This document shows positions 1 through 64,000 of a DNA stretch of 64,000 nucleotides, one piece after another. The stretch covers positions 82,077 to 146,076 of the forward strand of contig JAEWUV010000007.1 of assembly GCA_023396915.1 (NCBI GenBank), read 5' to 3'. Origin of the DNA: Candidatus Parcubacteria bacterium (GTDB lineage: Bacteria; Patescibacteriota; Microgenomatia; UBA12405). A program made the position numbers and the translations under genes. The notes under the pieces were generated by a model. It had not been told where the DNA came from, made no database searches, and saw only the letters and a list, made by a program, of their open reading frames with translations. How positions within the stretch are numbered: the first letter of the stretch is position 1; each line of letters begins with the position of its first letter.

Positions 1-276
1 TTTTTCTGGGGCGAGGGTTGCCCTCATTGTAAAAATGTTGAAGATTGGATTAGCGAAAATAATGCCACTGATAGTGCCAAAATTAATTTCAAAGAAGTTT
101 ATAATTCAGAATCTGATAGGACAGATTTTTTTAACACCGTCAAAAAATATTGCCCTGAACTAATCGCTAAAGATGGTGGAATTGGCGTTCCTACTGCTTT
201 CAATCCGGCTACCAACAAATGTATTCAAGGCGACACTCCAATCATTGAATTTTTGTCTTCAAAACTGGCCCAATAA
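1..276 (+). CDS. Thioredoxin-fold protein, 5'-truncated by the window edge (C-terminal 91 aa)
   Basis: Frame-1 translation runs from the window start to TAA at 274-276. It contains a CPHC redox motif (GEGCPHCKNVEDW), typical of the thioredoxin/DsbA fold. Confidence 0.55.
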   Translation, partial: FFWGEGCPHCKNVEDWISENNATDSAKINFKEVYNSESDRTDFFNTVKKYCPELIAKDGGIGVPTAFNPATNKCIQGDTPIIEFLSSKLAQ

Positions 277-281
277 TACTT

Positions 282-671
282 ATGTCCAAAAAAGACAAGG
301 TCCAAAAAATTACTTTTAAAAGCATTGTCAGATTAGCTATTTTTTCAGTTTTAATTTACTTTACTATTTCTTTTCTTGACCAAAAAAATTCAAACAAGGC
401 AATTTTAAATGATCCAACGGTAGCTTTTGATGAAGTGAATCAGCCATTAGGTGAAAATGTTCTTGGTGAAATGTATTCTGCTCTCCCTGAGGATAGTCGT
501 AATCAACTTGAAAATTTCAACGAAACAGAAACAGGGAAATTTTTCAGTAATTCGCTTAAATACCTTCAGGAAAAATTAGACGGTTTTCCTCAAAAACAAA
601 TCAAAGAAATTAAAAAAGGTCTTATTAAAAATGTTTCTGAAGAAATGATTAGGCAGGTAGAGGAGAACTAA
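282..671 (+). CDS. Hypothetical small membrane-anchored protein
   Basis: 129-aa ORF with one N-terminal hydrophobic helix ([18 protein letters not shown]). It lies immediately upstream of prfB with a 2-nt gap. No recognisable domain. Confidence 0.5.
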
Positions 672-673
672 TT

Positions 674-1753
674 ATGATCGACATTTCTCAAATCAAATCA
701 AAATTTGTTGATATTAAATTAAAATTAAATTTTGAAGCTAAACAAGGTGAACTTTTAAAACTAGAAAAAGAATCTCAGGGACCGAATTTGTGGGATAATC
801 CGTCTCAAGCCCAAAATTTATTACAGTCGATTTCTTTTTTACAAAAAACTGTTGATTTAATCAAAAAAATAGAATCAGACATTCAAACCTGGGAGGATTT
901 CAACCAAATGCTTGCTCAAAATCCTGACCCGTCCATGGAAATTGAACTTAATAGTTCCTTAAATAATATAGCCAAAGAAATTTCTGATTTAGAAATACAA
1001 ACCTATCTTTCAGGTAAATACGACGCCAAACCAGCAATTCTGTCTATTCACTCCGGACAAGGAGGTACTGAAGCTATGGATTGGGCCTCTATGCTCCAAC
1101 GGATGTATATTCGTTTTTTAGAAAAAAAAAGTTGGAAATTTGAAGTCTTAGATTTAACTCCCGGTGAAGAAGCCGGTATAAAATCTGTTTATTTTAAAGT
1201 TAATCATCCTTTTGCTTTTGGTTATCTCAAAAAAGAATCCGGAATTCATCGACTGGTTCGTTTATCGCCCTTTAATGCTGATAATCTTCGCCAAACTTCT
1301 TTTGCCAAAGTAGAAGTTTCTCCGATTTTTGATTTTGCCAGTAACGATGAATTTAAAATTCCGGAATCAGATATTGAATTTTCTGCTTTCCGTTCCGGTG
1401 GCAATGGTGGTCAAAATGTTAACAAAGTTTCCACTGCAGTCAGACTGGTTCATAAGCCTACCGGTATTAGTGTGTCCTGTCAAAGTCAACGCGGCCAAGA
1501 GCAGAATCGTCAATTAGCCCTAGAAATGCTTACCTCCAAACTTTGGGCCCTAGAAGAAGAAAAACAAAATAAAGAAGTCAAAGATTTAAAAGGTGATAAC
1601 ATAGTTGCAGGTTGGGGACACCAAATCAGATCTTACGTCTTGCATCCTTACAAAATGGTCAAAGATCTTAGAACTCGTCATGAAACATCCGATACTACGG
1701 CAGTTTTAGATGGAGACCTTGACGCCTTTATTGAATCTGAATTAAAATTGTAA
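674..1753 (+). CDS. prfB: Peptide chain release factor 2 (RF2), uninterrupted ORF
   Basis: 359 aa. Contains the RF2-specific SPF tripeptide (LSPFNADN) and the universal GGQ motif ([13 protein letters not shown]). Its length matches full-length RF2 without a +1 frameshift. Confidence 0.9.
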
Positions 1754-1755
1754 CC

Positions 1756-2790
1756 ATGCCAAAAGCAGTTAAAAAAGTTTTTATCTTCGTCATCGCCATT
1801 TTTATTCTATCTTTCGGTGTGTTTCACTTTGGTGTCAAATTATTAGCTCAAAAAATAAATAAATCACCGGAATATATTACTGACTTTATCAAAAAAACAA
1901 ATCAAGAAAATCCTTATTTCAATCAAGACAAACTTAATTTTATTTTTCTTGGCCTTGACGAGCGAGATGATGCTTTAGAAAAAACCCAAACTACCGATAC
2001 CGTCATCTTTGCTTCACTAAACCTTAAAGATAATAAAATTACCCTTATCTCTATTCCCCGTGACTTATGGGATTACAATACTAACTCTAAAATTAACGAT
2101 ATTTATCCTCAAAGTTTAGAGCAAGAAGACAAGTTTACTTATATCAAAGAAAAATTTAACCAACTTACCGGGCAAAATATTGACCATATTGTTGTTTTAA
2201 ATACCGAAAACCTTATTAAGTTCATAAATCTAACTGGAGGATTAGATGTTTATTTAGAAACTGGTTTTATCGACAAACAATATCCCAATCCTGATTATAT
2301 TGCCGACCCCAAATCTGGAGCTCCAAAGTATATTACCGTTGAGTTTAATAGTGGCGATATTCACCTTGATGAAACTAATATCACCCAATTTGTGCGTTCT
2401 CGTAAAGGTGGCGACACTATCGCCCAAGGGGGCACGGACCTAGCCAGAATCCAACGTCAACAATTAGTCATAGATGCTTTATTACAAAAAATAAAAGACG
2501 GTAAAATTGTCTCTTCTATTAATCAAATTTTTGATTTATATAAATTTTGGGATGAAGATGTTTCCACCGATATTACCGATTTAAAAGCTTTTCAAATCGG
2601 ATCAATTATCCTAAAAAATATCGCTAATCAAAAGGAATTTAATTTAGAAAAAAAAGAAATTACAGTAGGGGAATCCGCCAAAGATGGTTTAATTTACCAT
2701 CCGACCACTTTTATCAACAAACAATGGGTTTATATTCCCGCCGACAAAGACTACACCTCTTTTAAACAATTCTTCTCCGACTCAATCTGA
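1756..2790 (+). CDS. LytR-CpsA-Psr (LCP) family cell-wall glycopolymer phosphotransferase
   Basis: N-terminal TM helix, then the LCP core motifs (FLGLDERDD...TDTVIFASL...LISIPRDLW). 344 aa. Confidence 0.8.
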   Translation: MPKAVKKVFIFVIAIFILSFGVFHFGVKLLAQKINKSPEYITDFIKKTNQENPYFNQDKLNFIFLGLDERDDALEKTQTTDTVIFASLNLKDNKITLISIPRDLWDYNTNSKINDIYPQSLEQEDKFTYIKEKFNQLTGQNIDHIVVLNTENLIKFINLTGGLDVYLETGFIDKQYPNPDYIADPKSGAPKYITVEFNSGDIHLDETNITQFVRSRKGGDTIAQGGTDLARIQRQQLVIDALLQKIKDGKIVSSINQIFDLYKFWDEDVSTDITDLKAFQIGSIILKNIANQKEFNLEKKEITVGESAKDGLIYHPTTFINKQWVYIPADKDYTSFKQFFSDSI

Positions 2791-2964
2791 TTTTGTTATA
2801 ATTCTTTAGTTTTTCAAAAAAGATTAAATTAGCTTAATCTGACTTTTGAAGTACCTTAAAATTTTGTTGGTTTTAAATTCTAGTGAATGACTTTTTGAAC
2901 ATTAATTTAATATTTAGTAAGCCATTCATTAGAGAGATCTTGAATGAGTAGAAAGGGGATCATT

Positions 2965-3516
2965 ATGGAAATTTCATTATCAACACTTGTCGTTGTCGCA
3001 ATTGGAGGACTTCTAATCTCTGTCGCATTATTCTTCATTTTAAGGATGAAGGATAAACTATCCAAATTCGCAACCTATATGAAACGCCCGACTTTAACCC
3101 TGTTGTTTATCGTATGGTTAGGGATCTTAATTGACAGTCACTTAGATCTTTTTTTTCTCCCCTGCACCTTATTTGGGTCAATAGCGCTTCTTTCGATGGC
3201 TTGTTTTATTGGGTTACTTCCAATGTGGATAGTTGTCGTTATCTTGTACTTTATCAAAACTGATAATTCTACAAATAATGACAATCATGAAACAACGCCA
3301 AAAAAGTTAGACAAGAAGACCAAAAAAAATATGGTGTTGTTCGGAACAATTGCGATTACCTCTTATATCAGCGGGGTGATAATTCAGTCATTGGAACACT
3401 ATCCTGTCGAAACTGGGAAAAGAAACATCTTTGCCGTTATCCTTTTGGCAGTAAGTGTTATCATCTGTCTTACAGCTATCTATAAGGGTAAAAGCAAAAA
3501 GAAAACTAACAAATAA
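2965..3516 (+). CDS. Hypothetical integral membrane protein (about 5 TM)
   Basis: The ORF track begins at 2944, but an AAAGGGGA RBS-like sequence lies 6 nt before ATG 2965. Multiple hydrophobic helices. Slightly GC-richer than neighbouring genes. No known domain recognised. Confidence 0.5.
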   Translation: MEISLSTLVVVAIGGLLISVALFFILRMKDKLSKFATYMKRPTLTLLFIVWLGILIDSHLDLFFLPCTLFGSIALLSMACFIGLLPMWIVVVILYFIKTDNSTNNDNHETTPKKLDKKTKKNMVLFGTIAITSYISGVIIQSLEHYPVETGKRNIFAVILLAVSVIICLTAIYKGKSKKKTNK

Positions 3517-3546
3517 AGACCGATGTCAGCCTTTGCTGACAAATTA

Positions 3547-3637
3547 AGCCCCGGGCAAAAGTGAGAAATGAATGAAAATGTATGGCTGCAGCACGTACAA
3601 CACATTTTTTGACGTTTTTCACTCCGGGGCTTTTTTC
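3547..3637 (+). other. GC-rich stem (AGCCCCGG...CCGGGGCT) closing a loop of about 69 nt, followed by a U-run: complex terminator or small structured RNA
   Basis: 8-bp GC stem (3547-3554 with 3624-3631), then TTTTTTC. A separate perfect hairpin GTCAGC-cttt-GCTGAC lies at 3525-3540, right after the stop of the upstream gene. Confidence 0.35.
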
Positions 3638-3692
3638 TTTAACTTTACTCACCACTTTTGCTATACTGAATTATTAGATTTTAATTTTAAAA

Positions 3693-4175
3693 ATGGATAT
3701 ACCAAATCTTTCAAATAACCAACCTGTTAATAAAACATTTAATCCTCTAAAAGTTCCTGATTTTCCTAAATTTATTTATCCAATTATTATCGTCGTCGCA
3801 ATAGCTGTCGGCTTTGCCGCCTCTCGATTTTTTCCGTCTGAATCAGATAGTGTTTCACAGGAAGATAGTTTAGTGGCTAATCAAGCCGCTCAAATAGTTG
3901 AAGGTGAAGAAATCAAAGTTGGCGTTGTTTATGGCAATACTAGTCAAACTTTTTCCGACCACGCCACCGGTGTAGTTAAAAAAGGCGGAGTCAATGGTGA
4001 AGGCACTCACACATTAGACCGTGAAGGCGGAGTTGATCAAGATGCCGCTTTAACTTCATCAGTAATTGATTTAGATCTCTTTGTCGACAAAGAAGTCGAA
4101 GTTAAAGGTGAGACCAATGCATCACGTAAAGCCGGCTGGTTTATGGATGTCGGCAGTATCAAAATTCTTGAATAA
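3693..4175 (+). CDS. Hypothetical membrane-anchored protein upstream of ftsE
   Basis: 160 aa with one TM helix (IIIVVAIAVGFAA), followed by an acidic Gly/Val-rich domain. A TTAACT-17-TATACT promoter-like sequence lies at 3639-3667. It directly precedes ftsE with a 2-nt gap. Confidence 0.45.
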   Translation: MDIPNLSNNQPVNKTFNPLKVPDFPKFIYPIIIVVAIAVGFAASRFFPSESDSVSQEDSLVANQAAQIVEGEEIKVGVVYGNTSQTFSDHATGVVKKGGVNGEGTHTLDREGGVDQDAALTSSVIDLDLFVDKEVEVKGETNASRKAGWFMDVGSIKILE

Positions 4176-4177
4176 AA

Positions 4178-4894
4178 ATGAAAATAGTTTTTGATAAAGT
4201 TGATAAAAATTACGGGCTCATTAGTGCCCTAAAAGATATTACTTTTACCATTAATCCTGGTGAATTTGTTTTTATCATCGGACCTTCCGGGGCCGGCAAG
4301 TCAACTCTACTTAAACTTATTTTAAATCAAATCAAGCCGAGCCAAGGGATTCTAACCATAGATGATATTGATTTAAATTTTGGTAAAAAAAATGAAATTG
4401 ATAAAATTCGCCAAAAAATCGGCGTTATTTTCCAAGACTACCAACTTATTATGGACAAATCTGTCGAAGAAAATATTGCTCTTAGTTTAGACATTAACAA
4501 CTACCCCAAAGATAAAATTGCCGGTAAAATCGACGAAGTCATTAAAGAGGTAAATTTAAACAGCCGTCGCTATCTTTTCCCCTCACAACTGTCTGGGGGA
4601 GAACTACAACGAGCCGCCCTTGCCCGAGCCTTAGCTATCGAACCGGAAGTAATTTTGGCCGATGAACCTACCGGTAATCTAGACATGGAAAATTCTTGGA
4701 ATCTCGTCAAGCTCTTAAAAGATATTAATCAAAAAAACGGTACTACTGTCATAATGACCACTCACAATCAAGAGATTATCAATTCACTTGACAAGCGTAA
4801 AATTGAAATTGACAAAGGTGTTTTAGTCTCCGATTCGAATAAGCCTAAAAAAACCAAAAAAGTTAAAATTTCAAAAAAAGATGAACTCAATTAA
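4178..4894 (+). CDS. ftsE: Cell-division ABC transporter ATP-binding protein FtsE
   Basis: Walker [13 protein letters not shown] signature LSGGELQR, Walker [12 protein letters not shown]. It is followed by ftsX with an overlapping junction. Confidence 0.85.
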
Positions 4895-5753
4895 AACTGC
4901 CTGGCACCATATTCGCCGTTCTCCTATTCAAAGTTTTACTGCTCTTCTTTTAATGACTTTCAGTTTTATTTTAATTTCCTTTTTTATTATTATTAGTAAG
5001 GGGACAGTTGAAACTTTAACCTATTTTGAAACTAAACCGGAAATTACCATTTATCTCAAAGATGGTTTGGAAAATACTATAATTGAAAATTTAAAAACTG
5101 AACTGGCCAATTATCAAAATGTCAAAGAAGTTAGATTTATTTCCAAAGAAAAAGCTTTAGAGCTTTACCGACAACAGAACCAAGATAATGCCGCCTTAAC
5201 CGAGATGGTGACCGCCAGTATTCTTCCGGCCTCTATTGAAGTTACCGTTTCCGACCCTTCAGCCTTGGAAAAAATTTATCAAAATTATGCTACCAGAAGC
5301 GATATCGTTGATGAAATTATTTATCAAAAAGACGTCATTAATACCCTTCTTGATTGGACCAATACTATTCGCAAAGGCGGAATTGTCATTATTTCAATTG
5401 TCCTTTTGGTCACTTTTTTTGCTGTTTCTTCTATTATCGGCATGAAAACTACTAACCGCAAAGATGAGATAAAAATCAGCCGTCTTTTAGGTGCTTCTAA
5501 CTGGTACGTCAAAAAACCGTTTTTATTGGAAGGTATTTTTTATGGTTTTTGGGGTAGTTTCGTCGCCTCAATCGTAGTTTTTAGTTTTTTTATTATCAAG
5601 CGTCAGCTTATAAATTCTTTCTTTTCTCCGATTGAATTTGTCCCTTCAGATTTTAGTTTATATGCCATTTTATTAATGGCAGAAATAACTTTGGGTTGTT
5701 TTGTCGGTTTTCTCGCCAGCCTTATTGGAGTCAAAAGATATATTAAGTTTTAA
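4881..5753 (+). CDS. ftsX: Cell-division permease-like protein FtsX
   Basis: 290 aa. One N-terminal TM, a large extracytoplasmic loop, then three C-terminal TM helices. Sits in the conserved ftsE-ftsX position. Confidence 0.8.
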   Translation: MNSIKTAWHHIRRSPIQSFTALLLMTFSFILISFFIIISKGTVETLTYFETKPEITIYLKDGLENTIIENLKTELANYQNVKEVRFISKEKALELYRQQNQDNAALTEMVTASILPASIEVTVSDPSALEKIYQNYATRSDIVDEIIYQKDVINTLLDWTNTIRKGGIVIISIVLLVTFFAVSSIIGMKTTNRKDEIKISRLLGASNWYVKKPFLLEGIFYGFWGSFVASIVVFSFFIIKRQLINSFFSPIEFVPSDFSLYAILLMAEITLGCFVGFLASLIGVKRYIKF

Positions 5754-5755
5754 TA

Positions 5756-6901
5756 ATGTTTTTAAAATTTAAATTTTTTTTTCTAGTTTTACTGACTTTA
5801 TTTTTAACCACTTCTAATTTTTTATATGCCAACGAAGAATCTGATTTAATAGCCAAATTGGCAGAATTGCGCAATCAGAAAAATACCCTAAACACTCAAA
5901 TACAATATCTTGATTCTCAGTATCAGTTAACTCTTTTAAAGATTAACCAAACTGAAACTTCCATTTCAAATTTAGAAAAAGAAATTGCCAGTCTTAATGT
6001 AGAAATAGGTAAGTTAGAAAAAGAAATCGATCAACTATCAGCCACTTATATTAGTCAAATTATCCAAAGTTATAAATTGCAAAAAAAATATCCCTCTTTT
6101 GCTTACCTTTTATTAGATAATCTAAACACCTTTCTCGAACAACACCAATATTCTTCAGCTATTCAGGCTAATAGTAAACAAAATTTAATTGACAGGGAAA
6201 CCGTTCGTTATAACTACGACACTCAAAAAACAGCTAAAGAGAAAAAACAAACCGAGTTAGAAACATTACAAAAAACTCTAGCTTCTCAAAAAATTAGTTT
6301 AGCTAATCAAAAATTTGCCAAAGATCAGTTACTTAAAACCACTGAGGCTGAATATAATCAAGTTCAACAACAACTTGCGGCTTTAAAAAGCTTTGCTAGC
6401 TCAGTTGGAGGAAATACTTGTTTAGATTCATCACCAGGAGGTGGTAGTGATGGCAATTTTTATTCTCAAAGAGATCCCCAATGGTGTAAAAAATATATTG
6501 GTATCTCTAATGATACTATCGGTTCTGTCGGGTGTTTTATAAGTAGTGTTTCTATGGTCTACAAAAAACTAGGTCATGATATAACTCCGTTATCTTACGC
6601 CTCTAATCCAAGTAATTTTTGGGGAAATACTGCTTATATGGTAGCTCCGTCACCCCCGTCTGGCTATACATACAAACAAGTTTCTTATAGTGCTAATACC
6701 GTAGACAATGAGTTAAAAGCTGGACGTTATGTCATAGCCCAAGTAAAAATGGCTAATATTTCTGGTATGCATTTTATTGTCATTATTAGTGGAAGCGGTG
6801 GTAATTATAAAATTCATGACCCTTGGTTCGGGGCTGATCAGAATTTTTCAGATCGTTATTCTACTGGCCTTATTATGAGTCTCCGTTTAATTACTAAGTA
6901 A
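5756..6901 (+). CDS. Secreted coiled-coil protein with C-terminal C39-like (YvpB/PF13529-type) cysteine peptidase domain; probable FtsEX-controlled cell-wall hydrolase (PcsB/EnvC analogue)
   Basis: Signal peptide, then about 200 aa of heptad-like coiled coil (LEKEIASLNVEIGKLEKEIDQL). C-terminal motif QRDPQW...TIGSVGCFISSVSMV with a downstream His (KIHDPW). Immediately follows ftsEX with a 2-nt gap. Confidence 0.65.
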   Translation: MFLKFKFFFLVLLTLFLTTSNFLYANEESDLIAKLAELRNQKNTLNTQIQYLDSQYQLTLLKINQTETSISNLEKEIASLNVEIGKLEKEIDQLSATYISQIIQSYKLQKKYPSFAYLLLDNLNTFLEQHQYSSAIQANSKQNLIDRETVRYNYDTQKTAKEKKQTELETLQKTLASQKISLANQKFAKDQLLKTTEAEYNQVQQQLAALKSFASSVGGNTCLDSSPGGGSDGNFYSQRDPQWCKKYIGISNDTIGSVGCFISSVSMVYKKLGHDITPLSYASNPSNFWGNTAYMVAPSPPSGYTYKQVSYSANTVDNELKAGRYVIAQVKMANISGMHFIVIISGSGGNYKIHDPWFGADQNFSDRYSTGLIMSLRLITK

Positions 6902-6905
6902 CCAA

Positions 6906-6934
6906 AAATCCCCCATCTTTCGATAGGGGATTTG
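6906..6934. terminator. Bidirectional intrinsic terminator hairpin between convergent genes
   Basis: AAATCCCCCATC-tttc-GAT(a)GGGGGATTT: a 12-bp stem with one bulge. T-rich tracts on both sides serve the + gene ending at 6901 and the - gene ending at 6949. Confidence 0.7.
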
Positions 6935-6948
6935 TTTATAGTTTTTAC

Positions 6949-7599
6949 TTAAAATCCTCTAATTTTTCTTCTCAAAGCAAATCCCGAGAGACCTACTCCG
7001 ATAGCTCCGATAGTTTCTAAAACCAAACTCATACTACCGGTTTCTGGCAAGACTACTGTTTTTGGAGGTTCAACAGTAGAAACTTGTCCGGCTTTAATAT
7101 AGTAAATGGCATCATCTTTTTCGGTGATTTCATCTACACTGGCAACAGCCACGTTAGTCTCTTTAGTAAGAGTGTAAACTTCATTGGCTTTATCAATTCT
7201 AGCTCTAATCAAAAACTCTTGAGAATGACCGGCATTTAACTCATTAATAGTCCATTCAATTTTATTATCAGTACTATTATAAGTTCCTGGGAAGAAAATT
7301 AATTTCAAAAACGGAGGTAAATTATCAGAAACTTTAATATTTTTCATATTAGTAGTTCCGGTATTAGTTACCTTAATTTTGAATTCAATTATTTCACCAT
7401 CGTAAAATACCTTAGTATTACTGGAAATATTATCAACATAATGACTCCAGGAAAAAGGTCTGATTTTTTTATCTATCGATAATGTTTTTCTATTATCGTC
7501 ATTTGAATAACTATCAGCTTTAGCTGAAATAGGATTCAATATAAACAAAGAAAACACCGTTAAAACGGCTATTAATAATTTATTTTTCATATGTTCCAC
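6949..7599 (-). CDS. LPXTG-anchored cell-surface protein with DUF11-like repeat domain
   Basis: N-terminal signal peptide. C-terminal sortase sorting signal: LPETG, then a hydrophobic stretch, then the RRKIRGF basic tail. The VTNTGTTNMKNIKVSDNLP motif is typical of DUF11 (conserved repeat domain). Confidence 0.75.
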   Translation of the reverse strand: MEHMKNKLLIAVLTVFSLFILNPISAKADSYSNDDNRKTLSIDKKIRPFSWSHYVDNISSNTKVFYDGEIIEFKIKVTNTGTTNMKNIKVSDNLPPFLKLIFFPGTYNSTDNKIEWTINELNAGHSQEFLIRARIDKANEVYTLTKETNVAVASVDEITEKDDAIYYIKAGQVSTVEPPKTVVLPETGSMSLVLETIGAIGVGLSGFALRRKIRGF

Positions 7600-7651
7600 C
7601 TGCTTTGTAAATTACTATTAAAAAATAATTATGGGATATTTTATCGACAAG

Positions 7652-7680
7652 TTGCCGATTTGTCAAGTATTGCTTATACT
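7652..7680 (+). promoter_or_regulatory. Putative sigma70-like promoter (TTGCCG-17-TATACT) for the first glycosyltransferase operon
   Basis: The -35/-10 hexamers have 17-nt spacing and end 8 nt before the ATG at 7689. This implies a leaderless or near-leaderless transcript. The region is also the divergent promoter zone for the LPXTG gene. Confidence 0.3.
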
Positions 7681-7688
7681 TAAGCCAT

Positions 7689-8417
7689 ATGGGTAAATTT
7701 TTAATAGACGAGTTATCTGTCTTTTTTCCTTGCTATAACGAAGAGAAAAACATCCAAAAAACTGTTTCCAAAGCAATTTTGGTTCTAAATAATGTAGCTA
7801 AACAATGGGAGATTATTTTAGTTAATGACGGTTCAAAGGATAATACAGGCCAAGTTCTAGAACAAATTAAAAAACAATACCCTAAACAAATTAGGATTAT
7901 CACTCACAATCCCAACCGAGGTTACGGAGCGGCTCTAAAAAGTGGGTTTTACAACGCCAAATATAATTGGATTACTTTTACCGATTCTGATGGTCAGTTT
8001 GATTTTTCAGAAATTACAGAATTTATAAAAAAACAACAAAATTCCAAAGCAGATTTAGTTATCGGTTATTATCTTTCTCGAAAAGTTTCTAAAACGACCA
8101 TTATTACTTCTAAAATTTGGGAATTTATCGTTTTTATCCTTTTTGGTTTAAAAGTCAAAGACATTGATTGCGCTTTTAAGTTAATCAGTAAAAAAGTTAT
8201 TAATACCATTCCTAAACTTGAGGCCGAAAGAGGAGCTTTTATCAGTAGTGAATTTTTAATCAAAGCCAAAAAAAGTGGTTTTAAAATAGTTGAAATTGGT
8301 GTTCATCATTATCCTCGTATCGAAGGTCAGGCTACCGGTAGGAATATCAAAGTAATTTTAAAAAGTTTTTCCGATCTTTTCCGTCTTTGGTTTAAAATTA
8401 ATTTTAACCGTGCTTAA
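7689..8417 (+). CDS. GT2 glycosyltransferase, Dpm1/ArnC/GtrB-like polyprenyl-phosphate sugar synthase
   Basis: FFPCYNEEKNI...VNDGSKDNT...DSDGQFD, the DxD-type GT-A signature. 242 aa. Directly upstream of and overlapping a GT-C membrane protein. Confidence 0.8.
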   Translation: MGKFLIDELSVFFPCYNEEKNIQKTVSKAILVLNNVAKQWEIILVNDGSKDNTGQVLEQIKKQYPKQIRIITHNPNRGYGAALKSGFYNAKYNWITFTDSDGQFDFSEITEFIKKQQNSKADLVIGYYLSRKVSKTTIITSKIWEFIVFILFGLKVKDIDCAFKLISKKVINTIPKLEAERGAFISSEFLIKAKKSGFKIVEIGVHHYPRIEGQATGRNIKVILKSFSDLFRLWFKINFNRA

Positions 8418-9894
8418 AAAAATAAAATTCTCCAGCTTGATTTTGGTTTTAATTCTTTTATTAGGATCTTTTCTAAGACTTTACAAAATAGGGGACTATA
8501 TGGAGTTTTTAGGCGATCAGGGTCGTGATGTTTATATTATTCGTGATCTTTTCCGTCATGGAAATTTATTTTTTATTGGCCCTCAAACCAGTATTGGCAA
8601 TATGTATCTTGGTCCTTGGTTTTATTATTTAATCGCTCCTTCCCTACTTGTAACTAATTTTAATCCCATTGGTCCGGCTATATTTATTGCTTTGATTAAT
8701 ATTGCCACTATTTATTTTACTTTTTTCGTCGCCAAAAAATGGTTTTCTCAATCAGTTGGATTAATTTCTGCCTTTCTTTTTGCCGCCTCACCGGTTGTTA
8801 TCAAATATTCAAACTTTATTTGGAATCCAAACATTATGCCTTTTTTTGCTCTAGTCTTTATTTATTTCTTTTTTGAAGGTTTATTTAACCATAAATACCA
8901 TTATTTTATTTATGCTTCTCTTGGTTTTATTATGGTTATTAATAGCCATTATTTGGGTTTAGCTTTATTGCTTATACCAGGAATCTATTGGCTAATAGAG
9001 TTAATTAAATTTATAAAAACCAAATCAAAATATCTTAAACCATTTTTAAAAAATACCTTTTTTGCTTTTTTGGTCTTTATTTTATCTTTAGGGCCGCAAA
9101 TTTTATTTGATATCAAACACCAAGGCCAAAATATTAAAGCTTTAATTCACTTTTTTACCTATCGCGAAACCACTGTTAATATTAAGGCTTACAAAGCCAT
9201 CCCCAAGCTTCCCGCTATCTTTAATCAAGTTGGAACCGATTTATTTAGTGGCCGTAATGTCTCTATCGGCTGGATAATTAGTCTCATTTTTACTCTTCTA
9301 ATTGTTTTATTTTTAATTTCTTCATTTAAAAAACGTCAAATTTCTAAACAATTTTTGGTTGTATTTTTCTGGTATTTATCCGGACTGACTGCTCTTTCAC
9401 TTTATAAACAACATATTTACGCTCACTATTTTGCTTTCCTCTTCCCTGCCGGATTCATGCTAATTTCGTTTTTAATCACCAAATTCAAATTTATTGGTAT
9501 CCCTCTTTTAGTTTTAATAACTTATTTTTCTTTTGCCAATAATCCCCTTAAATACCCTTCAAACCATCAAATGGCTACTGTTCAAAAAATAACCAATTCA
9601 ATTATAGAAAAGTCAGATAGCCAAAAATTTAACTTTGCTTTGTTGGCTAAACAAAACTATGATCCGCCTTACAAATATTTTTTGACTCAAAAAGATGAAA
9701 CCAAATTAGTTACTCTTCATCAGGAAATTACCGACCAATTATTTGTAGTGTGTGAAACCTATCAGATAGAATGCAATCCTATCAATAATCCCGAATGGGC
9801 CGTTGCTGCTTTTGGTTGGGCTAAAATTAATCAAGAATGGGAAATCGATGGTATTAAAATTTTCCGCCTTATTCACACTCAGAACGATAAATAG
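8410..9894 (+). CDS. Polytopic membrane GT-C glycosyltransferase, divergent ArnT/PMT_2-like
   Basis: 494 aa with at least 10 TM. The N-terminal loop motif LRLYKIGDYMEFLGDQGRDVYIIRDL...GPWFYYL resembles the first periplasmic loop of the PMT_2 family. Confidence 0.6.
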   Translation: MLKKIKFSSLILVLILLLGSFLRLYKIGDYMEFLGDQGRDVYIIRDLFRHGNLFFIGPQTSIGNMYLGPWFYYLIAPSLLVTNFNPIGPAIFIALINIATIYFTFFVAKKWFSQSVGLISAFLFAASPVVIKYSNFIWNPNIMPFFALVFIYFFFEGLFNHKYHYFIYASLGFIMVINSHYLGLALLLIPGIYWLIELIKFIKTKSKYLKPFLKNTFFAFLVFILSLGPQILFDIKHQGQNIKALIHFFTYRETTVNIKAYKAIPKLPAIFNQVGTDLFSGRNVSIGWIISLIFTLLIVLFLISSFKKRQISKQFLVVFFWYLSGLTALSLYKQHIYAHYFAFLFPAGFMLISFLITKFKFIGIPLLVLITYFSFANNPLKYPSNHQMATVQKITNSIIEKSDSQKFNFALLAKQNYDPPYKYFLTQKDETKLVTLHQEITDQLFVVCETYQIECNPINNPEWAVAAFGWAKINQEWEIDGIKIFRLIHTQNDK

Positions 9895-9908
9895 TTTAAA
9901 ATAGACTA

Positions 9909-10679
9909 ATGAAGACGTCTTTATCCATAGTTATCCCTTGCTACAACGAAGAGAATAACCTTAAAAAGGGAGTCCTAGATGATGTCTACGCTTTTTTAAA
10001 AAAACAATTGTTTGATTGGGAAGTTCTACTTTGCAACGATGAATCCACCGACGATAGCCTCAGTTTATTAAAGAACTTTGCCAAAAACCATAAAAAATTT
10101 CAGGTTTTAAATTTACCTCATGGAGGTAAACCGTCAGCTGTTTGGAGTGGTATTCAAAAAGCTAAATACCCAATAGTCTTATTCACTGATATGGATCAAT
10201 CCACGCCTCTCTCGGAGAGCCTTAAACTCTTGCCTTATTTTGACCAAGGCTATGATTTGGTTATTGGCTCCCGCGGAGCCAATCGTGAAGGCACTTCCGT
10301 GGCTCGTAAAATAATGTCAACCGTTTTTTTGTTTGGCCGTCGTCTTTTTCTACTTCCTAATATTGTTGATACACAATGTGGTTTTAAGGCTATTAAAACT
10401 AATTTAGCCAAAAATATATTTCCTAACCTACAATTTTTCAAAGAAAAAGAAGAGTCAAACGGGTGGCGGGTTTCCGCTTTTGATGTTGAACTTCTTTTTA
10501 TGGCCAAAAAATGGGGTTACAAAATAAAAGAAGTCCCTGTTAAATGGAAAAATGAAGATTCCAGCACTACCAAAGGTAACAATTCAGATCGATTTAAAAA
10601 AGAATCTCAACAAATGGTTAAAGAAATTATTAGAGTTAAATATAACGATCTTCGTGGGCTATATGATCAAGAAAAATAG
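9909..10679 (+). CDS. GT2 glycosyltransferase (Dpm1-like)
   Basis: SIVIPCYNEENNL...CNDESTDDS...FTDMDQSTP. 256 aa. Confidence 0.8.
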   Translation: MKTSLSIVIPCYNEENNLKKGVLDDVYAFLKKQLFDWEVLLCNDESTDDSLSLLKNFAKNHKKFQVLNLPHGGKPSAVWSGIQKAKYPIVLFTDMDQSTPLSESLKLLPYFDQGYDLVIGSRGANREGTSVARKIMSTVFLFGRRLFLLPNIVDTQCGFKAIKTNLAKNIFPNLQFFKEKEESNGWRVSAFDVELLFMAKKWGYKIKEVPVKWKNEDSSTTKGNNSDRFKKESQQMVKEIIRVKYNDLRGLYDQEK

Positions 10680-12189
10680 ATTTTGGCTCAAAATATTACT
10701 CTCTTTAGCCATTATTATTCTTTATTTTTTAATCCGCTTTCAACATCTTGATACTATTCCCGTCTTTGGTGATGAAGCTATTTATATTCGTTGGTCTCAA
10801 ATTATCAAAAATGAAGAAACCTTACGTTTTATTCCTCAAACAGATGGTAAACAACCACTTTTTATGTGGGCTACTGCTATTTTTCTTCGCTTCGTCTCAG
10901 ATCCCCTAATTGCCGGGCGGGCTATTTCAATTTTTTCCGGGTTTTTAACTTTAGTTGGGATTTTCTTTGTTAGTTGTATTCTCATTGATTTTACTATTCC
11001 TTTTAAAAACCCAGTTGAATTTATTAAAGAATCACTAAAAGACAATTTTTCTTATGGTTTTATAAGTGCTCTGCTTTATGTTCTTATTCCTTTTTCTTTT
11101 TTCTTTGATCGTTTGGCTACTGCCGACACCATGCTTTCGATGTTTGGTATTTGGTCAATATTTTTCTCCTTATTATTGGCTAAATTCAGGCGTTTGGACT
11201 TATCTTTAATTCTGGGAACAATTTTAGGTCTTGCCTGGCTAACTAAATCTCCTGCCGTTTATTTTATTGTCCTTTCTTTATTAACCTATTTAACTTTTAA
11301 TCTTCGTCATCTAAAAACTATATTTTTTCCACTAATATCAGCTTTTATTTCATTTTTGATTTACAACATTCTTCGTCTTGGTCCCCAATTCCATATGATT
11401 GCCCTTCGTAATCGTGATTACATCTGGAGTTTGTCAGAAATTATAAAACATCCACTAGATCCTCTCAAACCTCATCTCAGTGATACTTTTACTATTTTTA
11501 GTCAATATATTTCTTGGCCTGTGTTGTTTTTTTCTCTTCTTGGTTTATTTTTCTTTTTTTTCTATCAAAAAAACAAACAACTTTTAGTTATTTTTTCCTG
11601 GTTTTTTCTGCCTTTAATTGCCAACTGTGCTATAAGTAAGGTTTTTACTGCCAGGTATATTCTTTTTGTTTTACCCTCTTTAATAATTTTACTTAGTACC
11701 GGCTTATCGGTCTTTTTCAAAAGCAGTCTTGGTCGTTTAATTTTTGTTTTAATTTTATTAATTCCTAATATTCTTTGGATCAGAAAAGTATCCCTTAACC
11801 CATTTAATATTAACTTACCTTCCACCGAAACAGGTTATCTTTCTGGATGGACTTCAGGTTGGGGAATTAAGCAGGCCAGTCATTATCTAAAAGAAAAAGC
11901 TCTTGAATACAATGTTATTGTTGGTACAGAAGGTTCTTTTGGTACACTCCCTGACGGGCTGCAAATTTATGCCGATCACATTCCTCAGTTAACCATTATT
12001 GGTTATGGTCTTGGATTTACCTCTATTCCTGACGCTTTAACTAACGCTAAAAAATCAGGTGATGAAGTTTATTTACTCATAAATCAGTCACGTCTTTCTT
12101 TAAACTCTGATCAATTAGACAAATTAACCTTGGTCGATAAATATCCAAAACCGGCAAATGATAATTTATTGCTTTACCAATTAAATTAA
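10663..12189 (+). CDS. Polytopic membrane GT-C glycosyltransferase (ArnT/PMT_2-like)
   Basis: The ORF track starts at 10552 inside the upstream GT2. The internal ATG at 10663 (MIKKNRFWLKILL...) gives a 17-nt overlap and a typical N-terminal TM. The FGDEAIYIRWSQ loop carries the DE motif. Confidence 0.65.
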   Translation: MIKKNRFWLKILLSLAIIILYFLIRFQHLDTIPVFGDEAIYIRWSQIIKNEETLRFIPQTDGKQPLFMWATAIFLRFVSDPLIAGRAISIFSGFLTLVGIFFVSCILIDFTIPFKNPVEFIKESLKDNFSYGFISALLYVLIPFSFFFDRLATADTMLSMFGIWSIFFSLLLAKFRRLDLSLILGTILGLAWLTKSPAVYFIVLSLLTYLTFNLRHLKTIFFPLISAFISFLIYNILRLGPQFHMIALRNRDYIWSLSEIIKHPLDPLKPHLSDTFTIFSQYISWPVLFFSLLGLFFFFFYQKNKQLLVIFSWFFLPLIANCAISKVFTARYILFVLPSLIILLSTGLSVFFKSSLGRLIFVLILLIPNILWIRKVSLNPFNINLPSTETGYLSGWTSGWGIKQASHYLKEKALEYNVIVGTEGSFGTLPDGLQIYADHIPQLTIIGYGLGFTSIPDALTNAKKSGDEVYLLINQSRLSLNSDQLDKLTLVDKYPKPANDNLLLYQLN

Positions 12190-12210
12190 TCAAGCCTGAT
12201 ACAATTAGTT

Positions 12211-13977
12211 ATGTTTAAAATCTTTATCAAAAAACATTTTTGGTTTATCTTGTCTCTTCTTTTTATTATTCCGGCAATATTCTTTTTATTTAAACCGGGG
12301 ATTTATTGGAATATGCACGATGATATGCAAATGATTCGTCAATTGGAAATGGAAAAATGCCTCAAAGACGGCCAAATACCTTGTCGTTGGACCCCAGATT
12401 TAGGTTATGGCTATGGTTATCCTTTGTTTAATTTTTATCCCCCAATGCCTTATTTTGTCGGCCAAATTTACCGTACTTTTGGTTTTTCTTTCGTAAATTC
12501 TGTCAAAGCCACTGCTCTTACTCAAATAGTTCTTTCTTCTGTTTTTATGTTTATTCTGGCCGCTTCAATTTTTGGTCCAATTGGTGGTTTTATTGCTTCT
12601 GTTTTTTATACTTACGCTCCTTATCACGCTCTTAATATCTATGTCCGCGGAGCCATGAATGAGGCTTGGGCCGCCGTCTTTTTTCCTTTGGTTTTCTATT
12701 TTTCTCGCTGTTTAGTTTTAGATAAAAAAATCAAAAATCTCTTGGGTTTAAGCTTGTCTTTTGCCGGTATTTTACTGTCACACAACCCTATGGCTCTTAC
12801 TTTTACTCCGATTCTTTTCCTCTGGGTTCTTTTTTGGTTTTTAAAACCTTATTTTTGGTCAACTAAAAAAATAAGGTTTATTCAATTTTTCAAACAACAA
12901 CTTAATTTAATAACTAAGTTAGCTGTTTCCGGTATTTTTGCTCTTGGGTTTACTGCTTTCTATACCTTACCGGTTCTTTTTGAAACTAAATATGTTCAAA
13001 TCGAATCCATGTTTACTGGTTATTATCACTTTTCAGTTCATTTTGCCGGACTTTTTCAACTTTTTATCAGTAATTTTTGGGGAGACGGAGCCTCAGTCTG
13101 GGGCCCAAATGACGATATGTCTTTTATGATTGGTTATCTCCATTGGCTAGTTCCACTAGTTCTATTAATCAGTATTGGTATTTTGTTAGTTAAAAATAAA
13201 CAAAAACTCAAAAAAATGGATTATCGATATTGGTTAGTTTTATTAACTGTACTTCTCGGTTTCGGGGCTGTTTTTATGACTCATAATAAATCAACTTTTG
13301 TCTGGTTCCTTTTCCCTGTTATTCAAAAGATCCAATTCCCTTGGCGTTTTCTTAACCATTCAGCTTTTTTACTTTCTTTTTCATCAGCCGGTATAGTTTT
13401 GTTTTTACAAAAACTTAAACTCCCCAAAAAAGAAATTGTTTCAATCTGTTTAGCAATTCTTGTTTTTGCTCTAAACATTTCCTATTTCCACCCTCTTCAT
13501 TCCGGGCCAATTACAGATGAACAAAAATTCTCCGGCAAAGCCTGGGTCAATCAGGTTACTTCAGGTATTTATGATTATCTTCCTAAAACCGCCCGCATTG
13601 CCGCCCAAGGCCCTGCCAAAGATTATATCGATGAAATTTCTCCAAACACCGCTACTTCAACAATTAGTGATGAACAAAAAGGTAGTAATTGGAGCTATTT
13701 TAATCTTAACCTTTCCCAAGACGCTCAAATTATTTTGGCCCAACTAGCTTTCCCTAAATTTTTGATTACGGATAATGGTAAACAGATTGATTATCAAATT
13801 GAACCAGAACTTGGCCGAATTGTAATTGATTTATCTTCTGGTAATCATCAAATTTTTGTAAAGTTTATTGATACTCCAATTAGAACCGTCTCTAATTATA
13901 TTTCCTTTGCTACTTGGGTTGGGTTGGCAATTTATTTATCACGGAATTTATGGAAGAAATTAATCTTCAAGAAATAA
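12211..13977 (+). CDS. Large polytopic membrane protein, putative GT-C/YfhO-like glycan transferase or polymerase
   Basis: 588 aa with at least 12 TM. N-terminal motif W..DLGYGYGYPLFNFYPPMPY. No soluble catalytic domain. Confidence 0.5.
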   Translation: MFKIFIKKHFWFILSLLFIIPAIFFLFKPGIYWNMHDDMQMIRQLEMEKCLKDGQIPCRWTPDLGYGYGYPLFNFYPPMPYFVGQIYRTFGFSFVNSVKATALTQIVLSSVFMFILAASIFGPIGGFIASVFYTYAPYHALNIYVRGAMNEAWAAVFFPLVFYFSRCLVLDKKIKNLLGLSLSFAGILLSHNPMALTFTPILFLWVLFWFLKPYFWSTKKIRFIQFFKQQLNLITKLAVSGIFALGFTAFYTLPVLFETKYVQIESMFTGYYHFSVHFAGLFQLFISNFWGDGASVWGPNDDMSFMIGYLHWLVPLVLLISIGILLVKNKQKLKKMDYRYWLVLLTVLLGFGAVFMTHNKSTFVWFLFPVIQKIQFPWRFLNHSAFLLSFSSAGIVLFLQKLKLPKKEIVSICLAILVFALNISYFHPLHSGPITDEQKFSGKAWVNQVTSGIYDYLPKTARIAAQGPAKDYIDEISPNTATSTISDEQKGSNWSYFNLNLSQDAQIILAQLAFPKFLITDNGKQIDYQIEPELGRIVIDLSSGNHQIFVKFIDTPIRTVSNYISFATWVGLAIYLSRNLWKKLIFKK

Positions 13978-15404
13978 AACACAAAACTACCAGCAGTGTC
14001 ATTTTTTTATCTCTTCGAAATATTGGTATTCAGGCTATCTCCTTTATTGGCTTTTTTATCCTCACCATTTTATTAGGAACCGGAGAGGTTGGTCTCTTTG
14101 CCATTGTCTCTGAATCTGTTGGAATTCTGGGTTATTTTTCTGATGTTGGTTTGGCTGCCGCTTTAATTCAAAAAAAAGACAAAGTAAAAAAAATAGATCT
14201 CCAAACCACTTTTCTGATTCAACAAGTTTTAGTTTTTTTATGTATTGTTGCCATTGGAATTGCCTTTAAAAATATCAGTCTGGCCAAAGCTTACGGACCA
14301 AAAGAAATGTGGATATTTATTTCTCTTTGTTTCGCTTTTATAAGTGCTTCTCTTAAAACTATCCCATCAGTTTTACTCGAAAGAAAACTTAATTTTAAAG
14401 TTATTTCTACCGTTGATATCAGCGAAAATCTCAGTTTTTATTTAGTGGCGGTTATTTTTGCTTTTTTTGGTTTTGGTGCCTATTCCTATGCCATTGCTAC
14501 TTTTGTTCGCAGTATCGTTGGTTTAATTATGATGTATCGTCTCAACCCATGGCCGATTGGTTTTTCTTTTTCCAAAAAAAGCGTCAAAGAGTTGTTTAAG
14601 TTCGGTATTCCTTATCAATTGAATACATTTATATCTCTGTTTAAAGATCGTCTTTCTAATCTTTTGGTCTTTAGTATAATTGGTCGGGATGGCACCGGTA
14701 TCCTTGCTTGGGCTCAGAAAGGCCCTCGAATTCCTTTAAGCTTTATGGATGCTATCATGAAGGTAACTTTCCCCACCTTTTCTCGTCTTCAAGACCAAAA
14801 AGATATTCTCAAAAAATCATTGGAAAAGAGTATATATTTTATTGCCCTTTTTGTTTTTCCTGCCTCGGTCGGTATCGCCTTAATTGCCCCAAGCTTAATT
14901 AATATTATTCCCAAATATACCAAATGGTTACCGGCTGTTATTCCGCTCTATTTTTATTGTGCCAATGTTGCTATCGCCTCTATTACCAGTCCTCTGACTA
15001 ATGCTTTTAACGCTGTTGGTAAAATCACTACCACTACCAAACTAATGGTTATGTGGACGGTTTTAACTTGGATTCTTTTTCCATGGTTTACCATTAAATA
15101 TGGCTATGTTGGTACCGCCATTGCTACTTTATTAGTTGGTTCAAGTTCTGTAGTTGTTTGGATTTTGGCTAAAAAAATATTTGATGTTAATATCATCAAT
15201 ACAGTTAAACACCCTTTAGCAGCCTCTATCTTAATGCTCGCTTTCATTCTTCTTTTTCAACAAGTCTCACCAAATTATTTAGCCACTTTTATTGGTACTA
15301 TTTTAATCGGTATAACTACTTTTTCTCTTTATAATCTGATTTTTTGTAAAAAAGAAATTATTTGGTTTTGGGATCAACTCAAATGTTTAAAAAACAAAAA
15401 ATAA
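13950..15404 (+). CDS. Wzx-type polysaccharide flippase (MOP superfamily, Polysacc_synt)
   Basis: About 14 TM. N-terminal SLRNIGIQAISFIGFFILTILLGTGEVGLFAIV is typical of Polysacc_synt proteins. The ORF track gives 13914; the ATG at 13950 is used here. Confidence 0.7.
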   Translation: MEEINLQEIKHKTTSSVIFLSLRNIGIQAISFIGFFILTILLGTGEVGLFAIVSESVGILGYFSDVGLAAALIQKKDKVKKIDLQTTFLIQQVLVFLCIVAIGIAFKNISLAKAYGPKEMWIFISLCFAFISASLKTIPSVLLERKLNFKVISTVDISENLSFYLVAVIFAFFGFGAYSYAIATFVRSIVGLIMMYRLNPWPIGFSFSKKSVKELFKFGIPYQLNTFISLFKDRLSNLLVFSIIGRDGTGILAWAQKGPRIPLSFMDAIMKVTFPTFSRLQDQKDILKKSLEKSIYFIALFVFPASVGIALIAPSLINIIPKYTKWLPAVIPLYFYCANVAIASITSPLTNAFNAVGKITTTTKLMVMWTVLTWILFPWFTIKYGYVGTAIATLLVGSSSVVVWILAKKIFDVNIINTVKHPLAASILMLAFILLFQQVSPNYLATFIGTILIGITTFSLYNLIFCKKEIIWFWDQLKCLKNKK

Positions 15405-17092
15405 TTCCACTTTTAATCATAATTATCGGTACTTTTATATTATCTCTTACCATGATTCGTAGTGGTCTAAGTTATAATTTTGGCATTGGTTTTTGGGGTC
15501 CTAATGGCCATGATGGTATTTGGCACCTTAGTCTTATCAATCAACTTCAAGAATCTATCCCACCCCTTAATCCGATTTTTAGTGGTACGATTCTAAATAA
15601 TTACCATTGGGGATTTGATTTAATCGCCGCAATTTTAGGCAAGATTATTAATAATAACGTTTTTGTTTATTTTCAATTTTTGCCTATCTTATTAGGGTTG
15701 GCCTTAGGTTATTTTTCCTATAAATTAGCCAAACAAAACACCAAAAACAAACTCACTCCTATTTTATTTACCTTTTTAATTTATTTTTGTGGCTCTTTCG
15801 GCTGGATTTATACTCTTATCAAATCAGGTCAAATCGGCGGTGAATCACTTTTTTGGTCAATGCAATCCGCATCCACGCTCATAAATCCACCATTCACCTT
15901 ATCACTGATTTTCCTTTTAATCGGCCTAACTATTTGGTCAAAAAATAATGACTCCGCCAAATATCAACTGGCTATAATAAATGGTTTAATCTTTGGACTT
16001 TTAGCCGGAATCAAAGTTTACGCTGGTATTTTAATCGGTCTAACCTTAGTCATTCTATGGTTCTTTCAGCTCTTCAAAACCAAAAAAATTATAAATTACA
16101 CTTCTATTACTTGGTTAACTACTCTTATCACTTCTACACTAATCCTTTTGCTTCTAGGGGTTCTAAGAGGGTCATCTTTGCTTGAATTTAAACCATTTTG
16201 GTTTATTCATTCCATGATTGAATCATTGGATAAATTTTATTTACCCCAAGTTGCCTCTTATCGTTCCAGTCTTTCTCAAAATTTATCCTTAATCAAAATT
16301 CCCTTATTTGTAGGCATAGAAACTATTCTTGTTTTGGCTTTTATTATCGGGAACATGGGCTTACGTTGCTTAGGTTTTGTTACTGTTTTCCAAAAAGCCA
16401 AAAAATATACTTTTACCTCTTTGGAAAAATTAATTTTAATTTTAATGATAATATCCTTTTTAATTCCCCTTCTTTTTGTCCAAAAGGGGACTGCTTGGAA
16501 TACTATTCAGTTTTTCTATTACTTTATTTTCTTTTCCAATCTTTTCTTTGCTCAGTTTTTAACAAATTTTCTTAAAAATAAAAAACCCTTCAAAGTAATT
16601 TTAGTAATTCTTATTTTGATTGTTGCCAATATGACCTCATTTTCTACCATTAAAGATTATTTAGGAAACCCTCCACCTGCCGCTATCTCCATATCGGAAG
16701 TTGAAGCACTTAACTTTCTTAAAAATCAACCCAAGGGCATTGTTTTAACTTATCCCTACGATAAATATTTAAAAAATAATATGTCTACTCCCATCCCTGT
16801 TTATGCTTATGAAACTACTGCCTATGTTTCGGCTTTTTCTAACAAAATTAGCTTTTTGGAGGACGAAATGAATCTCGATATTACCGGTTTTAATTGGCAG
16901 TCTCGTCGTGAACAAGAAATTGAATTTTTTAATACCACCAATGAATTTTTAGCTCGCGGCTTTTTAATCAACAATCAAATAGACTATATTTATTTAGTCA
17001 AAGAACAAAAATTTCAACTCAGTGAATCTCAGCTCCAAATCGCAAAAATCTTTGATAAGAATGGAATCCGCATCTACCAAGTCCAAAGATGA
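15383..17092 (+). CDS. Polytopic membrane protein, candidate glycan polymerase or GT-C
   Basis: About 570 aa, at least 12 TM, motif GPNGHDGIWHLSL. The ORF track gives 15362; the internal ATG at 15383 is used. Confidence 0.45.
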   Translation: MFKKQKIIPLLIIIIGTFILSLTMIRSGLSYNFGIGFWGPNGHDGIWHLSLINQLQESIPPLNPIFSGTILNNYHWGFDLIAAILGKIINNNVFVYFQFLPILLGLALGYFSYKLAKQNTKNKLTPILFTFLIYFCGSFGWIYTLIKSGQIGGESLFWSMQSASTLINPPFTLSLIFLLIGLTIWSKNNDSAKYQLAIINGLIFGLLAGIKVYAGILIGLTLVILWFFQLFKTKKIINYTSITWLTTLITSTLILLLLGVLRGSSLLEFKPFWFIHSMIESLDKFYLPQVASYRSSLSQNLSLIKIPLFVGIETILVLAFIIGNMGLRCLGFVTVFQKAKKYTFTSLEKLILILMIISFLIPLLFVQKGTAWNTIQFFYYFIFFSNLFFAQFLTNFLKNKKPFKVILVILILIVANMTSFSTIKDYLGNPPPAAISISEVEALNFLKNQPKGIVLTYPYDKYLKNNMSTPIPVYAYETTAYVSAFSNKISFLEDEMNLDITGFNWQSRREQEIEFFNTTNEFLARGFLINNQIDYIYLVKEQKFQLSESQLQIAKIFDKNGIRIYQVQR

Positions 17093-17111
17093 TACACTAA
17101 ACATAATAATT

Positions 17112-18047
17112 ATGAAATCTAAACCTAACATCTCGGTTGTTGTTAATGTTCGAAACGAAGCTGAAAATCTGAATAAATGTCTCAAATCGATAGTCGATTT
17201 TGCCGATGAAATTATCGTCGTCGATATGAAATCCAGCGACGATAGTGTTTCTATCGCCAAAAAATACGGTTCCCGTGTTTTTAGTTATCACCCTATGAAA
17301 TTTGTTGAACCAGCCAGAAACTATGCTTTATCCAAAGCCAAAGGCAAATGGATACTTTTACTTGATCCTGACGAATACCTTGGAAAAACTATTAAAAAAG
17401 AACTTAAAAAAATAACCCACCGATCTGATGTTGATTTTGTCAAAATTCCCCGCCAAAATTTTATTTTTGGTAAATGGATTCGGCATGCCAATTGTTGGCC
17501 TGATTACCTTATTCGTTTTTTCAAAAAAGGTGCCGTCACTTGGCAAAACGAAATTCATAGTCAACCGGCTACTAAAGGGAATAGTCTTACTTTACTTGAT
17601 TCGGAAAAATTAGCTATTAAACACAATAATTATCAAAATGTCAGTCAGTTTCTTTTAAGAGCCCTACGCTACAGCAGTATCCAGGCTGATGAGTTAAAAG
17701 CCAAAGATTACAAAATCAAAGTTAGTGATTTTATCCTTAAACCAATCCAAGAATTTAACAGCCGTTTCTTCTTTGCCGAAGGCTACAAAGATGGCCTTCA
17801 CGGTCTCATTTTTTGTTTACTCCAACAATTTGCCATTCTTTTGGTTTATATCAAACTATGGGAAAAACAGGGTTTCAGCGATAAGCAACTTACTTATGAA
17901 TCCTATGTTTCTGCCAGTCAAGAAGCCAATTTTGAATATGATCATTGGTTCACCAAATTCTTCAAAGAAGAATATTCCAAAAACATTTTTAAAAAATTTT
18001 TAATTAAACTTCGCCATTGGTTTAACTATCTGACCAAAAACTTTTAA
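17112..18047 (+). CDS. GT2 glycosyltransferase
   Basis: ISVVVNVRNEAENL...VVDMKSSDDS. The ATG at 17112 follows the stop of the upstream gene; the ORF track gives 17022. Confidence 0.75.
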   Translation: MKSKPNISVVVNVRNEAENLNKCLKSIVDFADEIIVVDMKSSDDSVSIAKKYGSRVFSYHPMKFVEPARNYALSKAKGKWILLLDPDEYLGKTIKKELKKITHRSDVDFVKIPRQNFIFGKWIRHANCWPDYLIRFFKKGAVTWQNEIHSQPATKGNSLTLLDSEKLAIKHNNYQNVSQFLLRALRYSSIQADELKAKDYKIKVSDFILKPIQEFNSRFFFAEGYKDGLHGLIFCLLQQFAILLVYIKLWEKQGFSDKQLTYESYVSASQEANFEYDHWFTKFFKEEYSKNIFKKFLIKLRHWFNYLTKNF

Positions 18048-18965
18048 ATGACCAAAGTAGCCATTATTATCATAAATTGGAATAAGCCGGATATGACGGT
18101 AGACACTGTTAATTCGGTTTTAAGAATTAATCATAAAAATTTTGACTATCAAATTTTTTTAGTTGATAACGGTTCTTCCGACAATTCTGTTTCTGTATTT
18201 CAAAAAGAATTTAATTCTAACCCAAAAATTAAAATTATTAGTAATCACACAAATCTAGGTTTTGTTGGAGGGAATAATACTATTGCTAAACAAATTTTAA
18301 AACTCGATTTTAGCCATATTCTTCTTCTTAATAACGATGTTATTGTTGATTCTGATTTTCTACAACAACTAGTCAAAAACGCCTCCAAACATTCTCTTGT
18401 GGGGCCTAAAATATATTTCGCCCCGGGGTATGAATATCATCATGATCGTTATTCAAAAAAGGAGCGGGGTAATGTTATTTGGTTTGCCGGTGGCCAAATC
18501 GATTGGAATAATGTTTATGGTAGCCATATTGGTGTCGACGAAGTTGATCAAGGCCAATATGACCAAATAAATGACAAAATTGATTTTCTGACTGGTTGTT
18601 GCCTTTTAGTTCAAAAAGAAGTTTTTGAAAAAATCGGCTTTTTAGATGAAAAATTCTTTATGTATCTGGAAGATGCTGACTTTTGTCAAAGAGCCAAAAA
18701 AAATGGCTTTAAATTAGCTTATATTCCCAATTCAAAAATTTGGCATATAAACTCTGGTTCGTCAAAAACAGGGGGAGATTTGCAAAATTATTTTTTAACC
18801 CGAAACCGGCTTCTTTTCGGTTTCCGTTATGCTAAATTTAAAACTAAATTAGCTTTAATCAAAGAATCCTTTTCTCAACTCATCAACCCATCTATTAGTA
18901 AATGGCAAAAAATTGCCATCAAGGATTTTTATCTTCAAAAATTTAACAAAGGTTCATGGCAATAA
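18048..18965 (+). CDS. GT2 glycosyltransferase (rhamnosyltransferase-like)
   Basis: VAIIIINWNKPDMT...FLVDNGSSDNS...LLNNDV. 305 aa. Confidence 0.8.
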   Translation: MTKVAIIIINWNKPDMTVDTVNSVLRINHKNFDYQIFLVDNGSSDNSVSVFQKEFNSNPKIKIISNHTNLGFVGGNNTIAKQILKLDFSHILLLNNDVIVDSDFLQQLVKNASKHSLVGPKIYFAPGYEYHHDRYSKKERGNVIWFAGGQIDWNNVYGSHIGVDEVDQGQYDQINDKIDFLTGCCLLVQKEVFEKIGFLDEKFFMYLEDADFCQRAKKNGFKLAYIPNSKIWHINSGSSKTGGDLQNYFLTRNRLLFGFRYAKFKTKLALIKESFSQLINPSISKWQKIAIKDFYLQKFNKGSWQ

Positions 18966-19750
18966 AAAAATGTCCTTTATCTATCATTGTTTTGTCCGGG
19001 AACGAAGAAAAAATGATTGTTAATTGTCTTAAGACTTGTTCTTGGGCTCAAGAAATTGTTTTAGTTGCCGCCAATTCATCTGATAACACAGTTAAATTAG
19101 CCCGAAAAACTATCCCTAAGATTAAAATTATTTCAACCACAGACGAATATAACAAAAATTTTAGTAAGTGGCGCAATCTTGGATTTAAAAACAGCAGTCA
19201 AAAATGGATTCTATATATAGATGCCGACGAAAGAATTACCCCTAGCCTCAAAAAGCAAATTATCAATGTCGTTAATAAACAAACAACCAAGTTTACTCAT
19301 TACGCCATTCCTCGATCTAATTATTTTTTAGGTCAAAGAGTGCGTTTTGGTGGTAGCTACCCTGATTACGTTAAACGACTTTTTAAACGTGATTTTTTTC
19401 AAGGTTATCAGGGTATTCTTCATGAGCAGCCTATAATTTCTGGCACTTTAGGTTATATAAAATCTGATTTACTCCATTACACTCATCGTGATTTGACCTC
19501 TATGCTTAACAAAAGTATTGTCTGGACCAATACCGAAGCCCAAGCTTTGTTTAAATCTAATCATCCACCGGTAGTTTGGTGGCGTTTTATCAGAATGATA
19601 CTTACCAAGCTATGGGAAAGATTAATCAAGCAACAAATGTGGCGTGATGGGCAAGTTGGTTGGGTTTCTGCTATTTTTGAAAGCTATAATACTTTTCTAA
19701 TTTACGCTCGTCTTTGGGAGCTTCAGCAGAAGCAAAAAAACAAAATTTAA
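18956..19750 (+). CDS. GT2 glycosyltransferase
   Basis: LSIIVLSGNEEKMI...AANSSDNT...YIDADE. 264 aa. Confidence 0.75.
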   Translation: MAIKKCPLSIIVLSGNEEKMIVNCLKTCSWAQEIVLVAANSSDNTVKLARKTIPKIKIISTTDEYNKNFSKWRNLGFKNSSQKWILYIDADERITPSLKKQIINVVNKQTTKFTHYAIPRSNYFLGQRVRFGGSYPDYVKRLFKRDFFQGYQGILHEQPIISGTLGYIKSDLLHYTHRDLTSMLNKSIVWTNTEAQALFKSNHPPVVWWRFIRMILTKLWERLIKQQMWRDGQVGWVSAIFESYNTFLIYARLWELQQKQKNKI

Positions 19751-19764
19751 GGTATCATGAACTG

Positions 19765-20946
19765 ATGACTAAAAAAGTGGCTATTTATGATCCCTATCTT
19801 GACACTTTGGGCGGTGGAGAACGCTATTGTCTGACTGTTGCCGAAATTTTACTTAAAAATAATTTTGAAGTTGATTTGTATTGGTCGGGTGATAAAAGTC
19901 TAATTTCAAAAGCCGAAAAGCGTTTCTCTTTAAACTTAAAAGATCTCAATATAATTCCGGATATTTTTACGGTTCAACCAGCTAATATTGATCTTTCAAA
20001 AGACAATCAACAGAGACCTGATATCAACAGAAATTATTCTTCTGAACAAGGAATAATTGATAAGGCAAAAAAACTCTTTGAGAGATTATCAAAAAATCGT
20101 CAGTATCAAATTATTTTCTATCTTGGTGATGGCAGTGTTCCTATGCTTTTCGGCAAAAAAAACTTTCTTCATGTTCAAGTTCCTTTTGCTCTTGATCAAA
20201 AACCGCTTTCAAATTTTAATTATTACCTCAAATCGAAATTTTTAACAAATATCATTTGCAATTCTCAATTCACTGCCAAATTTCAGCCGTCCCAATTCAA
20301 AAATAAAACTTTAGTTCTTTACCCTCCGGTTGATGTTGAAAAATTTTATCCGGATAAACACAAAGAAAATATTATTTTATCTGTTGGTCGTTTTGACAAT
20401 GTCCTTAATGCCAAAAAACAAGATTTACTTATTGAAGCCTTCAGAGAGCTTAACCTTCGTCATTCCTCTTTCAACTGGAAACTTATTTTAGCCGGTGGTA
20501 GTTTAACTGATCCAAAAGATAACGCCTATCTAAAATTTTTACAAAATAAATCTTTTGGACTACCTATCGAATTTGCTGTTAATCCTCCTTTTGAAGTTTT
20601 AAAAAAAATTTACGCCAAGTCTAAAATATACTGGCACGCCGCCGGATTTGATGTCGACGAAAAAAAACATCCAGAAAATACAGAACATTTTGGGATGGCC
20701 ATCGTCGAAGCTATGGCCTCAGGTGCGGTTCCAATTGTTGTCGCCAAAGGAGGAATTCCTGAAATAGTAGAGAATGGAGTTAATGGCTATCTTTGGAAAA
20801 CAACTGACGATTTGATTATAAAAACCGAGCAACTTATTGACGATTACGATACTTTTAACCGTATGTCTCAACAATCCTTAATTAATTGTCGTCAATTTTC
20901 AAAAGATAATTTTGAAAAAACCCTTTTAGAAATTATCCAAAAATAA
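19765..20946 (+). CDS. GT4 (GT-B) glycosyltransferase
   Basis: C-terminal EHFGMAIVEAMASGAVPIV (GT4 E-x7-E region). ATG at 19765; the ORF track gives 19714. Confidence 0.8.
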   Translation: MTKKVAIYDPYLDTLGGGERYCLTVAEILLKNNFEVDLYWSGDKSLISKAEKRFSLNLKDLNIIPDIFTVQPANIDLSKDNQQRPDINRNYSSEQGIIDKAKKLFERLSKNRQYQIIFYLGDGSVPMLFGKKNFLHVQVPFALDQKPLSNFNYYLKSKFLTNIICNSQFTAKFQPSQFKNKTLVLYPPVDVEKFYPDKHKENIILSVGRFDNVLNAKKQDLLIEAFRELNLRHSSFNWKLILAGGSLTDPKDNAYLKFLQNKSFGLPIEFAVNPPFEVLKKIYAKSKIYWHAAGFDVDEKKHPENTEHFGMAIVEAMASGAVPIVVAKGGIPEIVENGVNGYLWKTTDDLIIKTEQLIDDYDTFNRMSQQSLINCRQFSKDNFEKTLLEIIQK

Positions 20947-20949
20947 CTT

Positions 20950-21825
20950 ATGAAAATATCTGTAATTGTAACCAATTGGAACGGCCTTCCTCTTCTTCAA
21001 AAAAACTTAGAAACTATTATTCAAAAAAGTCCTGAAGCAGAAGAAGTTATTTTTGCTGATGACTGTTCCAGTGACGATAGTGTCAGTTTTGTCCAAAAAC
21101 TTAAAAATAAATATCCAAAATTAAAGATTATTGCCCACAAAAAAAACTTAGGTTTTGGTGGTAACTCTAATGACGCTGTCAGAAAAGCTAAAGGGGATTT
21201 AGTTGTTTTACTTAACAACGACATTGTTCCTCATTCAGATTATATAAAAAATACCTTAAAACATTTTTCTAATCCCAAAGTTTTTGGAGTCGGATTTGCC
21301 GAAATTAAACACGAAAATTGGGCCAGATTTTTTTGGAAAAGCGGCTATCTTCAACATGAACCAGGAATTGCCGGAATTAATAAAACTCATATCTCTGGTT
21401 GGGTTTCTGGTGGCAGTTCTATTGTTAGAAAAAGTCTTTTTGAAAAATTAGGTGGTTTTGATTCTGTTTATCAACCTTTCTATTCTGAAGACCTCGATTT
21501 GGGTTATCGAGCCTGGAAGTCCGGCTATACTTTACTTTGGGAACCAACCGCTATAGTTGAACACAAACACGAAGCTACTATGTCAAAATTTTCAGTCAAT
21601 TTTTTAAATTATGTCAAAGAAAGAAATCGATTACTAAATACCTGGCGCAATATCACTAATCCAGATTTGTTACGCAAAAATCAAATTGCCCTAATCGGGC
21701 GTGTTTTAACCGGGCCAAATTATATAAAAATTATTCGTGCCGCCAAAAGACAACTTAAAAAATCTTCATTACCAATAGTTTTTCCCAAACTCAGTGATGA
21801 AGAAATTTTAGCCAAATTTAAATGA
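20950..21825 (+). CDS. GT2 glycosyltransferase
   Basis: ISVIVTNWNGLPLL...ADDCSSDDS...LLNNDI. 291 aa. Confidence 0.8.
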   Translation: MKISVIVTNWNGLPLLQKNLETIIQKSPEAEEVIFADDCSSDDSVSFVQKLKNKYPKLKIIAHKKNLGFGGNSNDAVRKAKGDLVVLLNNDIVPHSDYIKNTLKHFSNPKVFGVGFAEIKHENWARFFWKSGYLQHEPGIAGINKTHISGWVSGGSSIVRKSLFEKLGGFDSVYQPFYSEDLDLGYRAWKSGYTLLWEPTAIVEHKHEATMSKFSVNFLNYVKERNRLLNTWRNITNPDLLRKNQIALIGRVLTGPNYIKIIRAAKRQLKKSSLPIVFPKLSDEEILAKFK

Positions 21826-22301
21826 AACGCAAGAAATTTCTCTCCATCTATTTACCCTTAATTTTTTCTTTGGGATTATTGGTTTTTTTTAGCCTCAGAA
21901 GTTACTCCAAAAAAAATTTTTCAAAAGAAAAATTCAATAATCTAATCTATACCACCTCTTCCACAAAAGATAAAACCAACGATTTGTGTAGATACCAAAT
22001 TTTAGGTGAACCGAAAGTAGAAAATAACTATATTAAAATAAATTTTTGGTGCCAAAACGGTACCAAAGCCAGAAGCACTTTGGCTTTGGAAGCCATTGAA
22101 AATAATTCAAATATCAATGGGATATTAAAAGAATATGCCCGAATTATAAATTTTGACTATTCTTTAATTCAAACAAATAATTGGTACTGTTTATTTAATG
22201 ATCAATTAATTACTGATTTTAATCAATCAATTGTGCCATCTGGCACCATTGATTGTTTTGAGAATAAAAATTTGTATCGTTATGATCAAAAAGAGCTTTA
22301 A
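21822..22301 (+). CDS. Hypothetical membrane-anchored protein
   Basis: 159 aa with one N-terminal TM helix and no recognisable domain. Overlap-coupled to its neighbours. Confidence 0.45.
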   Translation: MKRKKFLSIYLPLIFSLGLLVFFSLRSYSKKNFSKEKFNNLIYTTSSTKDKTNDLCRYQILGEPKVENNYIKINFWCQNGTKARSTLALEAIENNSNINGILKEYARIINFDYSLIQTNNWYCLFNDQLITDFNQSIVPSGTIDCFENKNLYRYDQKEL

Positions 22302-23682
22302 AGTTTTAGTCTTTCTTGCCATTGTTGTATTAGCCTTTTTTCTTAGAAGAAGAGATTATGCCCAAATTCCTATTCCTGGACAATCAGTCGACGAATATAG
22401 TTACTCATGGGTTGGTCTTTCATTATTAAAAACCGGCATGCCCATTGGAATCTCGGGAATTTCTGGCTATCAAAATCAATTTCCTCGTTATATTAACGTT
22501 GACCGCCTTTACCAAACACTTTCCAGTGACCCCCTCACTATCAATTATCCCTGGATGGATCATCCACCGCTTTTGGGATTAATTACCGGGGGATATGCCA
22601 CTTTTAGTGGGGCCAATGTTTTTGAGGATACCTCAAGCCTATTAATTCGTCGCCCAATAATCATTATTGGAACTATTTCTGTTGCCTTACTTATGATTTT
22701 TGTCTGGATTAACTTTGGTTTTTTTAGTTCAGTTTTGTCCGGTTTGATTTACGCCACTACACCATTAGTGGTTCTTAGTAGCCGAATGATTCAAGCTGAA
22801 AATGCTATTATTCCCTGTCTATTGGCGGTTATGATTTGTTTGAGTCTTTATTTTAAAAGCCAAAAAGATTATTGGCTTATTTTTACTGCCATTATTTCTG
22901 GTTTGGCTACCTTATTTAAACTAACCGGCATTGTTTGTTATCTATATGTTTTTTTAATTTTACTTTTTGAACACAAAAAAATTAATCAAAAATTTATCAA
23001 AGATTTTTCTTTTTATTTACTCATCGCCTTACCAATAAGCTCTTTATTTCTTTTTTATGGTTTATCCTATGGTTTTAAGAACTTCTTTGCCATCTTCTTT
23101 TCTAACACTAACCGTTTTTACGGTATTGGATCCAGCGCTATTATTGACCTAATCCGCAACCAAAGACTAACCCAACACAAATTTCTACCGGAAATTTGGC
23201 TGTTTCTTGGTTGGTTTACCTTTTTATTTTCTCTAATTAAAAAGAATTTTTTTTCTCATACTTCTTCAGTGAATATTGCCATTTTTTCTTATTTAATAGT
23301 TTATCTAATATTTGGTTCACAACCTTACGGCTGGTATACTTTCCCGTTCTGGCCATTTTTAATAATTAGTCTTTCTGTTTGGATAATTAATTCACTTAAG
23401 CAAAATCAATACATTTTAATTTCGTTTATCCTTTCTTTGATTTTAATGGGATCAAATATCAGCCGAGTAATTGGTATTTTTGATTTCCAACCCGTAGCCC
23501 CTTGGTGGCGTTTCGGATTAACTTTAATTTTATTTATTTTATTCATTAAATTCATTGTAAAAAATTCAAAAAATTTAATTTTTAAAGCTCTAATCATCAT
23601 TTTTATAACAATTGCTCTTTATTTCAATCTTCGCTACTTCAATCTCATCAATCTGGACTTCTGGTGGCAAAACATTTCCTAA
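22282..23682 (+). CDS. Polytopic membrane GT-C glycosyltransferase (ArnT/PMT_2-like)
   Basis: QSVDEYSYSWVGLSLLKTGMP...DHPPLLGL loop motifs. ATG at 22282; the ORF track gives 22231. Confidence 0.65.
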   Translation: MIKKSFKVLVFLAIVVLAFFLRRRDYAQIPIPGQSVDEYSYSWVGLSLLKTGMPIGISGISGYQNQFPRYINVDRLYQTLSSDPLTINYPWMDHPPLLGLITGGYATFSGANVFEDTSSLLIRRPIIIIGTISVALLMIFVWINFGFFSSVLSGLIYATTPLVVLSSRMIQAENAIIPCLLAVMICLSLYFKSQKDYWLIFTAIISGLATLFKLTGIVCYLYVFLILLFEHKKINQKFIKDFSFYLLIALPISSLFLFYGLSYGFKNFFAIFFSNTNRFYGIGSSAIIDLIRNQRLTQHKFLPEIWLFLGWFTFLFSLIKKNFFSHTSSVNIAIFSYLIVYLIFGSQPYGWYTFPFWPFLIISLSVWIINSLKQNQYILISFILSLILMGSNISRVIGIFDFQPVAPWWRFGLTLILFILFIKFIVKNSKNLIFKALIIIFITIALYFNLRYFNLINLDFWWQNIS

Positions 23683-25259
23683 TTTGGAATATAAATTAAG
23701 AATTGCGGCTGTTGATCTGGCTTAAAAATAGTTTTCCATAATCTTAATTTTTTTATCGATTCATTTACAGTTGGATTAGAAGTTGATACCACATATACCG
23801 AGTTTCCATTAATATCCTCATCGTTCCAATCAATATTTCTAAAACAATATTTATCGACACATTCATCATTTACTCTATTAGCCATCTTCCAAGCATCAAA
23901 AGCGCCCCAATAACCCCAGTAAAGTCTTGGTAAACCAACGTATTGCCCAAATTCTCCAAAACGTGTTTCGACTATTATAGTTTCATAATTTGATTCTATT
24001 TTTTTAATTTCTTCCAAAGCCTGTTTGTAACCATACTGAAAATTATCACCGGTTATTTTTGGAAAATGAATAAAATACGCCACCGAAAAATAGAAAAAAT
24101 TTATTAAAATCAAAGTCAATAAAACCCAAAAATAATTTTTATATTTAGACCATATAAAAAATAACCCGCCAGCCATGATTAAAATTGTCGGCATAATAAA
24201 GGGCAAATTCCTTACCGAACTAGGCTGTCCGTAGGTCAAAGAGGGGACTATCGGGCAAATTAACCACCACATCAATATAGCCTTACTATTTTGTCCAAAA
24301 ATAGGTTTAATTTTAACTAAACCTATCAACAAAAGAGGTAATGTTGCTAACAAAAACCAGCCAAAATTTAAAGGCTCATTTTTTGGAAAAATGTCCATCC
24401 CTTCTGTAAACAAAAAGTTAATTCCAAAATGCTCTGTATACCGATAAATCGGATCGATTATTACTTTTAAACCTTTTTTAATCCAATAATCGTCGGTAGT
24501 CGCCAAGTAATTTTGGATCGAAACCCCTTGATACCAAATTTGGCTGGAAGCTCTATTAAAAGGGTCTCGTGTTTGTACTTTTATAAAGTCAATAAATATA
24601 GGCAAAATCACCAAAAAAGCCATAACCCACATTAAAAACCATTTTTTAAATTTTATTTCTTTTATCCAAAGTAAAGGGAAAGCCAGCATTAATAATGGAG
24701 ATAATCCTTTTTCTGTATGATAGGCCCACAAGGAGAAGCCAAAAAATAATCCGGATAAAAGTAAAAGATAATTTTTATTTTCTTTTTTAAATTTAAAAAG
24801 ACAAAAAATTGCTAATAATAAAATCACTGAAGCCAAGTTAGATTCAAAAGCCATTCGCGAGGCATATATACTTTGAGGGTTTAGCGCCAACAAAAAAGCT
24901 GCCATTAAAGCCACTTTTTCATTAACCAAAAGTCTTCCCAGAACCGCAATTAAAATAATTGCCAATGTTCCGGCAAAAGCCGATAAAAATCTAACACCAT
25001 ACTCATTATTACCAAAAACAAAATTAAAAGGCATGTTTAGATAAGCATATAAAGGAGCTTTGTAATCCCTGTGAGAAACAAAAGATAGTGGTAGTTTTTT
25101 ATGATGTTCATCCATCCCCGTTAACCTAACAGAATAACTGTCATAGGCTATGGAAATTTCATCATTTCCCAAATGATTCGGGTTTTTATCTAATTTCAAT
25201 ATCCTCAAACCAGCCCCTAAAATCGTTATAGCCAATAATAAAATCCAAAATTTCTTCAT
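23679..25259 (-). CDS. Polytopic membrane GT-C glycosyltransferase (ArnT/PMT_2-like)
   Basis: GNDEISIAYDSYSVRLTGMDEHHKKLPLSFVSHRDYKAPLYAYL matches the DE...YKPP loop of ArnT/PMT-type enzymes. Its stop overlaps the stop of the convergent + gene by 4 nt. Confidence 0.7.
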   Translation of the reverse strand: MKKFWILLLAITILGAGLRILKLDKNPNHLGNDEISIAYDSYSVRLTGMDEHHKKLPLSFVSHRDYKAPLYAYLNMPFNFVFGNNEYGVRFLSAFAGTLAIILIAVLGRLLVNEKVALMAAFLLALNPQSIYASRMAFESNLASVILLLAIFCLFKFKKENKNYLLLLSGLFFGFSLWAYHTEKGLSPLLMLAFPLLWIKEIKFKKWFLMWVMAFLVILPIFIDFIKVQTRDPFNRASSQIWYQGVSIQNYLATTDDYWIKKGLKVIIDPIYRYTEHFGINFLFTEGMDIFPKNEPLNFGWFLLATLPLLLIGLVKIKPIFGQNSKAILMWWLICPIVPSLTYGQPSSVRNLPFIMPTILIMAGGLFFIWSKYKNYFWVLLTLILINFFYFSVAYFIHFPKITGDNFQYGYKQALEEIKKIESNYETIIVETRFGEFGQYVGLPRLYWGYWGAFDAWKMANRVNDECVDKYCFRNIDWNDEDINGNSVYVVSTSNPTVNESIKKLRLWKTIFKPDQQPQFLIYIPN

Positions 25260-25945
25260 TTTAAACAAAAATCTAAAATTAATAAAACATAAATTAACCA
25301 TCTCTTTTTTATAAATATCGGATTTTCAAAACCAAGATAAATCCAGTAGAAAGCCACTGGTAACCCTAAAAATACAAATTTATAAGTATCCCCCATAATT
25401 CTCAAAGTCGAACTAACCAAAACTACAAAAAACCAAACTACTAATAAATTATTTCTTTTCTTGTTTTTAAAATAATTAATTAAACCGGACAACATTAAAT
25501 AAAAGCCTCCAAACCCAACAGTTTTAATCCAAAATACAACCGATAAATACCGTGATAAACCAATAAACCAAGAAAAAAATTTTAAATAACTCCCATAAAA
25601 ATACGGTCTTAATTTAAAAGGCAGCCATAAACCTTCCAAAGAATAACGCTGAATTGACTTGTTTATTAATTGATAGCCCAAAAATGACTGTTCCTTATCA
25701 AAACTTACCGTAAATGGGTTAAAAGTAAAATTTAATAATCTATTTAGATTAAGATTAATTATTATCAATATAAATAAAAAGAGAATAAAAAAAATCAGTT
25801 TACGTTTCAAAAGGAAACAGCTTGAAAACAAACAAAATAAGATTATCCACCAAGATATATTTCTAAACTCACCAAACCAACCACAAAACCAAAAAATTGA
25901 AAAATATACTAGAAATATTTCACCCCCTTTTAGCCTTTTTATCAC
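25256..25945 (-). CDS. Hypothetical small integral membrane protein
   Basis: 229 aa with about 6 TM. Overlap-coupled to the upstream GT-C gene. Confidence 0.45.
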   Translation of the reverse strand: MIKRLKGGEIFLVYFSIFWFCGWFGEFRNISWWIILFCLFSSCFLLKRKLIFFILFLFILIIINLNLNRLLNFTFNPFTVSFDKEQSFLGYQLINKSIQRYSLEGLWLPFKLRPYFYGSYLKFFSWFIGLSRYLSVVFWIKTVGFGGFYLMLSGLINYFKNKKRNNLLVVWFFVVLVSSTLRIMGDTYKFVFLGLPVAFYWIYLGFENPIFIKKRWLIYVLLILDFCLK

Positions 25946-26023
25946 ACCATAATCATATCACCCCAGCAGGTTATTCTTTTGTTGAAAATGGTTTTTTAAA
26001 ATGAGACACTTTCATATTCTTTT

Positions 26024-27352
26024 ATGAAAAAATTATTTTTATTTTTAGCTGTAATTTTAATCAATCTAAGTCTAAGAATTTATATTTCTATCAATACTCC
26101 TCATCAAGGCGACATTTTGACTCAACAAGAGTGGGCTAATACTCTAACAAACCAAGGTTTAGCAGGATCTTATTTCTCTCAAGGTTGGACATATTCCCCT
26201 CCAACTCAACCTCCATTAATGATGTTGGCCTATTCTGGCTCTGGTTGGCTTTATCAAAACAGAAATATTTTTTCTGCCATGCATAATTTTATAAAATTCC
26301 CCACAGCAGCCATGCTTCTTGGCTTTCAAAAGTACGGTCAAACCCTTTCTCTTAAAATTTGGGAAACAATCGGAACTTATTTCATCGCCCTTGTTTTCTT
26401 TTTTTATTTATCCAAAAAAAATTCCTTTAAAAAATCATTTTTGTGTTTTTTATTTATTATTTTTAATCCAATTTCTATCTTTATCAATTCTGTTTGGGGC
26501 CAAAACGATATTCTTCCTACGGCCTTTATGTATCTTGCATTTATTTTTGTTTTCTCTAAATTTATATTCATCAGCCCGATATTCTTTGTTATTGGAATTC
26601 TGTTTAAACCCACCATTATTACTCTCATTCCACTCTTTGCCTTCATATTTTTATATCAAGCCTTTAAAAAGAAAGCTCCCCATCGAATAGTTAATACAAT
26701 TTTTAGTGGTCTAATCTGTCTTGGTCTTATTTATTTCTCTTTTAAACCCTTTATCCCGTCAGAAATCAAACCATTAGGTTATATAAACGATATTGTTAAT
26801 AGTCGTATCAAAACATCATCCAAAGGTCTTAAACTCGCTTCCGTCTCTGCTTTTAATTTTTATTCACTGTTTTGGAATATCGACAAAACATATGCCACCC
26901 ACGACGGATCATTAATTCAATTAAAAGACGTTGCTACTATCCTGATTATTCTAATTAATTTCTTTTTTATTTTTAAGTTATATAAATCCAAAAAAATTAA
27001 CTTTGACAACACTTTATTTACTATTTTTTTTATCTCTCAAGGAAGTTTTTTATTTATGACTAATATGTTAGAAAGATATTTTATCCCTGCTTTTTTATCC
27101 TCGATAGTCCTTTTAGTTATTTACTGGAAAAAATTTGGTCTCTATTTTTTAGTTCAAAACCTAATCTGGCTTATTAATATAATATATGCCTATTATTACC
27201 GGAATAATGACTTTATCAACCATCTCTTTCATGACTATAACAATCTTTTAATTCGTCTTCTTTCTCTTGCTAATTTATTACTATTCCTTTTTATTACAAA
27301 AACTTATTTCAAGTCTTTTTTAACTCGGCCACTAAAATCTTTAGATAAATAA
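26024..27352 (+). CDS. Polytopic membrane protein, second GT-C-like family (DUF2029/GT87-like), paralog A
   Basis: 442 aa with at least 10 TM. N-terminal loop HQGDILTQQEWA...GWTYSPPTQPPLMM shares the W...PP pattern with the paralogs at 27309-28631 and 31240-32556. Confidence 0.5.
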   Translation: MKKLFLFLAVILINLSLRIYISINTPHQGDILTQQEWANTLTNQGLAGSYFSQGWTYSPPTQPPLMMLAYSGSGWLYQNRNIFSAMHNFIKFPTAAMLLGFQKYGQTLSLKIWETIGTYFIALVFFFYLSKKNSFKKSFLCFLFIIFNPISIFINSVWGQNDILPTAFMYLAFIFVFSKFIFISPIFFVIGILFKPTIITLIPLFAFIFLYQAFKKKAPHRIVNTIFSGLICLGLIYFSFKPFIPSEIKPLGYINDIVNSRIKTSSKGLKLASVSAFNFYSLFWNIDKTYATHDGSLIQLKDVATILIILINFFFIFKLYKSKKINFDNTLFTIFFISQGSFLFMTNMLERYFIPAFLSSIVLLVIYWKKFGLYFLVQNLIWLINIIYAYYYRNNDFINHLFHDYNNLLIRLLSLANLLLFLFITKTYFKSFLTRPLKSLDK

Positions 27353-28631
27353 AAATATTGACTACCGACAAAGCCCTGGGGACTATTTGATTCTGCCAAC
27401 CAAAAATATCCTTTATCCCGTCCAGATATTGTGGTACTGAAAATACATAAAACATACTCAGAAAAAATATTGTCGTTAAAACAATAAAATACTTAAAATA
27501 ATCTTTGTTGTAAATTGAATAAAACAATAAGGCAGCTAGACTATAAAAAGCATATCTTTCATGCATCCCTGTCATGAACAACCAAGAACCAAAACCAACT
27601 ATAAAAATTGACAAAAATATATTTTTTAACTCTTTATTCTTAACCATCTTAAACGACAAAAGTGTAATTATAACCCAAAAAATATAGCCCCACGTTTTGG
27701 CAAAAAAACCTAAATAAACCCAATCCTCAAAAGCTATTTTACTGGGGAAAGGATAAAAAACATACCAAAAATTAAAAGCATTTTGAGTTACCAAGCCCTC
27801 ACTGGTATTTAACCTTTTTGCCAATAAAAATAACAAATCCGATATTTTTCCATCAACAAACCAAGTTACCGTCCACAAACTAAAAACTCCGGCTAGTAAT
27901 CCTCCTAAAATTAAATTCCGCCAAGGTTGCTTTTGTTTAAACCAAACAAACAAAAACAATGGAGCCAAAAATATACAATCCGGTTTTAAATTTATTGCAA
28001 TTGCATAAAGTAATGGTGCCCATATTGACCTTCTTGTAGTCAGTAATATAAAAGCTATTATCAAAAACAAAAAAGACAATTGATTGGATTGTCCCCAAAC
28101 TGCCGATAAATACCAAGAAAATGGCAACAACAAATATGTCAAAACATATTTCTTCCAGTTAACTTTATTTTTTTGACAGGTTTTATAAATTAACCAAGCG
28201 ACACCAAAATCAGCCAAAACCATTATCTGTTTAATAACAGTAATTACTCCCAACAAAAATTCAGTATTTTCATATCTTGCACCACCAAACCATTCCACAA
28301 ATTTATAATAAAAAGTTAAATGGCCGGCACCCAAATGATTCAAAGCAATAAAATTACCGAAACTTGACATCCACCACATTAACAGACTGTGTATCTTATA
28401 TGACTCAAAATAAATCCAACTTATCAGCGGTGGGTGATTTGGCCAAATACACCCCCAAACATTCCAGTTATACAAGCCCTTTGGCCCTCCACTAACATAC
28501 ATCCATTTAGCCCATTCAACCTGAATTCTGACATCACTATGTGCTGGTAAAAAACTCAACCACCAACGGATTAAAATCAACCCCAACCAAAACAAAATTA
28601 ATTTCCAATTATTCTTAAACCATTCCCTCAT
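27309..28631 (-). CDS. Polytopic membrane protein, second GT-C-like family, paralog B
   Basis: Loop motif VEWAKWMYVSGGPKGLYNWNVWGCIWPNHPPLISWIYFESY. Its 3' end overlaps the convergent paralog A by 44 nt. Confidence 0.5.
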   Translation of the reverse strand: MREWFKNNWKLILFWLGLILIRWWLSFLPAHSDVRIQVEWAKWMYVSGGPKGLYNWNVWGCIWPNHPPLISWIYFESYKIHSLLMWWMSSFGNFIALNHLGAGHLTFYYKFVEWFGGARYENTEFLLGVITVIKQIMVLADFGVAWLIYKTCQKNKVNWKKYVLTYLLLPFSWYLSAVWGQSNQLSFLFLIIAFILLTTRRSIWAPLLYAIAINLKPDCIFLAPLFLFVWFKQKQPWRNLILGGLLAGVFSLWTVTWFVDGKISDLLFLLAKRLNTSEGLVTQNAFNFWYVFYPFPSKIAFEDWVYLGFFAKTWGYIFWVIITLLSFKMVKNKELKNIFLSIFIVGFGSWLFMTGMHERYAFYSLAALLFYSIYNKDYFKYFIVLTTIFFLSMFYVFSVPQYLDGIKDIFGWQNQIVPRALSVVNIFIYLKILVAELKKT

Positions 28632-28685
28632 TAGTCCATTATATCAACCGAATTTTAAATCTAAACAGTGTAAAATAAGACTATA

Positions 28686-30464
28686 ATGGTTCCAAAGTTT
28701 AGTCTCTTTTCAGTCATCAAAAACAAAAAAATTTTACTGCTCAGTTTGGTCCTTATATTAGGTATTTTTTTACGCTTCTACAAAATAAGTGATTTACCTT
28801 ATCCTTTAAATGGTGATGAAAAGGCTTTTGGTTACTATGCTTGGTCAATTTCTCATTTCGGATCTGATGAATATGGCAATAAATTACCTTTTTATTTTCC
28901 CTCGATTGGCGATTATAAGTATCCAGTTTATACCTATCTTAGTGCCCCTCTCTCTTATATCTTTGGTTTAAACCCTATTCTCCCCAGATTAATTTCTTCT
29001 ATAGCCTCAATTCTCCTAATCATTACTGTTTACAAGTTTTCTTTTTTATTATTTAAATCATCAAAAATTGCTTTAATTTCAGCTATTTTAGTAACCATTT
29101 CTCCTTGGAACATTACTTTTAGCCGTACCGCCTCAGAGGCCAACTTGATGACTTTTCTCTCCTTTTTAGGTTTCTATTTTTTCTATAAGTTTTTAGTCAA
29201 TAAAAAAAATGAAACAAAACTCTTATTTTATTCAGGAATTTTATTTCTAATCTCATTTTTCACTTATTCAGCCAGTAGAGTTTTTATTCCGATAATGATT
29301 TTATTTTTACTTCTCTTTTTAATTTTTACCAAAAATTACCAAAAAATTAAACCAACCTTATTATTTTTTGTCTTCACCGTAATCTTGGTACTTCTATCTT
29401 TTATCAGCCCTTCCAGTCGAGTCAGAGCCAATAATTTGTCTATTCTACCTAATTTCCAAACACGCTATGAATGGATTAATCAATCAACTTATACGCTTGG
29501 CTTAGGCAATCCGACAAACCCTTTGATCACCCGTCTCTTTTTTAACAAAGCAACCGCTTTTTTCAAAGAATTTACCAATCGTTATATATCTCATTTTTCT
29601 TTTAATTACCTTTTTCTAACCGGAGATATTGTCAAACTCAATAGTATTCCTAACTTTGGAAACTTTTATGTTTTTGAAATAATTTTTTTTATTTTAGGTA
29701 TCAGTACTTTAGTAAATAAAATTTTTAAAAAAGATTTAGCTTCTTTTTTAATTTTTTCCGGAATTGTTATCAGCCCAATAGCCGCTTCAACAACCATAGA
29801 AACACCTTCAGCAGTGCGACAGCTTGTTGGCCTCCCATACCTTATTCTTGCAATTTCTCTTGGTTTAAATTTTCTACTTAAAAAATCAAAATTAAGTCTA
29901 ATGGTTATTATCCTTTTTTACGTTTACTTTTTTTTATTTTTACTATTATCTGTTTTTAAAATCAAACCTTATGCCCAACCGTGGACCACCGACCAGGGAA
30001 ATCAGGAATTAGTCAAGATAATCTGGAGTTTAAAGGATAATTACAAATATATCTTTGTTCCCAACGACCCATATATCGACTTTCTTTTTTATAATAAAAT
30101 CACTCCAAAAGATTTCTTATCAAACGCCAAAATCGAAGAAGAAAAAACCGGCAAATGGAATAGAGTTTCTCAACTTCAAAATATTATTTTTAATGTTGAT
30201 TCAAATTGCCCTAAAACTGGTCAAAAAAATGCTTTATATGTCTGCACTGGAGAAGAGATATCTCCGTTTGCCCATATCGTTGATGTTATAAATTACAGTG
30301 ATAATATTCCTCATTACGTTTTAATTGACTTTCCTGGAGGCGATCAGACTCAACAAATCGCTCCTGCCCAAATTAAATACATTCTCCCAAAAGACATGGA
30401 TCAAAGATGGCCATCTGGAATTTTTACCAACCCTAACCAATATTATTTAAACTTAATTTTGTGA
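28686..30464 (+). CDS. ArnT/PMT-family GT-C glycosyltransferase, paralog 1 of 6
   Basis: LRFYKISDLPYPLNGDEKAFGYYAWSISHFGSDEYGNKLPFYFPSIGDYKYPVYTYL is the canonical first periplasmic loop (DE...Y.A.S...G.DE.G...GDYK.P). 592 aa with at least 11 TM. Confidence 0.8.
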   Translation: MVPKFSLFSVIKNKKILLLSLVLILGIFLRFYKISDLPYPLNGDEKAFGYYAWSISHFGSDEYGNKLPFYFPSIGDYKYPVYTYLSAPLSYIFGLNPILPRLISSIASILLIITVYKFSFLLFKSSKIALISAILVTISPWNITFSRTASEANLMTFLSFLGFYFFYKFLVNKKNETKLLFYSGILFLISFFTYSASRVFIPIMILFLLLFLIFTKNYQKIKPTLLFFVFTVILVLLSFISPSSRVRANNLSILPNFQTRYEWINQSTYTLGLGNPTNPLITRLFFNKATAFFKEFTNRYISHFSFNYLFLTGDIVKLNSIPNFGNFYVFEIIFFILGISTLVNKIFKKDLASFLIFSGIVISPIAASTTIETPSAVRQLVGLPYLILAISLGLNFLLKKSKLSLMVIILFYVYFFLFLLLSVFKIKPYAQPWTTDQGNQELVKIIWSLKDNYKYIFVPNDPYIDFLFYNKITPKDFLSNAKIEEEKTGKWNRVSQLQNIIFNVDSNCPKTGQKNALYVCTGEEISPFAHIVDVINYSDNIPHYVLIDFPGGDQTQQIAPAQIKYILPKDMDQRWPSGIFTNPNQYYLNLIL

Positions 30465-31261
30465 AAGATAAAATCTCTATCATTATTGTCACTTGGAACA
30501 CGGCTCAAATTACTAAAAAATGTGTTGATACTATTAATAAATATTTACCAAATCAGGAAATTATAGTCGTCGACAATGGATCTGAAGATAACACGGTAGA
30601 TATACTCAGAAAAATAAAAAACGTTAAAATTATCGAAAATCACGCCAATTTAGGTTTTGCCAAAGCCAACAACATCGGCCTAAAATACGCTACATCAAAC
30701 TACATTGTCTTTATGAATTCGGATATTGAGCTGATAGATATCAGCTTTATTAAAATGATTAATTATCTTAAAATCAATTCCGATATCGGTCTCATTGGAC
30801 CAAAATTTTTAAACCCTGACTTAACCCCCCAAGCCTCTGTTTTTCCACCTCAAACTGCTCTTAACGCTTTCAAAGAATTTTGGTTAGGTAAAAAAGACGC
30901 CTATTCTAAATATTTTCCCAATACTAAAAATCCCATTGAAGTTTCCTATATTTCCGGTGGTTGCATTATTACCAATAAAAAATTTTTTGAAAAAATCGGC
31001 AAATGGAATGAAAAATATTTCTTTTACTTTGAAGACATGGATCTCTGTCGTCAAGTTAGACTTTTCGGCAAAAAAATTATTTTCTTTCCGGAGTGTCAAG
31101 TCATTCATCGCCACGGAGCCAGTGGTAAAAAACTAGCCGACAGTCAAAATCAATGGCGTCGTCTTGTTCCCAGTAGCATTAAATTTCATGGGTTTTTAGA
31201 GCATTATTTTATCAACTTTATAATTTGGTCCGGTCAAAAATGGCAAAAATTAAAACATTAA
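30461..31261 (+). CDS. GT2 glycosyltransferase
   Basis: ISIIIVTWNTAQIT...VVDNGSEDNT...FMNSDI. 266 aa. Confidence 0.8.
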   Translation: MKDKISIIIVTWNTAQITKKCVDTINKYLPNQEIIVVDNGSEDNTVDILRKIKNVKIIENHANLGFAKANNIGLKYATSNYIVFMNSDIELIDISFIKMINYLKINSDIGLIGPKFLNPDLTPQASVFPPQTALNAFKEFWLGKKDAYSKYFPNTKNPIEVSYISGGCIITNKKFFEKIGKWNEKYFFYFEDMDLCRQVRLFGKKIIFFPECQVIHRHGASGKKLADSQNQWRRLVPSSIKFHGFLEHYFINFIIWSGQKWQKLKH

Positions 31262-32556
31262 CTATTAGAAAAGTACTTCTGCTCGGCCTTTTACTAAGGT
31301 TAATATTAGCCATCATCTCCTCTTGGCATCCAGACTTACCCAACCATATCGATTGGGGACTACGGTTCCTTTCTTATGGTTCACACAATTTTTATGAAAG
31401 TTCAATTTGGGGTGTTTCTTGGCCAAACCAACCTTTCGGTAGTATTTTACTTTTTGCTTTTATGGCAATTATTAAAAACGGTCTCTTTGCTTTTATTATG
31501 TTTTTAAACAACACTATTGCCATCTTTCCATCTTTTATCATTCCTGTTTTAGAATCAAATTTACACGCCTGGTTAGTTAAGTTGCCATTTATTTTGTCAG
31601 ATATTGGTTTGGCTTATTTGATTTATAAAATTATTATTAAAATTAACCCAAAAAAAGCTATTCTAGCCGCTTCTCTTTTTCTTTTTAATCCGGTTTTAAT
31701 TTATAACTCCACCATTTGGGGACAAACCGATTCTCTAATTAATTTACTTGCTCTTTTAGGTATTTATTTAATTTTTCAAAAAAAATATTTTCCTGGAATT
31801 CTCTTCTTTTTATCCACTTATCTTTTTAAACTTTCTTTAATCATTTATTTACCTATAGTCGGTTTATTACTACTAAAAAGAATAAAAGACTGGAAACAAT
31901 TTATCCTTCCGATTTTAACTTTCATTTTGTTTATTTTTTTATTAGCTATTCCTTTTACCTTTGCTGACAAAAATCCTTTGGAGTGGGTTTGGTATATGTA
32001 TACCAACAGAGTTCTACCTCGACAAGGAAGTATGTTAAACGGAAATGCTTTTAATTTATGGGCACTTATTTTTAGTATTGATCTTTCCAAATCAGAATTT
32101 AACTTATTTTTAGGGTTAACCTATCAATTTTGGGGCAGGCTTCTTTATATTTTATTTCTCATTCCTGTTTGGTTTAAGTTCATTAAATCAAAATTAACCC
32201 TGCCAGTCCGGCAGGCGGGCCTCAAAAATCTTTTCCTGGCTTTAACTGTAACTGCTTTTGGCTGTTTTATTTTTCTTACCAATATGCACGAAAGATATCT
32301 TTACCCGATTTTTCCACTTATTAGTGTTTTATTTTTTCTACCAAAAAGTAAAATTAATTTAAAATCGATTATTACCCTGTCGACAATTCATTTATTAAAT
32401 CTCTACAATCTTTGGTTTTATCCATCTATCCCCGTGTTAAAAAATCTACTTATTTGGAATAATTATTTCCTTTGCCGTTGTTTATCCCTTATACTTATAT
32501 TGATTTGTTTTAAATATTTTATTCGATATCTAAAAAGTGAAGATGAAAAAGTTTAA
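31240..32556 (+). CDS. Polytopic membrane protein, second GT-C-like family, paralog C
   Basis: HIDWGLRFLSYGSHNFYESSIWGVSWPNQPFGSILLFAFM is similar to paralog B. The ORF track gives 31225. Confidence 0.5.
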   Translation: MAKIKTLTIRKVLLLGLLLRLILAIISSWHPDLPNHIDWGLRFLSYGSHNFYESSIWGVSWPNQPFGSILLFAFMAIIKNGLFAFIMFLNNTIAIFPSFIIPVLESNLHAWLVKLPFILSDIGLAYLIYKIIIKINPKKAILAASLFLFNPVLIYNSTIWGQTDSLINLLALLGIYLIFQKKYFPGILFFLSTYLFKLSLIIYLPIVGLLLLKRIKDWKQFILPILTFILFIFLLAIPFTFADKNPLEWVWYMYTNRVLPRQGSMLNGNAFNLWALIFSIDLSKSEFNLFLGLTYQFWGRLLYILFLIPVWFKFIKSKLTLPVRQAGLKNLFLALTVTAFGCFIFLTNMHERYLYPIFPLISVLFFLPKSKINLKSIITLSTIHLLNLYNLWFYPSIPVLKNLLIWNNYFLCRCLSLILILICFKYFIRYLKSEDEKV

Positions 32557-34216
32557 TTGGGCTTTAGTTCTATTGCTTTTAATATCATTTTTGGTTCGTA
32601 TTTATAAAATCGATACCCTTAGTCTGTTTGGTGATGAAATTGACGTTGGTTATCAAGCCTATTCCTTACTTCAAACCGGTCATGATTACAAAGGTAATTT
32701 TCTTCCTACTTATATTCAATCCCTTTCCGAGTCCCGTGCCCCACTTCTTATTTATCTGAGTATCCTTGGAATCAGGATTTTTGGCCTTACTGAACTTGGT
32801 GTTCGCATCACTCCAATTATTTTTGGAGTTTTAAGTATCTATTTACTCTACCAACTAATTTTTCTTTTTACTAAATCTAATAAACTGGCTCTTTTGTCAT
32901 CCAGTGTCATGGCATTTACTCCTTGGCATTTTCACTATAGCCGTACCGCTTTTGAAGTTACTTTACTTTTATCCTTAACTTTATTAGGAGTCTATTTATT
33001 TGAAAAATTTCTCCAAAAAAATAAATCAATTTTATTATTTTTATCCATTGTTTCTTTTGGACTAACTTTTTATACCTATAATACCGCTAATATTTTTACT
33101 CCACTTTTGGTAATTTTTTTACTTATTTTCAATTTTTCCAAACTAAAAGAAAAAATTAATTCAAAAACCATCATCATTTCTTTTCTGTTTACTTTACTTT
33201 TTATCATCCCTATATTAACCCAAATATTTTCCGGTCGGGCAGCCAATCGGTTTGGGCTAATAAGCATCTTTAATGATCCAAAAACCATTAACAACATCAT
33301 TGATCGTCGAACTTCGTTTTCTGCCGTCAGTCAATCCCGTGAAAGATTTTTTTACAACAAAGCCACCATGTGGCAACAATCGTTTTTTCAAAATTATCTT
33401 CAATCCTTATCTCCCTCATTTTTATTTACCACCGGTGATATTAATAATGTCCGTCATAGCCTTCCTCATTTTGGACTACTATTTTTATCTTTTTCCCCTT
33501 TACTTATTATCGGTCTTTTTAAATTAAAACCAGATGACAAACTTAACAAATTAATGTTATTTTGGCTTTTTACTAGCCCTATTGCCTCAAGTTTGACTAT
33601 TAATGGCGGAAACCATGCTACCAGACTTTTTTTAATGCTGCCTCCATTGGTCTTTTTTGTCGGGCAAGGAGTAAACTACTTAATTTCTTCATCTTCAAAA
33701 ATATTTAAAATTATCATTGTCTTTATAACCTTACTTTTTGTTTTTGAGGCCTCATTTTATACTCATGAATATTTCAATAGGTATTCCAAAGAATATTTTT
33801 TAGATTGGAACTATGGTTACAAACAGTTATTTCAATCTGTTCCCGTTTCAACTGCCAATCGCATTTTTATTAGTAACGCCAATTACAATTCACTTCTACC
33901 TTTTTTGTTTTATCAAAAAATATCTCCCAATCAAGTTAAAATTAATGACTTAGAACAACCATCTATATACCAAGATATGAATGGTTTTAAAATTTCTGAT
34001 AATTTTTATTTTATTAATAACTGGCAACTATCCTCTGATATCTTTGAAAGGCTTAAAAAAACAGCTGAATCAGGTGATGTTTTTTTACTTTTCCAACTTA
34101 AAGATATTCCCGGTGATATGGATTTTTCCCAAAAACCACTTGAAGGGTTTAAAACCATCCAGACTGTTTACAATCCTAACCATAGTATCTTGGGTCAAGT
34201 TATTCAAAAATTATGA
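32537..34216 (+). CDS. ArnT/PMT-family GT-C glycosyltransferase, paralog 2 (first of five contiguous)
   Basis: LVRIYKIDTLSLFGDEIDVGYQAYSLLQTGHDYKGNFLPTYIQSL. 559 aa. Confidence 0.8.
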   Translation: MKMKKFNWALVLLLLISFLVRIYKIDTLSLFGDEIDVGYQAYSLLQTGHDYKGNFLPTYIQSLSESRAPLLIYLSILGIRIFGLTELGVRITPIIFGVLSIYLLYQLIFLFTKSNKLALLSSSVMAFTPWHFHYSRTAFEVTLLLSLTLLGVYLFEKFLQKNKSILLFLSIVSFGLTFYTYNTANIFTPLLVIFLLIFNFSKLKEKINSKTIIISFLFTLLFIIPILTQIFSGRAANRFGLISIFNDPKTINNIIDRRTSFSAVSQSRERFFYNKATMWQQSFFQNYLQSLSPSFLFTTGDINNVRHSLPHFGLLFLSFSPLLIIGLFKLKPDDKLNKLMLFWLFTSPIASSLTINGGNHATRLFLMLPPLVFFVGQGVNYLISSSSKIFKIIIVFITLLFVFEASFYTHEYFNRYSKEYFLDWNYGYKQLFQSVPVSTANRIFISNANYNSLLPFLFYQKISPNQVKINDLEQPSIYQDMNGFKISDNFYFINNWQLSSDIFERLKKTAESGDVFLLFQLKDIPGDMDFSQKPLEGFKTIQTVYNPNHSILGQVIQKL

Positions 34217-35865
34217 AAACAAAAATACTCCTCATTTTAATAATAATCGTCGGAGCTTTTCTGAGATTTTATAAATTAGGTACTTTGCCCAACTCATATT
34301 CTCCCGATGAATTATCCCAAGCTTATACCGCCTACTCAATTCTACAAACCGGCAAAGATGAGTGGGGGAACAGTAACTGGTTGAATTTACGTTCCTTTGG
34401 TGACTACAAACCACCCCTGCAAACCTTATTAATGATTCCTTCAGTTAAAGTTTTTGGATTAACCCCCTTCTCTGCTCGTTTTCCCAATGCTTTTTTATCC
34501 GTCTTTACTATTCTTCTGACTTATCTAATCGCTGATATCTTATTTAAAAACAAAAATATTTCTCTTGTAAGTGCCCTTTTTATATCCATTTCGCCCTGGG
34601 CCCTACCTATGTCTCGAATTGCCCTCGAAGCTAATTTATTAATCTTTATAATTTCACTGGCTTTTTATCTCTGTTTATTGGCCCAAAACAAAAATAATAG
34701 TTTATTTTTTATCTTATCAGCCATATTTTTTGGCCTCAGTCTTTTTACTTATCATTCAAGTAAAATTTTTACTCCATTATTTTTAATTCTTCTGATAATT
34801 TTTCAAAAAACTTATAGACAACCCAAAAAACTTGTTTTATTTTTAATAACTTTTTCTCTTTTCCTATTTACTCTGTTCTGGACTAACTCCCAAATCAAAA
34901 CTAACCGCACCGGAGACATTGCTATCTTTAATCCCACTGACAAATGGAGTTATGTTTCAAACAGCCAATTTGAAATCACTCAAAACGGATTACCTTATTT
35001 TTTAACCAAACCTTTCTACAATAAAATTACCTATTTATATGAAACTTTTAGCACAAGTTACCTTTCCTATTTTTCTCCCCAATTCTTACTTACTCAAGGT
35101 GCCGGCGAAACCACCTACGGTATGATTCCCGGATATGGAGTCTTAGGGTTGATTCCTTTCTTAGGTTTACTTTTTTGTCTGATTCTATTGATCCAAAAGA
35201 AAGTTACAAAAGATTCAAATAATATAATTTTTATATTTTTGGCCATCCTAATCCCTCCATCAATTGCCGCAATTGCCAAGGGCAGTTACTCTGCCAACAG
35301 AGTTTCTTTGATGACCCCCTTTATTCAAATTCTTTCTGCTGTTGGGTTAAGTTTTTTTATCAAAAATTTACCCCAAAAATTCCAAAAAATCTCCTATTCT
35401 ATATCTTTAATACTGTTTTTTAGTCTAAATAGTATCTTTTTAATCCGCTATTTTTATCAGGGTAATCAAATTCTAGCCGAAGGCATGCTCTATGGTCATA
35501 AACAAGCCAATGAATACATTCAATCCCATTCAGCATCACAAATTATTTACTCCCGAAAACTTTCAGAACCGCAAGCTTACGTCAGTTTCTTTAATCATAT
35601 AAATCCGCTCATCACTCAATCAGAATCTAGTAATTGGCTAGAATACCAAACCAAAGGCTTATCTTTTCTTGATCAATTGGGAGAATACAAATTAAGTAAT
35701 TTTATTTTTAGGGAAATTAATATTCCCAGTGACAGTCAACTTCCAAATACTCTTATTATTGGTCGCCCAGAAGAATTTAGGGATATCAAACCCGATTACA
35801 TTATTTATTATCCTAATCACTCTCAACTAAAACCGGCAATCTACATTTATCATACCAAAATATGA
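34213..35865 (+). CDS. ArnT/PMT-family GT-C glycosyltransferase, paralog 3
   Basis: LRFYKLGTLPNSYSPDELSQAYTAYSILQTGKDEWGN...FGDYKPPLQTLL. The ATGA stop/start overlaps the previous gene. Confidence 0.8.
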   Translation: MKTKILLILIIIVGAFLRFYKLGTLPNSYSPDELSQAYTAYSILQTGKDEWGNSNWLNLRSFGDYKPPLQTLLMIPSVKVFGLTPFSARFPNAFLSVFTILLTYLIADILFKNKNISLVSALFISISPWALPMSRIALEANLLIFIISLAFYLCLLAQNKNNSLFFILSAIFFGLSLFTYHSSKIFTPLFLILLIIFQKTYRQPKKLVLFLITFSLFLFTLFWTNSQIKTNRTGDIAIFNPTDKWSYVSNSQFEITQNGLPYFLTKPFYNKITYLYETFSTSYLSYFSPQFLLTQGAGETTYGMIPGYGVLGLIPFLGLLFCLILLIQKKVTKDSNNIIFIFLAILIPPSIAAIAKGSYSANRVSLMTPFIQILSAVGLSFFIKNLPQKFQKISYSISLILFFSLNSIFLIRYFYQGNQILAEGMLYGHKQANEYIQSHSASQIIYSRKLSEPQAYVSFFNHINPLITQSESSNWLEYQTKGLSFLDQLGEYKLSNFIFREINIPSDSQLPNTLIIGRPEEFRDIKPDYIIYYPNHSQLKPAIYIYHTKI

Positions 35866-37463
35866 AATCCAAACTTCCAATATTTTTTATTCTCATTTTA
35901 GGATTTATTCTCCGGATTATTTTTATCAACCAACTTCCGCCCAGTCCAAATTGGGACGAAGTCTCTCACGGATTTAACGCCTATTCAATTCTTAAAACCG
36001 GACATGACGAATGGGGGACTTTCATGCCTTTAATTTTCAGATGTTTTGGCGATTTTAAACTACCTTTATATATCTATTTAACCGTAATTTCGGTATTTTT
36101 ATTTGGCCTTAACACTTTCTCTGTCCGTCTTGTTTCAATTCTTGCCGGCACCCTTACCATATTTTTCATTTACCTCATTCTCAAAAAGATTTTACTTTAC
36201 CCGTCCGGCAGGCGGGCCAAAAATAATCTCATTCCCATTATCAGCGGCTTCATAGTTTGTCTTTCACCCGGTTCTATTTTTCTTTCCCGAATTGCTCTTG
36301 AAGCTAATCTATTTATGTGTCTTTTTCTAATATCCTTCTATTTTCTTTTATCCAAAAAATACGGCTTAAGCAGTTTTATTTATGGTATCAGTCTTTTTAC
36401 CTATAACAGTAGCCGTGTTTTATTACCCTTTTATTTAACCTGTCTAATTTACCTTTTAATAAAAAGCAAGGTTAAACCCCTAAAAGAATACTTAAAATTT
36501 ATCCCTTTTGTTTTATTATCGCTATTAGCCTTAGCTCAGACCTTAAATCAATCAGGTCAAGCTCGTTATCAATGGGTCTCTATTCTCGACTCCGGCTCGA
36601 TTAATCAGATAAACGAATTACGAGCTACTTATCCCCGAATTTTAGTCAACAAAGTTACCTATTTTACCTTTTCTGCTGTCAAAAACTACCTTAGTCATTT
36701 TAATCCCCAATTTCTTTTTATTAACGGTGGCTCCAACTACCAATTTAATATCCCGAATTTTTATCTAATTAGTCCATTATTTCTACCATTTTTAATATTG
36801 GGTTTAATTTATCTTTTTAAGACTATCAAAAATGACTATTCCAAGATAATCCTCTTTTTCTTTTTAATTTCTCCCATCCCTTCAGCCATTACTCGTGATG
36901 CTCCTCATATTTTACGAAGCATTGTATTTATTCCGTTTAGTATTATAACTATCTCCCTAGGATTTAGTTATTTTGTCAAAAAATTTAAAAAATTATCCTT
37001 AATTTATTTCTCCATCGCCCTTATTACTACCCAAATTTTATTTTGGCCAAAATATTTTACCTACGCCAAGCAATATTCTGCCTCTTGGCAATATGGTTAT
37101 TCTCAGGTGGTTTCGTATATCAAAACTAACTACAACAGTTACGATCAAATTATTTTTACCAAAAAATATGGCGAACCTCACGAATTTATTCTATTTTACT
37201 GGCCCTGGAACTCTGACAATTACCAACACGATACTTCTAAAAATTGGGATTATCACGCTAATTGGTATTGGATTAATGCTTTTAATAAATTCGTTTTCAT
37301 AAATGATTGGGAAATCAAAGGCTATACTCAAAATCTACCTTTAGACAAAAAAATACTTTTAGTTAGCTCTCCAAACAACTATAATCAAACTAACACTAAT
37401 CTTTTGCAAACCATCAATTTTTTAGATGGATCTCCTGCTTTTGAAATCCTGGAAATAAAATGA
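35862..37463 (+). CDS. ArnT/PMT-family GT-C glycosyltransferase, paralog 4
   Basis: NWDEVSHGFNAYSILKTGHDEWGTFMPLIFRCFGDFKLPLYIYL. ATGA overlap with the previous gene. Confidence 0.8.
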   Translation: MKSKLPIFFILILGFILRIIFINQLPPSPNWDEVSHGFNAYSILKTGHDEWGTFMPLIFRCFGDFKLPLYIYLTVISVFLFGLNTFSVRLVSILAGTLTIFFIYLILKKILLYPSGRRAKNNLIPIISGFIVCLSPGSIFLSRIALEANLFMCLFLISFYFLLSKKYGLSSFIYGISLFTYNSSRVLLPFYLTCLIYLLIKSKVKPLKEYLKFIPFVLLSLLALAQTLNQSGQARYQWVSILDSGSINQINELRATYPRILVNKVTYFTFSAVKNYLSHFNPQFLFINGGSNYQFNIPNFYLISPLFLPFLILGLIYLFKTIKNDYSKIILFFFLISPIPSAITRDAPHILRSIVFIPFSIITISLGFSYFVKKFKKLSLIYFSIALITTQILFWPKYFTYAKQYSASWQYGYSQVVSYIKTNYNSYDQIIFTKKYGEPHEFILFYWPWNSDNYQHDTSKNWDYHANWYWINAFNKFVFINDWEIKGYTQNLPLDKKILLVSSPNNYNQTNTNLLQTINFLDGSPAFEILEIK

Positions 37464-39094
37464 AATTTATAAAACAACCTAAAATTTTTCTAACCCTGAT
37501 TTTTTTTGTTTCCTTTTTAATTCGTTCCATTTTTATCTATAAAACCCCTCTTTTGTGGGACGAAGCCTCACTAGGTTACAACGCCTATTCAATTCTTCAA
37601 ACAGGAGGCGATGAATATGGCCAATTTTTACCTCTAATTTTCAAATCATTCGGTGATTACAAGCCCGGATTCTATGTTTATTTATGTCTTCCTTTTGTAA
37701 AACTTTTTGGGCTTAATTTATTCACTGTCAGACTCCCATCTATTTTAGCCGGATCTCTTTTACCTGTATTTCTTTATTTACTCATCAAAAAAATCAGTCC
37801 TAAGAGCCATAAAATTGCCCTTATTGCCGCCTTAGTTGCCACCTTTAACCCTTATAATATCCATTTTAGTAGGGGAGCCTGGGAAACTAATCTTCTCACT
37901 TGTGAATTGGTTTTAGCCGCTTACTTTTTCTATTCCTATCTTCAAAAACAAAAATCTAAATATTTATTTTTCTCTGCCTTAATTTTTGGTCTTTCTTTAT
38001 TTACCTATCAGGCCGGAAAAATGATTAGTCTTTTTCTTGTTTTAATTCTCCTTGCTCTTAACTACAAAAAACTTAGCCTCAAAAAGCTTTTTCTTAACTT
38101 TATCCTCCCTTTAGGAATATTAGCTTTACCTATCGCTTATGGTTTACTTTTTAACAGCAACAGTAATCGCCTCAAAGTAGTCAGTCTTTTTTCTTATCCT
38201 AGATCCGAAGCCGAAACACAGACTATTATTAGTGAAACAAATCAAGTAGATTACAATATTTTTTACAGTCAACCCATGTTTTTTATCCGTAACTTTCTTT
38301 CCCGCTACTTCAATCATTTTTCTCCAAAATTCTTAGCTTTTGAAGGCGACTGGCAAAATCCCCGACACTCAGCTCCTTACATTGGCGTTTTACTTTATCC
38401 TAGCCTTATCTTTCTCTTTATTGGTATTTTTTTTGCTCTAACTCATCTCAAAAAACAACCAATTAATCAGTTTTTTATCTTGTGGCTCTTAGTTTCTCCT
38501 ATCCCCGCTGCTCTCACTCGCGATTCTATTCAATCAGTCCGAGCTATGTCATTTTCTGTTCCTTTAGTCTATTTTATTTCCCTAGGCCTCTTTGCTTTTT
38601 TTGAAAAGTTTAAATCAAAATTAGTTTTATTAGCTATTTTAGTAGCCTATCTGGCCTCATTTATTTATTATGGTGATCTTTACCTAAATCATATGGTCAA
38701 AAAAGCCCCTTATGATTTTCTTTTTGGCTATCAACAAGCTATGGAATTTACTATAAAAAATCAAAATAAGTATCAAAATATCATCTTTACTGATTTTTAT
38801 GGTCAGCCTTATATTTTTTATCTTTTCTTTTCCCAATATTCGCCTCAAATTTATCAACAACAGGCCAATCTTTTAGAAAGTTCGCTAGATACCGGTAAGA
38901 TTGAGTCTTTAGATAATATCCGATTCAGAACACCTGACTTTGAAGCGGTCAAAAACACCCCAAACACCTTAGCTATTTTTTCTCAGGAAGAAATATACCG
39001 ACAGGGAATTGATAAAAAAGATGAATTTAAAAATTTTATTCCTCTAAGCCCAATTGGTAATATTTCTACCTTCTACGCCTATGAAAACCCTTAA
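37460..39094 (+). CDS. ArnT/PMT-family GT-C glycosyltransferase, paralog 5
   Basis: LWDEASLGYNAYSILQTGGDEYGQFLPLIFKSFGDYKPGFYVYL. ATGA overlap with the previous gene. Confidence 0.8.
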   Translation: MKFIKQPKIFLTLIFFVSFLIRSIFIYKTPLLWDEASLGYNAYSILQTGGDEYGQFLPLIFKSFGDYKPGFYVYLCLPFVKLFGLNLFTVRLPSILAGSLLPVFLYLLIKKISPKSHKIALIAALVATFNPYNIHFSRGAWETNLLTCELVLAAYFFYSYLQKQKSKYLFFSALIFGLSLFTYQAGKMISLFLVLILLALNYKKLSLKKLFLNFILPLGILALPIAYGLLFNSNSNRLKVVSLFSYPRSEAETQTIISETNQVDYNIFYSQPMFFIRNFLSRYFNHFSPKFLAFEGDWQNPRHSAPYIGVLLYPSLIFLFIGIFFALTHLKKQPINQFFILWLLVSPIPAALTRDSIQSVRAMSFSVPLVYFISLGLFAFFEKFKSKLVLLAILVAYLASFIYYGDLYLNHMVKKAPYDFLFGYQQAMEFTIKNQNKYQNIIFTDFYGQPYIFYLFFSQYSPQIYQQQANLLESSLDTGKIESLDNIRFRTPDFEAVKNTPNTLAIFSQEEIYRQGIDKKDEFKNFIPLSPIGNISTFYAYENP

Positions 39095-40697
39095 AAAACT
39101 TATCTTACCATTAATTTTAACTATCGCTTTCTTAATCCGAGGTATTAGTATCAACAGCACTCCGGCCTTAAACCCTGACGAAGCCGCTTTAGGTTACAAT
39201 GCCTACTCGTTGATCAAAACCGGCAAAGACGAACACGGGATTTCTTGGCCGCTTCATTTCAAATCATTTGGTGATTATAAACCCGGGGGTTATGTCTACT
39301 TAGATATTCCTTTCATTTACCTATTCGGCCTAAAAACTTTTGCTGTCCGTCTTCCCAATTTAATCCTCTCCATTTTAACTATTTTATTTTTATACAAACT
39401 TGTTTTGCTACTTACCAAAAACTATTTACTATCAGACTTAACCGCTTTTGTTTTAGCGGTCAGCCCTTGGCATATCCACTTCAGTCGAGGAGCCTGGGAA
39501 AGTTCAGCAGCACTTTCTTTTATAGTTATTGGTACCTATTTCTTCTTCAAATCAATCTCAGAAAAATTTTATAAAAATTTCACCCTATTTATTATCTTTT
39601 ATATTTTTTCTCTTTATATTTACCATTCTGCTCGGCTTATTGCGCCTCTTCTAGCCTTAAGCTTGATTATTTTATATTTCAAATTTCTTATTAAAAAATT
39701 ACCCAAATTAATTTTGCCCCTAATTTTGGGTGTTTTATTAGCAATACCTGTTTTATATTCATTTTTAAATAATGGCGGTACCACCCGTATTGGCGGAGTC
39801 GGGTTAACTGCTGATCCGGGGCCAGCTAGTCGCTCCGAAGAACTTCTCAATCAACACCAAGGTGTCAAATTAATTAATCGGGTTATGCATAACAAACGGG
39901 TTTTATATCTCATTTCTTGGGGTGAAAAATATTTTTCCCACTTCGATCTTAATTTCTTAGCCATCAATGGCGATGAGGTTCCTCGATCCAAAGTTCCTGA
40001 AATGGGTCAAATTTATATCTTCGAAATTCCATTTTTAATTTTAGGCATCATATTTTTAATCAAATCTAACTTATTTAGCTCAAAATCAAAAATTTTTATC
40101 TTTCTTTTCCTTTTTATCGCCCCGATTGCTTCCTCCTTAACCTTCCAAGCCCCGTCTGCCCTTAGAAGCCTGGCCATGGTCATTCCACTTTCAATTTTTA
40201 TTTCTTGTGGTATTTTTTATTTTTTCCAACTTACTAAACAAATTAAAATCAAAAAAACTATCTTAATTATATTTGGATTATTTTATCTTTATTCAATTTC
40301 TTATTACTTTGATTCTTATTTCCTTCACTACGCCAAACGTTATCCCTTTGCTTGGCAATATAAATTTGATGAATTAGTCCCTTGCCTCGAACAGGAAAAA
40401 ACAAATTACCAAAATATTTATATCACCAATAAATACGATCAACCCTATATCCTTTTCCTTTTCTTTTCCCAATATCCGCCAACTCAAATTCAATCTCAAA
40501 TCAAACTATCAGAACCTGACCAGTTTGGTTTTTCTACTGTTAATAACTACGATAACTATTATTTTGGTAAAATTAATTGGGATAACATTCCCACAGGTTC
40601 TTTGGTAGTCGCTTCTGACGAAAGCATACCGGAGTTACCTTTTAAAACTATTTACTTTAGTAACGGGCAAGCTGCTTTTAAAATTTATAAAAAATAA
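39081..40697 (+). CDS. ArnT/PMT-family GT-C glycosyltransferase, paralog 6
   Basis: LNPDEAALGYNAYSLIKTGKDEHGISWPLHFKSFGDYKPGGYVYL. ATG at 39081; the ORF track gives 39054. Confidence 0.8.
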   Translation: MKTLKKLILPLILTIAFLIRGISINSTPALNPDEAALGYNAYSLIKTGKDEHGISWPLHFKSFGDYKPGGYVYLDIPFIYLFGLKTFAVRLPNLILSILTILFLYKLVLLLTKNYLLSDLTAFVLAVSPWHIHFSRGAWESSAALSFIVIGTYFFFKSISEKFYKNFTLFIIFYIFSLYIYHSARLIAPLLALSLIILYFKFLIKKLPKLILPLILGVLLAIPVLYSFLNNGGTTRIGGVGLTADPGPASRSEELLNQHQGVKLINRVMHNKRVLYLISWGEKYFSHFDLNFLAINGDEVPRSKVPEMGQIYIFEIPFLILGIIFLIKSNLFSSKSKIFIFLFLFIAPIASSLTFQAPSALRSLAMVIPLSIFISCGIFYFFQLTKQIKIKKTILIIFGLFYLYSISYYFDSYFLHYAKRYPFAWQYKFDELVPCLEQEKTNYQNIYITNKYDQPYILFLFFSQYPPTQIQSQIKLSEPDQFGFSTVNNYDNYYFGKINWDNIPTGSLVVASDESIPELPFKTIYFSNGQAAFKIYKK

Positions 40698-41521
40698 TGA
40701 AAAAACAACCACTACTCTCTGTCACTCTAGCCACTTACAATGAATCAAAAAATATTACCCGTTGTCTAAACGCTATTGCCGATATCGCTGATGAAATCAT
40801 AATTGTTGATGGTCAATCTCAAGATAATACCGTTGAATTAGTCAAAAAATTTAAAAACACCAGAGTAATTTCTACTACCAACAAACCTATGTTTCATATT
40901 AATAAACAAATGGGGATAGACGCCGGCAAAGGTAAATGGATTCTTCAACTAGACGCTGATGAAATTGTTACTGAAAAACTCAAAGAAGAAATTAAGTCAA
41001 TTATTAATAAAGATGTCAATCAAATTCCAGAAAATGGTTTCTGGATACCTCGCAAAAACTATTTTTTGGGGACTTTTTTAAAAAAAGGCGGACAATATCC
41101 TGACCCAACTATTAGATTTTATAAAAACGGCAAGGCTCATTTACCTTGTAAAGATGTTCACGAACAAGCTCAAGTCGAAGGATCTGTTGGTTGGCTTAAA
41201 AATGATATAGAACACTATGCTGATACTTCATTTTCTTTGTATTTACTTCGAGCTAACCGCTACACCACCCTTTTAGCTAATGAATTAAAAGAAAAACACA
41301 CTAAAATAGGCTTTGCTAATTTTTTAAATTTTTACCTCTTCAAACCTCTTTGGTGGTTTCTGAAAACCTTTTTCCGTCATCGTGGTTACGTTGATGGTTT
41401 CCCAGGTTTCGTTTTCTCTTTCTTTTCGGCGCTCAGATTTCCAATTGCTTACACCAAATATTATGAGTTAGTCAAAACTAATCGAAATATTAATTTATCC
41501 CAAGATTGGGACAAAAAATAA
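40697..41521 (+). CDS. GT2 glycosyltransferase
   Basis: LSVTLATYNESKNI...IVDGQSQDNT...QLDADE. 274 aa. Confidence 0.8.
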   Translation: MKKQPLLSVTLATYNESKNITRCLNAIADIADEIIIVDGQSQDNTVELVKKFKNTRVISTTNKPMFHINKQMGIDAGKGKWILQLDADEIVTEKLKEEIKSIINKDVNQIPENGFWIPRKNYFLGTFLKKGGQYPDPTIRFYKNGKAHLPCKDVHEQAQVEGSVGWLKNDIEHYADTSFSLYLLRANRYTTLLANELKEKHTKIGFANFLNFYLFKPLWWFLKTFFRHRGYVDGFPGFVFSFFSALRFPIAYTKYYELVKTNRNINLSQDWDKK

Positions 41522-42616
41522 ATGGCAAGAAAAATAAATATTGCTATTGATATTTCACCTACTATTGATGGTAATTCTGTCAGAGGCGTTGGTTACTATA
41601 CCCAAAATTTAGTTGATGCCCTCCAAAAAGAAATTAAGACTAATCCTTTATATAAAAATTGGTCAATTGACCTTATCAAAAACAACCAATATCTAAAATC
41701 CAATATCTATCATCTAATTCACTATCCTTATTTTGATCCATTCAAACTCACTCTACCTCGTAATAATAAACCCACTGTTGTTACTGTCCACGACCTGATT
41801 CCCATCCAGTTCAAAAGTCATTTTCCTGTTGGGTTTAAAGGTTGGTTAAAGTGGCATATTCAGAAGTTTCATCTTCGTCGGGTTTCGGCCATCATCACCG
41901 TATCTGAATATTCCAAAAATATAATCTCTAAACTTATTAAATATCCCCTTAACAAAATAGTAGCCACCCATTTGGCGGCTGACGAAAACTTCAAAGTCAT
42001 TTCCGATACTAAACTTTTAAAATCAATTACCCAAAAATATAAATTACCTCCAAAATTTGTCCTTTTTGTCGGCGATATAAATTGGAATAAAAACATTCCC
42101 AATCTAGTCAAAGCCTGTAAAAAATGTAAATTCCCTTTGGTTATTGTTGGGTCTAGCGCCACTAAAACAGATGTCCCTATCCATCCTTGGACAAAAGATC
42201 TTCGTTGGCTTCAAAAACAAGCTAACAAACCAACAACCAAAAAAAATAAAAGACTTATACTAACCGGTTTTGTTTCCGATCAAGAATTGGCCGTTATTTA
42301 CAATTTGGCTACAGTTTATTGTCAGCCATCATTTGCTGAAGGTTTTGGTTTACCACTAGTTCAAGCGATGCAATCTGGTTGCCCGGTAGCCCACGGCTTT
42401 CATACCTCACCTCCAGAAGTTATGGGAGATGTTGGTTTATCTTTTAATCCTCGTTCGGTCGAAGATATTCAATCAGTTCTCAAAAAATATTGGAATGATT
42501 CTAAACTACGTCGAAATCAAAAAATATTAGGCCTATCCCGAAGCCATATATTTAAATGGTCCACCACCGCTCAAAAAACCCTCGCCCTGTATTCAACCCT
42601 AATCCCAAATGAATAA
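41522..42616 (+). CDS. GT4 (GT-B) glycosyltransferase
   Basis: C-terminal FAEGFGLPLVQAMQSGCPV. 364 aa. Confidence 0.75.
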   Translation: MARKINIAIDISPTIDGNSVRGVGYYTQNLVDALQKEIKTNPLYKNWSIDLIKNNQYLKSNIYHLIHYPYFDPFKLTLPRNNKPTVVTVHDLIPIQFKSHFPVGFKGWLKWHIQKFHLRRVSAIITVSEYSKNIISKLIKYPLNKIVATHLAADENFKVISDTKLLKSITQKYKLPPKFVLFVGDINWNKNIPNLVKACKKCKFPLVIVGSSATKTDVPIHPWTKDLRWLQKQANKPTTKKNKRLILTGFVSDQELAVIYNLATVYCQPSFAEGFGLPLVQAMQSGCPVAHGFHTSPPEVMGDVGLSFNPRSVEDIQSVLKKYWNDSKLRRNQKILGLSRSHIFKWSTTAQKTLALYSTLIPNE

Positions 42617-43409
42617 TAATCACTTTATCTCGATAATTGTCCCTGTTTATAAACAAGAAAAAACTATTGCCAAAGACTTAGACAATATTTCTTCTGTTTT
42701 AAAACAAGTTCGCTATGATTATGAAATCATAGTTGTTGTTGATGGTACTAAAACTGACAAATCCTATCAAATTATTAAAAAATTAAAATTTCCTAAAGCA
42801 AAAACTTACGGTTACAAACATAATCACGGCAAGGGTTATGCTATTCGCTATGGTATGGCTAAAACTAAAGGGGATTACATTGCTTTTATTGACTCCGGCA
42901 TGGAAATTGATCCCAACGGTCTTTCTATGATTCTTGAACATATGGAATGGTATAACGCTGATATTATAGTTGGTTCAAAACAACATCCAGCTTCAGTTGT
43001 AAATTATCCTTTCCAAAGAAAAATAATAAGTTTTGGTGGCTATCTGATAGCCAAATTCTTACTTGGAATTAATGTCCATGACACCCAAGCTGGTCTCAAA
43101 ATTTTCCGTCGTCAAGTTTTAGAAAAAGTTCTTCCCCGACTTTTAATCAAAAATTATGCTTTTGATTTAGAAATACTTTCTGTTGCCAATCATCTTGGTT
43201 TTACTAAAATTTACGAAGCCCCGGTTAAGCTTAACTATAACTTCAAAAGTTTAACTCACGCCACTGGTTTTAAAGTTATTTATAGATGTTTAGTTGACGC
43301 ATTAGCTGTTTTTTATCGGCTCCGTATACTTAAATACTACGATGACAAAAACAAACGCAAGTGGGTTTATGACCCTGATTTAGAAATGAGAATTAACACT
43401 GGTCTATGA
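42609..43409 (+). CDS. GT2 glycosyltransferase, Dpm1-like polyprenyl-phosphate sugar synthase
   Basis: ISIIVPVYKQEKTI...VVDGTKTD...FIDSGME. 266 aa. Confidence 0.75.
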   Translation: MNNNHFISIIVPVYKQEKTIAKDLDNISSVLKQVRYDYEIIVVVDGTKTDKSYQIIKKLKFPKAKTYGYKHNHGKGYAIRYGMAKTKGDYIAFIDSGMEIDPNGLSMILEHMEWYNADIIVGSKQHPASVVNYPFQRKIISFGGYLIAKFLLGINVHDTQAGLKIFRRQVLEKVLPRLLIKNYAFDLEILSVANHLGFTKIYEAPVKLNYNFKSLTHATGFKVIYRCLVDALAVFYRLRILKYYDDKNKRKWVYDPDLEMRINTGL

Positions 43410-44386
43410 AATCACCTTTATTTTCAATAATTATTCCGGTTAGACAAACGAACGCCTATCTCAGGGAAACTTTAAAAAATCTTAAACTACAAACTCTTAA
43501 AAATTTCGAAGTTATAGTTATAACCGACAAAATTTCTACATCACCTAACCCTTCACAAAAAAGAAATCTAGGTGCCTCAAAAGCAAAAGGAAAATATTTG
43601 GTCTTTTTTGATGATGACTCATATCCGGCAAAAAATTATTTCAAAAATCTAACCAAGTTAATCCAAAAATACCCTAATTATTCAGCTTTCTGTGGTCCTT
43701 GTCTGACTCCTCCAACAGATAATATTTATCAACAAGCCTCAGGACTTTTTTGGAAAAGTTTTCTCGGTAGCGGTGGGGCCGGAGTTTACCGAAACAGCAA
43801 ACAAAAAGCCAGATTTGTTGATGATTATCCCAGTGTTAATTTAATTGTTAAAAAAACAGATTTTATCAAAGCTGGCAAATTCAATTTAAATTTTTGGCCT
43901 GGAGAAGATACTGTTTTGTGTTTAAATTTAACAAAAAAACTTAATCAAAAAATTTATTACCACCCTTCCTTAATTGTTTACCACCACCGACGGCCTATTT
44001 TAATCAAACATTTACAACAAATTACCCGGTATTCCATCCAGCGTGGTTTTTTTGCCAAAAAATTTCCTCAAACCTCATTTAGAATCGGCTATTTTCTCCC
44101 TTCATTTTTTGTTCTTTACTTAATATTATTAATTATTAATTATTTAATTTTTAATTATTATCTGTTGTATCTTCCATTATATTGTTATTTATCAATATTA
44201 ATTCTTACCTTTATTTCATTTGTTTTCCAAACTAAAAAAATATATCTTTCTTTTCTCTCTATAATCACCATTCCAATAACTCATATTTATTACGGTATAC
44301 TATTTCTGCATGGCTTATCCAAAAAAGAAGTCAAATTCAAAGCTCATCAAATCAACCAAAAAACCGGTCAATATATCGGCGGTTAA
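43406..44386 (+). CDS. GT2 glycosyltransferase with C-terminal membrane anchor helices
   Basis: FSIIIPVRQTNAYL...FFDDDS. The C-terminal 90 aa are hydrophobic (FLPSFFVLYLILLIINYLIF...). Confidence 0.75.
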   Translation: MKSPLFSIIIPVRQTNAYLRETLKNLKLQTLKNFEVIVITDKISTSPNPSQKRNLGASKAKGKYLVFFDDDSYPAKNYFKNLTKLIQKYPNYSAFCGPCLTPPTDNIYQQASGLFWKSFLGSGGAGVYRNSKQKARFVDDYPSVNLIVKKTDFIKAGKFNLNFWPGEDTVLCLNLTKKLNQKIYYHPSLIVYHHRRPILIKHLQQITRYSIQRGFFAKKFPQTSFRIGYFLPSFFVLYLILLIINYLIFNYYLLYLPLYCYLSILILTFISFVFQTKKIYLSFLSIITIPITHIYYGILFLHGLSKKEVKFKAHQINQKTGQYIGG

Positions 44387-45800
44387 ATCAGTCGCTATAT
44401 CCTACCCTCCACTTCAATCAAATAAAGGCACTCCTTTTTTGTCTCAAAACCGCCAATTTCAATGGTCCAATACCGGCAACGTTATCTATCCTGTTATTCC
44501 CAGCAGTGCCGCCACTTTATTAAATTCAAAAGGTATTAAAATTTTTTGGGATGACGCTATTGCTCAGGGATTAAGTTTTCAAACATGGCTTAAGAGAATA
44601 AAGCAAAACACCCCTGACTTAATTGCTATTGAAACCAAAACCCCCGTTATCAAACAACACTGGGAAATTATAAAAAAGTTAAAAAAACTATCCTGGAAAC
44701 CCATTGTTGTCCTTATGGGCGATCATGTCAGTGCTTTACCCCAAGAATCCATAAAAAACTCGCCAATAGACTATGTTCTTGTTGGTGGAGACTATGATTT
44801 TCTATTAGACGAATTAATTGATCTAATCAACCAAAATAAGGCTCCGAAAAATAAAATCTTTAAACTCAAAAAATGCCATTCACTTGACTCTCTTCCTATT
44901 ATCGATCGCCAATTAACCCAATGGAACTTATACGCCTACAACAACAGTAACTATAAATATAAACCCGGAGCCTATATCATGTCTGGTCGTGATTGTTGGT
45001 GGGGAAAATGCACTTTTTGTTCTTGGGCAGCACTTTTCCCAGGAAAACAATTTCGTACTTTTTCTGTCCAACATACTATTTCTGAAATTGAAAATCTGGT
45101 CAACAATTTTGGTGTCAAAGAGATTTTTGACGACTCCGGCACTCTGCCTATAGGCAAATGGCTTGATAATTTATGCAAAGAAATCATCAAAAGGGGATTA
45201 AACAAAAAAGTTTCCTTTGGTTGCAATATGCGCTTTGGCGCTTTAACTAAAAAAGAATACCGCTTAATGAAACAAGCTAATTTTCGTTTTATCCTTTATG
45301 GTCTGGAATCAGCTAACCAAAAAACTCTTGATTTTATCAATAAAAACGAAAAAACTAGTGATGCTCTAAAAACCCTTAAAATAGCCAAAGAAGCTGGTCT
45401 AGAACCACATGTTACGATTATGATTGGTTACCCTAATGAAACTCTCACAGATGCCCAAAAAACTTTAAACTTAGGTCGAAAAATATTCAAAGACGGCTTA
45501 GCCGATAGTTTACAAGCCACAATTTTAATTCCTTATCCCGGAACAGCCCTCTTTAAACACTGCCAAAAAAATAATTTACTTTTAACCGAAAATTGGGATG
45601 AATATGATATGCGCCAACCCGTAATAAAAAGTCCAATAGCCCCTAAAACAGAAATTGAATTAGTTCAAAACTTATTTAAAGGTATTTTAACCCCCAAATT
45701 TTTGTTCAAAAAAATTATTTCTATTCGTTCTTTTTCCGACATTAAACATTTATTCAATTACGCTCTTAAATACCTTCAAAAATTAAAAGATTTCTCATGA
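44310..45800 (+). CDS. B12-binding-domain radical SAM enzyme (class B rSAM, candidate sugar C-methyltransferase or other radical tailoring enzyme)
   Basis: N-terminal Rossmann-like B12-binding region (IVVLMGDHVSALPQE...VLVGGDYDF). The cluster motif DCWWGKCTFCSW is Cx4Cx2C, not the canonical Cx3Cx2C. The start codon is uncertain: the ATG at 44310 overlaps the upstream gene by 77 nt. Confidence 0.65.
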   Translation: MAYPKKKSNSKLIKSTKKPVNISAVKSVAISYPPLQSNKGTPFLSQNRQFQWSNTGNVIYPVIPSSAATLLNSKGIKIFWDDAIAQGLSFQTWLKRIKQNTPDLIAIETKTPVIKQHWEIIKKLKKLSWKPIVVLMGDHVSALPQESIKNSPIDYVLVGGDYDFLLDELIDLINQNKAPKNKIFKLKKCHSLDSLPIIDRQLTQWNLYAYNNSNYKYKPGAYIMSGRDCWWGKCTFCSWAALFPGKQFRTFSVQHTISEIENLVNNFGVKEIFDDSGTLPIGKWLDNLCKEIIKRGLNKKVSFGCNMRFGALTKKEYRLMKQANFRFILYGLESANQKTLDFINKNEKTSDALKTLKIAKEAGLEPHVTIMIGYPNETLTDAQKTLNLGRKIFKDGLADSLQATILIPYPGTALFKHCQKNNLLLTENWDEYDMRQPVIKSPIAPKTEIELVQNLFKGILTPKFLFKKIISIRSFSDIKHLFNYALKYLQKLKDFS

Positions 45801-46813
45801 CCCAAGTTTCTTTTATAATTCCCACTCTCAATGCTCAAAAAGTTTTAAGCAAATGCTTAAGTTCTATTAATAAACAAAACTTCCCCAAATCCCTATATGA
45901 GATTCTAATTATAGATGGTGGTTCTACCGACAAAACTTGCACTATTGCTAAAAAATATAATGCAAAAATGCTAAAAAACCCGCTAAAAACCGCCGAAGCT
46001 GGTAAAGCTGTTGGAATTCATCAAGCAAAAGGGGAATATATTTGTCTTCTAGACTCCGATAATATTCTTCCCAACTCAAACTGGCTTAAAAAAATGCTTC
46101 TACCATTTAATCAAAACAACGACATTATTGGTAGCGAACCAATTCAATTTACCTATCGAAAAACTGGCGGAATTACAGAAAGGTATTCGGCCTTAATTGG
46201 TGCCAACGATCCTTATGCTTTTATTACTGGTGTTTATGACCGAAAAAATTATCTCAATAACAAATGGACCAACCTTAAAATAGACCAAATCGATAAAAAC
46301 CAATATATTCAAATCAAGCTTCTTCCTCAACATTCTATACCAACTATCGGTGCTAACGGAACTATTTTTAAAACCAATTTTCTCAAAAAAAATCTAAGAT
46401 CTGACTATCTTTTTGATATCGATATTATTTCCCAGGTTTTAAATCAAAAACAGCGCCCACTTCTTTTTGCCAAAGTTAAAATTGGCATTATTCATACCTA
46501 TTGTGAATCATCAATTAAAAAATTTATAAAAAAACAACACCGTCGCTTGGTCGATTACTACACTTACAAAAATCTACGTCAATACCAATGGCAATCAAAA
46601 AATATTTGGCCCCAAATAAAATTTTTTCTTTATTCTATTTTAATAATCCCTGCTCTTATAGATTCTATTCGTGGTTTTTTTAAAAAACCAGATATCGTCT
46701 GGTTTTTCCATCCGCTATTTTGTCTTATCACTCTTTTAATTTATACTTCTGTTACTTTACAATTTAAACTCGGTTTACTAAAACCAGTTAATCGAAACTC
46801 ATGGCAACAATAG
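45797..46813 (+). CDS. GT2 glycosyltransferase
   Basis: VSFIIPTLNAQKVL...IIDGGSTDKT...LLDSDN. 338 aa with C-terminal TM helices. Confidence 0.8.
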   Translation: MTQVSFIIPTLNAQKVLSKCLSSINKQNFPKSLYEILIIDGGSTDKTCTIAKKYNAKMLKNPLKTAEAGKAVGIHQAKGEYICLLDSDNILPNSNWLKKMLLPFNQNNDIIGSEPIQFTYRKTGGITERYSALIGANDPYAFITGVYDRKNYLNNKWTNLKIDQIDKNQYIQIKLLPQHSIPTIGANGTIFKTNFLKKNLRSDYLFDIDIISQVLNQKQRPLLFAKVKIGIIHTYCESSIKKFIKKQHRRLVDYYTYKNLRQYQWQSKNIWPQIKFFLYSILIIPALIDSIRGFFKKPDIVWFFHPLFCLITLLIYTSVTLQFKLGLLKPVNRNSWQQ

Positions 46814-47802
46814 ATATTATTATTCCCACTTACAACGGTTCTAAATGTATAACCGAAACTCTCAAGAGTATTCTTTCCCAATCTTTCAAAAACTTCCGGA
46901 TAATTATTTGCGATGATGCTTCAACCGACAATACTCTCAAAACAATCAAAAAAATAAAAGATAAAAGAATTTTAATCAAAAGTCATAAAAAAAATCTAGG
47001 TTACTCATTAAATCTAGAACGTGGTCGACATTACACCAAAGCCCCAATTATTTATCTAATGGGTCAAGACGACATAATGGCCAAAGATGCTCTCAGAAAC
47101 ACTCTTAAGGCCTTTAAATTATCCTCTGATATCGGCGCTGTCACTAGACCATATTATTGGTTTGATAAAAATATCAATACCCCTGTTCGGGCCAAAAAAC
47201 AATTAAATCCCAAAAAAGACACTATCGTAAAAATCACCAACAGTCCCCAAAAAGTTATTCGCGTTTTTGAAACTTTAGACCAACTTTCAGGATTAGCCTA
47301 CAGAGCCAAATTTATGAAAACTCCTTTTCATCCGGATATTTTCCCTTGTCATATTTACCCATTTGCCGATATTTTTAGAAACCACCCCGTAGTTTTCCTA
47401 AAAGACTACAATATTGCTGTTCGTATCGCCAGCAGTCAAACCAGAAGTCTGTCCTCTATCTATAACAAATCACCACTTTTAAGCTGGATTGAAATGGTCA
47501 AGTCTGTCTACTCAAAAAAAAGATACCAAAAAATCCAAAAATATTTAGTCAAAAATTTTATTACCAAAAATTATGTTGGCTTGGTTCAACTCAGAAACTA
47601 CGCCAAATATAAATATTTAGTCAGAGAAATTTGGTATTTGCTTAAATTTAATTGGCAAAATCTATTTTCTTTCCAATTTTGGTTTTTCTCTGTCGGCTGT
47701 TTATTAACTCCGTCTTTTATTCTTATCCCCATGGTCGACTGGTACAAAAACAAAATATATTCCCAAGCCTTAACCAACATTAAGTTTAGTTTTAAACTAT
47801 GA
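46801..47802 (+). CDS. GT2 glycosyltransferase
   Basis: IDIIIPTYNGSKCI...ICDDASTDNT...MGQDDI. 333 aa. Confidence 0.8.
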   Translation: MATIDIIIPTYNGSKCITETLKSILSQSFKNFRIIICDDASTDNTLKTIKKIKDKRILIKSHKKNLGYSLNLERGRHYTKAPIIYLMGQDDIMAKDALRNTLKAFKLSSDIGAVTRPYYWFDKNINTPVRAKKQLNPKKDTIVKITNSPQKVIRVFETLDQLSGLAYRAKFMKTPFHPDIFPCHIYPFADIFRNHPVVFLKDYNIAVRIASSQTRSLSSIYNKSPLLSWIEMVKSVYSKKRYQKIQKYLVKNFITKNYVGLVQLRNYAKYKYLVREIWYLLKFNWQNLFSFQFWFFSVGCLLTPSFILIPMVDWYKNKIYSQALTNIKFSFKL

Positions 47803-48821
47803 ACCTACTCCGATGGCTCAAAAACCTAACCGAAACTAATCAGTTTATTTCATCTACTTTTGACAAAATAGCCTCAACCTCTTTATACACAAACATTATT
47901 CAAAATAAAATCAATCAAAACATCTCTAGTCTCAAAAAAAACCGAAACTACAACATCATTATAGAAACAACCAACCTTTGCAATGCTCAATGTATTATGT
48001 GCCCTCACACTACCATGAAACGGTCCAAAGAAATAATGACCGAAAACACCTTTAATATTATTATTGATAAGCTCACTCAAGAAAACATTAACCCTCAAGT
48101 TTTTATCCTTAATGGTTTTGGAGAACCACTTACCGATCCAACAATTTTTAGCCGAATCCAAAAAATAAAAACCACCTTTCCCGATTCAAAAATCAAATTA
48201 TATTCGAATTTAAATTTAGCTAACAAAAAAACAATTCAACGACTTATTAACTCACAACTAGATGAAATTAATGTCAGCTTAAATGGATATAATGCCAAAA
48301 ATTATCAAGAAGTGATGAAACTTGATTACAAAAAAACAATCAAAAACCTTAAAACATTAATTAATATTAAAAATAAAATAAATTCCAAATTAAAAATCAG
48401 AATTTCCATGACATTAGTCAAACAAAACGAAAAAACAGTCAAAAAATTCATCAAAAAATGGAGTTCTCTGGTTGACTCTGTCAGTGTCAATAAAGTTCAT
48501 GATTATAACGGCAGTGTCAAAAATATCACCAACAAATTTAAAATTAATTTTAATAAAAAGACTTTTCCGTGTAGATATTTGTGGGATACGATTACCTTTG
48601 ATGTTAACGGGGAAGTTATTTTATGTTGCCTGGACTATGAATCTCAATATAAATTTGGGAACATTAAATCACAATCAATCAAATCTATTTTCTATTCACC
48701 AAAGTTTAATTTAATTAGGAAACAACATCTCAATTTAAATTCAAAAAAAATTAAAATTTGCCGTCAGTGTTACACTCCATATAAAAATGGAGTTGAATGG
48801 TTATTAAAAAAAATATACTAA
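47799..48821 (+). CDS. Radical SAM / SPASM-domain protein
   Basis: Canonical CNAQCIMC (Cx3Cx2C) cluster plus the GFGEPL SAM-binding motif. The C-terminus carries extra Cys residues (FPCRY...VILCCLDYE...KICRQC) consistent with a SPASM/twitch auxiliary-cluster domain. Confidence 0.75.
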   Translation: MNLLRWLKNLTETNQFISSTFDKIASTSLYTNIIQNKINQNISSLKKNRNYNIIIETTNLCNAQCIMCPHTTMKRSKEIMTENTFNIIIDKLTQENINPQVFILNGFGEPLTDPTIFSRIQKIKTTFPDSKIKLYSNLNLANKKTIQRLINSQLDEINVSLNGYNAKNYQEVMKLDYKKTIKNLKTLINIKNKINSKLKIRISMTLVKQNEKTVKKFIKKWSSLVDSVSVNKVHDYNGSVKNITNKFKINFNKKTFPCRYLWDTITFDVNGEVILCCLDYESQYKFGNIKSQSIKSIFYSPKFNLIRKQHLNLNSKKIKICRQCYTPYKNGVEWLLKKIY

Positions 48822-49963
48822 TGAAAATAGGTCTAGTTTATCACCAATTTCCTCTTTATGCTGGTGGCTCGCATATCCAAGATTTCATCGTCTCATTATC
48901 TAAAAATAAACAAATTCAAAATATCACCTTAATCGCCAAACACTATCCAAAAGTTCCTATTAAACTTCCCAAAAAGATAAAAATAATTTTCATTCCAAAT
49001 ATAAAGATTCCCATATTAGACGATTTATTTTTCATAATATCCTCTTTTTTTGCCATGCTTTTTTCTTCTGATTTTCGAAAGTCTGATTTGGTAAATGTTA
49101 TTTGTGCTCGCGGCATCCCTTCATCATTCCTTTTTACTAAAATTTTTAAAAAACCTTTAATTGCCACCATAGAAATATTAAATGACCCAAAAAACAATCC
49201 ATCACTTTCCAGTAAGGTATCTTACTTTGTTCAAAAATTTTATTACTCAAAAATTCGATTTAATAAAATCATTTGTTGGGCTAAATTTTATTACCAAAAA
49301 TATCTTAAAAAATGGGGGATTGATAAAAATAAAGTTTCTTTTATTTCAAATGGAATCAACACTAGCCAATATCATCCTAAAATTTCAGGCAAACAAATTA
49401 AATACAAATACTCTCCCCATAATCCTCTTATTGTTTTTGCCAAACCACTTTATAAATACAACTTTTTGTCGGTAAAACTTTTGCTTTCTGTTGTTAAAAA
49501 ACTCAAAGACGCCAACTATCCAATTCATTTATTGCTCGGCAAAGGAAAATATCTACCCCAGACTCAAAACATAATTAAAAAATTAAAAATTAAAAAGTAT
49601 GTTTCTTTTATGCCTTTTGTTCCTATGACCGAAATTCCCAAATACATTGCCGCTTCGGATATTATGGTTTTACCTTATCTTTACCACCCCACAGTTTCTC
49701 GTTCACTTTTAGAAGCCATGAGTACCGGAAAAGCCATTCTTACATCAAATTTAGGCGAAATTCCCTATGTTTTAACCCACCAAAAAGACGCAATTGTAAT
49801 TAAACCGACTGTTAATAATTTAGTTAAAAACATTAAATATCTTTTAAAAAATCCAGATATTGCCAAACAATTAGGCAAAAATGCCAGAATTAAATGTCAA
49901 AAGCTATATTCCTTTGATAAAATTAGCAAAGATACTGTTAACTTATATCAAAAAATAGAATGA
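48821..49963 (+). CDS. GT4 (GT-B) glycosyltransferase
   Basis: A TAATG junction starts it at 48821. The C-terminal SRSLLEAMSTGKAIL region is GT4-like. 380 aa. Confidence 0.7.
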   Translation: MKIGLVYHQFPLYAGGSHIQDFIVSLSKNKQIQNITLIAKHYPKVPIKLPKKIKIIFIPNIKIPILDDLFFIISSFFAMLFSSDFRKSDLVNVICARGIPSSFLFTKIFKKPLIATIEILNDPKNNPSLSSKVSYFVQKFYYSKIRFNKIICWAKFYYQKYLKKWGIDKNKVSFISNGINTSQYHPKISGKQIKYKYSPHNPLIVFAKPLYKYNFLSVKLLLSVVKKLKDANYPIHLLLGKGKYLPQTQNIIKKLKIKKYVSFMPFVPMTEIPKYIAASDIMVLPYLYHPTVSRSLLEAMSTGKAILTSNLGEIPYVLTHQKDAIVIKPTVNNLVKNIKYLLKNPDIAKQLGKNARIKCQKLYSFDKISKDTVNLYQKIE

Positions 49964-50604
49964 AAACTTCGGTTATAAATAAAATCAGACATAGTATTGA
50001 ATATTATCGTTTCCATGTTTCATCCAAATTACCGCCATTTTTAAAGCATTATATTTCCAAGTTTCGATTTAAACCTCAAATAGCCAAGGGTGGAACTATT
50101 TATGGCTATACCGTATTCGGACCAAATGTTTCCATCGGAGAATATTCATATCTTCATTCCCCAGTCAGGCTTAGTAATATAAAAATCGGCAAGTTTTGTT
50201 CTATTGCCCAAAACTTCACCGCCATTAGTCATCGTCATAAATACGAAAATTTTTTCAATTATAAATTTTATAATGAAACAAACTCCCCATTTTCCTCAAA
50301 ATTTTATAAAAAACCAGAAGAGGTAAATATTATTAAACCTATCACTATCGGTAATGATGTTTATATTGGTTACAATGTAACAGTTCTTGGAGGGGTAAAA
50401 ATCGGAAACGGCTCTATTATCGCCGCCAATTCATTAGTTAACAAAAATGTGCCACCATACACTATTTATGGGGGAGTTCCGGCAAAATTTATTAAAAATA
50501 AAAAAATCAAAGACAAAGAAATAAAAAATTTTGATTTTAATCAAAAAGATTATTTAACAAAATTAGAAAAACTTCTCAAAAAACTCTATGCGACTGCTGG
50601 TTAA
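49960..50604 (+). CDS. Hexapeptide-repeat (left-handed beta-helix) O-acetyltransferase
   Basis: Repeats IGKFCSIAQNFTAI...IGNDVYIGYNVTVLGGVKIGNGSIIAANSLV. The size and architecture match the CatB/Vat/WbbJ group. Confidence 0.8.
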   Translation: MKTSVINKIRHSIEYYRFHVSSKLPPFLKHYISKFRFKPQIAKGGTIYGYTVFGPNVSIGEYSYLHSPVRLSNIKIGKFCSIAQNFTAISHRHKYENFFNYKFYNETNSPFSSKFYKKPEEVNIIKPITIGNDVYIGYNVTVLGGVKIGNGSIIAANSLVNKNVPPYTIYGGVPAKFIKNKKIKDKEIKNFDFNQKDYLTKLEKLLKKLYATAG

Positions 50605-51739
50605 TTTCACTAGCCTCACCAAAAACGGAGTTATTCCCATTTGGCTTAAAAAACTTCAGGAATTATCTTACCAAAATTGCCAAATTGACTTTTTCTTCAA
50701 TAATCAAATAAATAAAGTCGACTTCGGTCAAAAAAAACTAAGCCAATATAACAACTCACCAAAAATTAAAAATCTTTCTCAAATAAAATCAAAAATAAAA
50801 TTTATTTTTTATTCTCTTAAAAAAAATTTAGAATCAATTTTTACAATTACCAAATACATCAAAAACTATGATGTATTTTATTCACTTTCGTCTGTTTTAG
50901 ATTTAGTAATCACTCCGTTCTTTGCCAAAATATATTACCCAAAAATCATTTGGACTACAGTTTTTGACAACATTGTTCCTATCACTGATCCAGGCAATAA
51001 AATAACTCGTTTTTTGGCCTGGTTCTTTTTTCAAATTAGTCTAGTCTTAATTTGTAAAGCCGATTTAATCTTTACTATTTCTCCGGAATTACGGCAATTT
51101 CTTATTGATAAACATTTTGATAAAAATAAAATTATTCTCACTGGCAATGGTATCGAAATAGATTTAATTAAACAAGCAAAAAGAAAAAATTATCTATATG
51201 ATGCTTTATATATTGGCCGTATCAACGAAACAAAAGGAATTTTTGATATGTTAAAAGTTTTAAAACAAATCAAAAAAAAATACCCTAAATTTACTTTAGC
51301 TATTATGGGTGACGGGGATAAAACTACCAAAAATAAATTTAAAAAACAGATTAAATTAATGAAATTAGAATCGAATATAAAATATTTAGGTTATATCTCT
51401 GGTATCCAAAAATTTAATATTATAAAAAGTAGTCGATGTTTTTGGTTTCTCAGTGTCAGTCAAAGTGAAAGTTTTGGTATCGCTCTTATGGAAGCAGTCT
51501 CTTGTGGTATTCCGGCTTTTACTTATAATCTTCCAACTTTTACCAAGATATACAGGAATAAAGAAGTTATTTTTTCTCCAATTCACTGTCCAAACATTGT
51601 TGCCAAAAAAGTTCTTAACTTATTTAATTCAAAAAAATTTTCTAATCCTAACGGTAAAAAATTACTAGGTAAATATAGTTGGAAAAATATCGCCAAAATA
51701 GAAATACAGGCGATAAACAAGCTAATTTCTAATTCCTGA
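50588..51739 (+). CDS. GT4 (GT-B) glycosyltransferase
   Basis: SQSESFGIALMEAVSCGIP (GT4 E-x7-E). 383 aa. Last gene of the long + operon. Confidence 0.8.
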   Translation: MRLLVNFTSLTKNGVIPIWLKKLQELSYQNCQIDFFFNNQINKVDFGQKKLSQYNNSPKIKNLSQIKSKIKFIFYSLKKNLESIFTITKYIKNYDVFYSLSSVLDLVITPFFAKIYYPKIIWTTVFDNIVPITDPGNKITRFLAWFFFQISLVLICKADLIFTISPELRQFLIDKHFDKNKIILTGNGIEIDLIKQAKRKNYLYDALYIGRINETKGIFDMLKVLKQIKKKYPKFTLAIMGDGDKTTKNKFKKQIKLMKLESNIKYLGYISGIQKFNIIKSSRCFWFLSVSQSESFGIALMEAVSCGIPAFTYNLPTFTKIYRNKEVIFSPIHCPNIVAKKVLNLFNSKKFSNPNGKKLLGKYSWKNIAKIEIQAINKLISNS

Positions 51740-53491
51740 TCCAGTAGATTCTTTTATCTGACCCAAAGAATCATACAGATTCTTTATCTCTACCACATTA
51801 GGAAATTGCTGATACATCCGAGTTACCAACTCTTTTACCTGATCAGCCCTACCGGTTTGAACATAAGCCAACGCCGTAATGTATGCCACTTCTAAATCAT
51901 TTGGATTTAATTGTTGTAATTTTGTCAAATGTTTATCTAATTCTGTTATATTTTTCTCCATCATATCCAGCTGAACCAATGTTTTTAAAGTTTGAGGCAT
52001 ATTTGCATTAAAAGTAAGTGCAGTTTCATACCCCTGTCTTGCTAAATCCAATCGACCCATTTTATAAAATATATTAGCCTGATTATGGTAAGCATCAGCA
52101 TAATTTGGTTTTATGGCATATGACTGACCAAATCCTTTAATTGCGTTTAAATATTGTTTAATTTTATTTTCATCAGTCGTTTCCAGTTGGGCGAGCTTAT
52201 CATAATCATCTCCGATATTATTCCAAGCGTTATGACTGTTAGGTGACACCTGACAGGTATTTACCCACAAATTATGATTTGTTTGCCAATCTATATTTCT
52301 CAAAAATACTCTAACAGAGTAAACAGCCGTCAATGCCGATAAAACCATCACTACCACCACTTTTTTATTCCAAAATTTTTCCGCCAATATACCCAAAAAC
52401 AAAGCCACACCCAACGATCCCAAAAACACATACCTTTCTGCTACCAACCAACTTACTTTTACCGGTGCCATAGACGAGGCTGTTGCTAAAAATATAAAAG
52501 CCAAAGCAAAAAATATTTTTTTATCCTTAAAAAAATACCAAATGGTTGCCACCAAATAAAATAAAAGAATTAACCAATTTAACCAAACTGGTACCGTATA
52601 CATCGTGTGATAAAGGGTTAAATCTACTGGTATTAAAATTAACTGTAAATATTTGGTTATTGCTGTTGGATATTGAAAAAATGGATTGTAAAAGATACTC
52701 TCAGAAGCATTTATCCCTGAATTTACACTTTGAATTCTGTTGTTAATCATCGGCCAACTAACTAAAAATAAAACCAAAAACAAAAAAACTAAAATGGTAA
52801 ATATTTTAGTTAAATTAGCTTTAATATTTAACTCTTTTTTAAAAGAAATCAATGTCAGAACTGACAATAAAATAAAACCCAGCCATCTAATCCTGTCAGA
52901 AAATAAACAAATTAAAGTAAGAACCAATAACCAAATTAAATATTTCCCTTTTTTATTTTTAAAATACAAAACTAAAAAACTTAATTCCCCCAATATCAAA
53001 AACGAAGAAACCAAATAAGGAATTCCTGAAATCCAACTCACTGCCTCTACATGAACCGGCAAAACCGCAAAAACAACCAAAGCCACCTTACTAACTAAAT
53101 CACTAAAAAATAACCTTAAAAATACAAAAGCAAACACACAAACCAATAAATACAATAATAAATTTACCAAATGATAGGGGGTGGGACTTTCTATTCCAAA
53201 AGCCAAGGCTGTTAATGTCTTAATAAAACTAACAAAAAAACCTGAATTCAAAGTTGCCTTTATACTCATAATCTCTGGATTCTGAGGTATCGTCGCATAA
53301 TCATCAGACACAAAATCTCCCCATAGTGAATTAAAGTAAAGAGCTATTATTCCCAAACATAAGATAATCAAAAACTTCCAATTCTTCTTTAAAAGATTTC
53401 TTATACTTACAACTTCTGTCTCAACACTTCTTAAACTACCTCCAACATCGTTTTCTAACTTTCTCAACCTTTTTAATTTCTTCTGCGACAT
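51722..53491 (-). CDS. TMTC-like protein: polytopic GT-C-type membrane domain fused to C-terminal TPR repeats (candidate protein O-glycosyltransferase)
   Basis: N-terminal about 400 aa with at least 10 TM. The C-terminal 170 aa carry TPR-like repeats (AWNNIGDDY...AYHNQANIFYKMGRLDLARQGYETAL...AYITALAYVQTG). Confidence 0.65.
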   Translation of the reverse strand: MSQKKLKRLRKLENDVGGSLRSVETEVVSIRNLLKKNWKFLIILCLGIIALYFNSLWGDFVSDDYATIPQNPEIMSIKATLNSGFFVSFIKTLTALAFGIESPTPYHLVNLLLYLLVCVFAFVFLRLFFSDLVSKVALVVFAVLPVHVEAVSWISGIPYLVSSFLILGELSFLVLYFKNKKGKYLIWLLVLTLICLFSDRIRWLGFILLSVLTLISFKKELNIKANLTKIFTILVFLFLVLFLVSWPMINNRIQSVNSGINASESIFYNPFFQYPTAITKYLQLILIPVDLTLYHTMYTVPVWLNWLILLFYLVATIWYFFKDKKIFFALAFIFLATASSMAPVKVSWLVAERYVFLGSLGVALFLGILAEKFWNKKVVVVMVLSALTAVYSVRVFLRNIDWQTNHNLWVNTCQVSPNSHNAWNNIGDDYDKLAQLETTDENKIKQYLNAIKGFGQSYAIKPNYADAYHNQANIFYKMGRLDLARQGYETALTFNANMPQTLKTLVQLDMMEKNITELDKHLTKLQQLNPNDLEVAYITALAYVQTGRADQVKELVTRMYQQFPNVVEIKNLYDSLGQIKESTGSGIRN

Positions 53492-53510
53492 GAATAAATT
53501 CTATCAAATT

Positions 53511-54488
53511 TCACATTACCATTTCCTTAAAAAACTTCCCCAGCTTATCTTCACTGTGTCTTAATCTCATATTCTTCGCCTCTATAGTAGCAATGTCTGC
53601 TACCACAGTTTTAATAGACTTATCCTTAATCATCTTAACTAACTTAGCATGTTCTAATTTATAGAAGTCCAACACCTTTTTAAATATTTTTTTGTCTAAT
53701 TTCAATACATCAGCCATCAGCACTAAATCAAAAGGAGAATTACACTTTAAATATTTTTTAAAAATCTCTAGATAACCCCGCTGAGTTGCGTCCTTAACTT
53801 CATTTGCTGTTGCCAATATATTAGTCATTAATATTTTTTTGGCTTTACTTTGGTTATACGCCTCTACCATTCCTGTTGGTAAAAAATTAGGCAAAACCGA
53901 GCCATAAGTAGTCCCTGGGCATATAATTATCACTTCTGCATTCTTCAAAGCATTAACCGCCTCTTTATTAGCCCTTACCTGAGGATTCAACCAAATTTCC
54001 ACAATTCTATCATCAGACATCCGCAAATCATCAATAAAATTTTCCCCTTTATATTCCTTACCTGAAACAGTCTTTAGACAGATATTTGATAAACCCAAAG
54101 ACACCGGAATCACTTCACCTTCCAGCTTAGCTCCTGTTAATTTAGAAAACAAAGCGTCAACCATTCCCAAATCACCCTCTTTTTCCGACAAAAATTGAAA
54201 AAAAGTATTTCCAAAATTTCTTCCTCTACCGTCACGATATCTTAATATTTCATCCCAAAGTTCTTTCTGTTTCCCATCATTCCACAAAGAAATTAATGAT
54301 CTCCAATAATCCGAAAAAGCCAAAACCCCACCTCTTTCATCAGTCCGAATTCGTCCACTATCACCGCCACTATCAAAAGTAGTCACTACCGAGCTTATAT
54401 TTCTAAAACCAGCTCTAATCAAAGCCTGATTAACCACCGGCATAGCCGTGCCACCACCGACAGTACAGATTCGTGTTTTCAAATCCAT
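53511..54488 (-). CDS. YvcK/UPF0052 (CofD-like) family protein
   Basis: The N-terminal ICTVGGGTAMPVV glycine-rich loop and the overall 325-aa size match the YvcK / gluconeogenesis-factor family. Confidence 0.7.
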   Translation of the reverse strand: MDLKTRICTVGGGTAMPVVNQALIRAGFRNISSVVTTFDSGGDSGRIRTDERGGVLAFSDYWRSLISLWNDGKQKELWDEILRYRDGRGRNFGNTFFQFLSEKEGDLGMVDALFSKLTGAKLEGEVIPVSLGLSNICLKTVSGKEYKGENFIDDLRMSDDRIVEIWLNPQVRANKEAVNALKNAEVIIICPGTTYGSVLPNFLPTGMVEAYNQSKAKKILMTNILATANEVKDATQRGYLEIFKKYLKCNSPFDLVLMADVLKLDKKIFKKVLDFYKLEHAKLVKMIKDKSIKTVVADIATIEAKNMRLRHSEDKLGKFFKEMVM

Positions 54489-54493
54489 AATAG

Positions 54494-55471
54494 TTATTTT
54501 ATCAAATTAACCACTAATTTTATCAAATCATCTTTTTCTCTCGGGTTACTGGTAGCAATCAACAAAGCCAAAGCCACCAAAGCTCTGTCACTAATTTTAT
54601 TTTCTCCTATATTATTTTTTAGTATTCTGTTTTGATTTAAATAATAAACAAACAAAGTTGAACCGATTCGCTTATTACCATCAACAAAAGGGTGATCTTT
54701 AATCACCATATAAAGTAAATTAGCTGCCTGTTCTTCCACACTACTATACAAATATTTACCATCAAAAGTCTGATTAATGGCGCCAATTATTCCATTTAAA
54801 TTATTAACTCCATTTTCCTGACCAAAATTAACAGACAACTTTTTACCAAAATTTAGTTTTATCCCATTAATAAAACTAATTACTTCATCATAAGTCAAAA
54901 CATATCTGACTTTTTTAGTTAAACCATCAAGTTTTAATTTATGGTCATCATATTGAGTCAATAAATAAATCGAGTTGGTATAATCTGAAATTAAACTAAG
55001 TAAAGAATCAGTTTCCGACCTTAACTGACTAATTTTTGATTTTGAAGTTACAAAATCAACTGTCTTCTTAAAATCTTCAAAAATCTTCCTTTGTTCTAAA
55101 ATTCTTTTTTTGTTTACAGCATAACCTTTGACTAAATAATTTCGTAATACCTTGGTCGCCCATATACGAAATTGAGTACCCTGTATGGATTTCACCCTAT
55201 ATCCGACAGAAATTATTACATCAAGATTATAAAAATTAGTTAAATAAGTCTTTCCATCATCGGCAGTTATCCGGAATTTCCGGATAACTGAGTTCTCAAA
55301 TAATTCACCCTCAATAAAGATATTTTGTATATGTTCGTTAATAGTTCTAATGTCTTTATCAAACAAATCAGCCATTTGTTTTTGTGTTAACCACACAGTT
55401 TGACCATCAAAACTAACTTTTAAATCAATATTCCCTTTAGAAGACTTGTATAAAACAATCTTGTTATTCAT
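54494..55471 (-). CDS. RhuM-family N-terminal domain fused to a Doc/Fic-type toxin domain
   Basis: N-terminus IVLYKSSKGNIDLKVSFDGQTVWLTQKQMADLF...FYNLDVIISVGYRVKS is typical of RhuM-family proteins. The C-terminus carries HPFVDGNKRIGS, which matches the Doc-type Fic motif HxFx(D/N)GNKR. Confidence 0.7.
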   Translation of the reverse strand: MNNKIVLYKSSKGNIDLKVSFDGQTVWLTQKQMADLFDKDIRTINEHIQNIFIEGELFENSVIRKFRITADDGKTYLTNFYNLDVIISVGYRVKSIQGTQFRIWATKVLRNYLVKGYAVNKKRILEQRKIFEDFKKTVDFVTSKSKISQLRSETDSLLSLISDYTNSIYLLTQYDDHKLKLDGLTKKVRYVLTYDEVISFINGIKLNFGKKLSVNFGQENGVNNLNGIIGAINQTFDGKYLYSSVEEQAANLLYMVIKDHPFVDGNKRIGSTLFVYYLNQNRILKNNIGENKISDRALVALALLIATSNPREKDDLIKLVVNLIK

Positions 55472-55489
55472 AAATTAATTTTACTCCTC

Positions 55490-56305
55490 ATGCTAAACTA
55501 TTCTATGCTTTCTTTAATCAAAGAAACCAAGGCAATCTATAAGTGGCGTGAATTATTGTGGCAAATGGTTGCCCGCGAAGTTAAAGCCCGTTACAAACAA
55601 TCAATTTTAGGCTATTTTTGGGTTATTTTAAATCCGTTAGCTCAGATGTTAGTTATGAGTTTTGCCTTTTCTATAATTTTACGTATTCCCACTAACGCCG
55701 CCGGTAATATTCCTTATTCAATTTTCTTATTTGTTGCCCTTCTTCCTTGGACACTTTTTTCCAATTCATTATCATCTGCCACCGGATCGCTAGTCTCTTC
55801 CGGTAGTTTGATTACTAAAATATATTTCCCCCGAACCATACTGGTAATATCTACTATTTTTTCCAAGATCATCGACTTTATCTTTGCCAATTCCATTCTT
55901 ATTATTTACATGATTATTTATCATATTCCGATCAATTGGAACATACTCTGGGTTATCCCCATATTTATTATCCAGCAAATTTTTACCCTAGGTCTTTCTC
56001 TTTTCTTTTCTGCTGCCAATTTACTTTACCGTGATATTCAATATCTTTTAAACATGATTTTACTTTTATGGCTTTATGCCACCCCCATTATTTATTCTGC
56101 CGATGCCATTCCATCAAAATACAAAATCATTTTTCAACTAAATCCCATGGCAGTTATTACCAATGCCTATCGTCAGGTCGTTTTGGGTGGGGGAGCACCA
56201 AAATACTCCAGTCTTGCCATAGGTCTTCTTGTTTCTTTTATTGTCTTGTTTATAGGCTTTAAGTACTTCAAATCTCGCGAAAAAATCTTTGCTGATAATA
56301 TATAA
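55490..56305 (+). CDS. ABC-2 type polysaccharide/teichoic-acid exporter permease (Wzm/TagG-like)
   Basis: 271 aa with 6 TM. N-terminus ELLWQMVAREVKARYKQSILGYFWVILNPL is characteristic of ABC-2 Wzm/TagG permeases. Confidence 0.8.
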   Translation: MLNYSMLSLIKETKAIYKWRELLWQMVAREVKARYKQSILGYFWVILNPLAQMLVMSFAFSIILRIPTNAAGNIPYSIFLFVALLPWTLFSNSLSSATGSLVSSGSLITKIYFPRTILVISTIFSKIIDFIFANSILIIYMIIYHIPINWNILWVIPIFIIQQIFTLGLSLFFSAANLLYRDIQYLLNMILLLWLYATPIIYSADAIPSKYKIIFQLNPMAVITNAYRQVVLGGGAPKYSSLAIGLLVSFIVLFIGFKYFKSREKIFADNI

Positions 56306-56307
56306 CT

Positions 56308-56652
56308 ATGTCCATTCTAAAAATAGACCATAAACCAACAAAAAAGGAAATGATTATCCTTACCCAAGAATACCCACAATATATAAAACTGTCTGCAGAT
56401 TTAAAACAAGATATTTTATATGGTGGCAGTCGGCTTCATTATGAATGTGAACAAGAATTAATTCACAAAGAAAATTCCAAAAATGAAAATATTTGGAACG
56501 GTGGAATTAATTTAACCAATAAAAAAATAGAATATACCGCTGTGGCCAACATCAAACCATCCGCCGACAATCCGGGACTTGAAATTCTTAATCCCGATAA
56601 TCGGGAAAAGTTTAAAACAATTGTTAAAAAATATTTTCCAGAATATGACTAA
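56308..56652 (+). CDS. Hypothetical protein (114 aa)
   Basis: ORF with host-like AT-rich composition. No recognisable motif. Lies between the ABC permease and ATPase genes. Confidence 0.4.
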   Translation: MSILKIDHKPTKKEMIILTQEYPQYIKLSADLKQDILYGGSRLHYECEQELIHKENSKNENIWNGGINLTNKKIEYTAVANIKPSADNPGLEILNPDNREKFKTIVKKYFPEYD

Positions 56653-56917
56653 TAAAACATACCAAAATTATATGAATTTAATTAGTGATTCCTATCGTGG
56701 AATCTACGAACTCGTTGATCCAAAAATCGGCAATAACAGTTTTTTTGTCAAAAATTATCTAAAAAATATTACCTTAATTACCAATAAATTTCCAAAATAT
56801 AAAAAAACATTAAAAATAAAAGAAATTTCCTCACAAAAAACAGAACCAAAAATAAAAGCTGAATATCTCTTAGATAATAACCGAACCATTCTGGATTTTA
56901 TATCTAAAAACATATAA
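56645..56917 (+). CDS. Hypothetical protein (90 aa)
   Basis: Starts at an internal ATG overlapping the previous ORF by 8 nt; the ORF track gives 56579. No recognisable motif. Confidence 0.35.
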   Translation: MTNKTYQNYMNLISDSYRGIYELVDPKIGNNSFFVKNYLKNITLITNKFPKYKKTLKIKEISSQKTEPKIKAEYLLDNNRTILDFISKNI

Positions 56918-56927
56918 GACCAAAAAA

Positions 56928-57020
56928 AACACCCCCAGACCTAGAACCGAAACAAAAAACTACAGCAAAGCGCGCTGCGGCATCTTGTTTCGGTCCTTCA
57001 GCCTGTTTTTATGGGGTGTT
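56928..57020. terminator. Nested GC-rich palindrome between convergent stop codons (bidirectional terminator)
   Basis: Outer arms: AACACCCCC (56928-36) and GGGGTGTT (57013-20). Inner arms: ACCGAAACAA (56946-55) and TTGTTTCGGT (56985-94). Central CAGC-aaagcgc-GCTG hairpin. Flanked by A- and T-runs. Confidence 0.6.
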
Positions 57021-57456
57021 ATTTTTCTTTCGGTAGCGCAATGGGTATGCCATGGTCGGCAAGACTCGTTTTGAAGAAATGAGTCCTTCCTTCGTCATGT
57101 GATTGCCGATTGAAATCTTCTTTTTTTACTTTTTCGAAAGATACAACCTTCCAATCAGATTCCTCAGAAGAACCCACCTTATAAACAACGCGGACGTAAA
57201 CTTCCTCTTGGCACCCCTCCTCTTGGAAAGACCAAATAAATTTGGCTATGCCCTCTGCTTCGGCTTCAGGAGACGGGGGAGAAACTCTCCTTAAAATAGC
57301 TTCTCCCAAAGGAAAATCAGTTTTCCATCTCTGCATTTCTTTGATTTTCCTTTTCATCCAATCATAAAAAATGCGTGCCTGCTCTTCACTCGTTATTCCC
57401 GGAGTCCCTCTTCTTAAGTTTAGAAAAAAAATAACCTCCGTGACAACTGCGTTCAC
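57019..57456 (-). CDS. Hypothetical protein (145 aa), compositionally atypical (higher GC, fewer Lys/Asn/Ile)
   Basis: ORF with visibly higher GC than its surroundings. No recognisable motif. Possibly horizontally acquired. Confidence 0.45.
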   Translation of the reverse strand: MNAVVTEVIFFLNLRRGTPGITSEEQARIFYDWMKRKIKEMQRWKTDFPLGEAILRRVSPPSPEAEAEGIAKFIWSFQEEGCQEEVYVRVVYKVGSSEESDWKVVSFEKVKKEDFNRQSHDEGRTHFFKTSLADHGIPIALPKEK

Positions 57457-57728
57457 AAAATCAATCTCCTATTTTTAGTATTTCCATCTACACCATGCGC
57501 TTTATGGTGAACGGAAAACTAACTCCAAAATATTTAGAATCAATTTTCCATTCACCATTTTTTTAATGTGCCTTTCTTTAAAATACCAAAACTGCTTATA
57601 GCTTTTTCTTTTAAAGGAACGCCCTAATTCTACCAAAAAACCCCTTATTAGTCAATAATTATAGGATATATTTTAAACTAATTAATCAAGCTTTTCTTAA
57701 AAAATGTTAAACTTCTCTATATATTCTT

Positions 57729-58457
57729 ATGTCTAACCCAACAGTCATAAAATTCAACCACGTTACTAAACAATTTAGTAAATTAAGTCAAAAAACTTTC
57801 AAAGAGTTTTTACCAGCCCTTTTCCGTGGCGAAAAAACTATCGAAAGCTTCAAAGCCTTAGACAATATTTCTTTTGAAATCAAAAAAGGGGAGACTATCG
57901 GCATCATCGGCCCCAACGGTAGTGGTAAATCTACTATCCTAAAGCTCATTGCTGGCGTTATGTCACCCAACAGTGGTACTGTAACCGTTCATGGCAACGT
58001 TTCGCCCCTTATCGAACTAGGTGCCGGCTTTCACCCAGAGCTTACCGGCCGAGAAAACATTTATTTAAACGGCTCCATTTTGGGTCTCAAGCGCAAAGAA
58101 ATTACCAAAAATCTTCAATCAATTATTGATTTTGCCGAATTACAGGAATTTATAGATCAGCCGGTCAAACATTATTCTTCCGGCATGTACATGCGTCTTG
58201 CCTTTGCTGTCGCCGTCCACACCCATCCGGAGATCCTTATTGTTGACGAAATCCTAGCAGTAGGGGATACCGCCTTTCAAAAAAAATGCTTTGCCAAAAT
58301 GGAAGAGTTCCAAAAATCAAAAGAGGTCACCACCGTCTTCGTCTCACATGATATGACTAAAGTTAAATCTTTCTGCACTCGTTGCATCTATATAGACCAA
58401 CACAAAATCCAAGCCGACGGTCAACCAAAACCCACTATCCAAAAGTATCAGAAATAA
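57729..58457 (+). CDS. ABC exporter ATP-binding protein (Wzt/TagH-like, short form without C-terminal carbohydrate-binding module)
   Basis: Walker A GPNGSGKST, signature YSSGMYMRL, Walker B ILIVDE. The N-terminus (VIKFNHVTKQF...LDNISFEIKKGETIGIIG) is typical of TagH/Wzt. 242 aa. Confidence 0.85.
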   Translation: MSNPTVIKFNHVTKQFSKLSQKTFKEFLPALFRGEKTIESFKALDNISFEIKKGETIGIIGPNGSGKSTILKLIAGVMSPNSGTVTVHGNVSPLIELGAGFHPELTGRENIYLNGSILGLKRKEITKNLQSIIDFAELQEFIDQPVKHYSSGMYMRLAFAVAVHTHPEILIVDEILAVGDTAFQKKCFAKMEEFQKSKEVTTVFVSHDMTKVKSFCTRCIYIDQHKIQADGQPKPTIQKYQK

Positions 58458-58468
58458 AGATAAATTAT

Positions 58469-60241
58469 CTATTCTTTTACCGGATAAATTAATTGAAATA
58501 CTGCATCATCGTCTTTTTCCAACACTCCGTCAATCAACAAATTACCATCAGAATATGAATTAGATTTAGAATAGACCAAAGATAATGGTGTCTCCACCTC
58601 TTCAACACTTGGTTCAACCGTAAAACAATATTCCTTCCCTTCAGAGTCTTTTAATTCATTAAATAAGACTTCACGATATTCATAGTCTGTGATTTTTTCA
58701 ACGCTAATTGGTGTTTCCAAAATTTTTGTTTTACAATCAGCTTCATACAATTTCAGGCTATAAGGAGTAGCTACTTTCTTTCCGTTTCCGTAAGTCGCAA
58801 AAAACACATTTATTCCCTTTAAATTATTCTTTGGAGACTTAAAAGTTTGATAATAGATATTAGAATCATCAATTTTTCCCACTAATTCATTTCTAGATAT
58901 TAATCCCAAATCATACCAATCAACATCCTTTCTATTTCGCAAATAATTCATTCCTACCACATAAACAAAACAAATTAGTAAGTAAATAAACAAAGGTAAA
59001 AGTGAAAAATATTTTATTTCTTTTTCAATCAAATCATTCTTTTTTTTCTCAAAAAACAAAATGTAAATATATGCTAAAAATGCCGCAAAAAATAAACTAT
59101 AAATAATACTAAAAAATTTAAAATCAGGAAAATAAGTCGAAATAAAATCTCCTAAAGGAATAATTTTATTAATCATCGGGAAACTGACCGAAAATAAATT
59201 CATATCAATGTTTCTTGACCATGAAAACAGACTAATAAAAAAACAAAAAAGAATCAGACAATATAAATAAAACAACCTTCTGTCTTTGTAAACAGTTAAT
59301 ACAAAAAATGGCATAATCCACAAAAACCAATGAGGGATAAAAAAAGAAGCTAAATAAAACAAGGATAAAATCAAAAAACAATATTTAGTTAAAACCTCAT
59401 TTTTATTATCATCATTAACATCTTGTTTAAAAAACAAAAAGAAAACTATCAAAAAATAAAATAAAGGAAATAGTAATGGGCCATTTAAAATATTTCTTTG
59501 AAGAATAAACAATCCTTCACCTCCACCAGTCACAAAAGTATGAGCCACTTCATAAAAAATCATATAGGGAATTAAATAAACCACTGCAGACACTAGACAA
59601 TAAATAATTGTTTTTTTTACATTTTTATTTGCCAAAATAACAGCAGCAGGTAGTACTAAAAATACAGCATAATTCTTCATCGCCATAGACAACCCCAAAA
59701 AAATCATTGCCCAAATATTCTTTTTCTTAAAAGCAAATAACAAAAATAACAAAGAAAAAAACATCGGATAAATATCATTATTTCCCCAAGCAAATGGCAC
59801 AAAGATTAAAACTGGGCAGAGTAACCACAAAAGAAAAATTTTATTTATATCCTTAAAATCTTTTATATGGCTTTTAACTAACCCACCCACCAAAAACAAA
59901 GCTAATATAAACAAAACTAAATACCTCAATTTCAATAAAAAGCTGACCAATACTAGTTGATCTGTAGTAATTTCGTTCATTAAATCAAACTTGTAAATTC
60001 CCAATTTCTGAAATGGAAAATACAATAAACCATCTATCAAATGAAAAACCGGTGGAAAAAATGAAGAATAAGTTAATCCTCTCTCTGCAGTTTCAACTTT
60101 GAGACTAAGATCACCATTGGCAATTCTAGCAGAATTAACAGCAACATTAACTAAATCAGAATGATAAGTAAACTTAGAGATAATCAAAACAATTCCAATT
60201 ACAAAAATTATCCAAAACCAATATTTTTTAAATATTTTCAT
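58469..60241 (-). CDS. Large polytopic membrane protein with C-terminal extracytoplasmic domain (unknown function, candidate glycan-processing enzyme)
   Basis: 590 aa. About 12 TM in the first 430 aa, then a soluble C-terminal domain of about 150 aa. Confidence 0.45.
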   Translation of the reverse strand: MKIFKKYWFWIIFVIGIVLIISKFTYHSDLVNVAVNSARIANGDLSLKVETAERGLTYSSFFPPVFHLIDGLLYFPFQKLGIYKFDLMNEITTDQLVLVSFLLKLRYLVLFILALFLVGGLVKSHIKDFKDINKIFLLWLLCPVLIFVPFAWGNNDIYPMFFSLLFLLFAFKKKNIWAMIFLGLSMAMKNYAVFLVLPAAVILANKNVKKTIIYCLVSAVVYLIPYMIFYEVAHTFVTGGGEGLFILQRNILNGPLLFPLFYFLIVFFLFFKQDVNDDNKNEVLTKYCFLILSLFYLASFFIPHWFLWIMPFFVLTVYKDRRLFYLYCLILFCFFISLFSWSRNIDMNLFSVSFPMINKIIPLGDFISTYFPDFKFFSIIYSLFFAAFLAYIYILFFEKKKNDLIEKEIKYFSLLPLFIYLLICFVYVVGMNYLRNRKDVDWYDLGLISRNELVGKIDDSNIYYQTFKSPKNNLKGINVFFATYGNGKKVATPYSLKLYEADCKTKILETPISVEKITDYEYREVLFNELKDSEGKEYCFTVEPSVEEVETPLSLVYSKSNSYSDGNLLIDGVLEKDDDAVFQLIYPVKE

Positions 60242-61487
60242 ATTTATTCAAAAAAATTTTAATAACTCCCTTTATATAATTCATCCTTTTTTTATCTATC
60301 CCTGGCCAAACCCCTAACCAAAAAGCACTATTCATCACCACATCAGAATTTTTCATACCTCCAACAATTCTAAAATTCTTTTTCAAATTTACATACCCCG
60401 GATGTCTGAGTAAATTTCCAGCAAACACATTTCTAGTTCCTATTTTATTTTTCTCTAAATATTTGGTCAAATCATTTCTAGTAAACGGAGCTGTATTTTT
60501 TACAATTAACGGAAACCCAAAAGGGGATAATTCAACATTTTTATCTTCTTTCATCAAAATAAAATATTTTTCGTATTTTTTAAAAAACTCATACAAACTT
60601 TTATAATTTTCTTGACGCTTTTTAATAAAACCAGATAATTTATCTAACTGAGCCAATCCAATTGCTGCCTGAAAATCGGTTAATTTTAGATTAAACCCAA
60701 CCTCAGAATAAATATATTTGTGATCATAACCATAAGGTAATTCTCCCAATTTCCATTTAAATCTTCTGGCACATGTATCATCCTTACCAGTTCTACACCA
60801 ACAATCACGACCCCAATCTCTAAACCTTCTGACTGCTTTATGAATTAATGGGTTATTAGTAACAATGGCTCCACCTTCACCCATAGTAATATGGTGAGCC
60901 GGATAAAAACTAAAAGTAGCCACATCTCCAAATGTTCCCAAAAGTTTATCCTTATACTTCGTTCCCAAAGCATCACAACAATCTTCAATTACCCAAAGTT
61001 TATGTTTTCTAGCAATCTTCATTATCTTATCCAAATCAAAAGGTCTACCCAAAGTATGGGCCAACAATATTAATTTAGTTTTTTTGGTAATGGCTTTTTC
61101 TATTTTTGCCGCATCAATATTTATGTCATCTTTGGCCACATCCACAAAAACCGGTTTTAAACCATACTGAATTCCCGGATTTACGGTAGTAGGGAAGGAG
61201 ACTGGTGTAGTAATAAATTCATCCCCTCTTTTTAATCTTCTTTCTCCAAAAAGTTCTGAAGTCAAAGCCGCCAATGATAATAAATTTGCCGAAGAACCAG
61301 AGTTAGTCAAAGACACAAATTTAAAACCCGTTATTTTTTTAAATTTTTCTTCAAACTTCAAAGAATATTCACCTTCTGTCCACCACATATCTTTAGCTAC
61401 TTTTATGGCGTTGTCTACCTCTTCCTTCCCAACCACCTTACCAGAAACTGGAATATAACTTTCACCTGGGACAAATTTGCTTTTCAT
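60228..61487 (-). CDS. DegT/DnrJ/EryC1/StrS-family PLP-dependent sugar aminotransferase/dehydrase (RfbH/ArnB-like)
   Basis: SLTNSGSSANLLSLAAL...LAHTLGRPFDLDKIMKIARKHKLWVIEDCCDALG...FSFYPAHHIT are hallmarks of the DegT family. 419 aa. Confidence 0.8.
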   Translation of the reverse strand: MKSKFVPGESYIPVSGKVVGKEEVDNAIKVAKDMWWTEGEYSLKFEEKFKKITGFKFVSLTNSGSSANLLSLAALTSELFGERRLKRGDEFITTPVSFPTTVNPGIQYGLKPVFVDVAKDDINIDAAKIEKAITKKTKLILLAHTLGRPFDLDKIMKIARKHKLWVIEDCCDALGTKYKDKLLGTFGDVATFSFYPAHHITMGEGGAIVTNNPLIHKAVRRFRDWGRDCWCRTGKDDTCARRFKWKLGELPYGYDHKYIYSEVGFNLKLTDFQAAIGLAQLDKLSGFIKKRQENYKSLYEFFKKYEKYFILMKEDKNVELSPFGFPLIVKNTAPFTRNDLTKYLEKNKIGTRNVFAGNLLRHPGYVNLKKNFRIVGGMKNSDVVMNSAFWLGVWPGIDKKRMNYIKGVIKIFLNKYENI

Positions 61488-62650
61488 TTTTTTATTAATT
61501 GAGAAGAGACCTCAAAAGCCCTTTTAATAACCATATCCATATTATAATACTTATAATCAGCCAATCTGCCACACAAATAGAGTAATTTAAATTTTTCTGC
61601 ATCATTCTTGTATTTTTCATAAATGAACCTATTGTCATCAGTCAAAATAGGATAATAAGGTTCATTTTTTTTATCAGAAAACAACGGGTACTCATAAACA
61701 ATAGTAGTAATATTATCAATATTTTGTGTTGGAATTTTTTTATACTCTATAACACGCGTATAACCATTGGCTTTAGGATGAGCCACCACAGGGTATTGTT
61801 GAAAGCTATTTCTATTTATTGTTCTATATCTAAAAACTAAACTACGATAAGGTAGTTTTTTATATCTAAAACCAAATAAATCATCAATAGGACCGGTATA
61901 TACAACAGGGATAGTCAATAATTTATTACCAAACAATATTTCCTTATTAACATCGTCCATTTTAATAAAATCTAAAGCATTCGTTTTTAATTTTATAGTT
62001 ATATTAGGATGATCAAGTAATTTTTCAAAAAAATCAGTATAACTACAATCAGGTATTATTTGATATTTATCATCATAATAAGCATTTTTATCAGACAATC
62101 TAACCGGGACCCTTTGCAGGATACTAATATCTAATTTTTTTAAAGGGGTTCCCCATTGTTTTGATGTATAAGGACCATAATCTAAATCAAATAATCTTTG
62201 TGCATAAAACCTAATTTGTTTATCATTATCTTTTAATAACTCCAGTATTGTTACTGTTTCTTTATTTAAGTATTTTTTTAACAATTTCCTTTTTAATTCT
62301 TTTGCATCTTTTTCTTCATAAAGCATGTCAATAGTTGTAAAATTAAAAGGAGTAGGAGAAATAAAATTTCCTAATTTAGCCCCACACTGTAAAATATAAT
62401 TATTCCATTTTCCATACTTCATAACAAACCTATAAACTTCTTGATCATTGGTGTGAAAAGAGTGTGGTCCATATTGATGAACAAGAATACCGTTTTTATC
62501 AACCTTATCATACATATTTCCGGCAATATGATTTCTTTTTTCCAAAACCAATACTCTTTTACCTTTTTCAGCATGTAAGCGAGCTATAGTAGCACCCGCA
62601 AACCCAGAACCAACGATTAACAAATCATAATCGTCAACATTTATTGACAT
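61484..62650 (-). CDS. glf: UDP-galactopyranose mutase
   Basis: N-terminal FAD-binding motif YDLLIVGSGFAGATIA...VLVLEKRNHIAGNMYD. The 388-aa length is typical of Glf. Confidence 0.8.
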   Translation of the reverse strand: MSINVDDYDLLIVGSGFAGATIARLHAEKGKRVLVLEKRNHIAGNMYDKVDKNGILVHQYGPHSFHTNDQEVYRFVMKYGKWNNYILQCGAKLGNFISPTPFNFTTIDMLYEEKDAKELKRKLLKKYLNKETVTILELLKDNDKQIRFYAQRLFDLDYGPYTSKQWGTPLKKLDISILQRVPVRLSDKNAYYDDKYQIIPDCSYTDFFEKLLDHPNITIKLKTNALDFIKMDDVNKEILFGNKLLTIPVVYTGPIDDLFGFRYKKLPYRSLVFRYRTINRNSFQQYPVVAHPKANGYTRVIEYKKIPTQNIDNITTIVYEYPLFSDKKNEPYYPILTDDNRFIYEKYKNDAEKFKLLYLCGRLADYKYYNMDMVIKRAFEVSSQLIKK

Positions 62651-62657
62651 AATTCAT

Positions 62658-63590
62658 TTAAAAATTTAATTTCTCCCCAATTATATATTGGGGCCTTGCT
62701 TTAGTCTCCTCCACAATCACTTGAATATATTTTCCAATAATACTTAATGCCATCAAATTTAAACCGCCAAAAAAAACTACAGCTAACATTATCGGAATCG
62801 ATGCATTTATTGGATTTCCAAAAACAAATACAGTAAACAAATAACCAACTATGAATAAAAATGATAACAAAGTTATAATCGAACCAAAATAAACCATTAA
62901 ATCCAAAGGTAAATAAGAAAACCCAAAAATCCCTCTTTCCGAATGATGTAAATAATCAAAAAAATTATAAGAACTTTTACCATTTTTTCTTTCTCGTCTT
63001 TGATAGGGGATAAAAGTTCTTTTAAATCCTACCCACACAGTTAACCCTCTCCCAAAACGATATTTCTCTGGTAAAGATTTCAATGCATCAATCACTTTTC
63101 TATCATAAAGACCAAATCCTGTTACATTTATTGGTACGTCAACATTTGAAATTTTTTTAAAAATTTTATAAAACCACTTACGCATTAATGTCATAAAAAA
63201 AGAATCAACCATCCCTTTGTATTGTCCTAAAACCACATCATACCCCTCTTCCCATTTTTTAATAAATTTCGGAATCATCTCTGGCGGATCCTGCAAATCA
63301 CAAGGCAAAAGTATTACAACATGACCACTTGAACTATCTAAACCAGCTTGAGCAGATGCTTCTGGTCCAAAGTTTCTAGACAAAAACACTCCTTTAACTC
63401 TCTTATCTTCTTTTATAATTTTTTTTATCTCTGTTCTAGTGTTATCACAACTCCCATTGTCAACAAAAACAAATTCATAATCATATTTTTTCTCTTTATC
63501 AATTATTTTCTTTATTTCATTAAAAGCCCAATAAACATTCTTATCTTCATTAAAACAAGGAACGGCTATTGTTATTAATTTCATATTCAT
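62658..63590 (-). CDS. GT2 polyprenyl-phosphate sugar synthase (GtrB/ArnC/Dpm1-like) with two C-terminal TM helices
   Basis: ITIAVPCFNEDKNV...FVDNGSCDNT...LPCDLQDPPE. The C-terminal 90 aa hold two TM helices, the classic GtrB/ArnC architecture. 310 aa. Confidence 0.8.
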   Translation of the reverse strand: MNMKLITIAVPCFNEDKNVYWAFNEIKKIIDKEKKYDYEFVFVDNGSCDNTRTEIKKIIKEDKRVKGVFLSRNFGPEASAQAGLDSSSGHVVILLPCDLQDPPEMIPKFIKKWEEGYDVVLGQYKGMVDSFFMTLMRKWFYKIFKKISNVDVPINVTGFGLYDRKVIDALKSLPEKYRFGRGLTVWVGFKRTFIPYQRRERKNGKSSYNFFDYLHHSERGIFGFSYLPLDLMVYFGSIITLLSFLFIVGYLFTVFVFGNPINASIPIMLAVVFFGGLNLMALSIIGKYIQVIVEETKARPQYIIGEKLNF

Positions 63591-63646
63591 TTATATCTTT
63601 AAAATACTTAATTATACAGTCATCAACTTAATAATATTTTTACATC

Positions 63647-64000
63647 TTAATTATCTAATTCTTTTATAATCTTACCAATACCTTCATTAACCTCAACAAT
63701 AGGAGACCACCCTAAAAAATTTTTAGTTTTTTCAAGATTAGGTTTTGGATTCATTATCTCTCTTAATCTATAACTTTTTCCTCCAAAATTGACATTTAAC
63801 TTTTTTGAAAATAATCTTTCAATTAAAAAAACCAACTCCTTCAATTTTATAGAAGTGTTTGCACCAACATCAAGAGATAAATTTTTATTTATTTTTTGAG
63901 ATAAAACCAACTCAATAGCTTTTTTGTAAGCCGAAACCACATCCAATATATAAACTAAGTTAATATATTGATCACCAGGGCTTACATCTAATTTCTTTCC
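63647..64000 (-). CDS. NAD-dependent epimerase/dehydratase family protein, C-terminal part (gene continues beyond the window)
   Basis: The ORF is open to the window edge. The C-terminal sequence (YRLREIMNPKPNLEKTKNFLGWSPIVEVNEGIGKII) resembles the C-termini of nucleotide-sugar epimerases/dehydratases. Confidence 0.5.
   Translation of the reverse strand, partial: GKKLDVSPGDQYINLVYILDVVSAYKKAIELVLSQKINKNLSLDVGANTSIKLKELVFLIERLFSKKLNVNFGGKSYRLREIMNPKPNLEKTKNFLGWSPIVEVNEGIGKIIKELDN

Follow-up and report, generated by a model that had tools for sequence, protein, structure and literature searches.

Results

Operon organisation and coding sequences

In the 64,000-nucleotide stretch of Candidatus Parcubacteria DNA that was analysed (the window), the target gene was located in an operon of co-directional genes that abut or overlap one another (Table 1). 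The operon encodes GT-C (PMT_2) paralogues, GT2 and GT4 glycosyltransferases, two radical SAM (rSAM) enzymes and an LbH acyltransferase. By Pfam, the genes around the target were ordered GT2, GT4, GT2, GT2, B12-type rSAM, GT2, GT2, target, GT4, hexapeptide acyltransferase and GT4; the glycosyltransferase operon and the two rSAM genes within 4 kb of each other that had been given in a preliminary description of this DNA were thus recovered. The target ORF opens with ATG and overlaps the stop of the preceding gene by 4 nt. A total of 163 homologues was retrieved, mostly of exactly 340 aa and with identities from 99% down to ~30%, and the ORF is therefore real, far beyond chance. Between positions 26024 and 56917 non-coding gaps never exceeded 60 nt, so that a precursor-peptide gene is not possible nearby; none had been obvious in the preliminary description either. 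Small ORFs around the target gene all lay inside longer genes, no RRE/PqqD domain was found by Pfam in the target or its neighbours, and no sulfatase, protease or RiPP transporter was encoded near the target gene.

The product of the second rSAM gene matched Radical_SAM at 63 bits and the B12-binding model at 22.5 bits, under the cut-off of 32.1. Its distant NCBIfam matches (HpnJ, BchE and ladderane lipid B12-rSAM) were all far under cut-off, and its best PDB match was 9ccb, followed by the diol-dehydratase AprD4. A single DegT-family gene was present in the window, an RfbH 3-dehydrase equivalog (611 bits vs 423) that is encoded 11 kb away, on the opposite strand. A trio for oxidation, transamination and acetylation (Twitch dehydrogenase, DegT and LbH enzymes) was considered and rejected, because the DegT gene is this 3-dehydrase on the other strand and because the LbH enzyme resembles an O-acetyltransferase. 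From their domain types, the ABC-2 permease and ABC ATPase are read as a putative Wzm/Wzt-like glycan exporter, a reading by which cytoplasmic assembly of the polymer would be implied; genes for both were also present near the orthologue at two other loci (L001 and L005).

Table 1. Positions of the target gene, its motifs and the surrounding features in the window.
Feature	Position	Strand	Basis or remark
Operon of 19 co-directional, abutting or overlapping genes	28686..51739	+	ORF coordinates, Pfam, gap analysis
Second radical SAM enzyme, B12-binding-like N-terminal domain, 496 aa	44310..45800	+	Pfam; ends 2.0 kb upstream of target
Target: Twitch-domain radical SAM enzyme gene, 340 aa	47799..48821	+	ORF, Pfam, AF2 model
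N-terminal extension, three helices (residues 1-48)	47799..47942	+	AF2: H3-13, H15-25, H28-48
CX3CX2C motif (C61, C65, C68; CNAQCIMC)	47979..48002	+	Predicted SAM-cleaving [4Fe-4S] cluster
GFGEPL motif (residues 106-111)	48114..48131	+	Presumed 'GGE'-type SAM-binding motif; aligned with BtrN YGEPL
Twitch domain Cys scaffold C258-X12-G271-X4-C276...C321-X2-C324	48570..48770	+	One predicted auxiliary [4Fe-4S] cluster
CC doublet (C276, predicted cluster ligand; C277, extra Cys and candidate H-atom donor), then D279	48624..48629	+	Invariant columns
Hexapeptide-repeat (LbH) acyltransferase	49960..50604	+	Nearest Vat/CatB/WbbJ O-acetyltransferases (Pfam, NCBIfam)
ABC-2 permease (55490-56305) and ABC ATPase (57729-58457)	55490..58457	+	Pfam ABC2_membrane, ABC_tran

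Radical SAM core and N-terminal extension

The target protein is a real radical SAM enzyme, matching Pfam Radical_SAM at 39.5 bits (cut-off 29.5) over residues 55-218. The CNAQCIMC cluster motif of the preliminary description was confirmed at residues 61-68, and its three cysteines were invariant in 70 of 70 aligned homologues. Within GFGEPL, which we take to be the 'GGE'-type SAM-binding motif of the radical SAM superfamily, G108 was invariant in the same alignment and G106, F107 and P110 were at least 90% conserved. The AF2 model (pLDDT 95.6, pTM 0.93) contained six beta/alpha units arranged as a partial TIM-barrel, with six beta strands in the predicted core. The N-terminal extension was missing from BtrN, the alignment to which begins at residue 52, and was weakly conserved in distant orthologues, many of which aligned only from residue ~53-55. 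No TM-like or hydrophobic segment was predicted, and the protein is proposed from its sequence to be soluble and cytoplasmic.

No NCBIfam model reached its cut-off for the target (best 89 bits vs 380). The top matches were 'maturase' families, all far under cut-off, and scores for named rSAM families (TIGR04317, TIGR04311, TIGR04321, NF033640 and others) were below the curated cut-offs. Names obtained by searching the protein catalogue with a profile were all generic ('radical SAM/SPASM domain-containing protein' and the like).

Cysteine pattern of the C-terminal domain

The HMM check that had been suggested for SPASM gave a match to PF13186 at 54.7 bits (cut-off 21.5) over residues 258-325 and the whole model (positions 1-67 of 67). 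The full SPASM motif holds seven cysteines (CX9-15GX4C-gap-CX2CX5CX3C-gap-C). The C-terminal region of the target holds only five (258, 276, 277, 321 and 324), in the arrangement C-X12-G-X4-C...C-X2-C with no later cysteine, and the seven-Cys motif is absent; this arrangement corresponds to SPASM cysteines one to four, the set that defines a Twitch domain. The tail after the final CX2C is 16 residues long in the target and 4-18 in orthologues. By AF2 secondary structure and sequence, the layout is that of a Twitch domain: C258, a hairpin (E264-267/E272-274), C276, helices and C321-X2-C324. Full SPASM with two auxiliary clusters was ruled out by the cysteine count and the short tail. Judged by these residues, the C-terminal domain is Twitch, with one predicted auxiliary cluster, and the SPASM/twitch-like C-terminus of the preliminary description was thus upheld as Twitch and not as full SPASM (five cysteines, not seven or eight). 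The four Twitch cysteines (C258, C276, C321 and C324) aligned Cys-on-Cys with the Twitch region of BtrN, that is, with its cluster ligands, and the earlier proposal of an auxiliary-cluster enzyme is accordingly consistent with the predicted ligands. The complete Twitch motif was kept in 55 of 57 genomes, and the family can be recognised by the signature CNAxCxxCPH...C-X12-G-X4-CCxD[YF]...CX2C at the C-terminus.

Nearest characterised relatives

BtrN (2-deoxy-scyllo-inosamine dehydrogenase of the butirosin pathway; PDB 4M7T/4M7S) was the closest solved relative by far, with a profile E of 2e-26 vs 5e-8 for the next structure. It was also the top match in the structure comparison by Foldseek that the preliminary description had proposed (E 1.7e-15, TMt 0.77); this returned 166 PDB matches at E <= 0.001, and among the matches listed all 50 of 50 were radical SAM enzymes, with BtrN, BlsE and DesII ahead of peptide maturases such as SuiB, CteB, anSME and EpeE. 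BtrN shares with the target the radical SAM core followed by a Twitch domain, a CPxxxxKR stretch downstream of CX3CX2C and an Asp three residues past the post-hairpin Cys, and its substrate is a carbohydrate-like small molecule. The auxiliary cluster of BtrN has Cys4 ligation. The two proteins are nevertheless just 15-17% identical despite the homology at E 2e-26, which does not make the target an orthologue of this DOIA dehydrogenase, and the target is ~90 aa longer, extended at its N-terminus by 48 helical residues and with six strands predicted in its core. BtrN reportedly has neither feature. BtrN belongs to a 2-deoxystreptamine antibiotic cluster and the target to a primary cell-surface glycan operon of CPR/DPANN; no 2-DOI synthase or transaminase of the 2-deoxystreptamine pathway was found in the target operon, and a DHQS-like gene occurred near one distant homologue only (L007).

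The next-best matches were BlsE (cytosylglucuronate decarboxylase; E 5e-8) and DesII (dTDP-4-amino-4,6-dideoxyglucose deaminase; E 6e-6), two radical SAM enzymes whose substrates are sugars linked to a nucleoside or nucleotide; their sequence similarity to the target stays within the radical SAM core (over residues 51-168 and 60-206, respectively). GDGT/macrocyclic archaeol synthase gave a weak match, also to the core only (E 7e-7). The full SPASM maturases (anSME, SuiB, CteB and PqqE) resemble the target in the core, the beta-hairpin and the first auxiliary-cluster site, but carry a second cluster and the seven-Cys motif, both of which the target lacks by sequence. EpeE/YydG, a Twitch-type peptide epimerase with one auxiliary cluster and an extended Twitch domain, quenches its substrate radical with C223; its substrate is a ribosomal peptide encoded adjacently, and its similarity to the target is weak (E ~2e-4).

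The CC doublet

C276, C277 and D279 occupied invariant columns in all 70 aligned homologues, and the doublet was present in 57 of 57 genomes from more than 10 phyla. In the dehydrogenase BtrN the C277 position is Phe, and D279 aligned with a BtrN Asp. A non-ligand Cys acts as hydrogen donor in Twitch-type epimerases (C249 in NeoN, C223 in EpeE). NeoN and HygY, from the neomycin and hygromycin B pathways of actinomycete antibiotic clusters, are Twitch radical SAM sugar epimerases that invert an unactivated stereocentre on an assembled glycoside by this means, and the target family likewise has an invariant, predicted non-ligand Cys in the Twitch region. The NeoN Cys sits in a D-C-Y context, and the corresponding stretch in the target family is C-C-x-D-Y. 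In HygY the donor is said to be C183, and a single-Cys mutation reportedly converts this Twitch epimerase into a dehydrogenase. In anSMEcpe, D277, the residue following the ligand C276, has reportedly been proposed as catalytic base. It could also be that C277 is the cluster ligand in place of C276, or that it is a spare ligand.

Distribution and neighbourhoods of the family

The family comprised 423 loci in species-representative genomes, ranging over CPR bacteria, DPANN archaea, Planctomycetota and others. The neighbourhood was syntenic in CPR loci, with the LbH acyltransferase gene immediately preceding that of the Twitch enzyme in L001, L004, L009, L012, L013, L016 and L017. Among 112 immediate neighbours at 58 loci there were 19 GT4, 11 GT2 and 8 GT9 enzymes and 18 methyltransferases. 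A GT2 or GT4 gene was found within four genes on either side at 39 of 57 loci (CPR, DPANN, Planctomycetota, Deltaproteobacteria and others) and was missing from that interval at about one third of the sampled loci; one example is a Spirochaetota homologue, 50% identical, located beside a MatE gene. Over the same interval, another radical SAM gene of any type was present at 26 of 57 loci, a B12-type rSAM relative at 21 and a class-I methyltransferase at 21, the last often directly adjacent, small and generic. CC-Twitch genes are thus often accompanied by B12-type rSAM partners and small methyltransferases, and tandem CC-Twitch paralogues occurred at some loci. Across the 57 loci, no keto-sugar-consuming partner proved to be universally conserved, and no UDP-glucose dehydrogenase or amino-sugar genes were conserved near family loci. 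In the literature searched, SPASM/Twitch enzymes of surface-glycan pathways were mentioned at annotation level only, and no characterised example was found.

Discussion

The target is probably a sugar-tailoring Twitch radical SAM enzyme. A carbohydrate substrate, which the preliminary description had preferred, is favoured by the relationship to BtrN first and then to BlsE and DesII, by glycan neighbours conserved in many phyla and by the recurrent pairing with other rSAM genes. In its full form our proposal is more tentative: the surrounding operon would build a cell-surface glycan, one sugar of which a BtrN-like, soluble Twitch enzyme would tailor by epimerisation. As expected from superfamily membership, the [4Fe-4S] cluster at C61/C65/C68 would reductively cleave SAM to a 5'-deoxyadenosyl radical. 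A nucleotide- or polyprenyl-linked glycan intermediate would lose hydrogen to this radical at an unactivated sugar carbon. Most likely, C277 would then act as hydrogen-atom donor on the opposite face, yielding the epimerised sugar, and the nearby auxiliary [4Fe-4S] cluster (C258, C276, C321 and C324) would help to re-reduce the thiyl radical. The role given to C277 is drawn by analogy with NeoN C249, HygY and EpeE C223, and the specific mechanism with C277 as donor is one that we put forward with reserve. Epimerisation is favoured by the same analogy, and a self-contained epimerase would fit the finding that no keto-sugar-consuming partner is universally conserved. We hypothesise that the glycan locus may carry out novel sugar chemistry.

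The main rival is a BtrN-type dehydrogenation, in which the radical at the carbinol carbon would be deprotonated and its electron passed to the Cys4-ligated auxiliary cluster to give a keto-sugar, which another enzyme would reduce, aminate or, through the adjacent methyltransferase, C-methylate. We consider this rather unlikely, although BtrN is the nearest characterised enzyme by a wide distance, its four Twitch cysteines and its Asp have counterparts in the target, and methyltransferases recur at the family loci. The invariant C277, where BtrN has Phe, would have no role in dehydrogenation; the partner needed to consume the keto-sugar is not universally conserved, the only DegT-family candidate in the window is the distant RfbH-type 3-dehydrase, and the adjacent methyltransferases are of a small and generic class-I kind. 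Another redox-neutral or reductive sugar reaction, such as decarboxylation of a uronic acid (as in BlsE), deamination or dehydration (as in DesII or AprD4) or C-C bond formation, possibly with a B12-type partner, is improbable. Its attractions are that BlsE and DesII follow BtrN in both sequence and structure searches, that B12-type and other rSAM genes recur nearby and that the partner in this operon has AprD4 as its second-best PDB match; the likeness to BlsE and DesII is, however, confined to the core and ~18 orders of magnitude weaker than that to BtrN, and the UDP-glucose dehydrogenase and amino-sugar genes looked for are not conserved nearby.

Modification of a lipid in place of a sugar, whether the polyprenyl carrier or a glycolipid anchor, is very improbable. 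The lipid-associated families among the partner's top NCBIfam matches (HpnJ and ladderane lipid B12-rSAM, far under cut-off), the archaeol synthase match and the abundance of polyprenyl-phosphate-dependent GT-C enzymes at the locus would agree with it, but the target is predicted to be soluble with no hydrophobic segment, its specific relative BtrN is a small-molecule sugar enzyme, and the match to the lipid enzyme covers the generic core only. It is most unlikely that the target is a peptide or protein maturase, whether acting on a RiPP or activating, in the manner of anSME, a protein of the glycan machinery. Such a role could be read from the Pfam SPASM match, the sub-threshold 'maturase' families, the peptide enzymes among the Foldseek matches and the existence of Twitch-type peptide enzymes (SkfB and EpeE); against it stand the lack of a full SPASM motif, of a sulfatase, protease or RiPP transporter nearby, and of an RRE, the N-terminal extension being three helices and not a winged-helix RRE, together with neighbours that across phyla are glycan enzymes. 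A RiPP maturase in particular was ruled out, since the locus leaves no space for a precursor gene and an RRE is lacking. Sugar tailoring, with epimerisation as its favoured form, is retained as our reading of the target.

The CPR bacteria and DPANN archaea involved, uncultured organisms with a minimal metabolism, live as episymbionts, a lifestyle mediated by their surfaces. The target represents an uncharacterised family, found in cell-surface sugar-polymer clusters of many bacteria and archaea about which little is known, that probably alters a sugar by radical chemistry. Genes of the CC-Twitch type, annotated as 'radical SAM/SPASM', should not be taken as RiPP maturases. It is possible, though we think it doubtful, that CC-Twitch enzymes constitute a widespread radical-tailoring toolkit for primary cell-envelope glycans (in CPR, DPANN, Planctomycetota and others), acting by epimerisation, oxidation or C-methylation at unactivated carbons of the assembled or lipid-linked glycan. 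To our knowledge, tailoring of this kind has so far been seen in antibiotic pathways only. If the family does alter envelope glycans by radical chemistry, a reaction type of aminoglycoside and nucleoside antibiotics would have been carried into primary cell-surface biosynthesis; on the toolkit reading, the surface sugars of these organisms would be unpredictable from their minimal nucleotide-sugar metabolism.

Radical SAM gene and its predicted auxiliary-cluster domain

The preliminary description had placed the radical SAM gene exactly (see table), and its start codon shares 4 nt with the stop of the GT2 gene upstream. It is not a chance ORF, since 163 homologues were found in a protein catalogue (identity 99% to about 30%), the majority of exactly 340 aa. 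The CNAQCIMC cluster motif was located at residues 61-68, and residues 55-218 matched Pfam Radical_SAM (39.5 bits; cut-off 29.5). None of the curated NCBIfam families came near its own cut-off (best TIGR04317, 89 bits against 380). No hydrophobic segment was found in the protein, so the enzyme should act in the cytoplasm.

The Cys-rich, SPASM/twitch-like C-terminal region that had been proposed matched Pfam SPASM PF13186 (residues 258-325; 54.7 bits, cut-off 21.5; 67/67 model positions); a Twitch pattern is present, but the full SPASM motif is missing. The SPASM signature (CX9-15GX4C-gap-CX2CX5CX3C-gap-C) binds two clusters, and the Twitch domain, its shortened version, binds one. Beyond CNAQCIMC the target has only five Cys (C258, C276, C277, C321 and C324), arranged as C258-X12-G271-X4-C276, gap, C321-X2-C324, and the protein ends 16 residues on. 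Among 57 orthologues, drawn from species-representative genomes that span more than ten phyla, the C276-C277 doublet was present in 57/57 and the whole C-X12-G-X4-C-C-x-D-[YF]...CX2C pattern in 55/57; with 4-18 residues after the CX2C, a second cluster site cannot exist. Invariant columns in a 70-member family alignment were C61, N62, A63, C65, C68, G108, N137, S160, Y169, C258, C276, C277, D279, C321 and W334. A full SPASM domain was rejected by the seven-Cys motif test; judged by its Cys pattern, the predicted auxiliary-cluster domain is Twitch.

Sequence and structure comparison

A single-sequence search of PDB sequences returned BtrN as the sole match (E 1e-7), and the Twitch-region Cys of the two proteins align Cys on Cys. 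In a family-profile search BtrN (E 2e-26, 96 bits) was followed by BlsE (5e-8), GDGT/MA synthase (7e-7), NifB, anSME, SkfB and DesII, and the gap between BtrN and BlsE indicates that BtrN is a specific relative, beyond a generic best match. The family alignment served to build an AlphaFold2 model of very high confidence (pLDDT 95.6, pTM 0.93), which was compared with the PDB by Foldseek, a check proposed in the preliminary description; BtrN ranked top (E 1.7e-15, TMt 0.77), BlsE and DesII next and SuiB, CteB, anSME and EpeE below them, the sugar enzymes thus outranking the peptide maturases.

BtrN is a Twitch enzyme whose auxiliary cluster, with four Cys ligands, is the proposed electron acceptor in the two-electron oxidation of an aminocyclitol. 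The target differs from BtrN in sequence (identity 15-17%), in a three-helix N-terminal extension (residues 1-48 of the model), in a modelled core of six beta strands and in the residue that follows the post-hairpin Cys ligand, which is an invariant Cys (C277) in the target family and Phe in BtrN. Orthology with BtrN was rejected on low identity, extra elements and different gene context; by analogy, the target may be likened to BtrN/NeoN/HygY-type Twitch radical SAM sugar enzymes.

Gene neighbourhood in the window

The window (GC 32%) is one very large cell-envelope glycan region. The glycosyltransferase operon noted around the target corresponds to a 19-gene run rich in GT-C, GT2 and GT4 genes. 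Its first part holds seven GT-C (PMT_2-type) paralogues, an 8-9 TM protein without a Pfam match and a GT2 gene, and the later order is GT2, GT4, GT2, GT2, B12-type radical SAM, GT2, GT2, Twitch enzyme, GT4, LbH acyltransferase, GT4; the second radical SAM gene reported nearby is therefore the B12-type gene, three genes upstream. Downstream lie genes for a TPR membrane protein, a YvcK/CofD-like protein and an ABC-2 permease and ABC ATPase, and further on for a GT87-like protein, an RfbH equivalog, UDP-galactopyranose mutase and GT2. The predicted cytoplasmic site of the target fits ABC-transporter-dependent glycan assembly, an export route predicted from domain types. There are no non-coding gaps >60 nt between 26024 and 56917 and every small ORF that overlaps the target region is contained in a longer gene, so a precursor-peptide gene beside the target, which the preliminary description had also failed to see, is excluded.

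Features of the window and of homologue loci (L numbers) in other genomes
Feature	Position	Strand	Remarks
Target radical SAM gene (Twitch enzyme)	47799..48821	+	340-aa ORF, ATG start
B12-binding-like radical SAM enzyme	44310-45800	+	496 aa
Release factor, LCP-family ligase, FtsEX, GT2 gene, GT-C gene	1-9.9 kb
More GT2, GT4, GT-C (PMT_2) genes	about 17-28 kb
19 co-directional genes	28686-51739		abutting or overlapping
GT2 gene in first part of the run	30461-31261
Large polytopic membrane proteins	8410-17092, 22231-25301, 28686-40697		about a dozen; 7-13 TM-like segments
Three paralogues of about 440 aa	26024-27352, 27309-28631, 31225-32556	+, -, +	8-9 TM-like segments
RhuM/Fic-domain gene	54494-55471	-
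DUF5674 ORF	56308-56652
Unannotated small ORFs	56579-56917, 57019-57456
RfbH equivalog, UDP-galactopyranose mutase	60228-62650	-
Shorter CC-Twitch paralogues	L033:12953-13930, L059:7288-8115, L064:7962-8876
Shorter CC-Twitch paralogues, continued	L073:3481-4329, L068:9038-9838, L081:6697-7842
Spirochaetota homologue	L002:8001-9026		50% identical
Homologue and three following genes	L007:6188-10561		34% identical
QueC-family PP-loop ATPase	L025:6437-7141		one of five loci (cluster c8)

The polytopic membrane proteins form a GT-C array unusually large for one region; many are mutual paralogues (26-35% identity), and the majority match PMT_2/PMT (GT-C) in a Pfam scan that left out the ORFs at 10552-17092, which have many TM-like segments. 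The three paralogues of about 440 aa gave no match in Pfam or NCBIfam and are candidates for O-antigen-polymerase/ligase-like proteins or for a new kind of membrane glycan enzyme. The RfbH equivalog (CDP-4-keto-6-deoxyglucose 3-dehydrase; 611 bits against 423) adjoins UDP-galactopyranose mutase, which implies a glycan with 3,6-dideoxyhexose and galactofuranose in this CPR bacterium; the remaining dideoxyhexose pathway genes were not seen within the window. The RhuM/Fic-domain gene is next to the exporter genes. The ABC-2 permease and ATPase genes are kept apart by three small ORFs, which look like an insertion because the two genes are adjacent in the syntenic locus L001.

Neighbourhood across genomes

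A scan of 185,579 species-representative genomes gave 423 loci of the target family, the nearest in Shapirobacteria and Microgenomates and the next in Woese-, Pace- and Nanoarchaeota, Firestonebacteria, Planctomycetota, Deltaproteobacteria, Zixibacteria, Auribacterota and others. Immediate neighbours (112 genes, 58 of the 423 loci) included GT4 (19/112), GT2 (11/112), GT9 (8/112), class-I methyltransferases (18/112), radical SAM (5/112) and hexapeptide acyltransferases (5/112). All genes within four positions of the Twitch gene were clustered for 57 loci, giving GT2 at 36/57, GT4 at 25/57, either or both at 39/57 and class-I methyltransferase at 21/57. The glycan neighbourhood of the family is conserved, with exceptions such as a 50%-identical Spirochaetota homologue adjoining a MatE gene. 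L001 carries a 71%-identical orthologue, syntenic with the window (upstream B12-like gene included), whose immediate neighbours are an LbH gene on the upstream side and a small methyltransferase gene on the downstream side. The theme recurs in L004 (Microgenomates) and L005 (Patescibacteria), where there are one to three B12-type radical SAM genes, and a Pacearchaeota orthologue (38% identity) lies amid GT4, GT2, methyltransferase, polysaccharide deacetylase and flippase genes.

The Spirochaetota homologue (L002/L015, 2 Mb contig) lies outside any glycan cluster, follows the MatE gene, and has MerR, MFS, ADH and nitroreductase genes close by; another rSAM/SPASM gene (385 aa) follows 5 kb downstream. 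Horizontal transfer or a distinct function could account for this setting. In L007 the distant homologue is followed by methyltransferase, formyltransferase and DHQ-synthase/Fe-ADH-like genes, the last of which recalls pathways to aminocyclitols or formylated amino sugars (cf. the 2-DOI synthase that accompanies BtrN). In five DPANN glycan loci a QueC-family PP-loop ATPase is found near the Twitch gene, two to four genes away, an unexpected place for a queuosine-pathway enzyme family. In L027-L029 (Firestonebacteria) two ABC ATPase genes lie upstream, and the orthologue is placed between a gene for a NodS-like methyltransferase and one for an FGGY-family sugar kinase; the neighbourhood is a different one, yet still carbohydrate-related. 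Four loci labelled 'uncultured Gammaproteobacteria' (L008, L009, L012, L013; TPA_asm MAGs; 66-69% identical to the window's gene) are syntenic with the Shapirobacteria locus L010, so the labels are probably wrong.

Partner radical SAM genes

The B12-type enzyme of the window had distant matches only (HpnJ, 133 bits, cut-off 578; BchE; PDB 9ccb; AprD4). Its relatives occur within four genes of the Twitch gene at 21/57 loci, from CPR, DPANN, Sedimentisphaerales, Rhodospirillales, Zixibacteria and Auribacterota. Cobalamin synthesis is not expected of CPR organisms. A second neighbour cluster (10 loci) is likewise radical SAM. Six shorter paralogues (266-381 aa), which share 25-31% identity with the target and carry its PCCxD[YF] and C-terminal CX2C signature, belong to this cluster; their recurrence points to a broader 'CC-Twitch' clade in which one glycan locus may hold several specificities. 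Another radical SAM gene of either type was found within four genes at 26/57 loci.

Predicted reaction

Domain architecture, Cys scaffold, fold class and the specific BtrN relationship are established by these comparisons, and the target is probably a sugar-tailoring Twitch enzyme. It would generate a 5'-deoxyadenosyl radical that would abstract hydrogen from one of the sugar carbons in a glycan intermediate; in the favoured course, the invariant non-ligand C277 would return an H atom to give an epimer. In anSMEcpe the equivalent ligand, C276, is followed directly by D277, the proposed catalytic base, which faces the substrate; by comparison, C277 of the target would lie in the active site. 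An epimer is favoured because the Twitch-type epimerases NeoN (C249) and EpeE (C223) use such a Cys as H donor, because a single-Cys mutation turns the Twitch epimerase HygY into a dehydrogenase (according to the title of that paper), because the dehydrogenase BtrN lacks this Cys, and because no universally conserved keto-consuming partner was found among genes within four positions at 57 loci. By this analogy, we tentatively suggest that the target may be an epimerase.

The last two points also speak against the main rival, BtrN-like dehydrogenation to a keto-sugar, which we consider rather unlikely. An oxidation-transamination-acetylation trio of the Twitch enzyme with the DegT-family and LbH genes was rejected, as the LbH enzyme is O-acetyltransferase-like and the DegT-family protein proved to be the RfbH 3-dehydrase equivalog. 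Other radical sugar chemistry is improbable, modification of a lipid slightly more so, and maturation of a peptide or protein the least probable of these; a role as RiPP maturase was rejected.

Family members carry the generic database annotation 'radical SAM/SPASM domain-containing protein', and a literature search for a characterised enzyme of this type in a surface-glycan pathway found no paper. The subfamily is uncharacterised and widespread, has a clear sequence signature, and its genomic link to glycosyltransferases and to further radical SAM enzymes is conserved. The target gene alone would not surprise a specialist; the recurrent glycan module with multiple radical SAM enzymes that CPR and DPANN organisms carry merits follow-up and lends itself to testing.

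Follow-up and report, generated by a model that had tools for sequence, protein, structure and literature searches.

Doc, known from P1 and Salmonella, is a kinase that phosphorylates EF-Tu (PMC9207808), and in the type II system Phd/Doc it is paired with the antitoxin Phd. In E. coli B, a RhuM-domain gene of the PADLOC class PDC-S05 gave protection from T7, T5 and T4 and cut T7 and T5 plating about 1000-fold (10.1101/2024.09.26.614923). The fusion of the two, RhuM-DOC, was remarked on in the literature of 2013, and our literature search found no paper on such fusions under their PADLOC name, PDC-S23. BifA of Streptococcus equi subsp. zooepidemicus, the sole studied RhuM-Fic protein, has a RhuM N-terminus and a Fic C-terminus whose catalytic histidine is required for its reported effects; it is described as a virulence factor that is released and acts on moesin of human endothelial cells, with a reported rise in the phosphorylation of a target, direct phosphotransfer not having been demonstrated in that work (PMC6529018). 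SoFic is recognised as a defence protein with a Fic domain and reportedly modifies EF-Tu (10.64898/2026.07.09.737422), and BstA is a single-gene abortive-infection protein that localises to sites of phage DNA replication (PMC8585504).

The gene studied here lies in a window of 64,000 nucleotides, the whole stretch of DNA that was analysed. Its host is a tiny groundwater bacterium, and the gene is situated inside a cell-envelope gene cluster. Coordinates of the gene, its domains and its neighbours are collected in Table 1. Profile searches of the 325-aa protein show a full-length match to PADLOC PDLC04965 (residues 1–325 on profile positions 1–324 of 327, E 1.2e-116), and two more PDC-S23 profiles match with E values of 1e-105 to 1e-108. 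A first-pass annotation had proposed a RhuM-type N-terminus fused to a Doc-variant Fic domain, a description borne out by Pfam, PADLOC, Foldseek, the family profile and a sub-cutoff hit to TIGR01550. Both Pfam searches that it had suggested gave matches above the gathering thresholds: Virulence_RhuM (PF13310) at residues 61–136 (E 3.9e-24; 85.8 bits, cutoff 33.7), covering only model positions 1–79 of 252, and Fic (PF02661) at residues 219–278 (E 7.7e-10, 39.9 bits against 24). Its assignment of the N-terminal 200 residues to RhuM agrees with PDC-S05 (RhuM-type) profiles, which span residues 1–205 (E 8e-65), but not with the shorter extent of the Pfam match.

Table 1. Positions in the window of the RhuM-Doc gene, its encoded domains and the neighbouring features.
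Feature	Coordinates	Strand	Remarks
RhuM/Fic/DOC family gene (PADLOC PDC-S23)	54494..55471	-	Intact ATG-to-stop ORF, 325 codons plus stop
N-terminal RhuM-type domain, predicted Bro-N/KilA-N-like fold	55187..55471	-	Residues 1–95
Apparent mosaic cassette in N-domain (second helix and beta-hairpin)	55226..55360	-	Residues 38–82
Linker	54893..55186	-	Residues 96–193; two long predicted helices (96–144, 148–175) and a loop
Doc-type Fic domain, putative protein kinase effector	54497..54892	-	Residues 194–325
Fic/Doc catalytic motif HPFVDGNKR, Lys at Doc-specific position	54668..54694	-	Residues 260–268, read from sequence
GAGGAG, putative Shine-Dalgarno-like element	55484..55489	-	12 nt upstream of RhuM-Doc ATG
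CofD/YvcK-like gene	53511-54488	-	Begins 5 nt past RhuM-Doc stop
ABC-2 permease, wzm-like	55490-56305	+	Divergent, 18 nt from RhuM-Doc gene
Variable islet between ABC-2 permease and ATPase	56306..57728	.	DUF5674, a 90–112-aa ORF and an unassigned 145-aa ORF on the minus strand
ABC ATPase of permease	57729-58457		

The RhuM-Doc architecture is not unusual: it belongs to a named, catalogued family with thousands of members, annotated by NCBI (PGAP) as "virulence protein RhuM/Fic/DOC family protein". An identical protein is already present in public collections (P0001), and the homologs number more than 8000, the same two Pfam domains recurring among the matches listed and in homologs 53–89% identical to the query. 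Plasmid-borne members from Legionella, Vibrio, Aeromonas and Shewanella cover 98–100% of it at 38–41% identity. The window protein has the same length and domain order as the family, from which it shows no structural difference, and the gene is an ordinary member of this widespread group. What sets it apart is location, in a CPR glycan-export cluster rather than in a restriction-modification operon or on a plasmid. Its GC content (28–33%) is like that of its surroundings and gives no composition signal of horizontal transfer.

The C-terminal 130 residues share with P1 and Salmonella Doc both the fold and the H-x-F-x-D-G-N-K-R loop, although here an N-terminal extension of 190 residues precedes the domain in the same polypeptide. 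Foldseek matched the Doc domain to the P1 Doc structures 3dd7_A, 3k33_A and 3kh2_C over 121–125 aligned columns with probability 1.00 and TM scores of 0.63–0.68 normalised to Doc, at an identity of only 17–19%; the best match was 3dd7_A (TM 0.68, rmsd 3.3, 121 columns). The Fic fold on which the first-pass annotation depends is recovered, in a protein that is not single-domain. A search of PDB sequences with the window protein alone gave no significant match, so the family profile was needed, and this matched PDB 9vzc, a "Death-on-curing family protein" (E 4.6e-5). The protein is also matched by PHROG 577, "Doc-like toxin" (E 1.3e-13), while the curated Doc model TIGR01550 (DOC_P1) scored 34.4 bits, under the NCBIfam cutoff of 38.65.

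Conservation of the catalytic loop upholds its reading as the Doc variant, in which Lys replaces the second Gly: across 35 homologs, H260, F262, D264, G265, N266, K267 and R268 are invariant. Comparisons with two related loci, L057 and L007, gave dN values of 0.06–0.08 and dS values of 1.0–1.6 for the Doc domain, which is under purifying selection. The inhibitory helix motif [ST]xxxE[GN], that of the autoinhibited AMPylases of Fic classes I–III, does not occur in the window protein, nor in most of the 35 homologs. Short proteins of 124–140 aa share 55–60% identity with the Doc core; no conclusion is drawn from them, since they could equally be solo Docs or metagenomic gene calls that are truncated.

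The N-terminal domain and the first long helix are common to RhuM proper (PF13310; PDC-S05), and the window protein has the Doc domain in place of the RhuM C-terminal region. An AF2 model of residues 1–135 (pLDDT 82, pTM 0.72) has three short strands, helices at 30–37 and 41–53, a beta-hairpin at 63–81 and a helix at 83–92. Foldseek searches of BFVD with this domain returned 25 matches at E ≤ 1e-3, among them proteins named BRO, Bro-N and "Repressor domain", followed by antirepressor and KilA-N proteins at E 1e-3 to 3e-3, so that the model points to a Bro-N/KilA-N-like fold. Winged-helix matches in the PDB were weak (E ≥ 0.09), and no specific winged-helix family is therefore claimed. Pfam Bro-N, KilA-N and ORF6N did not match residues 1–127, where PF13310 was the only hit even at an E limit of 10. 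On the modelled fold, we regard the domain as a putative sensor or nucleic-acid-binding module.

Within this domain, residues 38–82 follow a different pattern of similarity from the rest of the protein. They are only 36–51% identical in orthologs that are elsewhere 79–89% identical, and 76–82% identical in homologs whose overall identity is only 53–58%; in L007 and L057 the nucleotide identity of the segment is 44–58%, against about 80% in its flanks. The segment appears from these comparisons to be a recombining cassette exchanged between relatives, and is a candidate specificity element, offering a concrete segment in which to seek a specificity determinant.

The linker between the two domains is 27–39% identical to that of distant homologs, and its secondary structure comes from an AF2 model of low confidence (pLDDT 43–65). 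In many representative proteins, where query positions 15–188 are matched, its helix 148–175 is found along with the Doc core. The model would allow a possible coiled-coil or autoinhibitory element; at this pLDDT, autoinhibition is speculation.

The flanks of the gene leave no room for an adjacent antitoxin. Apart from the RhuM-Doc gene, its CofD/YvcK-like neighbour and the permease gene, all ORFs of at least 20 aa in 54300–55700 lie inside or overlap these three genes, and the small-ORF search proposed in the first-pass annotation agrees with its statement that no Phd-like gene is adjacent. In this respect the locus differs from the Phd/Doc type II system. The same annotation had remarked on a nearby downstream YvcK-like gene; the proximity holds in the window and is not conserved among relatives, other genes intervening in L005, L006, L007 and L012, so there is no sign of a functional pair and the pairing was rejected. 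No recognised defence system was found at the window locus, PADLOC being empty for four neighbouring ORFs (E ≤ 0.1).

Comparison of 54 species-representative loci from Candidatus Shapirobacteria shows that the YvcK/CofD–permease junction is variable across this group. The RhuM-Doc gene is present in four of these loci; the other 50 have the same TPR-CofD-permease-ATPase synteny without it. Where it occurs, the gene may precede or follow the permease, and the relative orientation of the two genes varies. It adjoins the permease in all clade loci at least 62% identical (the window, L003, L005, L006, L007, L012, L047 and L057), and a partial copy lies beside the permease in L065. This constant adjacency could reflect a link to the exporter. 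Other cargo in the slots includes SoFic-like (3), AbiEi/AbiEii (2), NYN (9), PDC-S13/Bro-N (2) and Avd-like (4) genes. The RhuM-Doc gene is rare, optional cargo in variable slots flanking the wzm-like ABC-2 permease, and in Candidatus Shapirobacteria these slots form a hot spot of accessory genes that can be mapped.

Homologs of at most 60% identity occur in unrelated defence or mobile contexts, including type I and IIG restriction-modification loci. Four relatives at 53–60% identity have defence-type neighbourhoods. The L011 homolog lies with methyltransferase, SIR2 and DUF87 genes to one side of it and a ResIII helicase to the opposite side; those of L009 and L010 adjoin HSDR_N/N6_Mtase/Eco57I genes, together with Methylase_S and NYN in L009 and ParE and SLFN_AlbA_2 in L010; and that of L013 adjoins a MmeI-type methyltransferase and a serine recombinase. 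Among plasmid homologs, two copies adjoin Tn3-family transposases. The RhuM/Fic/DOC family is spread over free-living bacteria, plasmids and restriction-modification loci.

Starting from the architecture, fold matches, motif conservation, purifying selection, mosaic segment, accessory status and the defence-type neighbourhoods of relatives, we propose with moderate confidence that the gene encodes a single-gene, self-restrained sensor-kinase that halts translation upon phage infection, an antitoxin-free device of the abortive-infection type. Residues 1–95, whose predicted Bro-N/KilA-N-like fold is that of phage antirepressors and Bro proteins, would sense or target phage DNA or a phage protein. 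The long helices of residues 96–193 may oligomerise the protein, hold the enzyme off, or both, the linker acting in cis as the Phd antitoxin helix acts on Doc in trans. If they act like the Doc proteins of P1 and Salmonella, residues 194–325 would transfer a phosphate from ATP onto a conserved cellular protein, most probably EF-Tu, and translation would stop. Infection would in this way trigger growth arrest with no need for a separate antitoxin, from a gene carried as accessory cargo in the glycan-export cluster, where the YvcK/CofD-like gene and the wzm-like permease flank it.

Between the two alternatives offered in the first-pass annotation, a defence-related gene embedded in the envelope locus fits better than a solitary toxin-like regulator, given the full-length PDC-S23 match, the defence neighbourhoods of relatives and the presence of SoFic-like, AbiE, NYN and Bro-N genes in the same slots. 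That BifA was described as a virulence factor counts against a defence reading; its likeness to the window protein is one of domain architecture. BstA carries a KilA-N domain and, unlike the window protein, has no Fic domain, and SoFic AMPylates and lacks a RhuM N-domain; each shares a single domain class with the window protein and serves as a functional analogy only. A fuller version of the proposal, in which the sensor-kinase has a swapped cassette at residues 38–82 and a Doc domain held off by the linker, and the permease junctions are a lineage-wide landing site for defence genes, is tentative and on balance doubtful. If it were true, the very small genomes of Shapirobacteria would take up defence cargo at these junctions.

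An unlikely alternative to the sensor-kinase is that the protein is the toxin of a Phd/Doc-like addiction pair that stabilises the DNA segment, its antitoxin being encoded elsewhere or by a small unrecognised gene. The effector is of Doc type, a conserved ORF of 60–61 aa lies 2–3 nt past the stop in L003 and L007 (with an equivalent 61-aa ORF beside the gene in L047), and plasmid homologs are overlapped by a small HTH gene in Vibrio or preceded by a small upstream gene in Aeromonas, in addition to the transposases noted above. However, the 60–61-aa ORF was rejected as an antitoxin candidate, as it matches no antitoxin or other family and is missing from the window, where gaps of 5 and 18 nt separate the RhuM-Doc gene from its neighbours and no copy of the 60-aa protein is encoded at any position. 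L005, L006 and L012 also lack it, and the RhuM-Doc gene, which is under purifying selection, has been retained in its absence. We give little credence to a role in envelope-glycan export, in which the N-domain would control the permease or the kinase would modify a protein of the export or cell-wall machinery, for instance the YvcK-like neighbour. Adjacency to the ABC-2 permease in every RhuM-Doc-carrying Shapirobacteria-type locus examined (62–100% identity), and in the window the divergent arrangement and the closeness to the CofD/YvcK-like gene, agree with such a role; absence from 50 of 54 loci with the same synteny, switches of both side and orientation, the unrelated contexts of homologs at or below 60% identity, and the AbiE, SoFic-like and NYN genes held in the same slots argue against it.

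The contigs concerned are titled Candidatus Shapirobacteria or Patescibacteria, a group that lives on other cells, and one may ask whether the protein is a BifA-like effector aimed at the bacterial host of a presumably episymbiotic CPR bacterium. This we regard as hardly credible. The domain order and the dependence on the Fic histidine reported for BifA (PMC6529018) favour it, but we saw no secretion signal or adjoining secretion-system gene, the adjoining ABC-2 transporter is of glycan-export type, the N-domain belongs with the intracellular DNA-binding domains of Bro-N/KilA-N type, and the family is spread well beyond such bacteria. It is rather improbable, too, that the same architecture serves defence by other chemistry, the Fic domain AMPylating or otherwise modifying a target other than EF-Tu, or acting as a non-catalytic binding module. 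Fic enzymes perform several different modifications (PMC6529018), SoFic reportedly AMPylates EF-Tu (10.64898/2026.07.09.737422), and the equivalog-level Doc model falls under its cutoff. Against this, Lys267, at the position that separates Doc from AMPylating Fic proteins, is invariant, and the top structural and profile matches are to Doc and not to AMPylases once normalised to domain size.

For the field as a whole little changes, the architecture having been named, catalogued and remarked on already. The locus offers a clean test case of modest value, a predicted Doc-type kinase that a minimal CPR genome keeps under purifying selection although it has no antitoxin, and this antitoxin-free persistence could reveal how a fused Doc stays silent and what switches it on.

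Scans of the region for promoters and terminators found sites no more numerous than in shuffled sequence, and Rfam gave no RNA family in the whole window. The GAGGAG hexamer upstream of the RhuM-Doc gene directly adjoins the permease start codon on the opposite strand. On the far side of the permease, the 112-aa ORF of the islet has one marginal PADLOC match, to PtuB (E 6.8e-4), and the gap between permease and ATPase is less than 60 bp in 20 of 45 related loci.

The 325-aa window protein belongs, with near certainty, to the RhuM/Fic/DOC family. The first-pass annotation had described a RhuM-type N-terminal region fused to a Doc variant of the Fic domain, and both the Pfam domains (each above its cutoff) and the motif nonapeptide are present (table). 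PADLOC profile PDLC04965, representing the phage-defence candidate family PDC-S23, spans residues 1–325 (profile positions 1–324 of 327, E = 1.2e-116), and a further match, to the RhuM-type candidate PDC-S05, takes in the N-terminal 205 residues. At least 8000 homologs were found in a 5.8-billion-protein collection, and both Pfam domains were present in 120 of 120 among the matches listed. An identical protein (P0001) is already public on contigs of up to 907 kb, NCBI labels homologs "virulence protein RhuM/Fic/DOC family protein", and the RhuM-DOC fusion is already in the literature (Anantharaman et al., 2013). The first reading is supported and the feature is ordinary, being typical of a family that already has a name and catalogue entries. 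Our additions are a Bro-N-like fold assignment, a mosaic segment, and permease-flanking accessory slots in Candidatus Shapirobacteria, the group within the Patescibacteria to which source names and contig titles assign the window's relatives.

Positions of the RhuM-Doc gene, its domains and associated features
Feature	Position	Strand	Detail
RhuM-Doc gene	54494–55471	-	ATG-to-stop ORF, 325 aa
PF13310 Virulence_RhuM	residues 61–136		E 3.9e-24, 85.8 bits (cutoff 33.7)
PF02661 Fic/DOC	residues 219–278		E 7.7e-10, 39.9 bits (cutoff 24)
HPFVDGNKR	residues 260–268, nt 54668–54694	-	nonapeptide
Mosaic segment	residues 38–82, nt 55226–55360	-	second helix and beta-hairpin of N-domain
CofD/YvcK-like gene	53511–54488	-
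ABC-2 permease gene	55490–56305	+
145-aa ORF	57019–57456	-	GTG start
60–61-aa ORF	L003 8977–9159; L007 6981–7166; L047 2432–2617

The neighbours are also as first described: the YvcK-like gene begins 5 nt past the RhuM-Doc stop, and the exporter permease gene adjoins on the opposite strand. Only 18 nt (55472–55489) separate the divergent starts, so each promoter must lie inside the opposite coding region, and a GAGGAG hexamer, the putative Shine-Dalgarno-like site of the RhuM-Doc gene, abuts the permease ATG. The GC content of the window shows no sign of recent transfer.

The AlphaFold2 model of the full-length protein, of moderate confidence overall (mean pLDDT 72.6), is good at residues 30–100 and 190–325 and poor in the linker. 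P1 Doc structures (3dd7_A, 3k33_A, 3kh2_C) superposed on the C-terminal domain over their entire length, with TM 0.63–0.68 normalised to Doc, 121–125 aligned columns and probability 1.00. A profile built from 35 homologs matched 9vzc, a solved "Death-on-curing family protein" (E = 4.6e-5), and PHROG 577, "Doc-like toxin", matched at 1.3e-13. Residues H260, F262, D264, G265, N266, K267 and R268 are unchanged in all 35 homologs (53–89% identity). Against the L057 and L007 orthologs, dN in the Doc domain was 0.06–0.08 vs. a dS of 1.0–1.6, indicating strong purifying selection.

Two long helices are predicted, at low confidence, for linker residues 96–175. Searched against 1.84 billion representatives, residues 137–325 retrieved 2366 proteins at E ≤ 1e-3, of which 72 reached E ≤ 1e-30; many are ~330 aa and aligned across their C-terminal half. 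Among eight sampled representatives of other lengths (257–537 aa), the RhuM N-domain is present in six, some of which have an additional HTH domain; in another its place is taken by an IS200-type transposase domain, and the eighth lacks a RhuM match. Shorter proteins, of ~180–200 aa, combine the final helix of the linker with Doc. In these RhuM-Doc fusions the Pfam RhuM model aligned only to about position 110, so Doc replaces the RhuM C-terminal region.

The N-terminal domain is Bro-N/KilA-N-like in its modelled fold. Residues 1–135 modelled separately gave a better result than within the full-length protein (pLDDT 82, pTM 0.72). Solved structures gave no convincing match, the best being winged-helix domains at E ≥ 0.09; among predicted viral structures 25 matched at E ≤ 1e-3, and those with names are BRO-family, Bro-N and "Repressor domain" proteins, with antirepressor and KilA-N proteins next at E = 1e-3 to 3e-3. 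Pfam Bro-N and KilA-N models showed no sequence match to this domain. Residues 38–82 are just 36–51% identical in orthologs P0010, P0015, P0018, P0034 and P0052, the remainder of which is 79–95% identical to the window protein, and reach 76–82% in homologs only 53–58% identical overall. The DNA of this segment is 44–58% identical vs. ~80% on both sides (L007, L057). Judged from these alignments, the pattern is the signature of cassette exchange, and the segment is probably the recognition surface.

The protein has three parts: an N-terminal domain modelled as Bro-N/KilA-N-like, a linker of helices, and a Doc-type catalytic domain that is conserved and under selection. Its gene is accessory and without an antitoxin. 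The Doc kinase has EF-Tu as its substrate, and its inhibitor is the C-terminal helix of Phd (PMC9207808). In E. coli B, a RhuM-domain PDC-S05 gene gave protection from T7, T5 and T4 (10.1101/2024.09.26.614923), and SoFic, a defence protein, is described in 10.64898/2026.07.09.737422 as modifying EF-Tu. We consider it somewhat probable that the N-domain would sense a phage cue, that the linker would restrain the enzyme in cis, and that the freed Doc domain would phosphorylate EF-Tu, or else a different conserved factor, and thereby arrest the infected cell.

The absence of an adjacent Phd-like antitoxin, noted at first pass, bears on whether the protein is instead the toxin of a pair whose antitoxin went unrecognised. 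All remaining ORFs of ≥20 aa listed in 54300–55700 lie inside or overlap the RhuM-Doc, CofD/YvcK-like or permease genes, and the 5-nt and 18-nt gaps leave no room. A conserved 60–61-aa ORF (MSTDNYI...) lies 2–3 nt past the RhuM-Doc stop in L003, L007 and L047, the copies in L003 and L007 sharing 60% identity. No known family matches this ORF, and the window, L005, L006 and L012 lack it. Such a pairing seems unlikely. The Fic inhibitory motif [ST]xxxE[GN] was not found in the window protein. The NCBIfam Doc model TIGR01550 scored 34.4 bits, slightly below its 38.65 cutoff. A different chemistry or target is, in our estimate, quite unlikely. Streptococcal BifA shares the order of N-terminal RhuM and C-terminal Fic, and its effects depend on the Fic histidine (PMC6529018), yet a BifA-like effector directed at another cell is highly improbable here.

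A role tied to the exporter is very unlikely. Orthologs at 62–100% identity are always found within the same glycan cluster, next to its wzm-like ABC-2 permease, in the CofD-like/permease position (window, L005) or the permease/ATPase position (L003, L006, L007, L012, L047, L057; partial copy in L065). Window proteins were mapped onto 54 species-representative loci fetched with the permease. The TPR-CofD-permease-ATPase order is conserved; the permease-ATPase gap is <60 bp in 20 of 45 loci with both genes found, and the others hold 0.1–4.8 kb inserts. Only 4 of 54 loci carry the RhuM-Doc gene. Other slot cargo comprises Acyltransferase-3 (12 loci), NYN (9), Avd-like 23S_rRNA_IVP (4), SoFic-like Fic (3), AbiEi/AbiEii pairs (2) and PDC-S13/Bro-N (2), with DUF3800, DUF4230, GNAT, DUF5674 and sugar epimerases also present. 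The RhuM-Doc gene is therefore optional cargo at a variable junction rather than part of the exporter.

Within 55490–58457, a 1.4-kb islet separates the wzm-like permease and wzt-like ATPase genes and holds DUF5674, a 90–112-aa ORF and the 145-aa ORF. The latter, annotated in the public assembly as a gene, has a GC of 0.37–0.39 vs. ~0.30 nearby and no Pfam, PHROG or PADLOC match. The permease-ATPase insert of L007 (2421–5900) is a small defence-like islet with a SoFic/PDC-S04-like Fic, DUF3800, a full-length PDC-S13 Bro-N protein (E = 8e-110) and NYN beside the RhuM-Doc gene. Many contigs, L017, L018, L021 and L022 among them, are titled "uncultured Gammaproteobacteria" or "Pseudomonadales" despite clear Shapirobacteria-type synteny, and are probably mislabelled metagenome-assembled genomes.

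Homologs at 53–60% identity occupy settings quite unlike the glycan cluster, and the family recurs in defence and mobile neighbourhoods. L011 is flanked on one side by methyltransferase, SIR2 and DUF87 genes and on the opposite side by a ResIII helicase; L009 and L010 adjoin HSDR_N/N6_Mtase/Eco57I genes, with Methylase_S and NYN in L009 and ParE, RadC and SLFN_AlbA_2 in L010. L013 adjoins an MmeI-type methyltransferase, a serine recombinase and a GIY-YIG gene, and L008 is near TraG-like genes. Full-length homologs on plasmids of Legionella pneumophila (L014) and Aeromonas salmonicida (L016) directly adjoin Tn3-family transposase genes, the former beginning immediately past the transposase stop, which suggests carriage as transposon passenger genes.
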